Positions 1 through 64,000 of a stretch of 64,000 bases of DNA are shown here, in pieces (positions within the stretch are counted from its first letter, which is position 1; each line of letters begins with the position of its first letter). Source of the stretch: Vairimorpha necatrix (lineage: Eukaryota). The DNA is taken from contig CP142734.1 in the NCBI GenBank assembly GCA_036630325.1, forward strand, positions 248,001 to 312,000. Reading direction: 5' to 3'. The notes under the pieces were generated by a model, which saw only the letters and a list, made by a program, of their open reading frames with translations, made no database searches and was not told the origin of the DNA. The translations under genes were made by a program, and so were the position numbers.

Positions 1-1039
1 TGCCACTTTTACAACTTCATGGTTCAAAATAATCGTGTTTATGTTTTACGTTCCCCCGTTGTATAAACATTCAAAAAAACTTGTTTTTATATGGATTATT
101 GAATTCTTTTAAATAAGTCGTCGTTAAATAATACGTATTGAACAATCTCTATATCCATTAATAATTTTATTTCCACATTAAAATGATAAAGCAAATACGA
201 AGGATACCTATTTAATTACATAAATATAAATCTCAGTTTATCTGCTTACAGACTTTACGAGCCGCAACATTACATTTTATTCGATTTCAATTATAGAATC
301 TCCTCGTTGATATCCACGTATAGTTTAAAGTGGTTTATATAAACTTATGGTTAAATTTGGACTTGTAATTTGTTTTTATATGTAATACATATCACGATTT
401 AAGACATTTACATTCTCCCTGTGCCTTATAGTAAGTGCATTAGTCCTATAACCATTTCCATTTTTGAATCCATTAAAATACAATATAAATAAATTAAACA
501 CGTTAGATGAATTTGAATATAAATTTTTAAAAAATAATAATTATGTTTCGCAACATACTAATTTTTTTCTTGTTATGTTTAATGCAAACGAGAATATATC
601 ACAACGTGAGAAATTTAAATGATCTTTCCTACGAAGATTGATTTCAATTATTTACTAGTAAACGAATATAGTAAAATACGGCAATGTTTTTTCTTAAAAT
701 ATTGACGCTTTATTAAAGAACTTTTAACGTATTACAAACAAAGAAAGTTGTGAATGAAATTATTAATAATTAAATATCAACAAGACATGTATAAAAGAGA
801 AGAAAACGGTAGCAAATAATTAATTAACCCCTAATACATAAATTTTAAAAGTAATATATTTTAATAAGCATTAATAAAGTTGCGTTGTTTATGTCATATA
901 TAGACAAAAAGGCATAAAAGTTTTATTCAATATAACTTAATAAATTATTCAAGATTTTATTCAATGATTTTAATATATCAAACTTCTTCTACATATCAAT
1001 ACGATTGTTGTATAACGATTTAAATTGAATACAATTTAT

Positions 1040-1990
1040 TTATATGCCAGTACTATATAAACCTGAAAGAAATGCGGGATAAAATAACACAATTACATAT
1101 AAAAAATTCCCTAATACACTTTCTGAAGTAAATTTCGTAAAATATTCCGAAGAATACCTATAAGGATATGATTTAGCGTTTTTAAGGTTAATTACGTTAT
1201 TTGTTTCTTGTTTAATAAAAACGTTATCTGAAATAAAATTATCATCGTTTTTTTGTTGTCTTGTATTATTATTTTTACTATGTAGTTTAAAATCGCATTT
1301 TCTACTTGCATCTTTCAAATCTTCGTTCGTTGTTTGTTCAATAAATCCAATGTTTAAATTTTTATCTTTCAAAATTTTTGTTTCTAGTTCGCTGGTTTCG
1401 GATAAAACATCATCAAAATTGTAGATATTATTCTCTTGAAAAAAAAATTTCGGACATTTAACAAACAAATCTAGAATTTTTCCACTTACATCTAAACTTT
1501 TTTTCCCCCAAAAATCTAACTTCTTAAAAAATATTCCATTCTCACAATAGTATATTTGAGAATGTGCCCATGATATGGAAGCGTTTTCTTTTTCAGTAAA
1601 AATCACATCAAAATAAAAGCATTTGAAATCATGTATATTAAATTGAGCTTTATAATATCTAACACTATTTATAAAATCACTACGGTAGGTTTCTTCTTTA
1701 GTCTCAAGTGCCAATTTCCTTGTTTTTTCATAATCTTTTTTGTCTATTAAATTCAAAGGAAGTCCTTTGTTTATTGTACATTCAAATTTACTTTTTAGAT
1801 TATCATCTTTTATGTTGGTAATCCAGGTATTTAAAACTTCTGTAAAGATAAAAAAATTGTAATTGGCGATTTTATCAGCTTTCGAGGAAACTCCGACATA
1901 TACATCACAAGTATGATTATCCTCATGCTTTACAAAAAAATATAATGAACAATTTGCAAAAATTATACAAAATAATAGATCTAAAACCAT
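1040..1990 (-). CDS. Lineage-specific hypothetical protein (316 aa) with N-terminal signal-peptide-like and C-terminal hydrophobic segments
   Basis: Long ORF in AT-rich DNA. Start context TTTTATACCCC-ATG carries the CCC motif. Hydrophobic N-terminus MVLDLLFCIIFANCS and hydrophobic C-terminus (FLYVIVLFYPAFLSGL). No recognisable domain. Confidence 0.8.
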   Translation of the reverse strand: MVLDLLFCIIFANCSLYFFVKHEDNHTCDVYVGVSSKADKIANYNFFIFTEVLNTWITNIKDDNLKSKFECTINKGLPLNLIDKKDYEKTRKLALETKEETYRSDFINSVRYYKAQFNIHDFKCFYFDVIFTEKENASISWAHSQIYYCENGIFFKKLDFWGKKSLDVSGKILDLFVKCPKFFFQENNIYNFDDVLSETSELETKILKDKNLNIGFIEQTTNEDLKDASRKCDFKLHSKNNNTRQQKNDDNFISDNVFIKQETNNVINLKNAKSYPYRYSSEYFTKFTSESVLGNFLYVIVLFYPAFLSGLYSTGI

Positions 1991-4279
1991 GGGGTATAAA
2001 ATATGCGAATATATTTACAAAATTCATTTGAACCAATTAATGACATACATTGTATGTTTTTTGTACATTCTGATAAATCAATGAAAAAACATAACTAAAA
2101 AAGGAAAAATAAAATGTTATAGCTCATATTTTATAAAAAAATATGATACTAGCTATGATTTGAAATTCAATAACATTATATTCTATTCAAATTGATTTTT
2201 CGGTGTTTATATTTATTTTTATTTATAATTTATGAAAATGCATAATGCTGTATTATGTTATGATTATCATTTAAGTGTTATTTATAGCTATGATGATTTC
2301 AAAGAGTTTATTGTAAAACGTTTATCTTGTTAAAAAGAGGATATTTTCTGTTAATTTCTCACATATATCATTATAAGTCTATTAACATTATATGAATAAA
2401 GGGAAATTATTGAGATATTAATCATAATATGGCAACGACCAAATATAATTGTAAATTTGAATTATAATAAGTAAAACGCTCTTATACAATTAAGATTTCT
2501 ACTATTTGAATTTATATGCCAATATAAAACTTTAGAATTGTAAAAATTTGACTACATTGCACAAAAAATATTAATATTGTAGAAGTTTTATTTTTTATAA
2601 TGTTTATAATAATTATTGATGTTTGACTTTGATTTGATATCTAATACGTCCTCAACGTTGTTTTTAATATTACTTTGCATGAGTATTAGAAATTGTTATT
2701 TTAATGATGTGACTAAATTAATCTATGGACACATATAGAGTGCTAAATATTTTTGCGAGATTATTAAAGAAAACATTAAATTGAATTCTGTTAAAATAGT
2801 CTTATTTTTTGCAATACGGAATGAAATAGGAGAATTAGTGAGCATGAAATCTTTATTATATATATTTTTATTATTAGTTTATTGAATGGTGCGTTTCGTG
2901 TTATAGTTCGTTCTATTATCAAATAATAGTAAGTGTTAGTTAAAACCAAATATTTTAAGTGTAAAATACATAGTATAATTAATGATTCATATGTAACGGA
3001 CAGGTTATATAGATCAAAAATTAGGTTAAGAAAAAATAAAAGGAATACAGCTTGAAATAAAGGCCGTTTTTACATACTTAATATATTTATATTGTAAAAT
3101 ACAACCATAATTGTAATTTACACGGATTATAAAGTTTAATTTCGTCAGCTTCAATTTAACTAGTTTATTTCAAATTCTTTTACTTTTGATAAAAAACATA
3201 ATTTGGTAAACCATGGCTATGTTCGATCGCCCATAACACTTTCAAGGAGATTTGAGAATAGTAAACTGAAGATTCCCAATCGGTAAAAGAAGGCTCTCAA
3301 ACATTGAATATTCATTAGTTGATTTTATCCACACCAATATGGGCATGATTACCTTTTATTAATGTAGTCAAAAAAGATTTGTACATTTTAACACAAACAC
3401 AATTATGAAACGAAGGAAAAAGATAGAATAGTATTCTCTTGCATTCTAGGAGTCCAAAAAATACTTGAATTTTTTTCATTTATAAAATTTGTATTTTTAG
3501 TTGATTTAAAAGAATCTTTACTATAAAAAAAAAATTTTTTGGTCGAGTCGCATATGAATTAAAAATACACATTGTAAAAAATTTAAGATAAAAAGAGTTC
3601 GACAATGAAATGTAACAGTTTGATATCTAGCACTAAGATTATCCTGTAATCATTCTATTGTAGATACTCATCCAATATATCTGCTTTAAAATATTTACTA
3701 CAAATAATAAATAAATATTTTACTCTTCTAAAAATATTATGAAAGGAGATAAGCTGCTTTTTTTACAATAAACAATGAAAAACGTAATTAAATAAAACTA
3801 AAATCTTGGAAAAAATATTAGTTTACGCAATTAAAGAGAATTTCGGGTTTTTTTATAATTTGAACTGCTAAAAATATCTTAAAACCAACAAATTTTTTTT
3901 ATTAAAACACTCTTTGCTTTTAATTTTTTTAAAAAAGATATATATATTACTAAAATACAAATTTAGCAAGAACGACAGAAACAAGCGGAGGTTAAATAAT
4001 ATATGACGAAGCACGCAGTTTTGAAAAGAAACCGATTCAAATTATTGTCAAAATATGGTGCGATATATGAAAATGTTTGCTTAAGAAAGAATAAAATATT
4101 TAAAAAAAAATAGTTGTTATTTATTGTTTTTTTAATGTTAAATAATCATAAAATTTTAGATTATGAATATAAAAATGAATAACATTTAAAAGATGAGGAG
4201 GGTTTGTGATTTAATACTGGTCTAATTATAAAATTTTAGGCAAAAATTTGCATTTATTGTGACTAAGGTCAAAGCAAGA

Positions 4280-5810
4280 AATTGATCATTATTTATAAAA
4301 ATATTCAGAGAACCACGGAGTTCATAGGGATATTTAGAATAGGTCCAGAAATAGGTATTTTATATTTTAACACGACTAACAACGTTTAAAATTAGCAAAA
4401 ATTGAGGACGAAAGAAACGAACATGCAAGAAGAGGCAGATAATTTTAGATTTTTTGTAAAAAAACGTCTATAATGTGACATACAAATTTATAAGATTTAA
4501 GAATAGTCATGATACGGATCAATGTAAGATAAATCTAAAATAAACTTTTTTTAGGAAAATTATAGCAAAATACCAAAGGAAAGATATATTGAAGCTTGAT
4601 TGATCTACGACTATATACGTTTTCCATAAAGGGTCTAGATAGTTATTGCATATTGTGATTTCTTTACAGAATTTTTGAGCGATACCAATACGGGTTACAT
4701 CCAGAGATCAATGTAAAAGATGCCTTTGGAACCTGTCTAGACCTTGGGTTCTTGTTATATACCTCATAATGATGAAGTTGAGACTTTTTGTAAATCGTGT
4801 AGTATCGATTTATGTCAGAAATATGAGCAACATTCATAAGTGAAGAGTTAGATGTCTATGGTTACGATTACCGATAGAAAAAATTCAATCGATCACAAAA
4901 AGTAAATATCTAATATATTTCTAATAAAACATTTGAGGCATTAAAAGATTTATGAAAAGAAATTATTTTGGGCTGTAGGATTTAAAGACATTCTACTCTG
5001 AAGAACAAGATTTTGTATGGGGTTTGATATACCTATTACGACATAATTGACGAGTTATTACTCTCACATATTTAGAATTGATTCTTTTAATAAATGACGA
5101 AGAGGAGTGTGAGAACGAAGAACGACTAAAGAAAAGTTTATCCGATGTTTAAGGAGCAAACACTAATTTATATATATCAAAAATATATTCTTCGAATAAC
5201 TAAACCTCTCTCTGAATGAAATTTAGTAAAATGTAGTGAGAATAGATGCACAAAGTATTACAGATGAAATGATATAAAGAAGTACTTGTAGAAAAATTTG
5301 CATAGAGTATAGGGTGAGATTATTTCAATAAATTACACATAACAACATTGTAATTCAAGAATTTATCTTTATGAACATTAGAGTCAATAGCTTATATTGT
5401 AAAAACAAATTACACTTCAAAAAAATTGAAATATGCTAACAAATTAATTTTTAATTATTATGGAAAAATATGTATAAAGTATCTGAGATAACTTGATAAT
5501 AAGTATAGCAGAAAATATTGTTTTTAATTTTTTTTTGTTTTTTAGAAAAATTCAAAGGTAAAAGAAAAACAAAAATATACCCATCAAAAGTTTGCTCTAT
5601 TTTTCAACCAATAATTAAAGATGGCCTATTAAAGGTGTATTTATCTTCTCACTTCAACTGAACAGTTTTTTGGTCTTTCAATACTTGAGATAGCTACGAA
5701 CTAGGACTTGTATTACTAGAAAAAAAAATTATTGCATTATTAAAAAATATATTGTTTTAATTAAAGCATACATAAGAAATTGTGTAGGGTTTTGATAGGG
5801 GAGGAGAGTC
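4280..5810 (+). mobile_element. Highly degenerate Ty3/gypsy-like remnant
   Basis: Purine-rich + strand, MPFG-like RT fragment (ATGCCTTTGGA ~4720) and a PPT-like GATAGGGGAGGAGAG ~5795. No intact ORF. Boundaries approximate. Confidence 0.3.
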
Positions 5811-6743
5811 GATTAAATATTGCACAATAAAGAATATTGAATAAATGAATCTTAATAAAACATATTTAATGACGAATTTAAGAAGAATTATAAAAAGCTA
5901 TGACATTTTAGTATAAGAATTTTTTTGAATAAGTCAATTTAATAGATCAAAAACAAATACGTTGTTAATAGAAACATAAGACTAATGAGAGTATGATAGA
6001 GTTAAATCATATTTTCAATACTATTTTATTAATTGAAAAATTAAAATGAGTGATTAAAATACACAAAAGTCATCCATATAACATTTTTGACAGTTTTGTG
6101 ATGTACGTACAATAATAAAAAATTAATATTGCCTTTGAAGATAATTATGCGAATTAAACGGTATATTCTATGAATGGACTTCAATGATAAATAAAACTAG
6201 AATAATTTTAAAAATTAGACTAACATAATTAGAATTTCATTAAATACTGGCAATTCATAAATAATAAAAATCGGTTTTGTTTACAGTTATGATGGATTAT
6301 GTAAACCAATATCAACTGAGGATTCTAAACTATTTCCCCCTCCAGACACATAGTCTCTCTATCGTAAACATCTCTTCTTTATCTCTTTCAAATCATAATA
6401 CCTTTTTAAAGATTTTACAATATAAAAAATTCACAATATATGAATCATTTTTCCTTCAAGCTACGATCCTTCTGAGGCCTGTGAACCTTCCCCGTCTGCT
6501 TTCATTCGTGTACCTAAATTTTCTCTGCTAGCGATTATTGTTTCTTGGCCTTCTCTAAATGTCTCTCTGTGTCTTCTCTTAATTCGGCTAGCAGATTCCC
6601 CATTTAATTATTTCCAATTACAACTTCAGCACTTTGATCTAACTAAGCTTCCATTAGCGTACATTTTATTGCTGTATGTAGAGTTTTATTATATACTTTA
6701 GATTTTCTTTCTATGTTCTCAGCAATTTTTTATTCCTTTAACT

Positions 6744-8088
6744 CGGGGGTCGGCAACCTTTTTGAAATAAAGTTCGAAATGGGCAATTTCAAAATCTTTA
6801 AACGAAAAACGAGCTTAAGCTCTTATAAATATTTTAGAAAATTAAAAAAATGCTCTGGAAATCTTTTTAAAAAAAACATTTCGTAGCGAAAAATACGATT
6901 ATGATTTTTTTCAGTATTTTTTCAAAGATAGGCATCTTTAACAAGTATAAATTTTTTATATTAAAACGAAAATTATTATTAAATTTTTTTTTACAAGAGT
7001 TTTCTTAATGTTTTTAAAGAATCGATAAAAAATAAATTTAATGGTTTTATATAGATTTAATAGACATTGTTTTGACAAGAATACGTAGCAACTTTCTTTA
7101 TAATTACTACGAAAAGAGGTTTAAATTTTGTTTTCGATTAAATCTGATAAATAACAAAAATTAACTACGTGTATAGAAATACTAAGAAACAATATTTTTT
7201 AATGAGAAACTTGATTTTGCATGTCATCTGCAATTTATCATAATTAATAATATGAGATGAATTGGCAGCTCTTAAACAGTTATCTAAATGTTTGTTTGTA
7301 AGTTTTGTTCGAAATTTTGATTTTAAATACGTCATATTTGAAAAGAGCTTCACTATTATATGTGGTTTCACAATATGAAAATATTTTGAGTTGCACTATT
7401 TCTTAAAATGGGAAAACTATTATCTGAAACTAATTTCCAAAAGTCCTTGTCTAAATAATGAGATTTTTAAACTATATCATTCTTCAAATTAGTAATTTCA
7501 ATTTCAAAGTCTTCCATGTTAACTATATGAAAAAAAATAGAAAATTTTAACTGGTAAATCAGAATCAAAAACATTAAAATAATCAACAAAAAATGGAATT
7601 AATTCCTCTAATGATCGTAAATCATGAATTCTGTTAGAAAACTCAATCAGTAATAAATCTATTGCGCCTATGTACGATGTAGGATCGATTTCATGGATAC
7701 TTAAATTTATTTTTTTAATTATTAACTTAGTATTTTGAAAATGAGATAATGATTTCTTCATTAAATGTATTTTTAAAAGTTCTAACTTATTTGCAAAAGA
7801 ATAATTAAGCTTATCATATCTGCAATATATGAATTCTTTTGTTGTAATTTTGAATTTAGTTCGTTAAATTTCATTGTGATATCCGCTAAAAATCCAAGAT
7901 CTAATAGTCAATTTTTGTTTTCTAATTCTATATAAGTTTCATTTCTCATTGCAATAAATTCCTGTATTTGGGGTAAAAGCTTAATAAAGCGTTCAAGAAC
8001 TTTGTTTCGGCTAAGCCATCTCACTTCTGTATGAAGAACTAAATTTTTAAAATCTCCGTTTTCTTCCCCCATAAGCTGCTTCAACAGA
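6744..8088 (-). mobile_element. Truncated hAT DNA transposon (Buster/SPIN/GTF2IRD2-like transposase, 3' half)
   Basis: Fragments contain LHTEVRWLSRNKVLERF (7908-8088) and hATC dimerisation-like FSNMTYLKSKFRTKLTNKHLDNCLR (7165-7371). Terminal CGGGGGTCGGCAACCTTTT at 6744 resembles Buster-type TIRs. The 5' half is missing. Confidence 0.85.
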
Positions 8089-8875
8089 GGTGCCCTTAGC
8101 ACAGTGGTAGAATGCTATGCTTCCATTGAGCAATGGCTGGGTTTGATTCCAAGAGGCACCAAAATTGTTTCTACTTACTATGATGCAGTCGGAACAACTC
8201 GGATGAAGAAAATGTCCACGATAATCATTAAGTTGATTCAATGAAACTTGTGTGTGTCCAGCCACAAGGGGATTGGCATCTAGTGTAGAAACGCACCTCA
8301 AAGCCAAAAAGCAAAACAGCCCATTGGTGACTTAATGATACATAAAAGTATCCGATGGGTACGGCCCAGTTGGAGCCCATGGTTGGTGCACTCTAAAGTA
8401 AGATCCTAGAGCTAACTAAGAGACTAGACAAAATAGGGCAATAGAAGGTAATGTGGGCCCTAGTCTACAAGATTTTTAACATGGCAGCCGAAACTAGTGG
8501 GAAACTACAGGTCAATACAGCCCAATAAAAACGCCAGGCTAGTTATGTGGTCGTATAAGGATCCGTGTGTGCAATACAGATGATTGTAGGGACCTTTGAG
8601 TCAGTACGATGATGTCTCTTCTTGGGTTATAGTTAACCATGCCCGTTAAGTATATCCGCTGTGAGGTCACTCTGGACGCGATTTGAAGTATAAATGGAAA
8701 GTGTTCTCCTGGAGCCAAAGTCCAATGGATACGGCGGAGCTTGCTGCACCGGTAAGTTGTATGGAGGGAGTTTTAGTAAGTAAGAATCTCACTGTACCAG
8801 TTGGATGAGGATCACACCCAAATTCCTCTGGTCCCTAAGTAAGGTTTCTCCCTACCTCTTACTTGCAAGAAAACC
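8089..8875 (+). mobile_element. tRNA-headed SINE-like insertion (~790 bp)
   Basis: 8089-8161 folds as a degenerate tRNA: acceptor GGTGCC/GGCACC-A, A box TAGCACAGTGG, B box-like GGTTTGATTCC. It is followed by a non-coding body visibly more GC-rich than its flanks, and it starts where the hAT reading frame breaks off. The 3' end is approximate. Confidence 0.6.
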
Positions 8876-10600
8876 AAATTTATCTATGTAATCAATGAGA
8901 TAAAAATTTGATGGCTAGAGCGGTATTAGCTTGATTTACGCAACATTCACTTTTATGTTAATCTGAGTTTTTTAGCCAAATCTTAAAAGACTTTTCTGTT
9001 AAGTCCGCCTTCCACACATAATTAAGATTTATTTCTTTTAGCCTTGATTAAAAAGAGTTGAAACGAAAAAAGCAAAGGAGAAAAAACCAAAAAATAATAG
9101 TTAACATAAAATAGTGGTTAACTCAAAGCAATAAAATATTTTGCATTTTTTTCAGCTTTTGAATACACCCTTCTAGAAAAATCAAGACTCATTTCTATCG
9201 AGAATATTTATTATAGTGAATTACAACAAAGTAAATAATATTATGTAATAAGTGTAATATATTTTTTAGACTTCATGTTATTTCTGACTATAATTATTGT
9301 TTGATCACAAACATTAAATTTGTTTTTTTCATAAGTCTATGTAAAACTAATGAATTATATATTGAAAAATTAAAGAATATAATAAAAAAGTGATATTATG
9401 TCTCTGTAAAATATTTTAAACACCATTGTATAAATTTCAACATGTTTAAGATTAACAAAAACTAATAATAATGTCACGGGAATGTAAAGTTAAATATAGT
9501 TTCAGATATACATATCTTTTTAATGTTAATTTTCGAAAAGAATTTATGGAGGGTATTATAATTTTTTTATATCACATGCTCAAATCAGATCTCAAAAGTT
9601 TATTTTTGTATTTTGTAATTTTTTATTTCCTTATACCCGTTCTGACCATTTTAATTTTATGATTCGCGGTTAAAAAAATATAAATAAAAAAAGTTTTTTG
9701 TATGTATAAACCAACTCTCCTACTAGTCCTTTTAAAATTTCATTTATAATTTAAAGATATATCAACTTTAGAGTCAAAGTATTTCGTATGTATTATTAAT
9801 TATTAAACTTTAAATAAACGTTAAAAAACGGGATTAAAACTAAGAAAAAAATCGTCGCAAATTTAATATCAATATATTTTAACTCTATTTACATTGATCT
9901 TGCAACAAAAAAAGAAAATAAATATGCTTTGGCCATGAAATTAAGATAATTGACAAATATTTGGATCAAAATATCTACAAGATAGGCTTTGAACTTGACG
10001 TTCAATATAGTTCAACTCTAAAAAAAAAGTTCAAAAAGGAGTTGTAAAGAAATTCCTGTGGTATTATTTGACACATTAATTTATTTATCTCAAAATTAAT
10101 TTTCTAGAAAATATTCGCTATAAATACTTTCTTTTTTTTACTTATCGATCTTTAAATGAGAAGAGAACAGAGAGTCTACAATGATAACGGGAGGGTATCT
10201 AGCACCCTACCCCATCAAAAGAGGAACTATGCAAGTCCACGGGGCACTTAAATAAACATAATTTAAATAAAAATATACTTTATAATATTGCAGGGAGGAG
10301 CATCTAAGAATTCCACAAACAAACAGGCCGACTCCCCGGTGGTAACACCACAATTGCCAACTTCTAACTTCTTTTTTTCAGTCTAGAAAAAATTTTAAAT
10401 TATTAAAAAGAAAATTAAAATATTCTTCTAAGTTCTGCTTTAAGTTTTATTGATAAACAGAAATTTAAAATTCATTATTGAAGCATGTTGGTATAACCCC
10501 TTTTTGACGCAGCCGTCAATTATTTCTAGCTTCTTATTATTTCTCAGGGGGATAGCAAAGCAAAAAGGATAACTCGATTAGCAAGTGTTGTACGCAAGAC

Positions 10601-10727
10601 TGTTATTAGAAAACATGGGGTTATTTATTTACTGAATTTATAGTCCAAATGTCACATGTCAAATATCTTGTGTCAAATGTCATTTGATAAATAATTGTAT
10701 GTCATTTGACATGTTATACTTTCAACA
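10601..10727 (-). repeat. 3' LTR of element A
   Basis: TG...CA direct repeat of 14078-14204, directly preceded by the PPT on the minus strand. Confidence 0.95.
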
Positions 10728-10739
10728 CTCTTCCCCCTT

Positions 10740-13022
10740 TCAAAAAATATACTTCCTTAAGTTTCTTAAACTCGAGGTTATTATTTTTCCATTTGCTAAC
10801 TTTATTTCGGCCGATCCAAATTTCTTAGAAATAACAGTTCCGCTAAAAGTATAATCCGCTTCCAATTTATGTTCTTTCCCGATTGGGTGATGATAGAGTA
10901 TTTTATCCCCCACTTGAATTTCCTCTTGAGTCCGACTCCTTTTACCTTTACAATAACTTGTTTTGTAACGTTTTATATAATACCTTTGCTGCTTTGACAT
11001 TCTTTTATTTGATCACATTTCCCGAGGTGAGCAGCCTATCCCGCGGTGAAATGAGTTAAGGTACCCGTCCAAAGTCTTACCTATGCACTTTACCCAGTCT
11101 ATCCTTCCAAAATTCGATACTTTTTTCAGCTTCTCTACGTACGTCCTATTGAATCTCTCTACTAATCCCGTAGTCGTCGGCGAGTAAGGAGCTCCTAGCC
11201 TCCATTCGATCTTGTATTTCATAGATAATTCTTTTATGCTATGATTTACGAATTCCTTTCCATTATCCGAAATAATAATCTCTGGGACTCCGTACTTTGA
11301 AATGGTTTCTTCGATTCTTCTTCGCGTTTCGCCTGCATCCTTTGATCGTAACGGAATTACGTTTGCGACCTTTGAAAAGTGGTCGATTATCGTTAATATA
11401 TACCTATATCCCCGTTGGCTTGGGGGAGTGGACCTACTATGTCTATCTCCCATATCTCGTTTGGTTTAGATGAATTAACTGAAATAATACTTTTTCTTAT
11501 ATAGTATGATCCCATTTGCTGACATTGGAGACATCTTCTTATTACGTTTTCCACTTCCCTATCTAAATTTTTTATTTTCGTTCCTCGTAAAGCGTACATC
11601 ATTGCTTTCTTTGATCCGTGGGCTAAGCGATCGTGCGTTTCTTGCACCAACTCTGTCACATTCCTTTGTTCCTTTACGTTGTTAATTGTTTCGCCCATCA
11701 TTCTACTCAGGCAGTCACTTGGGTTATTCTCCCTTTTGATATGCTCGATCTCCATATCGTATTCCTGCAAGTATAACGCCCACCTTGCAAACTTTGTTTT
11801 CATGTTTGTACTCTTAAACAGATACTTTATGGCACTATGGTCTGTTTTAAGCAGAAAATTTTTTCCTATGAGATAGTGTCTATAATGATCGATTGCTTTA
11901 ATCACCGCCAGTAACTCTTTCTCGGTTGTCGAATAGTTTTTTTTCTGCCTTTGAATGAACTTTCGAATAATAACTTATGACTCTTTCTTTTCCTTCCTGT
12001 ATCTGTGATAATATTGCTCCTGATCCAAGGTCTGAAGCATCAGTAGTTAAAATAAATCTTTCGTTTAAATTCGGCATTGCAAGTATTTGAGTTTGTCCAA
12101 TGTTTTCTTTTAACCCTTCGATAGCTTTTACGTATTTATTTTCGATGACAATCTTTTTCCAGTCAACGTCTGAGTTCTTCTTTATAAGCCCATATAGATA
12201 TGCCGTCTCTTTTGATAAGTTTTTTATAAATTTACTGCAATAATTGATTGTGCCTAAGAACGATTCTAACTCTTTTCTATTCTGGGGGATTTTAAGTTCT
12301 TAAATAGCCTTTATTCTTTCCGGATCAATCCTTACTCCTCTGTGATCCACTACATGGCCTAATATGTGAATTTGTCTCTTTTCATATTCGCATTTTTTCT
12401 CGTTAAGTTTCAATCCCGCCAAGCTAATTAGTTCTAACACTTTCCTGACATGTTCCTTGCGTTCTTCTAACGATTTGCTGTATATAATAACATCGTCCAT
12501 ATAAGCCATAGCAAATTTTCCTAAATATGGTCTCATCATTCTGTTCATCGTTCTTTGGAACGTTGCCGGTGCGTTTACAAGACCAAAGGGCATGTATAAG
12601 AATTCATAAAGTTCGCCTCCGCATGCAAACGCAGTCTTTTCAATATCCTTTATATTCATTTTGATTTGGTGGTATCCCGAGAGCGCATCAAGTTTAGTAA
12701 AAAAGGTAGCTCCATGCAGGGAATCCAATATTTCATCTACTCGGGGCATAGGGTAAGAGTCTTTGATGGTAATTTCATTGAGTTTTCTGTAATCAACGCA
12801 TAGTCAATAGTCACCACTTTTTTTCTTTGCAAGTACTACTGGGCTCCGCCACGGGCTATTAGATTCCCTTATAATGCCCTCTCTTAAGTACTGTTGGACA
12901 ATCTTCTTTGCTTCTTTTTCTGCTTCCAGCCCTAGTCTGTAACAGGCACTTGTTATTGGAGGAAGGTCTTGTGTGATAATTTTATGTTCTCCAAGCTTAT
13001 TATTTTCCGTATTCTCTTCTGT
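10740..13022 (-). pseudogene. pol of element A (RT, RNase H, integrase), disrupted
   Basis: RT motifs SPWRSP, LDALSGYHQ, MPFGL, YMDD. RNase H TDAS and TDHSA. Integrase zinc finger (H..H..CLQC) plus IDHFSK, SDNGKEF, ERFNRT. In-frame stops and frameshifts split it into several ORFs. Confidence 0.9.
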
Positions 13023-14093
13023 TCATTCGATTTGGCAATCTTTACCAAAATTAATTTTAACATTGTGTTTTCTGAGGAAGTTAAGTCCAATGATCATGTT
13101 AGAAGTTATATCATTCGTTACCACAAAGTTTTCTTCGAAAACTTTCTCTCCCATCATAAACTTTTGTTTTATCACACCTAAAGTCTTGATTTCTGTACCA
13201 TTGGCTGAAATGAGGTTTCTTGCCGGTTCTAATGCCTTATTCCTTACAAAATTTCCTTTAATTAAATTTACACATGCTCCAGAGTCGACTAGTGCTTGTA
13301 TTTTAAAATGTCCGATATTAACTAAGACTGTAAGGTCTTTAGTACACGTGTCCCCAAGGGATCGAACACAATTATAGAAATTAGGAGTTTTATTGTCGTC
13401 AAGTACGTCATTATCTTCAAGAGGACTTCCAATTTCCCTAATTATCCTACTATTTCGTTCCCGTTTTTGCTTTTGGCAGTCTTTCTTAAAATGTCCCTTT
13501 CTACCGCAGTACCAGCATTCCTTATTATTTTGCACTTTGCAAACTTCCATCTGATTCTCCTGAGGCCTTTCTGGTAACATCCTGTAAGATCTCGACCTAC
13601 TGCTGCAATCCAATCCTTCGCATGCATTATAAATATAGTTCCAAGTGACTTCCGCCGGAGTATTCATGAGTAACATGCCTCCAATATCTTCGGGCAGTCC
13701 ATTCAATACGAAAGCAATTAACACATTGTCTGGGAGAGCAGCTTTCATTGCTAGCCGCTTCATTTGATCAAGATAAAGTAAGAATGACCCTTCCGTGTAT
13801 AAACATCTTGCCAGATTTTTTATGTGTCCGACGCTGCTTAGTCTTCCTTTAAATCTTCTTAAGAATGCCTCACATAGCTCTTCAAATCCACAGCTCCATG
13901 GCACTGATTCAGTCCAAATTGTTGCTTCCCCCGCTAAGTGGTCTCTAAAGAAAAAGATTTTCCCTTCTTCACCACAATTGGCTATCGTTGTCCATCCCCT
14001 TACGTATGCCAAAAAGGCATCGGGATCATCCTCTCTGCTATTTCTAAAAGTTTTTTTGTTTGCCGTTGTCGCCAAACTGTTATTAGAAAACAT
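13023..14093 (-). CDS. Gag-protease portion of the element A polyprotein
   Basis: Zinc knuckle CWYCGRKGHFKKDC and aspartic protease LVDSGA. The ATG has CCCC context inside the 5' LTR. The frame continues into RT after a TGA. Confidence 0.9.
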   Translation of the reverse strand: MFSNNSLATTANKKTFRNSREDDPDAFLAYVRGWTTIANCGEEGKIFFFRDHLAGEATIWTESVPWSCGFEELCEAFLRRFKGRLSSVGHIKNLARCLYTEGSFLLYLDQMKRLAMKAALPDNVLIAFVLNGLPEDIGGMLLMNTPAEVTWNYIYNACEGLDCSSRSRSYRMLPERPQENQMEVCKVQNNKECWYCGRKGHFKKDCQKQKRERNSRIIREIGSPLEDNDVLDDNKTPNFYNCVRSLGDTCTKDLTVLVNIGHFKIQALVDSGACVNLIKGNFVRNKALEPARNLISANGTEIKTLGVIKQKFMMGEKVFEENFVVTNDITSNMIIGLNFLRKHNVKINFGKDCQIE

Positions 14094-14204
14094 GGGGTTA
14101 TTTATTTACTAAATTTATAGTCCAAATGTCACATGTCAAATATCTTGTGTCGAATGTCATTTGATAAATAATTGTATGTCATTTGACATGTTATACTTAT
14201 AACA
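14078..14204 (-). repeat. 5' LTR of element A (contains the gag ATG at 14093)
   Basis: Direct repeat of 10601-10727, followed on the minus strand by GTT and the PBS. Confidence 0.95.
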
Positions 14205-14954
14205 GCAAGCACTTTGAATAATAAAAACAAAAATAAATATAATTTATAAATGTAGTATCATATTATTGAGATTTGATTATATTTTTTTTACAATTACTTT
14301 TTATTCAACTTTGTGTTTGTAAAAATAAGTTGCTTTGTTTTTTGATAGAATTTTTACTAAAAATTTTCTCTTAAAACAAATGAGTCCTGTCAAATAATAC
14401 ATAAAATGATGAATGTTATTAATATACACCAGCAACTAGCTTGTTAATTTCTTTGACGAAAATGCTTAGTAAACGTTAAAAGAGGAATGACGGGGAGATA
14501 GTAAACAGTTATACACAAGACAGGTTCTACGATGTTTTCTAGCTACAAAAAAAATCTTATAAATGGATTTTTACATAAGATCACGCAAATAAAAACTAGT
14601 ATAAATAGTTTTTTATACAAAAGTGATATATTTTGTATGTTTTTAAATAAAAAGTGTTAGTAAAAGTTGGGCTGTTTTGTTTCTCCTTTTTATATTCCCA
14701 TCCAGGGGGCAATCTCCTAAAGCAATGTCAAATAAAAGATAATTTACACTGCATAGTTATATATCAGAATCAAAAGCAAAAAGGAGTTGGTAAAGATTTT
14801 CATCAAAATAAACTTCATTTTTTCAATATTTTCGAAATACAATAAATACAGTTTTTAGAAATAAAAACTCAGTAGAAAGATGTCAAAATTTTCACAAGTC
14901 ACGTCAAAAGTTAATCCCTTTTTTTATATAAAAATAAAAATTTACCTTTAGGGT

Positions 14955-16943
14955 ATGGAAACCAACAAAAACATTCTGAAATATGAAAATCTTATCTATG
15001 AAGTAAAAAATAAAGATAAAAAAATTCATACTAAGTACGCTACTATAATCAATGGATTATCTGCTTCAATAGAATCTGGAAAACTTACTGCGGTTATGGG
15101 GGCCAGTGGTTGTGGTAAAACACATTTGTTTGAATTGCTTATAGGGAATTTACCTGCTGACTGTAAGACATCAGGGAAAATAACCTACAACGAACAAGAA
15201 AAAGATGAGAAAAATTGGGTTAAACAGATAGCATTTCTTCCTCAGGATGATATCTATTATCCTGATTTGACCACTTATGAATCAATTATGTACAACCTCT
15301 CATTTAATTCGAATACCTATAAGGAAAATGTTAAGATAGCAAACGAAGCTATTGAAAGCGCATGCATTTCTAACAAAAAAGATGCTCCGATAAAAACCTT
15401 GTCTGGTGGTGAAAGGAAAAGAGCCATGATAGCTATTACAATGGCAAACAATCCTGAGATTTTAATATTAGATGAACCAACAACTGGTCTTGATTCTCAT
15501 AGTGCATTGAAAATTGTTGAGAGTCTAAAAAAATATGCAGTTTATAATAATAAAATAGTTATAATGACAGTGCATCAACCAGGAGATGGTATGTTCAGTT
15601 TATTCGATGATTTATTATTTTTGACTAGAGGTGGAATGTTTTATTCTGGACCAGCTAATGAAATTAATAGATTCTTAGAATCAAATAATATTATTCCGCC
15701 ATCAAACATGTCACATTCAGAAGTGCTTTTCATTTTACATTCAGATCCCGAAGAATCTGAATTTGCAAGAAAACATGAAAGTGTTGTTAAGGACATCGTT
15801 TATAGAAATGCAGTAAAAAATCAATTGCCAGAACCCAAAGTATGTAATAACAAAAAAATGTTCTTTTTTGATCTTAACTTTAGACATGCTCTAATATTGG
15901 TAAAACATAATTTTAAATTAATGCTGAAAAGTCCGGATAGATTGAAGAATTTTATTTTATTTTTTTTACTAAGTTTGCCTACCTATGGATTGACGTTTCT
16001 TAGAATCTGGCTTAAAAGCCGCAAAGAATTAAAGACAATTTATGAAATGCTAGGAAAAACGGGGCAATTTGATTTTTCAGAAAAGTTTGCTCTATCTTAC
16101 GCGTTGTTTACCAGTGAATTTGCTCTTTCCGTTGCTTTTTGGACAACATTTTTTAGTATAAACATGCAAGATGAAGTTATTTTGAAAATGGAATTATTTA
16201 CAAGACAATATTCTGCAATGACGTACTATTTGTATAACTTTTTGCAGAAATTTTTGTGTTCTTACATTTTCCTGAGTATTAGTTTTCTACTTTTATTTAT
16301 TATTGATTTTAATATTGGCTACTCTAAAGAAATTTTATGTTTATCATTTCCCATTATCGTGATATCTTTATTTTTCACGGTTGCAAGCAATTTATTGCTA
16401 ACATCAATTCCTTTGGGCAAGAAGATTTCATATTTCTTTGTCTTAAGTAATTCATGTGGAATATATTATGCGCATTCTATAATAATCGATTGGTACAGAA
16501 AAAAAATGTGTGGTCTATGGGACAAGTTACCTTATTTATTGGATTTGCTATTGATTTTCCCTAACTATTGTTTTGACATTTATTCTATGACTAGAATGCG
16601 TATAACAATGAGAAATTCTAAATCAAAAGATTTCCAAAATAAAATTGAAGTAATAAAGCCGTATGAAAAATTTTTGATGGAGGGCTCTATGATTAAAGAA
16701 ACTTACGCAGAAGACACTCCAATCATTAGAACTAGAAATTATGAAAATTACTATATATTTGAGATGCCGGTCGAACTTAAAAAAGACCCTAAATTTGCTC
16801 TATCGTTAATTTCCTTTGATATTACACCAAATATTTTACTATATTTTATTATTCCCTTAAGTCTGTCTGTCTGCGTAATGTTGACATTATTTATGATAAA
16901 GTTAAAAAAAGTTCCTAACATTAGAACTAAACTTATGAACTAA
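14955..16943 (+). CDS. ABCG (White-like) half ABC transporter
   Basis: Walker A GASGCGKT, signature LSGGERKR, Walker B ILILDEPTTGLD, H-loop TVHQP. NBD precedes a multi-TM domain. GGGT directly precedes the ATG. Confidence 0.95.
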   Translation: METNKNILKYENLIYEVKNKDKKIHTKYATIINGLSASIESGKLTAVMGASGCGKTHLFELLIGNLPADCKTSGKITYNEQEKDEKNWVKQIAFLPQDDIYYPDLTTYESIMYNLSFNSNTYKENVKIANEAIESACISNKKDAPIKTLSGGERKRAMIAITMANNPEILILDEPTTGLDSHSALKIVESLKKYAVYNNKIVIMTVHQPGDGMFSLFDDLLFLTRGGMFYSGPANEINRFLESNNIIPPSNMSHSEVLFILHSDPEESEFARKHESVVKDIVYRNAVKNQLPEPKVCNNKKMFFFDLNFRHALILVKHNFKLMLKSPDRLKNFILFFLLSLPTYGLTFLRIWLKSRKELKTIYEMLGKTGQFDFSEKFALSYALFTSEFALSVAFWTTFFSINMQDEVILKMELFTRQYSAMTYYLYNFLQKFLCSYIFLSISFLLLFIIDFNIGYSKEILCLSFPIIVISLFFTVASNLLLTSIPLGKKISYFFVLSNSCGIYYAHSIIIDWYRKKMCGLWDKLPYLLDLLLIFPNYCFDIYSMTRMRITMRNSKSKDFQNKIEVIKPYEKFLMEGSMIKETYAEDTPIIRTRNYENYYIFEMPVELKKDPKFALSLISFDITPNILLYFIIPLSLSVCVMLTLFMIKLKKVPNIRTKLMN

Positions 16944-17169
16944 AATAAAGCGGTTCTTTTTAAATTTTTTTTAATCATTTCAGTTCTTCATTTGTTTAAT
17001 TAGAAAAGTTAATTGACTAATACAAAGAAAAAAGGTCTAAAAGTTAACTTTATGTTACAGTAAGTTATTAATTTCTTTTGTTTTGGATTATACAACAAAG
17101 CAATCTTAAAATACAATTTTGATGATAAACATTTTAGGACTTTTTTTTATTTGAAAATAGCATACGAAA

Positions 17170-17238
17170 TGTGATGTATATGACTACATAAAATAGGCAG
17201 ATATCATAAATATCATCTGTCATATATTTTCAAAGACA
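17170..17238 (+). repeat. Probable 69-bp solo LTR related to the element B family
   Basis: Begins TGTGATGTATA and ends AAAGACA, like the element B LTR. Flanks CGAAA and CGTAA give a 4/5 TSD. Confidence 0.5.
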
Positions 17239-17252
17239 CGTAAAACATATTA

Positions 17253-20200
17253 TGTGATATATTTGTATAATTTCTATCCCCCATTATTATAAATAAAGAC
17301 ATGGGGCGATACCGAATCGTCAGTTTACAAGTGTGGACTGTGGTCTAGAGGCCAAAAAGTTATTAAAAGAAGTTAGAAGAATAATGTATAGGTTGGAGAT
17401 GGAGGAAATAGAAATCAGTTTGTGGAAGCAGAGAATATTTATGGAAGGAAGTGAAGAAATAAAAAATTTCATGGTAGAAAGAATTAGTAAAGAGGACGAA
17501 TATTATAAAATAATTGAGAAATTAGAGGAGGAAATATGTAGAGAAGAAAGAACTAAAAAAGAAGAAGAAAATAGGAAAGAACTTATGGAGGTCATAGCTG
17601 AGAATGTTAGAGAAACTGTGAGAAAAGAAATTCAAGAGAAAGATTTAGTTTTAAGGAATACAGTACAAGAAATAAGAAATAATAGGAATTGTTTTAATTG
17701 TGGTAAATTTGGCCATATGGCTAGGAACTGCTATGTAGGAAGGAACAATAATCAGGAAAATAATAAAAAGTTTAATAAGTACTTAAATTTAGACGAAAAC
17801 CAAAGTTGTAGTAGCAGTAATGATAATAAAGAATATAAACCAAGTGGAAAGACAAAACGAGTTAAGTTGAAGGAATGTAATAATAGTGATAGAAGACATA
17901 AAGAAAGAATATATGCGAACAATAAAGAGACGAAAAGAAGATTACTGAAGAAGGCATTTACGTTGGAAGATCTCAAAGCGGAATATGAAGAAGTTTTTAA
18001 ACAAGGAGATGAGGTTATAAGTTATTGTACATTAGAGAAGTGTAAGATAGATACTCCAGAGGGTAAGAAGATAGTCAGAAAGAGACAGACGATCCCACAG
18101 GCTTTGATCAAACAGACTGAGGAATATATTAATGATTTAGAAAATAGAAAAATTATAAGAAGATCGTCTTCAGAATGGCGAAACCCAATAAGAGCGATAC
18201 TTAAACCAAGTGGTGAAGTAAGAGTAGTTAGTAATTTTATAGGGTTGAATGATTTAGTCGAGAAAAACCCGTATGAGCTAACGAATATGAGAGAAATAAT
18301 AAGAGCTACGCAAGGGTCGATAATATTTACTGTTGTTGATTGCAAAGAAGCATTTTACCATTTTGAAATTGAAGAAAAAGATAAACATAAGACGGCGTTT
18401 GAATTTAATAAAAAAGTTTACGAATGGAATAGTATGGTGATGGGATACAAAAATTCCCCACAGATACTACAGAGAACGATGAATATGATTTTTGAAGATT
18501 TGCGGGGAAATGGTGTTGAGGTATACATGGACGATATAGTAATACATGCCAACAATAAACGTAAACACGATGAATTAGTAATAGAGGTTATAGAAAGAAT
18601 TAAGAAAATAAAATGAAATTAAATATTGGGAAAATACAGTTTAGACAAGCGGAAGTAAAATTATTAGGTGTGACGCTGAATGGAATAGACATGACGGCCG
18701 ACGAAATAAAGAAAAATGAAGCCTTGGAGTATCCGGATCCAAAAACTTTGACGGAATTGAGGAGGTTTCTAGGATTGACTGGATGGTTCAGACCATTTAT
18801 AAAAGATTATGCCGGGCTGACGTTGAAAATGACAGATAGTTTGAAGAAAAATGGCAATTCGTGGAAATTTACGGAAGAGATGAAAGAGGAATTTACTAAA
18901 ATGAAAAATGTGTTAAGAAATATGGGAAGACTAAGATTACCGGACTATAATAAGGAGTTCATACTAAGAACAGACGCTAGCAATTTGAGATTGGGTGCGG
19001 TGTTACTTCAGAAGAATGAGAATGGGGAATGGGTTGCTATACAATGGGCATCTAAAAAGCTAACACCTACCGAAATAAGATATGGAATATCAGAAAAGGA
19101 AATGCTTGCGATATATTGGGGAATTGATAAATTTAAATACGAGTTAAGAGGTAGGAAATTCAAGATAGAAACGGATCACAAAGCACTGGTGGAGATAAGA
19201 AATAAACCGTTTTTCAATAATAACAGAATAAATCGTTTAATCGAGAAGATACAGGAATATGATTTTATCGTTGAATATAAAAAACCTGATGAGATGGTGG
19301 TAGCAGATGCGTTGAGTCGAATAAATATGGAAGAGGATATTAAAGAAATGAAAAAAAAAAGCGAACAATCAAGCAAACAGAAGGTAAATGGAAAGCACAT
19401 GTTTCTTCCGAGAATGGAAAGCAATATTGGCAATTTGACTCAGGACGTAAAGTTGAAATACCACCTGAGAATATAAGGAGACAATTAATCCAAGAATATC
19501 ATGAAAAAGTAGGCCACAGATGCATGACAAGTGTTTATTATGCAATGAGAGAAGAATACTATTGGCCAGGAGTAAAGAAAGAAGTAAACGAGGTTATAAA
19601 ACAGTGTCAGAAATGTCAGATATATAACAGGAAAAATATGGGTGGTTGTGAATTTGTAGATACGTCGAGATACTTAGAGAAGGTTGCATTAGATTTGATA
19701 GACTTTAGAAATGAGAAGAAATATGTTTTAGTTGCTATCGATTATTTTACACGTAGAGTATGGGGAGTAGTTATAAATAACAAGTCAAGTAATAATGTTG
19801 TTGGATTTTTGAAAAGATTATGTGAGCAAGGGAAGAAACCAGAAGAAATTATTACAGATAACGGGAAAGAGTTTATTAACGTGGAATTTAGGAAATTTTG
19901 TAGAGATCTCGATATAATACACCGACAAGTAAGTATAGAAGCGCATAGAAGTAACGGAAGAGTAGAGCGTGTTATAGGAACTTTGAGAGAAAGTATTTTA
20001 AAGTCGGATGCGAAAACTTTTGAAGGTAAAGTGTATAAAAGTATCGATATATATAATCAGAGCTATCATACGGGAATAAAATGTACACCATTAGAAGCGA
20101 CTAAGATTTAACTGGAGACGTAATGCTTGAAAATAGCCCTATAAGGAAATATTGTAATAGGTTTGGAAAGGGAAAGATCGAAAAATTTAGTAAAGGTCAA

Positions 20201-20466
20201 TTGGTAAGAATAGCTAAACGAGAAAATTTGGCAGGTGTTAATAAGTATGAAAAAGGAAGATTTTTGGATACAGGAAAAATTGTTGAAAAGTGTGGAAAGG
20301 ATTCTTATATTGTAAAACTTAGTAATGGTAGGCTTGTGAAGAAGAGACATTATGATCTGAAGGGTATGCTTGGGGTAGATGTGAAAATTAGATGAGACTA
20401 ACCGTCTTGAGGGGGGATGTGATATATTTGTATAATTTCTATCCCCCATTATGATAAATAAAGACA
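17253..20466 (+). mobile_element. Full-length miniature Ty3/gypsy element B (3214 bp, 49-bp LTRs, no visible protease)
   Basis: LTRs at 17253-17301 and 20418-20466 differ at 1 position. TSD TATTA on both sides. PBS-like TGGGGCGATACCG at 17302. PPT GAGGGGGGA before the 3' LTR. ORFs carry gag zinc knuckle, RT (YMDD), RNase H and integrase. Confidence 0.95.
17301..20395 (+). pseudogene. gag-pol polyprotein of element B, split by small frameshifts
   Basis: ORF 17333-18616 has CFNCGKFGHMARNC, SSSEWRNP, YMDD. ORF 18613-19476 has TDAS, TDHKAL, VADALSR. ORF 19524-20111 has WPG..CQKC, LDLID, TDNGKEF, SNGRVER. ORF 20123-20395 is the C-terminal tail. Confidence 0.9.
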
Positions 20467-21415
20467 TATTATACCGCTAGTAAAGAAGGTTTTACAAACA
20501 AATAATTTGTGGTATTACAAATACCACAAATTATTTGCTATTTAATTCAAGTACTAATATACACAATGATTCCAAACCTAACATCTCCTCCTCAAAATGG
20601 TTAGTCTTGCATTCTTAATTTCTTTGAGATCATAATGTCTTTTCGAAATAATTTTCCTCCTTGACCGCTATTAACAATAGATCATTTTCAGAAATTTCTT
20701 TAATAAAGTCTTCTCTTTCGAATATACTACTATCCTGTTTACTAACATTGCCAAAACCTTCTCTTTTCGTATTCTACTGGCTGACCTTCTGTAAACTTTT
20801 CTTTCGCACTTTTTATAAATTTACCTCCATAGTCTTCATCACTTAGTTTTCAACTTTACAATATATTTTTTCCTTTCGTTAACAGCCCTGTAGGTGTACA
20901 CTGAAGTCTATTATGATACGTCCTATAATATATCAACATCTTAATATTAACTTCAGCCCCATCGTCCTCCCCCCTGCTATAACACGCTTTCCCACATCGT
21001 TCTTATCGCCCCTTCAACTGGCCGTTCATCTACGAGCTTCACACTAACCTTCTTATGTTAAATCTGGGTTATCAAATAACAATTTTCAAAGTCTTCACAA
21101 AAAAACCTTGAAATTATCGCTTATAATCTATTAATGAAGATCTAGTATTAAACCAATACTCCATTTTACCAATAATCATCTTTGTACTTTTATCTTTATA
21201 TCACTAACATACCAATACCGAGTAAAGTAGTCAATTTATATCAAAATCACTTTAATAGGTTCGCCAATCTCCATGAAATCAATAACGAGTTTCTCGACTT
21301 TATAACTCGATGTAAGATTTTAAAACCACTTTCGTTCTTTCTATTGCCCATCATAATCACCATACATGCTCTAATTTATCATTTCACTTGATATTTTATT
21401 TCAGGCCGACAATAA

Positions 21416-22631
21416 GGCGCAACGGTCTGAGCCCGGACTTTTTTCTCTATAAAGGGGGACTCTTAGAGAGAACGAAAAATAATAAAAATAAAAGCATTTA
21501 ATTTTAATTAAAAAAAATTGATAATTTCAATGAAAAAGTCTCTGCAACTTTTTATCTTTTTTTATATTGCACATCTTCTTCTCCATTTAAATTCCTCCAA
21601 AAAATTTGGTCGGTCTTTCTTTGATTTCTTTTCTAGCTATTATATCACATTTAAGACGTGACCAGACTCCCTTTATTGAGTTTGTGATCTCTGATGCTTT
21701 TTTTAAAACCGTCATCGTGGACTAAACGCGATGATTAGAGTTGATGGATTCAACCGCTTCGGGGTAGGATTTGTGCCTATTAGTTTTACAAATAGTATCT
21801 TTTTTTATATTTTTTGAAAACACCGAATCATCGTCTGGATAGTGAAGTTAGGCACTATCTCGATTCTCCATTCTAACAATCGCTCGTCTATTGTACCAAT
21901 CAACCGTGTGCTGTTTTTAACTGTGCCATATCTTTCCGATGGTGGATTGACAAATTTCCCTTTTACTATAACCTTTTCATCGTTTTGTGTCACTTCTTCA
22001 ACTTCTATTTTTTTAGTGCTTGTTGTTTTATTTTTTAGTGCTTGTTGTTTTATTTTCAATGCTTCGTATATATTTTTTTAAGCCTTGAAGACACTGAAAG
22101 CTGTCATACGGGAATTTTTGTTTAAGTTCTGTGTAGACTGCGTTTCAGTAAATAAATACAGAATATACAAATAATTATTTATAGATATTCGAGGACTAAA
22201 AAATGAAGTTTAATCAAAAACTCCCATTGATGTTCCACATCCTGTCTTTTCCTATACTTAAAAAGGTGGCAGTCTATGTACAAATCATCCGGAGTTAATG
22301 CCATTATACCAGGAAAGTACATACATTCTATGGGTGTTTTTAGTAGATTTTCATCCCCTAGCCAACATATTGCCTCATGTGGGTCTTGGAAGTTTTTTGA
22401 CCTACTGTCAAGAGGCTCTAGACATAACATAAGGGTAGAATATTTTGAAAAAAATCATCTAAAAAACAAAAAAGTTTATAGCTCAAAAATTGTTAATCCA
22501 AATGAAATTTATTCAATTCTGTTAAATTTAGATTCTTGGGGATATGAGAGTAAAAACATTTCCCCACTTTACGGTCTGTGCCCGGATTCAGTACGTAAAA
22601 ATAGGGAAGGTCCGGGCTCGCCTGTTGCGCC
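21416..22631 (-). mobile_element. Merlin (IS1016/ISXO2-like) DNA transposon, degenerate transposase
   Basis: Imperfect TIRs GGCGCAACGGTCTGAGCCCGGAC and GGCGCAACAGGCGAGCCCGGAC. Perfect 8-bp TSD GACAATAA at 21408-21415 and 22632-22639. Transposase remnants QNDEKVIVKGK and TNSIKGVWSRLK. Confidence 0.9.
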
Positions 22632-22953
22632 GACAATAATAATATTTCTTTAGCTTATAAAATGTTCCTTTTAACCCCCTGTCGTTAAACCCATAATTTA
22701 TTCCTTTACAATTTTGATCTCTCTTGCATTTTTTGAATTTCCATTTGTAACCAATTATCAAATTCCAAATACTCCTTATTATCTCTGATCACTGTATGTT
22801 TTTCAATTTTCCCTTTCATTTATGGCGTAGCTTGTTCTTTAATTATAAATTCATTTTTATCTTCGTTATCTTGATATTGTCTACTAAAAGCATCCGCATT
22901 TGACATTAATTCTTCTTTTAACTTACGTTGGAAACATACTCCTGGATCCTTTC

Positions 22954-23256
22954 TGACGTAATCCAGAGGAGCTACCTCTGGATAAATAATGTTCTAAAAA
23001 ATTAATAGTTTTATTATTGGTTTTATAGCCTTGTTGGGCATCTGCATTGGGAGTCTGGTCCCTGGCTTTAGAGCCCTTCCTTGGTCTTGCGTTCCAAGGG
23101 AATTGTTCGTTATTCTTTTTATTCATCCGGTAGGGGTCAGGGCAAAAAAGAAATAAATATTTGATTTTTGGAATGGACCGGTCGAATGGTCTATTTTCCA
23201 AAAAGGGTAATTTGATTAATTTTAAATAATTAATTTGTGGTATTTGTAATACCACA
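22954..23256. mobile_element. 303-bp solo LTR-like insertion
   Basis: TG...CA termini with a perfect 5-bp TSD CTTTC at 22949-22953 and 23257-23261. It interrupts the RNase H region of element C. Confidence 0.85.
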
Positions 23257-25809
23257 CTTTCAATTTATTTGTTTTCTTTGTTAATATTTAAGAAGGGTTG
23301 TTCCTGATTTCGTCTGCGGCTTTATGGTCTGTCATTTGAGAATTTCCTTCCTCTCAATTCGTATGAAAACTTTTCTATGCGCCATACAACCGCTAACATC
23401 TCCTTTTCCATTATTGCATATCTTCTATTATTGTGTCGATTTTTTCGAGGCACATTGTAGGCATCCACATCCATATTTATTCTTCTGATAAAGCACTTTA
23501 AGGAATCATTTGACATTTTCTTACATCTTTTGCACTTTTAGATGTTCTTGTAAAACATTTTACCTTAGTAAATATTATCTTTGCCTCCGATGGTTTTAAA
23601 AACCTGCAAATTATTCAACTTTAATTCTAAATGTAAGCTCTAATTTTCTCTTTCCAAATTATATTTGATCTTTCACACTCTTTAACACATGTTCATTCAT
23701 CTTACTAACATAATAAAACTTCTTTTTTTTTGTTATATTAAAATTGCTCCTCATATCCTTTCTGTCTATGCAATTCCTGGAAATATAGTCTTTATTTATC
23801 CCGTAGAACTTTTTCAAACACTTGTTTTTCTTCAACCCTTAATTTTAATACAATACTGACCCGCTTTTGTGACAGTTTTTCTTTAACATCCAAACGAAAT
23901 TTACTCTTATTTATAATTTCGGTGTTTCATATTTATTTTACAATTTCATTTCGATACATACAACTTTTTGCTTCATATCTCATCTTACCACATACAAAAT
24001 ACTACTTTTATTCGCTTCTTTTATAACAATGATTATCCGGAGCTGCTAACATCATGGCCTGTTATCTATTAATTTCATTTATTAGATCTTTTAACATTCC
24101 CCCAACTGACTCTTTAACTCTTTTCTTCCCTATTTATTCTTTCTCATCTTCTTCTTAAACTATATTTCCGATTTTCTATATAATTTCATTCCCATTTTTT
24201 ATTTTCTTAACAGATCCTGCAGTTCGATACTTGCTTGTCAGAATCCCTGCTTCAAAGACTTTCCTTCCACTTCTTCCTCCATTCTAGTCATCACTCCTAT
24301 TCTTTTGGCCCTTTTTTAGGTTCTGGCTCGCTGCCACGAGTCTCACTTGTCGTCCCACTCCTTTTGTGTTCGCCATGTTAGTACTTAATTCATTTGGGTT
24401 TAAACCCAACATATAATATGACTTTAGATTTTATTTCATAAATAGAAAAGTATTAATACATGTCAAATAATATTAATATCTTTTCTTATTATCTTAAATA
24501 TCTTTTCCTTCAATATATGAACTTTGAAATTAAAAACTAGATCGGATTTGTTCTTTATTATTCCTCAAATAATTTTTTTAGTAAAATAAATTTTTTATAT
24601 TATGATACGAAGCATAAAAGTATTTTTTAATAAATATGTATCTAAATTTTTAAATAAATCTTTTATAAGTTTATTTTACTTCAACAAGAAAAGAACCCGT
24701 AGTAAACCTAGGTCCTACGAAATTTATTTCTGATTTGATTGTTTTTTATAAAAAACAAAAATTTTAGGAAAAAACGGCTTCCAATTCAGAAGACAATTCT
24801 TAAAATTCAAACACAAAGACATACTCATTTTTCAATATTGCTAAATTTCTATTTTTATATCTAATCAACATTTTAATTTAAGTTCGACAAGTCTGCCAAC
24901 CATTTGACAAAATTTGTTATTTATAAATAAGGTTGAAAAGGTGTATTAAAAAACTTTTTATGCAAGGCCGACCTCACTTTTTTACATAAAAAACGATATG
25001 GCCGAAAAAAATTAAAATTATCTTTTCACGATAAAAACTATAAACAAGCTCTAAAACATGCTAATATTAACATCAACAAAAAAGTACTCTTGTTAATCTG
25101 AAGAATAAAATTATAATTAAGACTTAAGACGTTATAACGATTTTTGCGAACATTTACAACCTCTTGGATGTGAAAATAAGACTAAAAATCAAGTAATGAA
25201 ATATGGTACATTTCTGTCCGACAAGTTTAATCAATAAATTTGAACAATAAGAGCAAATCTATAAAAAATACCAACAGCAAAATACAATAAAAATTAATAC
25301 TTTGTAATTTAAACGAATTCAAAGGAAATTTTAAAGAGAAATGGAGTTGTTTTGAATGACAAACACAAAATGACAGATTAAATAGTATAGAAACATCTTA
25401 TTTAAAAAAAAAAAAGCATAAGTTTATCTATTTAAAGGATATTTTAATGTAAATCACATCAAAACAATGAAACGATAATATTGTCCTATAATCATGTCCT
25501 ATCAATGATAACATATAAGAATTTTAATATCTTTTAGCCATAAGAATTATTATAAACACATTTACATAATGTGTTGAACATAATTAGTTCCATAATTTCG
25601 GAAGAGCTGTATTTTATGCATAAACCTATATATTAAACTGATTCTATCCAAATCTTAATTCAAATTTTTTTTTGATACTTTGACCGAACAAATATTCTTA
25701 TAATTAAAATGATAAGCAAATAAAAATACCAAGGTTAAAATTGATATGTTTGAATATATCCTAAAAACATCATATAAAAAATAAAAAGAAAATACTAAAC
25801 GATATTTAT

Positions 25810-27486
25810 TGTGGCGCGCGAGCGTTGACCCCCTAAAAAACGTAAAAAAAATAAGAAATAAAAAGAACACAAAAAAATTTTAAAATTGAATTTTAATTAT
25901 AGTTTTTTAAGCCTTGACATAGGGAAAATTTGAGTTCCTTCTTCAGTTTCACATTTCACTCTGTTGTTTGAGAGAATTTCTATAATCTTAACTTCTTTAG
26001 AAAAAAATGAAGATAGTTTTAGTTTTTTTTGTTTTGATATTATTATCAAAATCTTTACCTACAGCGACTTTGTCCAATTTTAAAAGTATATTTTGAGATA
26101 TGAACCAATGAATGACGATCCACTCTTGCAAGGTAATTTATATCAACTGAACCAGTTTCAGTTTGTTCTTTAAAAACACTATTCGACAAATCTCTTTTAT
26201 TTACTGTCTCTAGTATAAACTCAAATTCTTTTAAGCTATCATCTGAAGACTCGTTCTCATCTTGCGTATAAACAGAATTAAATCCTGGTATTTTTAAGAA
26301 TAAATTAAAAGGAACCTGCTTTGTCGCACTATGTTTGGCCAAATTGTAGTTGTAAGCTACTTTATTTAGATGTTTCAGCCATTCCTTTTCTTCTTCAGTT
26401 TTAGAATTGTCAACTGCTAACAAACTTTATTTAAATACATGTTTTTGTATTGTTCGCGTTAAAGTTTGATTAAACCATTCTATTTGCCCGTTTGATTGTG
26501 GGTGACGGGCCTACTATGTTTTTGAACAATAAAAAAGTCTGAACAAAGTTTCCTTATATGGGAATTGCAGAATTACTTTCTATTATCGCTTTGAAGGATC
26601 TTGGGTGGACCTGTCATATTGTAAAATAAAAATTTAATTTTTTTTAGTAACCTCGTCACCCGCTTTACTTTTCAATGGAAAGGCCCAGGCAAACTTAGAA
26701 TACACATATATTATTGTTAAAATCCAACAATACCATCGTTAAACCTTTTATAGCGTGTCATATCGATTAAATCGATCATAAATCGTTCCACCGGTTTAGA
26801 GGCCGTAATATGTACTTGCCGCTCTAAATTTTTTAACGGTTGTGATTGTCCACATGTGATGCATTCGGAAACGATTTTTCTTATAATGTCCCTAGGAATT
26901 TTTAAAAAAACCTTATTGCATGATGCTTCGAATCGGTTAACGCCCCTGTGATGAAGCTGATGGAAGGCTCTACATTCCACTTAGATGGCCTCAAGCTGTT
27001 CACTATGAAAAACCTTGAGGTGGTTCTCATTAGCCTCGTCCCTTAAATATAGCGCCCCATCTATAAGAAGGTAATTACCAGCTTTTTGTTTCAACCGTTT
27101 TTTTGTTGCTTTTCTAAAACAACGTCATTGTCCCTGCCTAGTAAAACTAATTTTAAATTACTGTATTCACTAGCATTTCTAAGAGGAAGAATCATTTTTA
27201 AGAGGATAAAAAAAATCTTTTTATTTATCAATTGTCATTATGTAAGTATTTTTGTATTTTTTATTTTTTTTAATTTAGTATGCCATGGTCGAGTGGTATG
27301 CTTGCTTGATTTTTTCACGTGGGCCGCGGGTTCGAATCCAGTTTAATGCGTTTATTTTTTTAAAAAAGATTTAACTTAGACAGGGCTTTTTAAAGGAGGG
27401 GTCAATGCCTGGCGGGATTGAAGTTTCATTGAGGATCAATGCTTGCACAAGCTGGAAATCCTAGGGGTCAACGCTCGCGCGCCACA
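25810..27486 (-). mobile_element. Ginger2-like (KRBA2/SCAND3-type integrase) DNA transposon, pseudogenised
   Basis: Perfect 23-bp TIRs TGTGGCGCGCGAGCGTTGACCCC at 25810-25832 and 27464-27486. Integrase fragments HQLHHRG..CITC, ERFMIDLIDM, AWAFPLKSK, GPPKILQSDN, HPQSNGQIE, YNLAKHSAT. No RT or gag. Confidence 0.85.
27278..27350 (+). promoter_or_regulatory. tRNA-like Pol III A/B box module inside the Ginger-like element
   Basis: A box TGGTCGAGTGG at 27286-27296, perfect B box GGTTCGAATCC at 27329-27339, downstream T-run. The cloverleaf is poorly conserved. Confidence 0.6.
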
Positions 27487-29456
27487 ATAATTATACAGCC
27501 CCAACAAAGATTGTAATTTCTTCTTACTTTTAGGAATTGGTAACTGTTGAATGCTCCTAACTCTTTCTTCGTCCACACTTATTCCCTCTTTTGCTAGAAC
27601 AAGAGCTAAAATTTTTAATTCGGTCTTATTAAATTTGCATTTCTCCTTATTAAGTTTAAGCCCTACGACTTGAGCTTTTCTAATACCATTTTAACATCTC
27701 TCTTGTGATCTTCTTGTGTTTTACTATAAATTAATATATCATCCATACATACTACCACAAACTTAAACAAAAATTCCCTCAATATGTTATTCATCACCCG
27801 CTGAAATGTAGCTGGACCATTTCAAGTCCAAATGTCATTTTAGTAAATTCAAATAACCCTTCTCTACAGGCGAAGACTGTTTTTTCTATATTACATGGCA
27901 CCATATCAATTTGATGATATCCCGATTCAGCGTTCAATTTTGTAAAGAACGTAGCACCTTCTAATGCATTTATGAATTCTTCTACTCGAGGCGTTGGATA
28001 TGCGTCTCTAATCATCGCATCAATTAACCTTCGATAATCCACACATAATCTGTGGTCTCCATTATTTTTGGGACTATAATTTTTGTTGCTTCTTTATAAG
28101 CTTACACTAGATCTAATTATTCCACGTTTCAGATATTTTTTCACTATTTAAGACGCAATATCCTCTTTTGCTTCCATTACTTATACAACCTAGATAGTAT
28201 TGAGTTATCATCCTTTGTGATAATTTTATGATATCCTTTGGCTTTCCCTTTGCCAAAAGTCCCGATCTAATTTCCATTTTGTTATTTCCAAATTTTAAAT
28301 TTATCTTATACATGTCGAGTAACCCTTGTTCTATAATGCAGGGAGTTGATATCCCTAGTAATAATAAATTTATCTTCAAATATCATTCCGTTAATTTTTA
28401 TTTTAATTAATGTTTCTTCAATGGTCCTTATTTTCGATTCATTGGGTGCCTAAGTTGTTGCTTAGAACGATTAACAACGGTTTTATTTAGCAAAAGCTAA
28501 GGTCTTATTAGATTTATATCAGCACCAGTATCTATGAGCACTTTAAATTATATTTCCGAATCATTTAGTGACGCTTCTTTGAGCGTAGTCCTAGTATCCT
28601 TAAACTTTGCAAAAGGGTAATTATAAATAAATTCATCTACATCCACCCTTTTATTTTCATCTTACTCTTGACTTTTTTTGACTTTGCTAATATCTCTACA
28701 GTAGCTATTAAATTTACATCGTGCTACTATATGGCCTTTCTTTCCGCAAATAAAACATCTATTTTCCTTCTTCCTTTTGGAAGTCCAATTCTTTCTATAG
28801 TCGTTATTGTAGCTAATCGCTTTTACATCCACATAACCTCCATGCGAAATTTCAGTATAACGTGTATCATCCACTTCCATAACATTCCTGGAGGACTATA
28901 TAAGTACTTCAAGATAACATGTCTTCTTGTTTATTAATATCGAATTTGCTAATTGGTTTAGAATTCCTTTTAGCACAAAGGAGATCAATACGCCTTCCGG
29001 AACATTATCCCTGCGCGCCAATCCAGCCATCTTGTCTAGATAGTTGATGGCCGATCCGCCATGATATTGAAGGGCGGACAGTTTATCTATACTCACTTTC
29101 ATCGCCATGGGACCAACAAATCTTTCTCGAAACAGAAATTTCAATCTTTCCAGTGAAATACCAATTGGCTGCGCTATTAACCAATCCCACGCCTCTTCCT
29201 TTATCGATATTCTGAGCAAAAGTGTAAGTTTACTCTCACTGTGTTCCATCAGCCTCCCCACATCCTGCAAGTCCTCCAAGAACTGCAGTATATCATCCTT
29301 CTCTTCATTTCTAAAAATGAGAAAGTTCCTGACGTTGTCGCCAAATTTTTGGGATGAAAACATGGGTTTAATTATTATAAAATATTTAAAAAAGCACAGC
29401 GTCAAATATATCAAAACAATGACACGATATATTTGACATGTGTAGCACTTCCTACA
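27487..29456 (-). mobile_element. 3'-truncated Ty3/gypsy element D (5' LTR, PBS, gag, PR, RT)
   Basis: CCC-ATG at 29363 (MFSSQKFGDNVR). PBS TGGCGACAACGTCAGG at 29343-29328. Zinc knuckle CFICGKKGHIVARC, protease VLIDTGAD ~28530, RT DYRRL, SGYHQ, YMDD. It ends at the Ginger TIR. Confidence 0.85.
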
Positions 29457-31323
29457 CTATAGACAATAGAAAATCAAATAGTTTATAGAAATTATTAGAA
29501 AAAATTTTATACTACATGGAATCGAGTTTTATAGTAACTAATTTAAATTTTTTTGTTATTATAAAAGCTATTTTCTTACGCGTAAAACTATTATATAATC
29601 TAAGAGTTTGTTAAAAAATCAACAAATTTATGTGTTAATATTTTTGAGGGAAAGTGTTAGTTAGAATAAAAAACTCCAGGATCGCTCCAAAACAAAGACC
29701 TTAAAAACTTTTTTTTAAAAGATTTACGTAGATATAAAATTTGAAGATGTTTTATTCATTCCTTTTTTCCGCTTCGACTTTTCAAAAAAGAAGCTTTTAA
29801 AATAATAGTTTATTGGCTAGAGTAAACATTTAAGACTCTTATAATATTAAGAAATGCATTGTAGACTTTTTTCATAATAAATCATTTGTGTCTTATGCTA
29901 AAAAAATTCCGTTCCTTTTTGGTTTGTGGTATTTGTTACCAAATTACAAAATAGAATCATAGCGATTTTTACCACAAAAAGATTCTTTTTTGTCTAGAAA
30001 CTTATTATATTGACGCAATTATTTATTGAAGAGCGTAAAATTTTCCGTGATCTATTTTATTTCTATATATTACATTGACAAAATACTCTTGGAAATTTAC
30101 TCTAAGTATTATAGCAAGTGAGATGGTATAATTAAAGTTTTTATTAGTTATATGTAACAGCAATCCATTTCAAATATTCAAATTGCATTATAAAAGTAAA
30201 TTAACTACAGAGATAAATTTATGTGTACTAAATGTGTAAGTTTGCCAATTGAAGTAAATACTTTAAACCATTGTTTTATATATAAAAAAGCAGTATTTTT
30301 GATTCTTTTTATTTGAATGCAAGATACTATAATATAAAACTGATCGCAATATATTAATTCCCTGATATTGAATCACGGACAGAAGCTTTTATTAGGTATA
30401 TATATATATATAAGACGTTATAGTGGTTTTTTAAACAAACTACTAATATATTCGGCATCTCTCAACACTCTACGTAATATTTAGAAAATTAGAAAACCAT
30501 AAAGAACTGTGGCAATGTCTTATGGGTTTATGGATAATAGAAATAAGATTATAAGAAAATATTATGGTCGATGAAAAAAAAATAATACTTTTTGAGGATT
30601 CTTCAAAATTATCTGGAAAAAATCAAAGTTAATACTGACTTTCAAATCATACGTAATTTTAAAAAATTTGTGTTTATCGTTTTTTATATAGATTGTCAAA
30701 AGGTTTATAATAATGTAATTGAATTCTACTATAAACTTACTTTTATGTTTTTAAGTTTAAAAATAGATAAACTTAGTAGAAAAATATTATTGGAATTTTG
30801 TTGTTACGTCGTGTGTTATAAGTGATTTAAAAGGAGGGTTGGTAGACAATATATTATCGTAATAGGAGTAAAGGACACAAAATCCATTTTCAAAAATATC
30901 ATATGGATATATGGCAACAAGTTTATCTTGGCTAAAACCACTAGAATTTTATATTTAAAATATGATTTTTGGCATTATTTTTTTATAAGGGAGCTAGATC
31001 AAAAGTATATAAGACGATGTTTAAACAATGCACAAAGACTAAAAATTTTGACCTAGGTGTATTAAATTTTTTGCATTATCAATTTGAAAAAAATCGATTT
31101 ATTAATATAAAGAACAAATTTAGTTTCTACAATTAAAAACAACATTAAAATGCTTTAAAATGAACACTTTCTATAACTAACGAGAGGAAATTAACAAATA
31201 AAATTTATATATCAAAAGTAGCCTGACAATTTTGTTACCTGATAATCCTTAATTATGATGAGTTTCAATATATCATTTAAAAACTCCTTTTTAATATACA
31301 AAATAAAAATTTATTTTTGGGGC

Positions 31324-33295
31324 ATGAAATCAGTCAAAAACATTTTAAAATATGAAAATCTTATTCATGAAGTGAAAAATAAAGATGAAAAAATTCATAC
31401 TAAGTACGCTACTATAATCAATGGATTATCTGCTTCAATAGAATCTGGGAAACTTACTGCGGTTATGGGAGCCAGTGGTTGTGGTAAAACACATTTGTTT
31501 GAATTGCTTATAGGGAATTTACCAGCTGACTGTAAGACATCAGGGAAAATAACCTACAACGAACAAGAAAGAGATGAGAAAAATTGGGTTAAACAGATAG
31601 CATTTCTTCCTCAGGATGATATATATTATCCTGATTTGACCACTTATGAATCAATTATGTACAACCTCTCATTTAATTCGAATACCTATAAGGAAAATGT
31701 TAAGATAGCAAACGAAGCTATTGAAAGCGCATGCATTTCTAACAAAAAAGATGCTCCGATAAAAACCTTGTCTGGTGGTGAAAGGAAAAGAGCCATGATA
31801 GCTATTACAATGGCAAACAATCCTGAGATTTTAATATTAGATGAACCAACAACTGGTCTTGATTCTCATAGTGCATTGAAAATTGTTGAGAGTCTAAAAA
31901 AATATGCAGTTGATAATAATAAAATAGTTATAATGACAGTGCATCAACCAGGAGATGGTATGTTCAGTTTATTCGATGATTTATTATTTTTGACTAGAGG
32001 TGGAATGTTTTATTCTGGACCAGCTAATGAAATTAATAGATTCTTAGAATCAAATAATATTATTCCACCATCAAACATGTCACATTCAGAAGTGCTTTTC
32101 ATTTTACATTCAGATCCCGAAGAATCTGAATTTGCAAGAAAACATGAAAGTGTTGTTAAGGACATCGTTTATAGAAATGCAGTAAAAAATCAATTGCCAG
32201 AACCCAAAGTATGTAATAACAAAAAAATGTTTTTTTTTGATATAAACTTTAGACATGCTCTAATATTGGTAAAACATAATTTTAAATTAATGCTGAAAAG
32301 TCCGGATAGATTGAAGAATTTTATTTTATTTTTTTTACTAAGTTTTTTGTCTTATGTACGGATTATTTTAAGAAAATTTATGAATAAACCTGAAAAAATA
32401 GTTAATGTTTTTGAACTTCTGAGAAAAGCAAATTTAGATTTTTCCGAAAAGTTTGCCTTATCGTACGCATTGTTTACAAATGAGTTTATGTTTCAAATTG
32501 CTTTATGGACTACATATTTTAGTATAAACATGCAAGATGAAGTTATTTTGAAAATGGAATTGTTCACTAAAAAATATTCTGCAATGACATATTATTTGTA
32601 TAACTTTTCACAGAAGTTTTTGTGTTCCTACATTTTAATTACAATTGGATATTTACTTATGTTTATTATTGATTTTAATTCTGGTTATCCAAAAGAAATT
32701 ATGTATTTGTTATACCTTATTATAATACTATCATTATTTTTAACTATCTCAGTGAATTTATTGCTATCTTCGATTCCTTTAGGCAAAAAGATATCAAATT
32801 TGATGATCTTATGTAATACACTTGGAATATGGAATATGGAATATGCATACATTAGTAATTAATTGGTATAAGGATTCTATGGATCGTATCTGGGGCAAAT
32901 TACCTTATTTATTGGAATTTCTATTGCTTTTCCCAAATTATTGTTTAGACGTTTACTTAATGACTAGAATGCGAATTATCCGTAGAAATACAAAATCAGA
33001 CATTTTTTTCAAGTTTATTGAACTAATGAAAGGCTATGAATCGAAAAACAGAGAAACTTATGTAGAAGACTCTCCAATACTGAGAACCAGAAATAAATCT
33101 GCATACTTTGGATATTTAATACCCAATGAATACGGGAAAGACCCCAAGTTTGCTCTGTCTTTGGTTTCTTTTAATTTAAGACTTAATTCTTTTTTATATA
33201 TTATTCCAGCTAGTCTTTCTATCTGCGTAGTGTTAACATTGTTTATGATATGGTTAAGTAAAGTTCCTAACATCAGACTCACACTTATGAACTAA
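31324..33295 (+). pseudogene. ABCG half transporter paralogue, frameshifted at ~32823-32843
   Basis: NBD nearly identical to 14955-16943. The likely start is ATG 31324 (GGGGC-ATG), which aligns with the paralogue. A third TGGAATA unit shifts the frame, and the C-terminus continues in ORF 32822-33295. This could be an assembly artefact. Confidence 0.85.
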
Positions 33296-35487
33296 AATAA
33301 AATAGATCATTAGTTTTTACATTTATAAGATTAATTATTATATCATTTTAGACCTAAAAGAGTGTAAACATTTTTAACAGATGATAGAAATTATTTTTAC
33401 TTACAGATAATCAAATTACGATGTCAATTATTAGATTCCAATTATAACTTATCTTAAAATAATTTTTTTTAGTCTATTTTTGTTGTTTGAAATAATGTAT
33501 AAAACACAAATCAACTAATACACTAAGTTCAATATTGATCTATTATTATACCCATTTTACTATTATTTAAAATAAATTAATAAATTGAAAAATATAAAGC
33601 TGAATTTATAATTAATAATAGAATTTGTTTGTTTGACAGATTACTCTGTTTTTACGGTTATTTTTAACGTATGACAAACTTATGTTGTAAATTCTTGTCC
33701 ATGAACAAAATATGTAAAATATTCGAATGGGTTGTTTGCACAAGAAGTGCATAAAAAATTATTTTTTATCAAAAAGTGATTTTAATTTATAAAACTATCG
33801 TATTTGTGATATAAAGCGTAAATTTTATCTTTTTACGTTTTTTATTGTAATTTTATTGACTCAAACATTTACTTTGTAGTTAATTACAATTATTGAACTA
33901 AAATATGATTTTGTTTGTATTGTATTTCCACATAAAGTTATTTAAGAACTGTCTTAAAATTTCAGAATTATTTTTTTCATCTTTACATTCTTAATAATGG
34001 TCTCCTTATTTACAAATGTTCAAAATTTACTTTTTTAGGTTAGCGTCTCCCAATTTGCATTTATATTTCTTTTGCTTTTTTTCGTAATTTAAATTTAACT
34101 AATAGAACAATTATTTGTTAATTTCATAACTTTAGTACAGCAATATCTGGGGTCGACGACTATGTCAGGAAAAAAAGCTATTTAAGAATAAAAAAACTTT
34201 AATTTGGTTTATCGCAAGTAATATGTATATTTTTTCAAATACAAATTTATTCTATTAAACAAATGAGTAGCAAGGGCCAGAACGAAGTTTACAAAAATTG
34301 ACCCTTCCTCAATGAGTTAAGAAGTTGATACAATTTCAAAAATATTGTATTAGTAATAAAAAGCGTTCTATTTATCAAAATCAATTTTATGCCTAATATA
34401 TCTCAAACACCCAATTTGGAGGTTCTCTTTTTGTATAGCCTTATATTAATATTTTATAAGATAAATATAAATATTAAGTAGGTCTAAAAACAAAAAAGTT
34501 GTAATTTCATGATATTATTGCATGTTAAATATATCAATTACAGTTATTTAACAAAAACTTGTCAAACATTTGATTGGATTCAAAAAAATTAAAGAGGTCT
34601 TTTTATTTCTTTCAATAAAGATTTATCTGCTAAAAAGAATTGAGAAATTAAATACTGCGGTATTTTTGTGAGATTTTTGATAAAATGTAATTTATATAAA
34701 AATTATGAAAAACTGTGGAATAAAACAGTTTGATATTTTTATTTCAAATTCAAAAGCACAGTTTTTTTTTTAATAACTTTCAAGCTTTGAATTTTCGTTC
34801 AAAGACGAAATTTTCACTTATTCAGGTTGATGAAAGAAATTAATATATACTTTTGTGAAAAAATTCTCAAAAAAAATTATCCCCATAAGGTTTTTTTTAG
34901 TAGCATTAACGCTTTTTGTTATTATTTCGATCTACCATAGATATATTTTCTTGTACAATTGTCAAACTAATGTTTTTCGGTAAATCTATTTTGTTTTATT
35001 CTAACCAACGTTTCTGATTATACAAGTGTTAAATAACATTTAACCAAAATAAAATTTTCAGATATAGAACGCACAACACATTTTTTAAAAAAAAAACACC
35101 AACGAATAATCCTTGTGGCACGGGCTGCCTCTCTGGCTCTAGGTGTGTCTTAATATTAGTTTTTACTAAACTTTTTATTGGTTTTGGCTTTTCTCATAAC
35201 TCGACGAATGGCTGAAAATTCGCTCTTTTATGTTGAATTTTTAATTAATGTCAAAGTTGTCAAGAATAGGAGGGAAAACTGTTCTCTAAAGTTTTTTTCA
35301 TATTATGGCATTTTAGGTGAAAACATTCATTTTCTCGTTCGTCATTTGTTTGTCGACGATGACGTATTTGTTTACGCCGCCGATTGGCTCTGATTGAGAT
35401 TTGAACGCCGAGTGTTTTTAGTTTAGAAGTTTGTTTTACTTTCAAGAATTCAAGAAGGCTATCGTGTGACAATCCTCACTTTGTATA

Positions 35488-36178
35488 TGTTGAAAATATA
35501 TATTTAATAAATTTAAACCTGCACTTACAATTATCTTTAAAATGATGGAGAATAAAAACACTGAACCCAAACAAAAAACAAAAAGAAGAGGATGTAAGTT
35601 CCGTCGAGGCATAAGATATAAACAAAAAATGCAGCATAGATTAGAATGGAGATGGTTGGTTGTCTAACAGGAGAGAAGGTGATGGCTTGCACTAGTCGAG
35701 GGACCGGAATAGGTGAAGATGTTAAGGTGCAATGAAGAGCTATTAAGAAACAGTATTGACTGTAATAAGATCTAGCATAAGAGATGTGCAGATGTATGGA
35801 GTAGTACATTCCACCATTAACATTTAAGCTATCGTGGCAAGATAGCTGAATTCCTAGTGTGTAAAATCTAGAGAGATTTAAAAAAGAAGAAATCAAAAAG
35901 AAACTGTGTTGTCTTTGAAAAATGAGATAGGCGGATAAAAATCGGTTTCATTATTGGGGAGACATGTGTAAAGAAAACCCATATGCCCATAGACTTTGAG
36001 TATTTTAACAGGGAAAGACGTACCGTATAGACCAATACAAGCAGTGATAGTAAGATGCGAAAGAATAGAGTGCAGCTCATGCTCAATTACCTTAAAAAAT
36101 GCATTTTATCTTGAAAGCCAAGTGGTAGGTGTAGGAAGTTGAAAATATATATTTAATAAATTTAACCTCAAACTAACA
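35488..36178 (+). mobile_element. Internally deleted LTR element (TRIM-like) with ~42-bp terminal direct repeats
   Basis: GTTGAAAATATATATTTAATAAATTTAA..CT.ACA occurs at 35488-35529 and 36137-36178. A purine-rich tract precedes the second copy. The interior is degenerate and purine-rich. Confidence 0.55.
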
Positions 36179-38603
36179 ATTATATTTATCAATATATAAA
36201 TGCCAAATTCATGTAAGTTAATTTTGTAAGTATCGAATACTGGTTTTTTGTACTTCATCTATTGAACTCAATCCGAGGATGTCTATGTATGCCATAAATA
36301 AGTAAAGTTTTCTTTTTTATGCAGAACGAGTAATAAATGATATTTTTCAACTGTTTAGAATTGTTATATGGGTTTATTTAGTATCCATATCAGATAAATA
36401 CATTTTTAGTTAGCGCGCTTATTAAGTTTTGAAAAATGTCAAAATTGATTAAATGCATATACGTAAACGAGATTTATCACTGTATTAACCAACTATGGCC
36501 ATCGTTTCTATCGAAATGATACCTCATATCAATTGGGTCGATGATAAGTTCTTTATAGATAATTTATCTATTCATACTAACATTCATTTCCGTATGAAGA
36601 TAAATGAGCTTTCAACAAACATACACTTTTTGCAAACCTCTCGCATTACACTTATATGATGTTAAAAATAAATGCTTACATGACTCATAAAACGATTATG
36701 TCCAATATAATCTGGCCTATGTAGTCCGAAATTTTTTTATAGATTGTTAAGTAATAATTGATAATACATTTGTGGCCTTTATAATTTTAACAAGAAAACT
36801 TTATTATCCATATTTATAATCTTCTCGAATACTTTTAATAAATATAAAACCTGTTCGACGATGATCATAACCTAATTATATTCGGGCGAATTTTTACAAA
36901 AAGATCATACTCTTCTTGTATCGTGTTCTATTTCATTTATAAAAAGAAAATTTCTTTTCGAAATGATAATTGATTTTAAGATACAGTTATTTTTAATATG
37001 CGTGCTTAGTTTTATGATTCGATTGTATGTTTTGTATTGTATATATAATTACGAGTCCTGTTTACATGTAAAATCACACTCAATGAAAACGTTTGATGCA
37101 ATCATACTTAGATAATAAAATAGATTCATTTCTGAAAATATTCATACCTTTTAATTTAATATACGAAGGAAGTATAAATTATGGAAAATGAGATAGTAAA
37201 TGTCCGTCTTAGATAAAAATTAAAGCTGCGACGAATTTAAAAACTACAGTTTGGTTTGTTGAATTAAATTGATATAAATTTCATGTACATTTCAGTATTT
37301 TTTTTTAACCTAGAAAAACTAAACAAACCTTTTAATAAAAAGAAAAATTAATTTTTTATTTTGTCTTTCATTGATACCACATTATGCGTCATCTTGCTTT
37401 TATAACAAGGTTTATGTCTTTTGTAAATATCAAATAGCTTTTTAAAATTTTGTTTAAAGAAGATATAGAACACTTACAAAATATTTTTTTTGTGTCCCAA
37501 ATTGCTAATTTGTTAATTGATGTATCATTTATATGATATTAACAATTATTAATTTGATCTTTCAGTTGTTGTATATTTTGAATAAGGCAGTAGTATGCAA
37601 AATACTAATTAGTGAAGCGCATATTATATATACTAAATCAAGCTATTCAAAATTAGTCAAATAATAAAAAGTATATATAGAATATTAATAATGGCCCATC
37701 TTTTTTACCCTAAAATCTTGTGTTGTGTTGCAATTTAAAAACCTTATTATAGATAAAGACCTATTCAAAGGCATTAAAAACATTATAAACATTTTATAAA
37801 ATATTTTTCCTACATGGGAAAAAAGTCTGGGTTTCTTACAACTTCGGAATCTGATTTTTATGCAACTAATTGTGAGTTTAATTTTTATATTAACTTCTTA
37901 GTTTGGTTTGGAAGTCCAGAAAGCCTGTATTATGTATAAACCATTGCTAAGAATATTCGTTTTAGGTTTTTTACAGAGACACTACTGTTCGAACACATTA
38001 TAATGATTAAAGTATATATCCTTTTAAAACAGAAGTATAGAGCTAAGTACTTTATGCATAAGCTTTTCTACAGCATTACATCATCAGTGCCCATTTTATG
38101 GTCCGAGTTGAACCTTATCCATAACTGGGCCAGAAAGTTACAGAATTGTATATATGAACATCTTTTCTTACCTCGTCTAGCTAAAAGCCAATAAGAAGAC
38201 GCATATAGTAGATACAAAACTCGAGGCTTTATAACTTGAATACACGATTTAAATCGAAATATATGAATTATAAACATTATTTTGTTTTTAATATTTTATT
38301 TAATTGAAAAAATCGCCTCGTGTTTCGATGCTTATATTTTTTCATGCAGCGTAAAGATTTTTTGGTTACGTAAAATCATTAAGGAGATGCAAACTATATA
38401 TTCAAAAATAAACGATGCTCTTAGTATATATAGAAAATTTTTTGTATAACCCCAATGCATCTGTCCAATTAGCTATAAGCATCTATAAATAAAAAATTTA
38501 TGCCATAATATAAGTAATTATTTTTTTTATTGAGCGTAAATAACGTTATCGACTGAAACAAGACACGGAAAATTTAAATCATTTCCACTTTTTCAATTAT
38601 AAA

Positions 38604-40058
38604 ATCTCTGTTCATAAAAAGCGGGGGTAAAATATAATTTTAAAATATTAATAACATCGCACTGGTTAAGAAGAAAGCTCGTCTATAATTAATTTAAATT
38701 GTGAGACATGTCTTTTATTAATCTTATTTCTCATAATAATATCATATGAATTATCACCTGCTTTACTAACAATTACTTTTCTAGCTTTTAATCTGGGCTG
38801 TTCTTTAGTCGGCCCTATTTACTTTTTAATTGTAACAATAGTATCTTTTTTAAATGTTTTCTATTTATTTGTTAGAGTTTTCCTCATTGAATTTGTTTTT
38901 TTTCTTTAATTGAATTCCTCAACTTTCGATGATTTTCTTTTTTTGCGCTTCTTCTGTGGTCATATCTATACCAGTGTGATATACTCATTACTTACCTTTG
39001 CCGCTTTAGTACCTTTATTGATAACAGGCTGTCTTTTTCTTTTTTTTATATCAAGTCTTCCAACGTTCTGTTAAATTTTTTAACCCGTCCATTTGATTGA
39101 TAAGGAACGGGGAGGCATAATGCAGTATAAATTATCTGTTCTCTGGCAAAGTCTTTGATTTTATTGCTCAGATTTAATCTAGACTGATCTAAAATTAGAA
39201 TTTGGATTATTAATTCTTTATGTAGTTCTTTCACGAAATTAAGAACATTACTATATTGTCTACCATATATTATCTTGGCAAAACCTTTTCTTGTGAAGTA
39301 ATTGATCCCAGATATTGTATATCGATTTTATACGGGTCCTATTATGTCTATGGCTACTTTTTCTCCTACTTCTTGGGCTGTTACAAAAACAAATTTTTTT
39401 TCTTTTGAGAATTATATTGTTTACATATAACTATAACACATTTGAAATCTCTTTTTTTTATTTTACTCATATTTTTTTAATTAGTACCTGTGAAACTAGT
39501 TATGTATAATCGTCTTTTCATCTCTTTGTAGACATTCTTCATAAATCTTCCTTATAAATTTTTTTTTGTTCACTTTTCTAATTTCCACGTAATTTACTTC
39601 TAAAGACCTACTCTTCTCAATCTCCTTTTCCGAATATATGTTCGTTTTCTACATAGACAATCCACGTTTATCATCTCATTTCCTTTTTTATATTTGATGC
39701 TAACTTCAAAGACGCTTAACCTATCGCATCATCTTTAAATTCGTTAGCATGCAATATCTTCCTTATTAATAATCTCTAAGACTTTGTGATCAATAATTAC
39801 ATCCACAGGTGTTCCATACACAAAATATTTGAAATGTTCAAGTCCCCATAAGATGCTAAGAAATTCTTTTATTATATGCTGTACTTATTCTTAAGCTCTT
39901 TTAATCTTCTTAAATCAAAGGATATTGGGTATTTCCGTTCTCATATGCTTGGCAAATAAGAAATCATGGGCTCATTCCCCATATTCCCCACCATTTTTTT
40001 CAAGATCTCTGTTCATAAAAATTAGAGGTAAACTATAAATATTTAAATAATAAGAACA
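38604..40058 (-). mobile_element. Degenerate Ty3/gypsy remnant with short terminal repeats and a tRNA-Ala-type PBS
   Basis: Direct repeats ATCTCTGTTCATAAAAA..GGTAAA.TATAA at ~38604 and ~40005. Integrase fragment QSNGRVKKFNRTL. PBS TGGTGGGGAATATGGGG at 39993-39977. Confidence 0.65.
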
Positions 40059-42018
40059 AACATAGGATGTGATTACTATCTATAAAAACTTTAGTACAAT
40101 AAAAAAAATTCGAATGATATATAACAGATCAGGAACAAGATCAGCAAAATCAAGTTTTTCAGCAATAATATAACTTAAGAAGAAACGTACATAAATATTT
40201 GAACCAACAATTTAGTATAATCAAAACAGGGTTCTTTAATATGACTCTATACTTTTTTATCAACGTAAAACTTTCATATACTCTGCATTATGGCAAATCA
40301 AAAAAAATAAAGAATTAAAAATAAAAATTCTTAAACGAACTAGTAGATATAAAAATAATGTAGTAGAGCCTGGTGTGTATCATTCAATTTCATATTTTTT
40401 AGTTATTAAACTGTTTCTAAAATATTTATTTTCATTTATTATGTAGAGCTTTTATTTATTTGCCCATTTAACACTTTATTTTATAAGTATTCATAAAATA
40501 TAGAGTTTCATTTATATTAATGTTGAAGAATTATACACTGATTGGTGTAACTATTTCTTGATTCTTTTATTGTAGATATTTACTAGTAATCAAAATATAA
40601 ATTATAAACACCAAAGAACATTATGAAACAAATGCAACAAAATATATTTGACTCCTATAAATGATGCACTATCATTCTATCTAACGACCAAAATTCTATT
40701 GTACATATTCTCAAACGAAAATATATGAACATATTTGACGAAAATAAAAAATATGAAACCACCAAAAGATGCATATGTAACATTATGCAATGAAAATGAC
40801 AGTTATTTTAGTCATCTGATAATAACATAATAGTAAGAGTATAAATAATTATATGCACTATAATGATTTATAATTTACCCATGCTGAAAAATCATTATAT
40901 TATTACAAATAGAAAATTTTTGATATATTTGATATGCTATAAAAAAATCAAAAAAACAAATAGTTCCTAAAACAAATATTAGTATATAGCATCAATATTA
41001 TGTATATAATAATTAACATTATCTCCTTCTGCTTACTGAAAAAACTGATAAAAAAATATAAAAAATAATTAGCCTGTAAATTAAATGTAAATCCAGATTA
41101 TCTTTTATAGATTGGTAGTTCAACGCCGGACCTTTATATAAATCAAATATAATAAAGCCCTTAAAAAAACTTTACAAACGTAAGAAACCGTCTAAAGAAG
41201 TATCATAAAACAAAAAATGTTATATATAAGATGAAGTCTCATTTTAAATTGTATAGTTGATAAATCAACAACAAATTTAAGAAAAGGGTGGTTTACAAAT
41301 CTTGTAAATTGTTTTTAGTATAGAAGACGAAACTATAACATAATATAAATAGTCTTAAAAATGTAAAGTAAAATTAGGCCTAATTTACCAAAGACTTAAA
41401 TTATCATTTACGTGATGACAAAGATAATGTAATAGTAAAATTATCATAATAGCCATAATCAAACCAGAGAAACGATCTAAGTTTTTAAGCAATAAAAAAA
41501 ATTGGATCTTGAGATCATGACTGTGTAAAATTTATACAATAGTTATTGTTTGAGGCAACACCGAAAAAAAAAAGTTAACTGTAGAATGAGTTAATCTGAT
41601 TAAAAAACATTCAACTAGACTTTTTAACTAAAGAATAAATATGTTCAAATTGTTATGGAATGAAGAATGTTGAAAGTTATTGTTTTTATAAAAATATAAA
41701 AGGATTTTACAAAAAAACCTGTCGTATCTTCTACTGACAACCCCTTTAGTTAAAATTTCTTTTAAATAGAAAAATTATTTTGCGAAGATTTCTTTTATAA
41801 ATTTTTAAGTGTTTGTTACAGTTGAATAAATTAAAGAATAAAAAATGAAAAGTATTACATTATGATGCCATAAAACTATAATATAAAACGGCTATACAGC
41901 TCATAAGGCCAAAAACTAATAAGTATAAGTTTTCTGTTAATCCCTCTTCTAATATGATTTTCTTTTTAACTAAAAAAACATTAATAACTTATATTTTCTA
42001 AACCTAATATTATTTTTA

Positions 42019-42627
42019 TTATACAAACTTGTATAATTTGCAGAAATTTTCATAACTCATTTCTAGAGAATCCTCAATCTTCAATATCTCTTCTTCACTT
42101 AATTTCATAATAATTTTTATCCGGGTTTCACTATCTTTTTCAATCTTTAAAACGTTTTCTTCAAAAATCCTTTTCAATAACTTTTCTTTTTCAACAGACC
42201 GTCTTACTTCTGATATATAAAAAACATGCCATTTATCCAAAGCAATTTCAAAAAGAGCATGGAGTTCATAGTATTCTTCTTTTTTTGTTTTATTACAAGA
42301 TTCTAAAGCCCCGCGGGCCACTTCAATTTTTTCCGATTCAGTATTGATGCGTTTTTTATATTCATCGTTTTCTTTGGATAACTCTTTTTCGAAGTTTTGT
42401 CTTTCGGCTTTTACAGATTCGTAGCAATTTTTTCTTTCAATTGCAAGTTTAATATCTCGTGTTTTTCTTTCATCTTTAATCTTTTTCACTCTTTCTTCAT
42501 CAGAAAGCTCAGTGTCTGGCTTCTCAATTTCCTTTTCATTAGTAACTTATCAAGTTCATTTAATACAAGGTGTTGAGCAGTTTTTGTTTTTTTGTACAAA
42601 AATACTCACCAGATATAATATTTTCAT
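42019..42627 (-). pseudogene. Frameshifted paralogue of the 44404-44940 secreted coiled-coil protein
   Basis: ATG at 42627 in TTTTATACCCAATG context (MKILYLVSIFVQK). Two frameshifts separate it from ORF 42019-42489, which shares ALESC.K..KEEY.EL.A.F..AL.KWH.FY..EV.RS.EKE.LLK with the paralogue. Confidence 0.75.
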
Positions 42628-44403
42628 TGGGTATAAAATAGTTGTTTTTTATTAATAATTTTTTAAAAGTTAAAAATCAACTTCAAGCAATCAATAAGTC
42701 ATTCAGATAGTATTTATCTAAACCAGTATTTTTATAACATCGATAGTAATTACATAAGGTACTTCATTTTTTTGTTATATATTAAAAGTTTTATTAAAAA
42801 TTCAGATTAGAATGTTTTTTATTTTATTGATTCATTTTATCGATAAACAGATACGTCATTGTTTATATCAAAAATATATAGATACCAAAATTTTTATTAG
42901 ATTATCTAGCAATACGTTCAAGTTGTGTTAATATTTCTACTAATTTTGATTAGATATATAGTTAATAAAAATCCTATTTGATTATGTTCTAATTTTTATT
43001 CTATATAGATTTTAAGTAAAAGAATAAGAAAATTTTCATATAAGAGCTATCTTCATATAACAAAGTTATTAATTTATTAATTTATAAATTAAATTCTAAG
43101 TTATAAGTTCCTTTTTTATTTATATTCTTAGAATAATATCTAAAGTACAAAACAAAAAGACTTAATTTATAGTTGCACTGATTCACTCCATATCGTTTCT
43201 TTTTATATTTATAAAATTTTATGTTTTAGCATTATTTAACCAGCAGAATTATTTATTAGCGTCTTTATATAACAAGCAAATATTGAAATTTTTATAATCT
43301 TTAAGTGTTTTCTGAGATTAACACTGTTACAATACGATGTACCATTATAATAAAAAATTCTCAGTAATATAAAATCAGTGTATAAAATAATAAAATGATG
43401 CATTTGGATCTAAAAATCTTTTCAGATGTCATTAACGAACCCCCGTGACAACCGTAGAATACATTACCTTATATTACATCTACGATGTTTTAGATTTTCA
43501 TCATTTTTTTGCGTCATTGTTTAAGCAAAAGAAGATACTTTAAAACTATCTTATGGTACTCAGTAAGGTGCATTGGTCGATTTAGTAACTATATATCGTT
43601 TAACACATTTGTTGTAAAATTTGATCGGTTCGTTCAATATTCTTAAATAAAGGAACATTTTATGAAAAATTATAATGTATTATGCGGGGAATCGTACTTC
43701 CCGCTTTTTATTGTTATATCTTTGTGGATGTTTGACTAGTTATTCCAATTTCGTTATACGTACTTTAAAATTAAATAATTCTAGAAGAAAGTACATTAAG
43801 CTATTGATTTTTCTTAAGCGCCTGTACTAATCCTCCGAGTTTTTACAATTATATATTTTGAACTAATTCTTTTATATATATTTGCTAATATGAACACTTC
43901 AAAGAAGTTGGAAGAGATGATTAAGATGCCTAGTTATACGACGTTAAAATGCCATTACAAGTCTATTTTACATCCTGTGGCCACTTAGACAAACTATGTA
44001 TTGATTTTATGCTAAATACAGACATTTTTTTTTCTTTAAGTATATTTATACCTTGCACAAAAGACAACGTGTCTTTTCTGTCGTTTTACATACAATTAAA
44101 GGAATAAAATCTAATTTCTAAAAATTTATAGGCCCAAATTTAAAAGATAAACGCACAACTTACAATATACATCTAATATTTTGAAAAATAAAAAATATTG
44201 TTTACAGTAGATACAATTTTACCTGTAAGTGTTATCTTCCCTGCACAAAACAACTTAAACAATTTTTTTTTCTATTAATATACCGAAACTTATAAAGTTT
44301 ATGGCAATTTCTAAATACTTACAAACACTTAGTTTTGAAGATTAAACATACACTAATTTTTTTTATTGTATGTATTTTCGAAAAAAAATTAAATAATCAC
44401 TTT

Positions 44404-44940
44404 TTATTCAGTCTCTTGATTTCTTATATTTCTAATACGGTTATCACTTTCTTTCATAATATTTGAAACTTTCGCTTCTAACATCTTTTTCAATAATATT
44501 TCCTTTTCTTTCGACCTTTTCACTTCTTCTCTATAAAAATAATGCCATTTATTCAAAGCAAGCGCAAAAAATGCACGAAGTTCACTATATTCTTCTTTAT
44601 TGTTTTTATCACAAGATTCCAAAGCTTTGCGTACCATTTCAAACTCTTCCCATTCAGATTTTATATTTTTTTTGTGTTCTTTGCGTTCATCAATGAGTTC
44701 TTGTTCAAAAATTTTCTTTTCATTTTCAATAAGTTCTGAGCAGGCTTTTCTTTCCAGTTCAATTTTTTCATCTTGTGTTTTTCCCTTTTCGTTAATCTTT
44801 TGCACTAGTTGGTCATCAGAAAAAGCAGTAATATTTTCACTTTGTTTGGTAGTGGGCAAATCTTCTGATGTGTTTAAAACAGATTGTTTTGTACCTATTG
44901 TTTTTTTTATAAACATACTAAGCAAATATATCAAATTCAT
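44404..44940 (-). CDS. Lineage-specific small secreted-like coiled-coil protein (178 aa)
   Basis: Intact ORF with CCC motif before the ATG, a hydrophobic N-terminus and an E/K-rich helical body. A paralogue lies 2 kb away. Confidence 0.85.
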   Translation of the reverse strand: MNLIYLLSMFIKKTIGTKQSVLNTSEDLPTTKQSENITAFSDDQLVQKINEKGKTQDEKIELERKACSELIENEKKIFEQELIDERKEHKKNIKSEWEEFEMVRKALESCDKNNKEEYSELRAFFALALNKWHYFYREEVKRSKEKEILLKKMLEAKVSNIMKESDNRIRNIRNQETE

Positions 44941-47900
44941 TGGGTATAAAATAATTATTTTTTAATATATAATGTTAAAAAATATAATATGCACAAATAA
45001 ATTGAAATTGTGTGATGGATGGTACGGTTTATTTATTCAAATTAATATTATAGGTTATCAACGATAAAAAATTAGAACGAATATGTGCATGTAAATTTGA
45101 GTTATTGGCAAAAATGATTTAATGACTCATATGATTTTAAACCACACGTCAATGTTTATATTAGAAGTATAACACTTATGCTGAAGTGAAAATTTTAATT
45201 TCTTACTTGTTTTATGTTTTTATTTTTAAGCCGTGTTATACATGTGTATTGTAACAATTATAATCATATTGCTAAATTTATTTACAATCCATTGTAATAC
45301 CATCATTTTAATGTTAATATATTCTCTGTTTAAAAATGAAATAAAAATTTGCATCAAATGACACCTCTACTCCTCTTTCATAATTCAAAATTTTCGTTTC
45401 ATAGTAATTTTGTTGCTAGAACCGTCTTATACCTCTGGCTATGTTCTAAAGTGTTATTTGAAACCAGATATCATGTTCTAAAATATTTTATCATATTGAC
45501 TTGTTTCATATAAAGCCATTGTGTTTTTATCCAGAGTAGTTATTTGTAAAATTCGTTAAACATATCGTTGTTGGTATTAATAATTAAATAGGAAAGTTTT
45601 TTCAATGGGGTTTAGTTAGAAAGATACCAACAAATAATATTATATGTCCATGTCGGTTTATAAAAATTAGAGGTCTATGATCCCCTGCTCGTGATGTAAA
45701 CGAATCGCAAAAAAGTAAGTCTTTAATATTGTAGAAATAGATTTCGTATGTGTCCGATCAAATTATGTCTATCATAAATCGTGCCGTCCTGTTTGATCCT
45801 AGTGCATTTAATAAGGACTAATTTAGAACAGTATATTGTCCTCTTTAATAATAATTATTAATTTCTCTTTAGTTCTTGCAATTCTCTCTTTGTTTTTCTC
45901 AAATTTCTTTTTCTAGAATAGCTGTCTTTTTTCTTTACGCCTTGAATCGGGCTAAGCAATATTATATAGCAATAATTAATATGTTAAAAAATTTATGTTT
46001 CACTATTATAAGCGATATTAACAGAGCATGTTAGATAAAAATTATATCAACAATTTTCTTGCCGAAGCAGAGAGTTTTTCTAAAGTTAGTTTTTGTCGTT
46101 GTAGTCTCTATACCAAACAAACTTAAGCAGGTGACATAGTAAATAATTCTACTTTTCGATTCAGTAAATTAAGTTTTACATTCGAAAGAAGTGGACTGGT
46201 CAGTCTTAGATAATTTTTACTAGATATTAAGATATATTTGTGAATTCTAGCATGTAATTAACTATTTTAAAATTGTCTTTTAAGCTTAAATGTAGTATTA
46301 TCCAAGAAATTTAGCGGCTTCGGAAAAAGTTTATACATTAACTCATTTAAAATATTTTAATTTTGTTCTGTAGTTTATATGATTAATATTTAACAATGAA
46401 TGCGCATACAAATTGTATTGTTTCATAAATAATTCAATTTATTGAATATTTTAATGATAAATAATATGGGACTCAGGGATTTAGGGGATTAAAACGTACT
46501 GAGCCCCTTTGTGATAGGCCCTTAGTACTTAAAATAGACTCTACCTCGAGAGTCGTTTTAGAAAATTAGTATTATAAAATAAAGTGATTGAATGTATTCC
46601 CTCTAATGTATAAGACATGCTCTCGATATTATAGAATAAACTGAAATTTTTATTACATCTTTATAGTAACAATAATCTAGATGAAGTAACAAAATATTAA
46701 ATTGGTTTTACAATAAGCAGACTAACTTATAGATTTCGAAGTTAAGCAATACTGTTACCATATAGAATACGACGAAATGCATTAAATTCTTATTTGAAGC
46801 GTATAAGAACAAAGGGGCTACATACTTATCACAAATAAACAATGAATTCTCGCAGTATTCTTTTATGCGACTTTTTACATGTTTATTAAATATTCGACGT
46901 GTGATCAATTTTTTTAAACAGCTCAAAAGATATTTTTTGTTTTTTAAGCAACAATTCGCTGACATAAAAGTGATCAGATATAATTATTTTCTTATGTAAT
47001 AGAGACCTTTCTACAATAAATTAGTTTAATCGCTTTGATTCTTTGTACACAGAATAGTTTTATATGTTCTGTTCTCTGATGAAAAATGTGTCCCTATTCC
47101 GCCTAATAAAAGACAAATCAGATATAGTATGGACAATATGTTTTATTTCTTCAAAACGTATAGATCTTATAATTAGTTTGATAAAAGAACTGACATTACT
47201 TTGTTGTAGAAAATAGGCAGTAGTAAAGATACTTTCTTGTTTTTTCAGCATTTTCTCTAAAATACTTACGGTATCATCTTTTATTTGTATTATTTTCAGT
47301 CTTGCTTAATTGGTGTGGTGTATCTTTTGTCCATTGAAATTTTTTAATATGAAAGTAGCTGTACTCGTATGTTTCTGTTATGCAAATCAGGCGTAGTTTA
47401 TAATAAAGAGATCCCTGAGATGACTTCTGCTCGAATAAATCGTCTATTAATGTTTTATATTGTCCAGCTGTTTGTAGCGACACTTGTATTATCAAAAAAA
47501 AATTTATCCAAAAATATCTCCCGTAGCTGTTGTTAAGGTGTATTACAATTCATCTTAATTTAGAGCGTCACAGCAAGTTTTCTCTTTATACAACCATAAA
47601 TTTTAGATTGTAATGTTTTCGGCTTACGACTAATAGAGTATGAAGTACTACAAACCTTTTAGATAAAATAGTAAAAATTTTTCTCGTCAAATATTCTGCA
47701 GAGTTTACTGTAATGCTTTTTAAAATTAAGTCTTTTTTTTGAATGCCGTAAAATTCTTAAAATTTTTAATGTTGACACCATGTTAAATGTTTTTTTCTTG
47801 ATGTGTTTATTGAGATAGTTGTTTAATAAATAAGAATTTATTTACTAGAATAATATGCTTAAAGCAATTTTTTTTCTTATTAAATATTGTCTATCATTAT

Positions 47901-48426
47901 AAAAATGCTATTATATTATATTTGTCTTTCTATTACACTTGTTTTTTGTAGTACAACTTATGGACGTTTACTTATTTTTGATTTCCTATTAACACAGTTT
48001 ATTGTTACCTCCGGTTAAATTTGTATCCAATTTTCACTAATTTTATAATCTCATTTTAAACGCGAGTTAATTTCCCCCAATTTATAATATCTTTCATATT
48101 AAACTGTCTTAGAATAAATCTGTCTCTTTAAATATGTCAAATACCCTTTTTTAGAATTACAAAAAAGGTCTCTTACTTAATCATATTAGTTCTATATATT
48201 TTTTTATGTGACTTTGACTTATAATTCTTTTTTAAATTCTACGTATACAAGTCTTTCTTTATTAATTAAATTATTTTTTAATATATTTATTTAGTATGTA
48301 AATTAAATAAAATTTCAAAATCAATATTTTTGATGTTTAGTAAATATATCAAATTTTTATTAAAAATGAGAATATAAATGTTCAATATTAAATATATAGT
48401 ATTATTATATAATATATATATTTTAA

Positions 48427-48508
48427 GGCAATGTGGCCGAGTGGTTAAGGCGTCAGTCTAGAAAACTGATAGGTTAATCCTGCACAGGTTCAAATTCTGT
48501 CGTTGTCG
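48427..48508 (+). tRNA. tRNA-Ser (anticodon AGA)
   Basis: Acceptor GGCAATG/CGTTGTC plus discriminator G, D arm TGGCCGAGTGGTTAAGGC, anticodon arm TCAGT-CTAGAAA-ACTGA, long variable arm, T loop GTTCAAAT, downstream T-run. Confidence 0.95.
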
Positions 48509-48626
48509 ACTTTTTAATTTATCAATAAATTTTTTAATAAATATTTAATCAATAATATTTAAATTAAATTAAATTTTTATAATTGCCAATTCTTAGAATA
48601 TTGTATTACAATAATATTATTTTACA

Positions 48627-48690
48627 TTTTATAATATATATATTTTACAGTTTATAATATATATATTTTACAATTTATAATATATATATT
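48627..48690. repeat. AT-rich ~24-bp tandem repeat (about 3 copies)
   Basis: TTTATAATATATATATTTTACA-like unit repeated between the tRNA and the homeobox 3' end. Confidence 0.6.
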
Positions 48691-48736
48691 TGTCTTAAAT
48701 TAAAATATTTTTAATTTAATAAATTTTTTTACTATT

Positions 48737-49699
48737 TCATTCCTCTCGTCTATCCACATAGTCTTCTCTTTTTTCTTTATTTTTCTCTTCACAATAATAA
48801 TACCCCGTATTAGGTTGCATTTTATAATAATAATCTTCTCCGTTTTCTGCTTCGTCAGTGTAATTATAAGTCGTACTAGTGTAATAATAAGGATTTGTCA
48901 TACTGCCATACATTTCTGATTTATATCTTTCATTTTGATAATAATCACTAGATTCATATTGGTTCATATCATATCCTTTATTTATACCGTACATTGATTG
49001 GTAATATGTCCCTTCATAAGGCATCTTACTGATATCATAAGAATATTCCTGGTTTATATTCTCATATTCCCCGTATATTCCACTATATTGCCTATCATAT
49101 GCACTAATATCGTATGTATCGTACTGATTATTATTATATGTATCATATGTATCATATTGATTATTAGTAGTGTATTGTTCACTGTAATAAGAAGTGGTTT
49201 CTTTATTACTTTTCTTAGATTTGGATTTCTTCTTTTTAGACTTATTGTCTCCATTTAATTTCTTGATTTTGGCTCTTCTATTCTGAAACCATATTTGTAC
49301 AGCTCTAGGTGTCATATTAAGCTGATCTCCCAGTTTCTTCCTCATTTTCGCATCTGGTCTTATACAAATTTCGAAGTTCTTTTCTAAAATTTCTAATTGT
49401 TTCTTAGTGGTTCTTTTTCTATGTTTAATCAAAAATGGATCATCTCTAAAGTTTTTATTATTATTAATAATATTATTAATATAATTTTCATTTTTATTTA
49501 TTCCATTAGTATTAGAATAGTTTTCAATATTATTGATATAATTATCAGTATTATTAGTAATATAATTATTACTAATAATATTTCTATTATTAATATTTCT
49601 ATTAGTAATATAATTATCAGTATTATAATTTTCTAAATTATAATTTCCCATGTTACTATTGGTATAGTTTTCATTTTCGTCGTAATTTTCAGAATTCAT
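48737..49699 (-). CDS. Homeobox transcription factor (Q50, non-TALE; resembles microsporidian HD-10 type)
   Basis: KHRKRTTKKQLEILE...PDAKMRKKLGDQLNMTPRAVQIWFQNRRAK, with an Asn-rich N-terminus and Tyr-rich C-terminus. Confidence 0.95.
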   Translation of the reverse strand: MNSENYDENENYTNSNMGNYNLENYNTDNYITNRNINNRNIISNNYITNNTDNYINNIENYSNTNGINKNENYINNIINNNKNFRDDPFLIKHRKRTTKKQLEILEKNFEICIRPDAKMRKKLGDQLNMTPRAVQIWFQNRRAKIKKLNGDNKSKKKKSKSKKSNKETTSYYSEQYTTNNQYDTYDTYNNNQYDTYDISAYDRQYSGIYGEYENINQEYSYDISKMPYEGTYYQSMYGINKGYDMNQYESSDYYQNERYKSEMYGSMTNPYYYTSTTYNYTDEAENGEDYYYKMQPNTGYYYCEEKNKEKREDYVDRREE

Positions 49700-49908
49700 T
49701 TATTAAAGAGGGCTAAAGATTTTTTAAATTAAAAAAAATATAGAAAAAAAAGGAGAATTAGAAGATATATATATTTTTAAATTTAAAAGTAATTTTAATT
49801 TATTGAAGATCAATTATAAAATATTTCATATTTTATAATAAATACTTTGTTTGTTCATACAAACAAATTATCTATGAATTTGTTTGTTTTTCAAAATTTT
49901 ATTTATGA

Positions 49909-50038
49909 AAATTTATGCATACCATAAATTATAAAATAAATTCTAATATTATAACATAATATTATGATATTAATTAAATTTATGCATACCATAAATTATA
50001 ATATTATAACATAATACTATGATATTAATTAATTTATG
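49909..50038. repeat. Imperfect ~60-bp tandem duplication in the divergent homeobox/RING intergenic region
   Basis: AATTTATGCATACCATAAATTATAA...TATTATAACATAATA.TATGATATTAATTA occurs twice. Confidence 0.7.
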
Positions 50039-50199
50039 TTCTATATTAAATTTAGAATATTTTTTTTTCCCTTTCAAAATATTTTGGAAAAATTTATCAT
50101 ACAAATGAAAAATGAATAATTTCCAAAATGAAGAGTTTCATCTTCATTTTGTTGAACTATTACATTTTATATATTTTTATTTATTTTCTTGTCCTTATT

Positions 50200-50748
50200 A
50201 TGGATTTATCAAGTGACTTCAATGAAGAAGACTTCTTTATAGACGAAGAATATTTTGAAAATAATCATGATAATAATCATGATAATTTTGATTTTATTGA
50301 AGATTATATGAATAGTTATAGAGAATATATAAATAATTATTACAGTAATGATTATTATATTGATGATTATTACGGTAATGAATATTATGATCAAGATTAT
50401 ATTGATGTTAATTTTGAATCAGAACTGCCTTTTTATAATGAAATTGAAATTACAAACATTTCTAAGTTCCCAGAGAGTGACGAGATAGAAATAATTAATG
50501 AGATAAATCCAAATATAGAAATAGAGAATATTAGTATAGAAAATATAAGGAAATATAAAAGCACATTTTATAAAGACACAATAAAAACAGACACAAAAGA
50601 CACCACATGTCTGGTCTGCTATGGGCCTTTTACTTATAATTCTAAGATTATAAGTTTAAAATGCGCGCACTTTTTCCACTCCAAGTGCATCATCCCATGG
50701 ATTTCTAGACAGAGAACATGTCCAACATGCCGAAGAACAATAATTTAA
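50200..50748 (+). CDS. RING-H2 E3 ubiquitin ligase
   Basis: C-terminal CLVC...CAHFFHSKC...W...CPTCR and an acidic N-terminus. The start is probably ATG 50200 (MDLSS) rather than 50128. Confidence 0.9.
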   Translation: MDLSSDFNEEDFFIDEEYFENNHDNNHDNFDFIEDYMNSYREYINNYYSNDYYIDDYYGNEYYDQDYIDVNFESELPFYNEIEITNISKFPESDEIEIINEINPNIEIENISIENIRKYKSTFYKDTIKTDTKDTTCLVCYGPFTYNSKIISLKCAHFFHSKCIIPWISRQRTCPTCRRTII

Positions 50749-50796
50749 CAAATAAAATAAAAATGTAATACAAATTAAAACATTAATATATCTTTT

Positions 50797-51219
50797 CTAT
50801 TCTTGTGCTCGCTTAAGAAATAAATCATAATCTTCTCTCATCATTTTACTCGCCTTCTCATTCAAGGGGATCTCGCATTCTAAATCTATTAATATTGTGT
50901 ACAAATTAATAAACAGATTCTGAATCCCATAAGTACACCGCCAATTGAGCCTCAACATCTCCAGGCATGTATTCCCTTCCTCGTCAATAGACGGATGGAA
51001 GATCTTAGAAAGGCATGTAATCTTGGGGGAGACAAAAGGATACTCAAAAGGGAAAGAGATAGAAAAACTTATAGACTTGTCTTTATAGACACCACGAGAC
51101 ATATTAATAGTATAAATAATGTGTAGAGGAACATAAGAAACAGAGTATGAAGTATCGTCCAGGAGGACGAGAGAAGACAACTCATTCTTGACTCTGAACA
51201 AACAAAAAGATGGGGGCAT
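50797..51219 (-). CDS. Ubiquitin-conjugating E2-fold protein, most like NEDD8-conjugating UBC12
   Basis: YPFVSPKITCLSKIFHPSIDEEGNTCLEMLRLNW with the catalytic Cys, and a PLNEKAS motif. Confidence 0.85.
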   Translation of the reverse strand: MPPSFCLFRVKNELSSLVLLDDTSYSVSYVPLHIIYTINMSRGVYKDKSISFSISFPFEYPFVSPKITCLSKIFHPSIDEEGNTCLEMLRLNWRCTYGIQNLFINLYTILIDLECEIPLNEKASKMMREDYDLFLKRAQE

Positions 51220-54200
51220 GTAAACAAAAAAAACAGAAGCGAAATAAAAAGAAAAGAAACATATATGCGTCTATATGTATATAATAAACATAAATATTAT
51301 AATATATAATACATATCTAAATATAATATTTAGTCTTAATATTTAATTTTTTAAGAGGTTTATTCTGATGAATTAATATTTAAAATATATTTTTTATCAT
51401 TCTCGACACTTAACTTATGAAAAAGCTTGTTAATAATCTGCTGCTTCTCATGATCAGGCGTATCTAGCGGGAGATCGAAGGAAACTTCAGAATCTTGAGA
51501 GCACGATATGAGAAAAAAGAAGAAAAACATAATAGAGGGGAAAAAACAATATTATAAAAAGAAACATTCATATGGATATAATTGAACTTGCATCTATAAT
51601 CAACATATCTATATATTGATTATAGATAAATTACAACTGCAAAATCAATAATATTGGAAAAAGAGGTCTTTTTGTAGTATAAGGAAACGTGTCAAATATA
51701 TCAATCAGTTATCAATTAATCTAAAAAACTATAAATTTTAAGCCCCTAAAAATGGGCTAATGAAATATCAACCACTACAATAAAAAACATCTAAACGGAG
51801 ATGAATACACATAATTATTGTGTTATAATTAGTTATAAATTAATAAAACTACTAATGTATGTAGTAATACGTCTATTTATGGGTTGTGTATCTATTAATC
51901 TAAACAGTAATATATTTATGATTTTATCTAAAATTTTGACACATTTAATAGTCTTTATTTCTTATTGTAACACTCTGAGTATATGGGATTTTTTCCACCA
52001 TATAAAGCGACATATAATTAAAAAGCTAAATTATAGATTTTATGAACATATCTGATAACCTCAACAGAAAAAAAAAGTTTTACAATGAAAATATACACTA
52101 GGTCGACAAAAAGGGTATATAAAACTTAATATGCAAAATTTTAGAGCCACTAGTGTAAAGCCGGACATGAAATTAAATTTCAAGTTTCTTTATATTGTAT
52201 TTGTTTATAATTAATAAAAAAGTCTAGATTTAATATGTACTCAATTCCGTATAAACTTGAAGGGAATAATCTGGTGAAAATCTTAGAAATTTTAGAGTAA
52301 ATTACAATTGTTTTTTATAATATTAAATTTCATGTCTTCTCACATACTCTAGATGATTTATTAGTGCTTTACATGTAAAAAAATCATTTAGTTTTCAAAT
52401 GGATAATTTTGAGTCGTCTGGAACTTATCGCTTTAGCAAACATTTCCCTTCTTTTGTATCATTCAATACACATGAATATTTTTAATGTTTTCTTTACATT
52501 ATATTTAGGCAATTATTATTGTATTGTGACATCAAGTCTTATAATGTTTCAAGCTCTATCTACACAAATCGAAGAACTCATCAACGAAATCTGTATCATT
52601 CAACGTAGATTCTAAATTGGATAGTTATATACTATTAATCAACACTCAAAATTAAATTATAAATGTTAACACAATTATAGAGATTTTGTTCATTAATTTA
52701 TTATCGTAGTCATGAAATATTAATCAGGAAGTATCATTAATTGTTGACCTCTAAATAATGTATTTAAATACATTATAGATAATATCAATCACAGATCAAG
52801 TTGATGAAAAGCTATTATTGTTACAGAGTTTCAAGTACATGTTGAAAAATCTTAATTTATTTTCAAGAAAATTTTAAACTTTAATTATAGCAACAATTCA
52901 AATTTATTGTATTTTCTATCTAAAAGTGCTATTTTTTAGACATACTTGGCTTAATTAAAATTAAAGATTGCATTGTATATTTATTGCACATTCATTTTCA
53001 TAATAAAGTGGCGATGTTTGTATAATTGTATTCTACTGAGATACTTCATTCTGTCATGTTACAAATATGTCTTAATTGTTTACGCTGGTACATCTTAGAA
53101 GAAATAAAAAAACATTTTATAATTTCTGATGTATATATGAATATGTTTTTAAAATTACTTTAAAAATTTAGATACAATCCAGATCACATTATTGCAAAAT
53201 TGGGCCTTATTCAAGGTTTAGCAATCGTATCATAAGTAACTACAGCAAAACACACATTATATGCATTAAATACACTTGGTCAAAGGTGACGTTAGTTTTG
53301 TCCAATAAATGCATAGATAATCACCAATCATGGTTTTATATTGTAACTTTAAGATACAATCTAGATTTATTTCATTCCGTATCGCATCTTCTTATGCAAT
53401 CTTTATCTTATAGCTTTATATGAAGGATTGTAAAATACTACGTTTACAAACCTATATTTTAATACGATTTATTATTCTAGAATTATATAGAATTTGCAAG
53501 TAAAATATTCCTTTACGAGATGCCATGATATTACTTAATTCTCCTCTTTTTTTACAACAAATAAATGGTAATATAGTGTCTCATTATATGAATAATGATT
53601 CAATTCATTGCCCATAACTAAATAATAACATGTTAGAATAAGCGCCTCTCTTAAATTTATATTCCAGTCACATTTTTCAAAAAATTCAATCTTTTGTTCT
53701 TGTGTTTGATGCTCTATATGTCTGTGTATCTTGTAAACTTTTCATTTATTTGTATTATATTGAACTAAAAGTACCAATCATGATTGTTCATATCTAAAAT
53801 ATATGAACATATAAAATCCGTTATTATCTGTTATTCTCATTTTAAGGCAATCATAACCTTTATAGAAATCTGGGAAAAAATTTTTCATTGACTAAATAAA
53901 GGGCTATTTCTACATACATATTCATGTTTTATTTTTTCATTTAAATATTCAAAAAAAAAATTATTATTAGTTAAAAAATTGTCACGTTGATTTTACATTT
54001 GCGTACTGTTTTTTATAAGCTAAATGTGTCTTTGACAATCTTCATTCATAATTTTCAAAGGATGCTAAATACTGTATATATTATTTTACAAACGTGCATT
54101 TGTTAAGTTGATTGGATATTTGTTTATAGTATTTTTTTCTTTATTACATAACGTGTATTTACAAATTTCCATGCACGATTATATCCCCGAGTTCATATAC

Positions 54201-57200
54201 CTTTCAATTTTTTATTACATTCTATATTTTATCTCTTGATATTATAAATATTTAAGAATACTAAATTTTATGTAGCGCCTATTGATCAAACATGAGCCAA
54301 CTCCTTTACAAATACATTTCTGACAATATCTGCAGCTTACTTTAATATTCGAGAACAAATTTGGTCTATAATCGGCCGTTTTCCTTTCCTAAATTTCTTA
54401 TATCTAATTCAAGTTTAAATTTATGTTCGTAGTGCAATAAAAAGCATAAATGCCGAAGCTTCATATTGTAAACATTACGTAGTTTTATCTTTTCATATTA
54501 TTCGGGATTCCGTGTCTCTTTATTAGTTCAAAAATTTAACAGTTTCATTTGCTTCGCCATTCCATAATCTCTAGAATTTGGCATTGTAATGTCCTGACTC
54601 AAAGAATTTACATTATCCAAACTAGTTTTTGTCTCAACTTGAAGCATCTAAGCAGAAACTATTCAATAAAATTAGCTTTTACAAAAAGAAAGCTTTGAAC
54701 CCATTTTAAAAATAATTCTAAGTGTAATTAGGATCTATACAAATATTCTTCTATACATCTTACAAATAATGGACTAATATACAAAAGTAGATCATGTATA
54801 CTTTTATAATATAGATTGAATTTTTGCTTTATTTAGTTAAAATAAGAACTAATAATTTCAAAGCAAGATCTTTTTTGGTTTATTATTCTTATTTTATTTT
54901 TTTTTCTTTACGACAATTCTAAATTTTTATATATCACAAGGATTTTGTGCTAAATTTTCGATATATAATACAAAAATATCTTGGTTTTATGATGCTTATA
55001 TTAATCAATTTCATATATTTTATATATTGTTAAAATTTTAACATCTTCATGTAAAGTACTTCAAGGAATCATTTTTTTTATTATTTCATTTTTTTTTAAT
55101 GGGGTTGTTTTATTTGAACATGAGATGATAATGCAATGCTCAATGTCGAGTGTAAAGCAACCGTGCATTTCGGTCTATTAAAATATTGAAAGTACTAATA
55201 CAATAACAATGTGTTTTAGATAATAATGTACTGCTATTAAAGAAAAAATTTAATCTCTTTGAAAGTTTTTTGAAATTAAATATTAAAAACTTAAATTATT
55301 TCTTATCAAGCAGCTAATTAAGTCGTTTTAATAATATCTTATAGCTACATGGTTAATATGAATTTTCAGCCACTAATAAGAATCGAGTATATGTATTTTA
55401 AATCAATGTGTCATACCATGCGCTAGAATCAAAAATAAACATTGCGGCTAAATTCAGTTTATATGCTATTCTGAGTATAGTTTCTTATATGTTTTTAAAA
55501 TTAGCAGGTATACATTCAGCATGTACATTATTCTGCTTTACAAGAAGTAATATAAAATTTCATTCTCAAATATAATTTGATTTTTATTACTTATAAACAC
55601 CTTTTTAAAAATCTTAATTCTGTTTATGAAAAAGTTGTGATTTAATATTAATTTTGTAGTTATATGATCTTTTTAAGCATTTTGTAGATAAAAAACATCA
55701 TATCCTTATTTATTTATATAATGATGGAGCAAATAAATAAAAGTTAAGCATAGTGGCAAAATTTAGTCAAAGGAATATAGTATCAATACTACTTTACAAT
55801 TATTATATATGTATGTATGCTTCGGAATTTTTTAAGTACATATTGTCTAATGTATCTGATTTTTTTCCAACAACTAATCATATTTAGTTCCATTACGGTT
55901 TCTATTAAAAACTAATTAATCTAAATATGATATAAAGAAAATTATAAAAATGTCGACATTTCCAAAACCAACTATAGAAAATTTTAATATATATTAAAGC
56001 CTTTTGATGATTATTGCATGTTAATTTTTATAAAAGCGATAAAATAGCATACATATGAGTATACACATTTTTATTTCAAACATTATAAAAAAAATAAAAA
56101 GTAATCGCAAGCTAAAATCACTCATATAAAAATATTCCAATATAGATTTATAAAAAAACTAAACCAGAAAGAATTGATGTTTAAATAGATTGGAAACATG
56201 TTAAACGGGGGCAATTTTAATATTTATTTTTAAACATAGTTTCTTGCTTTGTTTATGTTCAATTGTTGTTTAGACTTAATATTGTTTATCATTTAAAATA
56301 ATTTGTTTTTAAAAATTATATAAGCCCATAAATAATCTTGATACAAATTTGAATATTTATTGTGCTTTATACGATTATTAAAGCCTTAGATATAGTCTTT
56401 TGGTATATTAATGATACAAAGAACATACAATACCTAACATCAAAATAAAAATCATGAATTTTGCTTTGAAAAATTACTAAACCTTGGTTTACTGGTTTTA
56501 TTGCTACAAACTATAAATAATAGTTTGCGCTATTGTTTCATCTCTTATTTTGTCTTATTTTCTAGTATTGAACTCTGAAAGAGAGCAGTTTTGATGTTAA
56601 TTTAATATTTAAAAATCATAAGTTTTTACTCGCAAAAATATAATTTTTTATTTTATAAATTTGTTATTGAAGAAAGTATACGCAATTATAACTTATTTAT
56701 TATGATCTATAAAAAGACGTAAACAATGATCTAAAAATATTATGTTTTTTTCATGTATATAACTTGCTTTAATGATTGAACAATATTGAGCATCTTTCAA
56801 AAAATTCTGAATAATCTGTTTTTGATCATTACAAATCTGATTGGCCTCTAAATACAACTTTAAAATTTGTTCGAATTTTTTTGACAACTTTAACATACTT
56901 TTTCCCAACGTAAAAAGGGTTGATTCAACTAATTACATATAAAATAACTGAGGAATTCATATGATCAAAACCTTTCTCTTATATGTTCTAATGTCTCGAG
57001 TTTTGGTATTTCTTTATATATAGAAAATAGTTTCATATTATAATTATCAATGTCTATTCTATAAATGTTTAATATTTTATTGTGATATAATACATTAAAT
57101 TTCAAATCAAATATTAAATAAAATTCAATAATTTTAAAAAAATCAAATATTAAATCACAAATACCGAGGGGTCCCTACTTTTTAGATTTTTTTTTAATTT

Positions 57201-59989
57201 TAGGTAATAGTTGCCTCAAAATTAAAAATTTGTCTTTTCTTAAAATAGTTAAAATTGTATTAGCACATTTCTTTAAATGTTCAGTGCTAACATGTTTTCT
57301 TTTTGTGAATATTTTTTATCTGGAAAATTTCTTTTCTCTTTTTTTCAATAAATTATTTAATTTTATTTCAAAATTCAGATATTGATTTTCTTAAATCCGA
57401 AAAATCATAAGAAATACCAGAATTTGATAGTTGTAGTTCAAAAGTCGTATTTATATTTACGTTCTGTGAGAAAACTGTTTCTATATTTGTTTCTGACGAC
57501 TGGCTTAAATACTGTATTTTTTGTCAATATCATCAGGCTGCTTACAGTGCGTACCTAAATCTAGTGCACACATTTCATCAAATAAATCATCTAGGCTATA
57601 ATATTACCATTTAAAAATCATTAATCATATTTTTGTCATAATACTAATTACTGAAAGATTCATTCTCTAGATATTTTATATATGCATCATCCGACAGAAT
57701 TTCATCGTGTGATCTATATTCCACAATACATTGAGAAGTGGACGTAGTTATTAAATTTTTGAATTAGTTTTCGAAAAGAAGATCTTTATAGTACTCTCGT
57801 TATTTAATTGAGCACAACACATAAAATCTAATATTAAAAACATTTATGGGTAAATAAAAAATATTTTCCAAAAAGATCTTGATTTTTTTTGAATAATATC
57901 TGTTGAAAAATTATACAAAAAGTTTAAGTCAAGCATAATTTGGATAATCATCAATTTAACTAACAAATATATGGATCTTATGTAGATAGCAACAAATAAA
58001 TATTATGCTGAATAAAAATTCGGGCTATGTGTGACTAAAATGCAAGGATTACTTTTTAATTTTATGTTTATTTTCTTTTTTGTTTTTTCTGCTTAAATGT
58101 AATAAATTGATTTATAACTGAAAAATTATAACCTCAGTATTTTTCTAAAAAAGACAAAGAAATATTTACAAAGAAATCTATATTTTTTTACTAAATCGCT
58201 TTACACTATAGAAAAAACTGCAGACATGAATCATATAACAGCTTTAACAAAATTTTAAGCAAATTTAATTACAAATACAATGGCTATCATCTTTTGCCTC
58301 GGTAAATATTATGACGAGTGATACGAAAGATATGATTTTTTTTTAAAATATAAAAAAAACTTTCACTTATGATTTTCATTCTTTAGTACATTTTTTAGAA
58401 TTTTTTTGATTTTTGTGTTTCGCTAGAATAATCTTCTAATTCTTCTTTCCCTTTCATGAAATTCAGCGTAGTCTTTAAAGTTTTGTCTGCGAGTCTTTGA
58501 TCAGATTTACGCTAACTTCATTCAAAAATGAGTTTACTTTTACCTCACAAGGGCTTAAAGACTATATTAATATAAAAAGTATGTAAGAAATATTTTTTAT
58601 TGTACTTTTATGAGTTGATTTAAGTTTATCTTTAAATCGTTCTACTTACACAATTTTTCAACAATATCTATACTTAAAATTTTTCATAGACAGAAACAAA
58701 GATTTAGTATAATTATTTATATGTTGTTATTTTTTTAATTCTGTACATATTATCTCGGGTTTATGTCTTTCTTATTAATACATCTACTGTTATTTCTACG
58801 AATTTTTTTCCAACTTTTCTTATAACCCGGGGCTCAAGAGATAATACCAAACTTTAAAAGTTTTGTTTTTTACATAAAAGCATACGTTGACTTTTTATAA
58901 CTACACGATTCAAATGTCCATATGACATAACATTTTTTGAATAGTGTCTGCATGTAGCGACAGTTTTTGCGGAATAAAGTGGTGATTTTTAAAATTTAAT
59001 ACATTTGTATGTTTAATATTATGATTTGACAAAACAATGGCCCTTTAACACAAAATTTTATTTATGTCTTTATTTATTTGTAAAAAATAAGAAAGGACCG
59101 ATAAATAATAAGAGATATGTGTCAACAAAATGTCAATAAGCTTTATACTAAGAGTTGAACTTATTTTTTCAAAAAAACAACAAGGATATCCAAAAATTAT
59201 AATACTTTTGTCTTATGTATCATGTGAATGTAAAATTACTCTGTATTCTTAACATATGAGGCAAACTTATATAATTGTTTTTTATTTTTATAGGTAATAT
59301 AAGTTTTGCTTTATTATTAGCAATATGCTCATAATATTTATTTTTAATACTTTTCATGAATATCTCCCTTATCATCCGCAGTATAAAAAAACCATAGAAT
59401 TAAATTTAAGCTAACACATATACTAAATCAAGCATAAAAACCAGTAAAATTATTGTTTTACTTAACTATAAAAGCAATATTTTTTTTAATTAGTAGTTCA
59501 GATTTTTTATTTTTTAAAATAAGTTTGACGTCAATGTTAATTTTATTAATATTTATCAAATTTTCTTGTGATAGTATATTATGTAAACCAAATAAACGAT
59601 TAAATCATATATCAATGTGCTAAAATCTACGTTCTAAGTTTTTGTCCTTCAAGATGTTACTTCATTGCTCGCTAAATCTAGGTTCTACTTCTTATAGTAT
59701 AAAGCTCACTTAAAATATAAATAACTTCAATTACGCCAAGAAATATTTGCGTCTTTTTGAAATTGTATGTTATCAGCAAATAAACATATGTTATCTTATT
59801 CCAAAATCCAAGCATTACGAACAAAACTTTTGTTTTATGATATAGTCGGAACTATATTTTTAGCTCTGATTGACGTATATTCATTTTATGTTTCCGTATT
59901 ACAACATTGAATATAAAATTTGTATATCTATAAATAAAATGATTTATTGAGTTAATTAATCATTGCTCATAAATAATTATAGCATAGCT

Positions 59990-60960
59990 TTCCCGGTATC
60001 GCTCGTGAAACCCCTCTAGAAACTATAGTATCTTTGAAATTATTTTCGTTTTAAACTCTAAACATCAGCTTCATTCCTCTTTGCCAACACCACATTTTTA
60101 ACAGTCGCCATATTTGCTAGTGTGCCTACAGCTCTAGCTAATTCTTCCTTTCTGCATTCTCTTTTGTATACTTGTCGTCGTAACAAAGAGATGGATTCAA
60201 AGTCTTCTATAGCACAAAATACTGGATGTATGTTCAAGATAGGATGGAATTTAGAGCTCTTAGATGTACTTTTAATGATATTTTGGTCACCATACCTCAC
60301 ATGTCATTACATATGGACTATTCTTGTTCGGGATTTGTGTATTAGTCCCATATATACGCAAAAAGGCCATATTATCTTAGTTTTTCATTCTTGACTATAG
60401 TCAGACGAACCTTGTTGGTTATACCAACTTCAATTATTAAATTTCTTTCCTTTTTGTAAAACATAAGAATATCAGACTTATTATGGTTAACTTTATATTA
60501 TTGTATATTCTCGTATCTATTCTATTTCCGCAAGATCATTTGCATGATCTCTTATACTTAATGTCCACGTATTTTCTTTTACTTATTAAATCCATATTTA
60601 ATACATAGTAAGAAATGAATGATCTAACTACCTCGTTGTGTCTTTTAATATAATCAAAATCGAATATACGAACACACATAGTAACTAAATGATCTACGGT
60701 TTTCTTATGAGAGCCACAATGAGGATAATGTTCCTCTTGTTTACAGAACATATTTCTATCTTCTAGGAAGCCGTAAATTGCTTCAGATCTAGTCTGATTG
60801 TTTATTTTAACAAGCCAGCAGAAGAGTCCTTGATGCTTACTAAATCATTTCCCTAGCTTCAGACAATTTTGTATGGTTGCCTTATTTTATTTATATTGTA
60901 AAGCGCTTCTTTCAGTGATTTATTAGCATCTTTTGTGTTATCTTATAACAATCCATAATC
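59990..60960 (-). mobile_element. Degenerate non-LTR retrotransposon 3' part (restriction-like endonuclease clade, R2/R4-like)
   Basis: CCHC-type remnant HCGSHKKTVDHLVTMC..YIKRHNEVVR, followed by endonuclease-like fragments. Many stops. Confidence 0.75.
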
Positions 60961-62129
60961 TTTTATTAAAAATATTTTCACCAATATTAAAGAATAAAAA
61001 ACTACTCAACCTATTAAAATGATTTTTTTTATAAATATTTAATAAAATTTTTTATTTGTTAATTTATTGAGTAAATTTTATAAAATAAACGTCCCAATAT
61101 ACAATATAAATACTCATATAGGTATATTTATATTCGAATGAGGATAATCTAATTTTAAGTGTAACATCTATATGCTTTAATTGTATAATTTTAAAATTTA
61201 TAAATTTAAAATAATACACCGTGTACAATAATTTTTTTGTCTTCAAAAAACTATTTTATATATGCACATGATTTTTGAAAAGTAAATTTTTGGATATAGA
61301 GATAAGAAAAATAAAAAATTTTATTTATAAATGCCGACAAACTCGCACACAGCAAAAAAATATCAACTCTTTTCGTTTTTTCAACCAGTTAGATTTATAC
61401 AACATAATCCTCAAAAAGTTTTTATATTTACGTTGTTATTAATAAAAATACACGATTATAATCATTCGTCTCCAAGTCAGGGCTCTCTCTTAAGGAAATC
61501 TTTAACAAAAAAAAAATTTTATTTTCAAAATATTAAAAAAATTCGCAAAATTGATTTATTTTCCAAAATTATTCATCGTTTAAATTGTTAAACTATACAC
61601 ATTTCACTGCTTTTGTACTTTTTTATTTATTTTAAGGGAACTAACATTTTTAAAAATTTTATTCATAAATTTTCTTAATGGATTACAACGTGATGTTTTT
61701 TATTGGAAAAAAAAGACTGGTTAAATCTATAGTTTAGGCTATCTTAATTCAAGTTTTTTTAAATTATTCAATACAGCATCTGGTCATTAAAGTACTTATA
61801 AAAATGTACTATTCAGGTTCTTTATTTATAGTCCTTAAGAAGGTAAATCAAAAGGTACAATTTTAATATATTCATTTTTTTATGTTTATAGTATGTATAA
61901 TTCCATACAATTGGCATTAACCACAGTCGTCAAAAGGAGTAATTAGTCAAATTTGTCATTTTTTTTGTCCCAAAGATGAAAAGTCGAGAGGAGGGGCCCA
62001 TGAACATTTATACAACAATAAAAAATAAGACTTAAAGTGTCTAAAATGCGACGCTGATTGTAACACAACAGCAAAAAATAATTTGTAGCTATACGTGTTG
62101 AAAAAACTTGTAGAATCAAAGTGTTATTA

Positions 62130-62830
62130 TTGAAATTTTTCCGTTCCATTCCAAAAAATCAGTATTTAAGATATTTTTTTAGCTATAAACTATGGTCTTG
62201 TAAAGATAAACAGGCCGCCATTAATGCATTGCTGCGTACTGGTCATAATTGTTTACAAATATAATTAAAAACCCAATTTTAAATGGGAAAACAAAGTTTA
62301 TAATTTAACTATTAAAATAGAAGGAACTGAAAAAATAGCCAAAATGGACGAAAGCAATTTTGGAAAAGTTAAACAACAAAAAGAGGACTTATAGTCGATG
62401 GTGTCTGGGGGGTTTGAGATGTTTGAAAGAACCACTTAAAGAAAATAATGATTTCAGTCGATAGTAAAAAAAACTTTTACTCTAGAAGAATTAATTAAAA
62501 ATTTTGTTTACTGTGAATTAATAATACATAGTGACTGCTTAAGTCTTACACCAAATTAAAAGACTTTTTTGTTAAGCATAAAACTGGTATTATTCACTTG
62601 AAGTTGTAAACATTTCAATAGCTGTCATACTGTCACTATTGAAGGAAAATGAAGTGGAGTAAAAAATAAAATTTCAAGAAAACACAGAAATCTCCTGATT
62701 ACTGCCTTATTAATGAGATTTATGGATACAAGAAACTTTAAGGCGATTTAATTACAAATATTTTTACTTATTTGCTCTTCTTTTTTGCCGTTTTGACTTG
62801 CCAAAAAGGGTGTTTTTTTAAAAAAAATAT
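62130..62830 (+). mobile_element. Merlin/ISXO2-like transposase remnant
   Basis: Fragments DESNFGK, VDGVWG, IIHSDC and TIEGK*SGVK. Boundaries approximate. Confidence 0.75.
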
Positions 62831-63089
62831 TTACAGGCTAAAAAGGCCCCAAATGTATCTTTTACAACATACAATACCAAATTTTGATCTGATTACTCCT
62901 CGATATTTTTGTTTTTGAAGGTTAGTATTATCCCTTTTAAGATCCTCATAATTTTTTTTCTAGTTCTTACACGCTGATGTTTTAGCACTAATTCATTTTC
63001 TTGCTTTCTCCCCCTTAGAAAAAATATTTTAACGCAAGAATTTATGATTTAATCTGATCTACAAAGTTCTATAATTTTAAAAAAAAGTA

Positions 63090-63700
63090 GATTAGGATCA
63101 TCATAATTTGAATGATTTATATTTCTTTTTGTTTTCTATGCAAATTCTTAAAGAAATAAATTAATTTTGTGTCTGCTAAGCTCAAGCTCGATCTGATCTT
63201 CTTCAAATGGAACCACAAATTCTCTATATTATTTGTGTGGTCTTCTTCTGGATTTATACACGAAAGCGAGTTATTTAGTATGTAGTGTTTGCTTTCGAAA
63301 TTTCTAGAGGCTAAGAACAAGGTAGATAGCCCTTAATAATTATAGAGCCTTGTTCTACTCTGCGTCTAAAAGATCCCAAGTGTTAGTAGATTGTCGATTA
63401 AGAAGCAATTTTTTACAAATTATCTCCAATTACTCTATAATGCCGCTTATAATCTAATGATATCCATACATATAATCTAAAGTGAAGAATGAATAGATTA
63501 ATGACCTCGTTGCATATGGCGGTTTTATCAAATTGTACTCAAACAGAAATTTCGTCAATTTCATATCTAGCATCAATTTTAGGAGCAAAGACTTCCATCA
63601 TTGTATCCTTGATTTTGAAATATGATTTTTCACATATTTTGCAAAGATCTATTGCTTGGTAAGTAGCATAATTAAATACTTCGCAATTGATTGCTTAAGA
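63090..63700 (-). mobile_element. Second Merlin/ISXO2-like transposase remnant
   Basis: INPEEDHTNNIENLWFHLKK, with an upstream EIDE fragment at ~63555. Confidence 0.65.
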
Positions 63701-64000
63701 ATTTGTAAAATATAACGCGTATTTATTGTCGCTTAAGAAATGTTTAAGAAGCTCTTTGAACTAAACATTTTATTTATACAACAAAAAACTTTATCGTCAA
63801 TGTAACCGAGACATTTAATGATGTTCAAAGAACAACCTGTTTTATTATCGAACAATGTCTGCAAGCAATCGATCGATTTAGAAGATCTTCAACTAAAAAA
63901 ATTAAACGCTGATTCATTATTTCTAAAGCATAAATTTCCACAGATAGTTCATTTTCAGATAGTCTTCTTAAGATTCAACATTAAAAGGTTAAAAAATTCC

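Follow-up and report, generated by a model that had tools for sequence, protein, structure and literature searches.

A putative miniature Ty3/gypsy-type retrotransposon bounded by 49-bp terminal repeats in Vairimorpha necatrix

A coding element between short direct repeats

The window analyzed here is a 64,000-nucleotide stretch of Vairimorpha necatrix contig CP142734.1 (positions 248,001 to 312,000, forward strand). The region is AT-rich (27.5% G+C) and holds a nest of transposon remains. Within it, two 49-bp direct repeats bound an element of Ty3/gypsy type (Table 1). The long terminal repeats (LTRs) match at 48 of 49 positions and are spaced 3,165 bases start to start; the sole mismatch is T at 17288 against G at 20453. 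LTRs are commonly hundreds of base pairs long, with a usual range of about 100 bp to several kb, and both the 49-bp LTR of this element and the 39-bp LTR of its relative at locus L003 fall below that range. Their termini, TGTGATA..AAGACA, are near the metavirid consensus TGTTRNR..YNYAACA quoted in PMC3601003. The initial annotation had reported repeats at both ends, had set the element limits by a TATTA target-site duplication, a polypurine tract (PPT) and a primer-binding site (PBS), and had read a TATAAT-like box, CCCCC and AATAAA within the 49 bp; we found these features in place, the PBS as a candidate.

Table 1. Features of the element and its neighbors in the window
Feature	Position	Strand	Remarks
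E2, Ty3/gypsy type	10601-14204	-	LTRs 127-129 bp; ~3.6 kb; 5-bp duplication
Target-site duplication, left	17248-17252	+	TATTA; single copy left in X2 empty-site contig
Element	17253-20466	+	3,214 bp; Ty3/gypsy type, bounded by two 49-bp direct repeats
5′ LTR	17253-17301	+	49 bp, TG..CA; TATAAT-like box, CCCCC and AATAAA inside; T at 17288 private to window copy
ATG across LTR/PBS junction	17301-17303	+	family's Met-Gly/Ala start codon
PBS-like sequence	17302-17319	+	TGG-initiated; within first codons; G run 17303-17306 is frame break 1
gag-like region	17303-18019	+	CCHC zinc knuckle ~17687-17731; Pfam zf-CCHC E 4.5e-05; alignment A1
Reverse transcriptase and RNase H	18020-19260	+	Pfam RVT_1 3.8e-23, RT_RNaseH 1.3e-30
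Frame break 3	19346-19383	+	at and just after A10 run; tblastn frames switch
Integrase	19524-20392	+	H2C2 zinc domain, DDE core, C-terminal domain; Pfam rve 2.8e-16, Integrase_H2C2 3.1e-08
Motif GAGACTAACCGTCTT	20394-20408	+	just 5′ of purine tract
PPT GAGGGGGGA	20409-20417	+	abuts 3′ LTR
3′ LTR	20418-20466	+	49 bp; retains in-frame ATG 20451-20453, lost from 5′ LTR
Target-site duplication, right	20467-20471	+	TATTA
oldB	~25.4-29.5 kb		member of E2's longer-LTR family

A repeat this short, in an AT-rich region with many transposon remains, could in principle be a chance match or an artefact of assembling repeat-rich sequence. Two matches to the 49-mer at ≤3 mismatches, however, arose in 0 of 100 dinucleotide shuffles of the window, contigs of three other sequencing runs (X1, X2 and X3) cover the element, and one of those runs shows a precise empty site, so that we give this explanation practically no credence.

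Nearly all of the 3,116 internal bp is coding sequence for one gag(CCHC)-RT-RNase H-integrase polyprotein. Along 18197-19925 of the window copy, the Pfam matches run from RT through RNase H to integrase, and the order is the same in all 17 relatives compared. Pfam detects zf-CCHC in the window copy and in 10 of the 17 relatives, and the C-C-H-C columns are invariant in alignment A1; no capsid-domain family was detected by Pfam. The best solved-structure match is Ty3, both for Gag-Pol (7q5b, E 3.3e-58, with the relative P0001 as query) and for RT (4ol8, E 1.9e-54). The domain order and these matches support the assignment to the Ty3/gypsy (Metaviridae) type, as first annotated.

The reading frame and the replication signals overlap. 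The bases directly 3′ of the 5′ LTR are TGGGGCGATACCGAATCG, the PBS falls in the first codons, and the open reading frame (ORF) of some relatives extends into the PPT. Stretches closely similar to GAGACTAACCGTCTT occur at the same place in loci L003, L004 and L009, and also in the C-termini of three relatives. A hairpin at this motif was considered and rejected: z-scores of +0.44, -0.93, -1.69 and -0.62 are no better than shuffles. Among the tRNA genes of the window, the only one, Ser(AGA), does not match the PBS candidate. A comparison by eye also led us to drop Tf1-like self-priming: a bulge is needed to pair the window PBS with LTR ..TATCCCCCA, and L003 and L011 have no counterpart.

Start codon and promoter motifs within the LTR

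The ATG formed across the LTR/PBS junction recurs in much of the family. By tblastn, residue 2 of P0001 aligns from 17303, and the same junction reads as MAPS.. in L003 and MATP.. in L011. More indirectly, an M[AG] junction start is present in the N-termini of 17 of 26 relatives, 10 of which carry an in-frame Met 5-6 codons further upstream. In all 10 the residue before the junction Met is Tyr, Asp or His, as expected from an LTR that ends in ..ACA. The LTR of many relatives thus contains an additional in-frame ATG, and in the window LTR the internal ATG sits close behind the microsporidian CCC start motif.

Such motifs are familiar from microsporidian genes. In Nosema ceranae, PMC2685015 describes a C-triplet motif ≤15 bp from start codons and a TATA peak near -27; for Encephalitozoon cuniculi, PMC2803860 gives 5′ untranslated regions (UTRs) of <7 nt with CCC immediately 5′ of the start. 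In the window, CCC lies ≤20 nt from the ATG in three of the eight ORFs of ≥200 aa, E2 among the three, against a background of 0.05. The 49-bp LTR would, on this reading, serve as promoter and poly(A) signal.

Based on this layout, we propose how so short an LTR could work. Positions 1 to ~30 would form U3, with a TATA-like box as well as the T-rich/CCC motif found at the start of microsporidian genes. Transcription would begin a few bases 3′ of CCCCC and leave ~17-25 nt for R plus U5, a stretch that contains the upstream in-frame ATG and AATAAA. A tRNA would prime at the TGG-initiated PBS, strong-stop DNA of ~20 nt would transfer to the 3′ R, the plus strand would be primed by the PPT, and integrase would insert the resulting TG..CA-ended DNA. 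The same build would hold across the family, with LTRs of 39-49 bp and a length of ~3.0-3.2 kb.

Insertion polymorphism and the wider family

An X2 contig of 1,371 nt joins position 17244 to 20464, and nine letters at the joint fit either side. The 3,219 absent bases equal the element plus one TATTA, which identifies an empty site and so fixes the element ends exactly and shows the insertion to be polymorphic, with the reservation that taking X2 for DNA is a guess and that its coverage of the element varies greatly in depth. Four X2 contigs, representing two consensus flanks, part from the window directly behind 20467/20468, a pattern suggestive of separate insertions that share the terminal LTR base.

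We considered whether the 49-bp repeats could be remnants of longer LTRs, truncated in one aberrant copy. This would accord with the usual length of LTRs and with the 127-129-bp LTRs of the neighbor E2. Against it, the X2 empty site lacks exactly the element and one 5-bp duplication, the other insertions share the terminal base, L003 combines 39-bp LTRs with a duplication of its own, and the contigs of nine relatives extend ≤100 nt beyond the ORF. Truncation thus appears very improbable. Instead, the locus very probably holds a miniature LTR retrotransposon of Ty3/gypsy type (Metaviridae), 3,214 bp long with complete LTRs of 49 bp, as a genuine insertion that is polymorphic in a host of the Nosema/Vairimorpha clade. 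An ABC transporter next to it, 69% identical to V. necatrix, agrees with such a host.

As assembled, the window copy cannot encode the polyprotein, since four -1 frame breaks split its ORF into four frames. At break 1, the G run at 17303-17306, the X1 contig has 257 bases over 17273-17528 and the window 256. Break 2 (~18606-18616) lies inside RT, where X1 has 578 bases to 577 in the window. Around break 3 the X3 contig has 462 bases to 461, and other copies carry T at 19355 and G at 19359. Break 4 (~20102-20111) lies in integrase, with an extra base behind 20102 in X1 (depth 57.3/61.8) and X2 (1652/1652). Position 17288, T in the window, is G in X1 and X2. With its four breaks and the upstream ATG lost from the 5′ LTR, the window copy looks disabled; alternatively, the breaks may be homopolymer errors of assembly. 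The initial annotation had called the insertion recent. The presence/absence polymorphism fits that description, although the window copy differs from its closest relatives by ~1% and carries the four frame breaks.

The 26 relatives (E 1e-106 to 2e-65) are single ORFs of ~1,000-1,050 aa on contigs of ~3.0-3.2 kb. Four are named: three belong to Vairimorpha necatrix or Nosema granulosis, and the fourth is catalogued under a Clostridium metagenome-assembled genome (MAG). Around nine full-length ORFs (1,000-1,019 aa), the contigs exceed the ORF by just 27-100 nt. L003, 52% identical to the window element, has LTRs of 39 bp (38/39 identical), a TTATA target-site duplication, a PPT and a TGG PBS; it and the window element are the two family members in which both ends are readable. 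At L004, L009 and L011, where a single end is readable, the junction is PPT-TGTT.. or ..ACA-TGG, and tracts are seen in L003, L004 and L009. Element ends are unreadable at L001, L002 and L012, L005 and L010 are short internal pieces, and L006-L008, at 28-38% identity, are distant and were left out of the comparison. A scan of viral contigs found no relative. Searching with gag only against 1.84 billion representatives gave 161 matches at E ≤0.001 and 10 at ≤1e-10, but most cover the zinc-knuckle stretch by matched range and provide no useful family census. The wider micro-LTR lineage suggested from the window alone is supported by the 39-bp LTRs of L003 and, indirectly, by the nine full-length relatives with ≤100 nt outside the ORF.

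The neighbors once cited for that lineage, three decayed elements said to be bounded by repeats of ~36-48 bp, do not bear that claim out. E2 has LTRs of 127-129 bp, oldB is of E2 type, and the LTR-like similarity at oldA (20493-20585 against 23955-24053) was equaled by 13 of 300 shuffles, its first 62 nt by 41 of 300. Alignments of the decayed oldB and oldC were uninformative. The E2 ORF begins within its LTR right after AATAAATAACCCC and continues through the LTR end and the PBS, which is complementary at 11 of 11 positions to the window's tRNA-Ser(AGA) plus CCA. E2 thus shares with the micro-LTR element the Ty3/gypsy type, the 5-bp duplication and an ORF start in the LTR, and differs by its LTR length and by having a protease.

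Autonomy, comparison with known elements and significance

No retropepsin was found in the micro-LTR family. RVP, RVP_2, gag-asp_proteas and Asp_protease are absent from the window copy by Pfam and from all 17 relatives at E ≤1, and alignment A1 has no conserved D-T/S-G column between zinc knuckle and RT, a gap of just ~90-100 poorly conserved residues. As a positive control, E2 scored 22.2 bits for RVP (cutoff 20.7) and 27.5 bits for gag-asp_proteas, which shows that a microsporidian protease can be picked up in this way. These observations raise the possibility that the family is non-autonomous, having lost its protease and perhaps more, and is moved in trans by a protease-bearing Ty3/gypsy element such as E2, or that it relies on a host protease to process its polyprotein. 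The missing retropepsin, set against its detection in E2, and the short, poorly conserved gag-RT linker speak for this. However, the family retains in many sources long ORFs that are intact and span gag, RT, RNase H and integrase, the LTR of the family is unlike that of E2, protein identity to E2 is ~30%, and the E2 PBS matches tRNA-Ser while that of the family does not. The differing LTR and PBS and the low identity make trans-packaging by E2 unlikely, and the non-autonomous reading as a whole is conceivable but less likely than not.

Among characterized elements, Ty3 of Saccharomyces cerevisiae is the closest comparison, sharing the RT-RNase H-integrase order and giving the best solved-structure match. 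The LTRs of Ty3 end in TG..CA and its target duplication is 5 bp, as in the window element; Ty3 also has a PPT and a PBS of tRNA type, to which the PPT and the PBS candidate of the window element correspond. Ty3 is, however, ~5.4 kb long, with 340-bp LTRs, separate GAG3 and POL3 frames and a protease, whereas the window element measures 3.2 kb, has 49-bp LTRs, a single frame and no detectable protease, and its PBS and start codon overlap the LTR junction. The Nbr elements of Nosema bombycis (Xu et al. 2006) are reportedly also of Ty3/gypsy type. A single polyprotein rather than separate gag and pol is given as typical of microsporidian elements by Parisot et al. (2014, PMC4202319); likened by ORF layout, the micro-LTR relatives share the one-ORF gag-pol arrangement of the three groups described there. 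One of these elements, Consensus_retroA of Anncaliia algerae, has well over 100 bases repeated at both ends in the supplementary file of that study.

Grasses, too, harbor elements whose LTRs are very short and have TGT..ACA ends, next to a 5-bp duplication. In Gao et al. (2012, PMC3281118), FRetro129, a SMART element, is a 292-bp non-coding sequence with 85-bp LTRs, and FRetro64 is a 5.2-kb copia element with LTRs of 76 and 90 bp. The window LTRs are about half as long and flank a coding element of gypsy type; TRIM and SMART elements have a short non-coding interior, whereas the 3.1-kb interior here codes for gag, RT, RNase H and integrase. In the literature covered, some of it in excerpt and with Xu et al. 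(2006) and the.xls tables of PMC4202319 outside that coverage, no LTR length is stated for Nosema/Vairimorpha elements and no LTR is shorter than 76 bp.

We tentatively suggest, with reservations, that the family could be the most compact coding LTR retrotransposon lineage described: 3.0-3.2 kb long, with 39-49-bp LTRs that hold a microsporidian minimal promoter, start codon and poly(A) signal, R plus U5 of ~20 nt, PBS and PPT in or at the edge of a single ORF, and no retropepsin. A working LTR of this size would lie far below the usual range, the shortest found otherwise in the parts of the literature covered being 76-90 bp (PMC3281118). If the reading is true, standard LTR finders with a minimum of 100 bp would systematically miss a class of elements in compact genomes. 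LTRharvest, for example, has been used with -minlenltr 100 (10.1101/137141), a setting under which micro-LTR elements go unreported. Such missed elements could feed the large unclassified repeat fractions of Nosema genomes, which in N. muscidifuracis amount to 58.8% of repeats (PMC10133504). With insertions polymorphic between samples, these elements could also serve as strain markers.

The element shows how far LTR retrotransposons can shrink, and ties LTR miniaturization to the minimal promoters and near-absent 5′ UTRs of microsporidia. The apparent absence of a protease turns into a testable question of how the polyprotein works. If the family transposes alone, LTR retrotransposition would require no long R and no protease encoded by the element.

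Limits and coding content of the 49-bp LTR element

Rereading of window 17100-20650 located the 49-mer TGTGATATATTTGTATAATTTCTATCCCCCATTAT(T/G)ATAAATAAAGACA at 17253-17301 and 20418-20466, with T at 17288 versus G at 20453 as the sole difference between the two copies. With up to three mismatches allowed, two matches arose in 0 of 100 dinucleotide-shuffled versions of the window. TATTA lies immediately outside both LTR copies, and on their inner sides TGGGGCGATACCGAATCG abuts the left LTR and GAGGGGGGA the right. The terminal repeats, target-site duplication, primer-binding site (PBS)-like flank, and polypurine tract (PPT) flank reported in the initial annotation were thus confirmed.

Logan contigs from four public sequencing runs were compared with this region. 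In run X2, taken as DNA by guess only, a contig of 1,371 nt at depth 231 connects 17244 directly with 20464, skipping 3,219 bases, with nine letters that fit either side. The skipped length equals that of the element (3,214 bp) and a single TATTA together, so this contig represents the empty site. The junction is not a splice, since GT..AG is absent from all ten registers it allows. Four X2 contigs (two consensus flanks) cross the right LTR and depart from the window directly behind 20467/20468; we read these as other insertions whose end falls at the identical LTR base. Position 17288 reads G in runs X1 and X2, so the left-LTR T is private to the window copy. The element is real and unusual, and its structure is well established.

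Its coding sequence is split into four ORF segments, in frames 2, 1, 0, and 2. The RT-RNase H-integrase domain order and the best solved-structure matches of relative protein P0001, Ty3 Gag-Pol 7q5b (E 3.3e-58) and then Ty3 RT 4ol8, place it in Ty3/gypsy. At every -1 break, a contig from another run has one base more than the window (257 vs 256, 578 vs 577, 462 vs 461, and 811 vs 810). A homopolymer run lies at or beside three of the four breaks, the fourth being outside any run, so assembly error is possible. The nearest copies in X1 and X2 are ~1% different from the window copy, and the insertion, initially described as recent, is therefore recent only in a relative sense. The adjoining ABC-transporter gene shows 69% identity to its Vairimorpha necatrix match and 46% to that of V. 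ceranae, which places the host among the microsporidia of the Nosema/Vairimorpha clade.

Summed contig depth in X2 reaches 21,000-59,000 over the 5' gag part (17338-17694) and the 3' integrase tail (20194-20431); elsewhere it is 231 in the flank and 36-1,800 in the element interior. GC-rich loose ends occur in X2 at 17436, 20238, and 20267-20269. The peaks may stem from internally deleted derivatives present in large numbers, from unrelated sequence, or from an RNA-type library.

Coordinates of features in the window and, where named, in relative loci
Feature	Position	Strand	Detail
zf-CCHC + RVT_1	17333-18613		Pfam
RT_RNaseH	18613-19473		Pfam
Integrase_H2C2 + rve	19524-20108		Pfam
Integrase C-terminal piece	20123-20392		Pfam
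-1 break 1	17303-17306		G run
-1 break 2	~18606-18616		
-1 break 3	~19346-19383		
-1 break 4	~20102-20111		
Pre-PPT motif, window	20394-20408		
Pre-PPT motif, L003	~3641-3655		
Pre-PPT motif, L004	~3197-3211		
Pre-PPT motif, L009	~2699-2712		
E2, Ty3/gypsy	10601-14204	minus	LTRs 127-129 bp, 98% identical; duplication CTTGC
oldB, decayed, E2 family	~25370-29490	minus	E2-type PBS at its head (29333-29343); LTR alignment with E2
oldA, decayed micro-LTR family member	~20493-24053	minus	pre-PPT motif at 20587-20607

Relatives of the element

A search for longer relatives returned 26 proteins (E 1e-106 to 2e-65) before the next match falls to E 6e-23. The majority consist of one ORF of 1,000-1,052 aa. 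Four have a named source: V. necatrix accounts for two, Nosema granulosis for one, and a Clostridium MAG entry for the last. The contigs bearing nine full-length ORFs exceed the ORF by just 27-100 nt, so ordinary-size LTRs do not fit; this argument is indirect, being based on the "longest contig" column.

Twelve relative loci were retrieved from metagenome and MAG collections. In one of these, L003, a relative of 3,163 bp (52% identity) has TG..CA-ended LTRs of 39 bp (38/39 identical; 0/200 shuffles give two matches). A duplication of its own (TTATA) flanks it, and both a TGG-initiated PBS and a purine tract are present. This bears out the wider micro-LTR lineage proposed initially: the window element and L003 are all the family elements readable at both ends, and both are micro-LTR. 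A PPT-TGTT.. junction in L004 and L009 and an ..ACA-TGG junction in L011, the other end of each missing, suggest LTR lengths of 38-49 bp; the remaining fetched loci contained no usable element ends. Public MAGs of supposed bacteria, labelled Clostridium sp. and Turicibacter sp., include the family-bearing contigs L009-L012, which are probably mis-binned eukaryotic sequence.

No retropepsin family was detected by Pfam in the window copy or, at E up to 1, in any of 17 relatives in alignment A1; the positive control, E2, gave RVP at 22.2 bits (cutoff 20.7) and gag-asp_proteas at 27.5. A detectable aspartic protease is missing family-wide across this set. The zinc knuckle-RT linker consists of ~90-100 poorly conserved residues in A1 (window 17732-18019).

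Neighboring elements in the window

The 36-48-bp repeats initially assigned to three decayed elements remain unconfirmed, because the LTRs of E2 measure 127-129 bp, the oldB LTR tail aligns with the ..AACCC-ATG-TTTTC.. region of E2, and LTR-like similarity in oldA is not above shuffles. The E2 ORF starts inside the 5' LTR, after AATAAATAACCCC, and its PBS, TGGCGACAACG, is complementary at 11/11 positions to the 3' terminus, with CCA added, of the tRNA-Ser(AGA) encoded at 48427-48508. The main element and oldA lie tail to tail, ~30-60 bp apart, and have the pre-PPT motif in common. Between them, at 20500-20536, two 17-nt arms form a perfect inverted repeat around a 3-nt loop, AAATAATTTGTGGTATT ACA AATACCACAAATTATTT. 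Further short Ty3/gypsy integrase and RNase H fragments occur at 6402-6729 and 39025-39869 (both minus); overall, the window is crowded with transposon remnants and contains few long ORFs of the host.

Organization of the micro-LTR and the internal region

Parisot et al. 2014 describe Ty3/gypsy groups that are specific to microsporidia and encode one polyprotein; the terminal repeats of an A. algerae consensus in their supplement are far longer than 100 bp (PMC4202319). The shortest LTRs found in the literature search are those of FRetro129 (85 bp) and FRetro64 (76/90 bp) (PMC3281118), compared with 49 bp here. The LTR_retriever preprint (10.1101/137141) used LTRharvest with the minimum LTR length set to 100 bp. 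The literature search on which the novelty of 40-50-bp LTRs rests, whose reach did not extend to Xu et al. 2006 (Nosema bombycis elements), returned no report of this size.

N. ceranae has a T-rich/C-triplet motif ≤15 bp from start codons and TATA-like motifs peaking near -27 (PMC2685015). In E. cuniculi, 5'UTRs are <7 nt, CCC closely precedes the start, and the poly(A) signal is AAUAAA (PMC2803860). In the window LTR the order is TATAAT-N6-CCCCC-ATT-ATG(right copy)-ATAAATAAAGACA. Based on these start motifs and this layout, U3 would span LTR positions ~1-30, with transcription starting just after CCCCC, and R plus U5 would be ~17-25 nt. A second layout, with AATAAA upstream of CCC, occurs in L003 and E2. 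In the window, CCC lies ≤20 nt from ATG in three of the eight ORFs of ≥200 aa (background 0.05), a small sample in which E2 supplies one of the three.

The tblastn match of P0001 starts from residue 2, at 17303; the Met codon is therefore ATG 17301-17303, in which the final base of the LTR is followed by the opening two of the PBS. The ORFs of L003 (MAPS..) and L011 (MATP..) start at the same LTR/PBS junction. This M[AG] start is present in 17 of the 26 relatives, the other nine being truncated or N-terminally different. An extra in-frame Met precedes the junction Met by 5-6 codons in 10 of these 17, and in all 10 the junction Met follows Tyr, Asp, or His, the NAC-encoded residues that an ACA-terminated LTR requires. 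The N-terminus of relative protein P0004, MINKDMA, resembles the tail of the window's right LTR.

Just 5' of the purine tract lies the pre-PPT motif GAGACTA(A/C)CCGTCT, with one or two base deviations in L003 and L004. The elements that have it in common are only 40-60% identical in protein, and its folding is no better than that of shuffles. The C-termini of relatives P0015, P0017, and P0018, ETTRLE(E/A/G)GML, match the nucleotide motif (GAGACTAACCGTCTT in the window), then the PPT, and then the first LTR bases. With a start codon at one LTR junction and C-termini reaching the PPT and LTR at the other, the internal region is essentially all coding.

Follow-up and report, generated by a model that had tools for sequence, protein, structure and literature searches.

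Gag of element B, a 3.2-kb Ty3/gypsy-like retrotransposon in the genome of the microsporidian Vairimorpha necatrix, probably starts at an ATG inside the long terminal repeat (LTR). This ATG lies five codons before another ATG, which is formed where the LTR meets the primer-binding site (PBS). The junction Met is forced by the terminal A of the LTR and the TGG of the PBS in that frame; it probably does not serve as the start but simply comes with the construction of the element. Annotation that begins at the junction Met would leave out a conserved leader that lies within the LTR.

Structure of element B

The window (the whole 64,000-nucleotide stretch of contig CP142734.1 that was analysed) is AT-rich, with a GC content of 21-38%. 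It belongs to a genome of 15.0 Mb in 12 contigs. Element B occupies positions 17253-20466 of the plus strand and is flanked by a 5-bp target-site duplication (TSD), TATTA, at 17248-17252 and 20467-20471. TSDs match in most of its sisters as well. The LTRs (17253-17301 and 20418-20466) are 49 bp each, run from TG to CA, and differ by one mismatch. In the 5' LTR, an AAATTT-like tract followed by CCCCC (17278-17282) spans 17267-17282 and resembles a microsporidian promoter-type motif (PMC2803860). The AATAAA at 17292-17297 is a putative poly(A) signal and reads as Asn-Lys in the leaders of sister copies. The PBS, for tRNA-Pro(AGG), is at 17302-17314, and a polypurine tract (PPT) adjoins the 3' LTR at 20409-20417.

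The coding region of the window copy is in four frame segments. The first (17297-18616) holds the Gag region with a CCHC knuckle at about 17687-17731, followed directly by reverse transcriptase (RT) from about 18197, without a protease. The second (18604-19476) holds the end of RT and RNase H, and the third and fourth (19344-20395) hold integrase (H2C2 and rve) and the C-terminal segment. The window copy is thus a broken copy, with three frame breaks besides the two defects of its leader described below. In the frame of a sister, Pfam places RVT_1 at residues 300-460, RT_RNaseH at 549-654, H2C2 at 722-778, and rve at 799-876. The CCHC knuckle is present, and the first 130 residues of Gag match no Pfam capsid family.

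The LTR/PBS junction and the primer tRNA

As the preliminary description of this DNA had it, the last base of the LTR (A17301) and the TG of the PBS form an ATG at 17301-17303, and in the sequence layout an in-frame ATG overlaps both the integrase att end and the PBS. The window copy has four Gs at 17303-17306. Its junction ATG is out of frame with the open reading frame at 17297-18616 and meets a stop after 15 codons. The same description proposed that one more G would restore the frame, and sister copies bear this out. A genome search for relatives of element B (40 scored matches from 112 candidates) gave 30 loci, one of which is the window copy. Among these 30 best B-family loci, the junction ATG is found in 26 (window copy counted) and the spacing is long in 23 and short in seven. 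Nineteen of the 29 sisters have five Gs, which puts the junction ATG in the Gag frame as codon 6. From there, one unbroken frame of 1032 amino acids (aa) is open in three of 27 B stretches, and one of 1018 aa in five of seven stretches of a related family, B'. In the contigs of run X1, the five-G form and the LTR-ATG form are the majority, and the LTR ATG site shows a T>G difference from the window copy; this run is possibly the source sample and is not counted as independent evidence.

Priming by tRNA-Pro, also suggested earlier, fits. Among 50 distinct tRNA sequences, tRNA-Pro(AGG) with its CCA end can pair with the five-G PBS over 14 nt, while the next-best tRNA reaches 8 nt. Self-priming of the Tf1/sushi type, in which the 5' end of the transcript itself takes the place of the tRNA at the PBS, was rejected for element B, since a hairpin between the C-run of the LTR and the PBS is not significant (z -1.3 and -1.4) and a host tRNA matches the PBS over 14 nt. 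An 11-mer resembling the tRNA D-arm at 17340-17350 also occurs in Arg-primed relatives, where the same motif is found, and encodes a conserved GQE-like peptide.

Note that a terminal A abutting TGG without a spacer always spells ATG. Therefore only its frame (1 in 3) is informative.

An ATG inside the LTR at the usual host spacing

In 23 of the 29 sisters the LTR itself contains a second in-frame ATG, which precedes the junction ATG by 15 nt. The leader from this ATG reads M-I-N-K-D-M-G-A-I-P. Among the 34 B and B' stretches checked, all eight copies with one unbroken frame have it in both LTRs. The site in the window copy, 17286-17288, is ATT in the 5' LTR owing to a G-to-T change at 17288, and this is why the LTR ATG was missed earlier. 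Its 3' LTR retains both the ATG (20451-20453) and AATAAA (20457-20462). The proposal that only the 5' junction creates a start is not supported, because both LTRs of most sisters carry the in-frame ATG. The change at 17288 is common to two separate insertions, the window copy and L082 (G000:C1:1066790); the 3' LTRs of both keep G, and the changed site is near the presumed transcript start.

The LTR ATG sits 3 nt after the CCCCC, which comes after the AAATTT-like tract, and the junction ATG 18 nt after it. For microsporidian genes, PMC2803860 gives the order AAATTT-CCC-ATG with CCC just upstream of the ATG, and 5' untranslated regions (UTRs) under 7 nt. The promoter-type motif has 234 matches in the V. 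necatrix genome, against 28 for a reversed control. The spacing was benchmarked on 63 host open reading frames of at least 200 aa, in which the first ATG is the start by definition. The distance from the end of CCC to the first ATG is 0-6 nt in 24 of them, 7-12 nt in eight and 17-20 nt in one, and 25 have none. Random ATGs fall in the 0-6 nt band in 2.5% of cases and in the 17-20 nt band in 1.5%. The LTR ATG fits the usual host spacing; the junction ATG does not.

Leaders of other element families

A zinc-knuckle search (150 scored of 251 candidates) added 40 element stretches. In all, 107 stretches were examined; a PBS together with a knuckle was located in 84 of them and missed in 23. Going downstream from the last CCC run, 75 of the 84 reach their first ATG before the junction, in frame with it and with no stop between, at 6, 9, 15, 18, 24, 27, 33 or 39 nt from the junction. 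About ten of the stretches are repeats of the same element, and what should be counted is some 12 leader types, primed by Pro, Arg, Ala or Ser tRNAs. The nine remaining stretches comprise four without a CCC run, three in which the CCC was picked inside the leader (one family, sorted out by separate inspection), and two in which the junction ATG comes first. The last two are the window copy and L082; both are broken and both keep the ATG in the 3' LTR. Seven independent length changes between the LTR ATG and the junction all preserve the frame, with a chance of about 1 in 2000 if independence is assumed. The distance from CCC to the LTR ATG does show single-base length changes (8, 9 and 10 nt in Ala-primed families), whereas that from the LTR ATG to the junction shows none.

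Some families keep the LTR ATG and have no junction ATG. Ser-primed families have a 3-nt spacer between LTR and PBS. In element A (leader at 14075-14093, minus strand), CCCC is followed by an ATG at 14093 inside the LTR, and a GTT spacer leads to TTG at the PBS for tRNA-Ser. In a fourth element (29341-29363, minus strand), CCC is followed by an ATG at 29363, and the PBS from 29343 is read in another frame as Phe-Gly-Asp. Three of its relatives have unbroken frames of about 1200 aa with the ATG directly after CCC, and their PBS is read as Phe-Gly-Asp or Phe-Gly-Glu. In these relatives the junction cannot supply the start. The zero-spacer families of the genome all keep the Met frame and are spread over two deep clades of an RT tree of 43 rows. 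This tree, which does not include the Anncaliia element retro L discussed below, has a protease-less clade of 26 rows (support 99/98).

Several minor features of these families were seen. The 3' LTR of element A (10594-10601; 14075-14078, minus strand) is followed by GT and then an apparent TSD, CTTGC. GT is also the first two bases of the 5' spacer, and may be an untrimmed integration end or chance. In the Ala-primed families L163, L164, L187 and L194 the LTR ends in AA or TA, not CA, and only the terminal A is kept. In three protease-bearing elements (L172, L173 and L182) the whole 110-bp 5' LTR is open in the Gag frame, and two of them have a further in-frame ATG near the LTR start. All protease-less families seen, with any primer, have a GAGACTA(A/C)C...GAGGGGG motif just before the PPT (20395-20417 and, on the minus strand, 20585-20610 in the window; also L064, L175, L178 and L196). 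Long-range pairing of the region after the PBS with that before the PPT was considered and rejected: it beats all other windows in only one of 14 elements, and three rows had misplaced ends.

Related proteins and elements in other species

Named close relatives of the element B protein are from the microsporidia V. necatrix, Nosema granulosis, Enteropsectra breve and Pseudoloma neurophilia. Among the 48 closest proteins, 19 start with M-x-[HYDN]-M-[AG], compared with none of the 72 others; two of the 19 are named V. necatrix and one is near-identical to a family of this genome, so that these may not be independent. Eight of the 48 begin at a junction-type Met (five by pattern and three by eye), and P0022 and P0046 lack such a Met, all judged on protein sequences only. 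The N-terminal 25 residues, with the GQE-like motif, are conserved across species.

In DNA of other species, five loci were found in metagenomes and three in prokaryote bins; viral contigs searched for the element gave none. Among these loci only L210 shows the junction, by eye, with an upstream in-frame ATG. L208-L210 place the element clade on contigs in Clostridium and Turicibacter genome bins; these contigs are probably microsporidian contamination.

A similar layout is documented in Anncaliia algerae (Parisot et al. 2014). In Table S1 and File S1 of that study (PMC4202319), the element Aalg retro L has a 50-bp LTR, an open reading frame at 32-3049 and a total length of 3127 bp. Its sequence has CCC, ATG, six codons and then an in-frame junction ATG, and encodes a single polyprotein. 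Both ATGs are in frame in retro V, and retro O has a 3-nt spacer and TTG (PMC4202319). By our own count of Table S1, the open reading frame starts inside the LTR in 43 of the 50 complete Anncaliia elements. The layout is catalogued there without discussion, and the main text as searched has no hits for 'PBS', 'start codon' or 'protease'. The layout is therefore already in a published table, and what is gained here is interpretation rather than discovery. In the openly accessible literature that was searched, nothing was found on junction-made start codons or on protease-less microsporidian elements.

Which ATG starts Gag

From the observed layout, tRNA match, frames and spacing, we infer the start of transcription, the choice of AUG and the use of the poly(A)-like signal as follows. 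The LTR of element B is built like a microsporidian gene start, with an AT tract, a CCC motif and an ATG three bases later. Transcription would begin just after the CCC motif, and translation of the single Gag-RT-RNase H-integrase frame at the LTR AUG (the position of 17286). Ribosomes would then read AATAAA, the integrase att end and the PBS as codons 2-10, making the PBS coding, and the junction ATG would arise as a by-product of the terminal A meeting TGG in frame. tRNA-Pro would prime a strong-stop DNA of about 20 nt. AATAAA would act in the 3' LTR and be ignored next to the cap. The product would be a Gag-CCHC-RT-RNase H-integrase polyprotein. Because element B has no protease, any processing of this polyprotein would depend on the host or on protease-bearing families that share the genome.

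Some observations go against a start in the LTR. The Met frame kept by all zero-spacer families could reflect selection on the junction AUG. Only one (L130) of the four C-like copies, all of them decayed, carries an in-frame LTR ATG. Eight close proteins begin at a junction-type Met, and in two families the CCC run and the LTR ATG are 11 or 17 nt apart, which is not the commonest host spacing.

It is possible, if doubtful, that both AUGs are used. The cap-proximal LTR AUG would then be partly skipped, and the junction AUG would be a second, selected start whose polyprotein lacks the first five residues. Zero-spacer families with Pro, Arg and Ala primers alike retain the Met frame, as do retro L and retro V of Anncaliia; moreover, a purine stands at -3 and a G at +4 of the junction AUG, and among the 32 host genes whose CCC is near, only two show another Met within codons 2-14. 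However, element A and retro O, with TTG as the junction codon, preserve the same frame, and inheritance thus explains its retention. The terminal A and TGG are each needed for other reasons, P0022 and P0046 do without the junction-type Met, and host genes work with the very short 5' UTRs given in PMC2803860. An extension of this idea treats the overlap as a switch. Codons 6-10, which the PBS spans, would lie beneath a ribosome that is starting at the LTR AUG near the cap. Annealing of the primer tRNA and initiation would then be mutually exclusive, and each RNA would go either to translation or to reverse transcription. We regard such a switch, with the junction AUG as a selected second start, as unlikely. 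If true, it would occur in a protease-less element with a single open reading frame and a strong-stop DNA of only about 20 nt.

That the junction ATG is the sole start, made only at the joint of 5' LTR and PBS as the preliminary description proposed, is very improbable. It is in frame in the five-G sisters, where it opens the 1032-aa and 1018-aa frames; it is the first ATG after CCC in the window copy and L082; and eight database proteins begin at it. The earlier refuting case was that intact copies have four Gs and use a downstream ATG, or that no matching tRNA exists. All eight unbroken copies do open their frame through a five-G junction, but each has the in-frame ATG upstream in both LTRs. 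The two copies whose 5' LTR lacks it are broken and still have it in the 3' LTR. In host genes the first ATG seldom lies 18 nt from CCC, the frame constraint reaches upstream of the junction, and related families keep the LTR ATG without any junction ATG.

A start at the downstream ATG at 17384, with both upstream ATGs incidental, has hardly any plausibility: this ATG is in frame and is the first in-frame ATG of the four-G window copy, but its Met is not kept (B' and C-like relatives differ there and some B sisters change the codon), while the 25 N-terminal residues are conserved across species. Note that this ATG had been placed at 17383, and that the open reading frame assigned to 17333 begins there with GTG.

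These elements also illustrate the extent to which an LTR can shrink. Some 40-50 bases hold both integrase ends, a promoter motif of the host type, a start codon and a poly(A)-like signal, and about 20 nt are left between the presumed cap and the PBS. Minimal strand-transfer length, suppression of the 5' poly(A) signal, and competition between translation and priming become testable in one short sequence.

Absence of a protease and comparison with known elements

Element B, B' and four relatives show neither a D[ST]G motif upstream of RT nor a Pfam aspartic-protease match at E ≤ 1. By contrast, element A matches a four-family set including gag-asp_proteas. Element B has direct LTRs (TG...CA) with a TSD, the order RT-RNase H-integrase, a tRNA-complementary PBS and a PPT beside the 3' LTR, as expected of Ty3/gypsy elements. 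It does not have the aspartic protease between Gag and RT, nor the integrase before RT that marks Ty1/copia elements. Element B is thus filed as Ty3/gypsy-like and protease-less, not canonical. It has the size, the LTR and the single open reading frame of about 1000 aa of the retro L-type group. In a whole microsporidian clade, represented by element B and proteins P0001-P0048, elements with one open reading frame of about 1000 aa pass from the CCHC knuckle straight into RT without an aspartic protease, yet many young copies with identical LTRs exist.

In layout, retro L resembles element B in its LTR of about 50 bp, a reading frame that starts inside the LTR, a length of about 3.1-3.2 kb and a single polyprotein, and differs from it in host and primer site. 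In Ty1 of Saccharomyces cerevisiae, Gag starts inside the 5' LTR. Integrase precedes RT in Ty1, which further has a protease, two frameshifted open reading frames, tRNA-iMet priming, and LTRs of about 330 bp. Its PBS lies inside the GAG reading frame, according to PMC4974528. Element B is like Ty1 only in this coding PBS, and has instead the order RT-RNase H-integrase, one open reading frame, tRNA-Pro and a 49-bp LTR. With Ty3 of the same yeast it shares the order RT-RNase H-integrase, the CCHC knuckle, a tRNA PBS, a PPT and a 5-bp TSD. Ty3 has a protease. Its PBS adjoins the 5' UTR and is in the 3' UTR (PMC4974528); in element B the PBS is coding, there is no spacer, and no protease is detectable.

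Element C and neighbouring features

Element C was said to have the same junction as element B. The junction is indeed present on the minus strand (A24376|TGGCGAAC), with its ATG at 24376-24374. The PBS (24363-24375) is for tRNA-Arg(ACG/TCG); among the 50 distinct tRNA sequences, tRNA-Arg(ACG) is complementary over 13 nt and matches 16 of 18 overall. The presumed 36-bp 5' LTR of this decayed element (24376-24411, minus strand) has no confirmed twin: 44 of 500 shuffles score as high as a candidate 3' LTR near 20550-20583. The internal ATG of the 5' LTR, at 24393, precedes the junction ATG by 17 nt in a different frame and meets a stop at codon 3. Element C and L124 are one base off frame, and L128 is without an LTR ATG.

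Inverted-repeat ends of small DNA-transposon-like insertions are found in or beside element C, at 20496-20536, 23224-23256, 25802-25832 and 27464-27494. Two paralogous ABCG-type transporter genes (14952-16943 and 31246-33295) lie on either side of the cluster of LTR elements, with 16.4 kb between them, and the second of them is split by a frame break near 32830.
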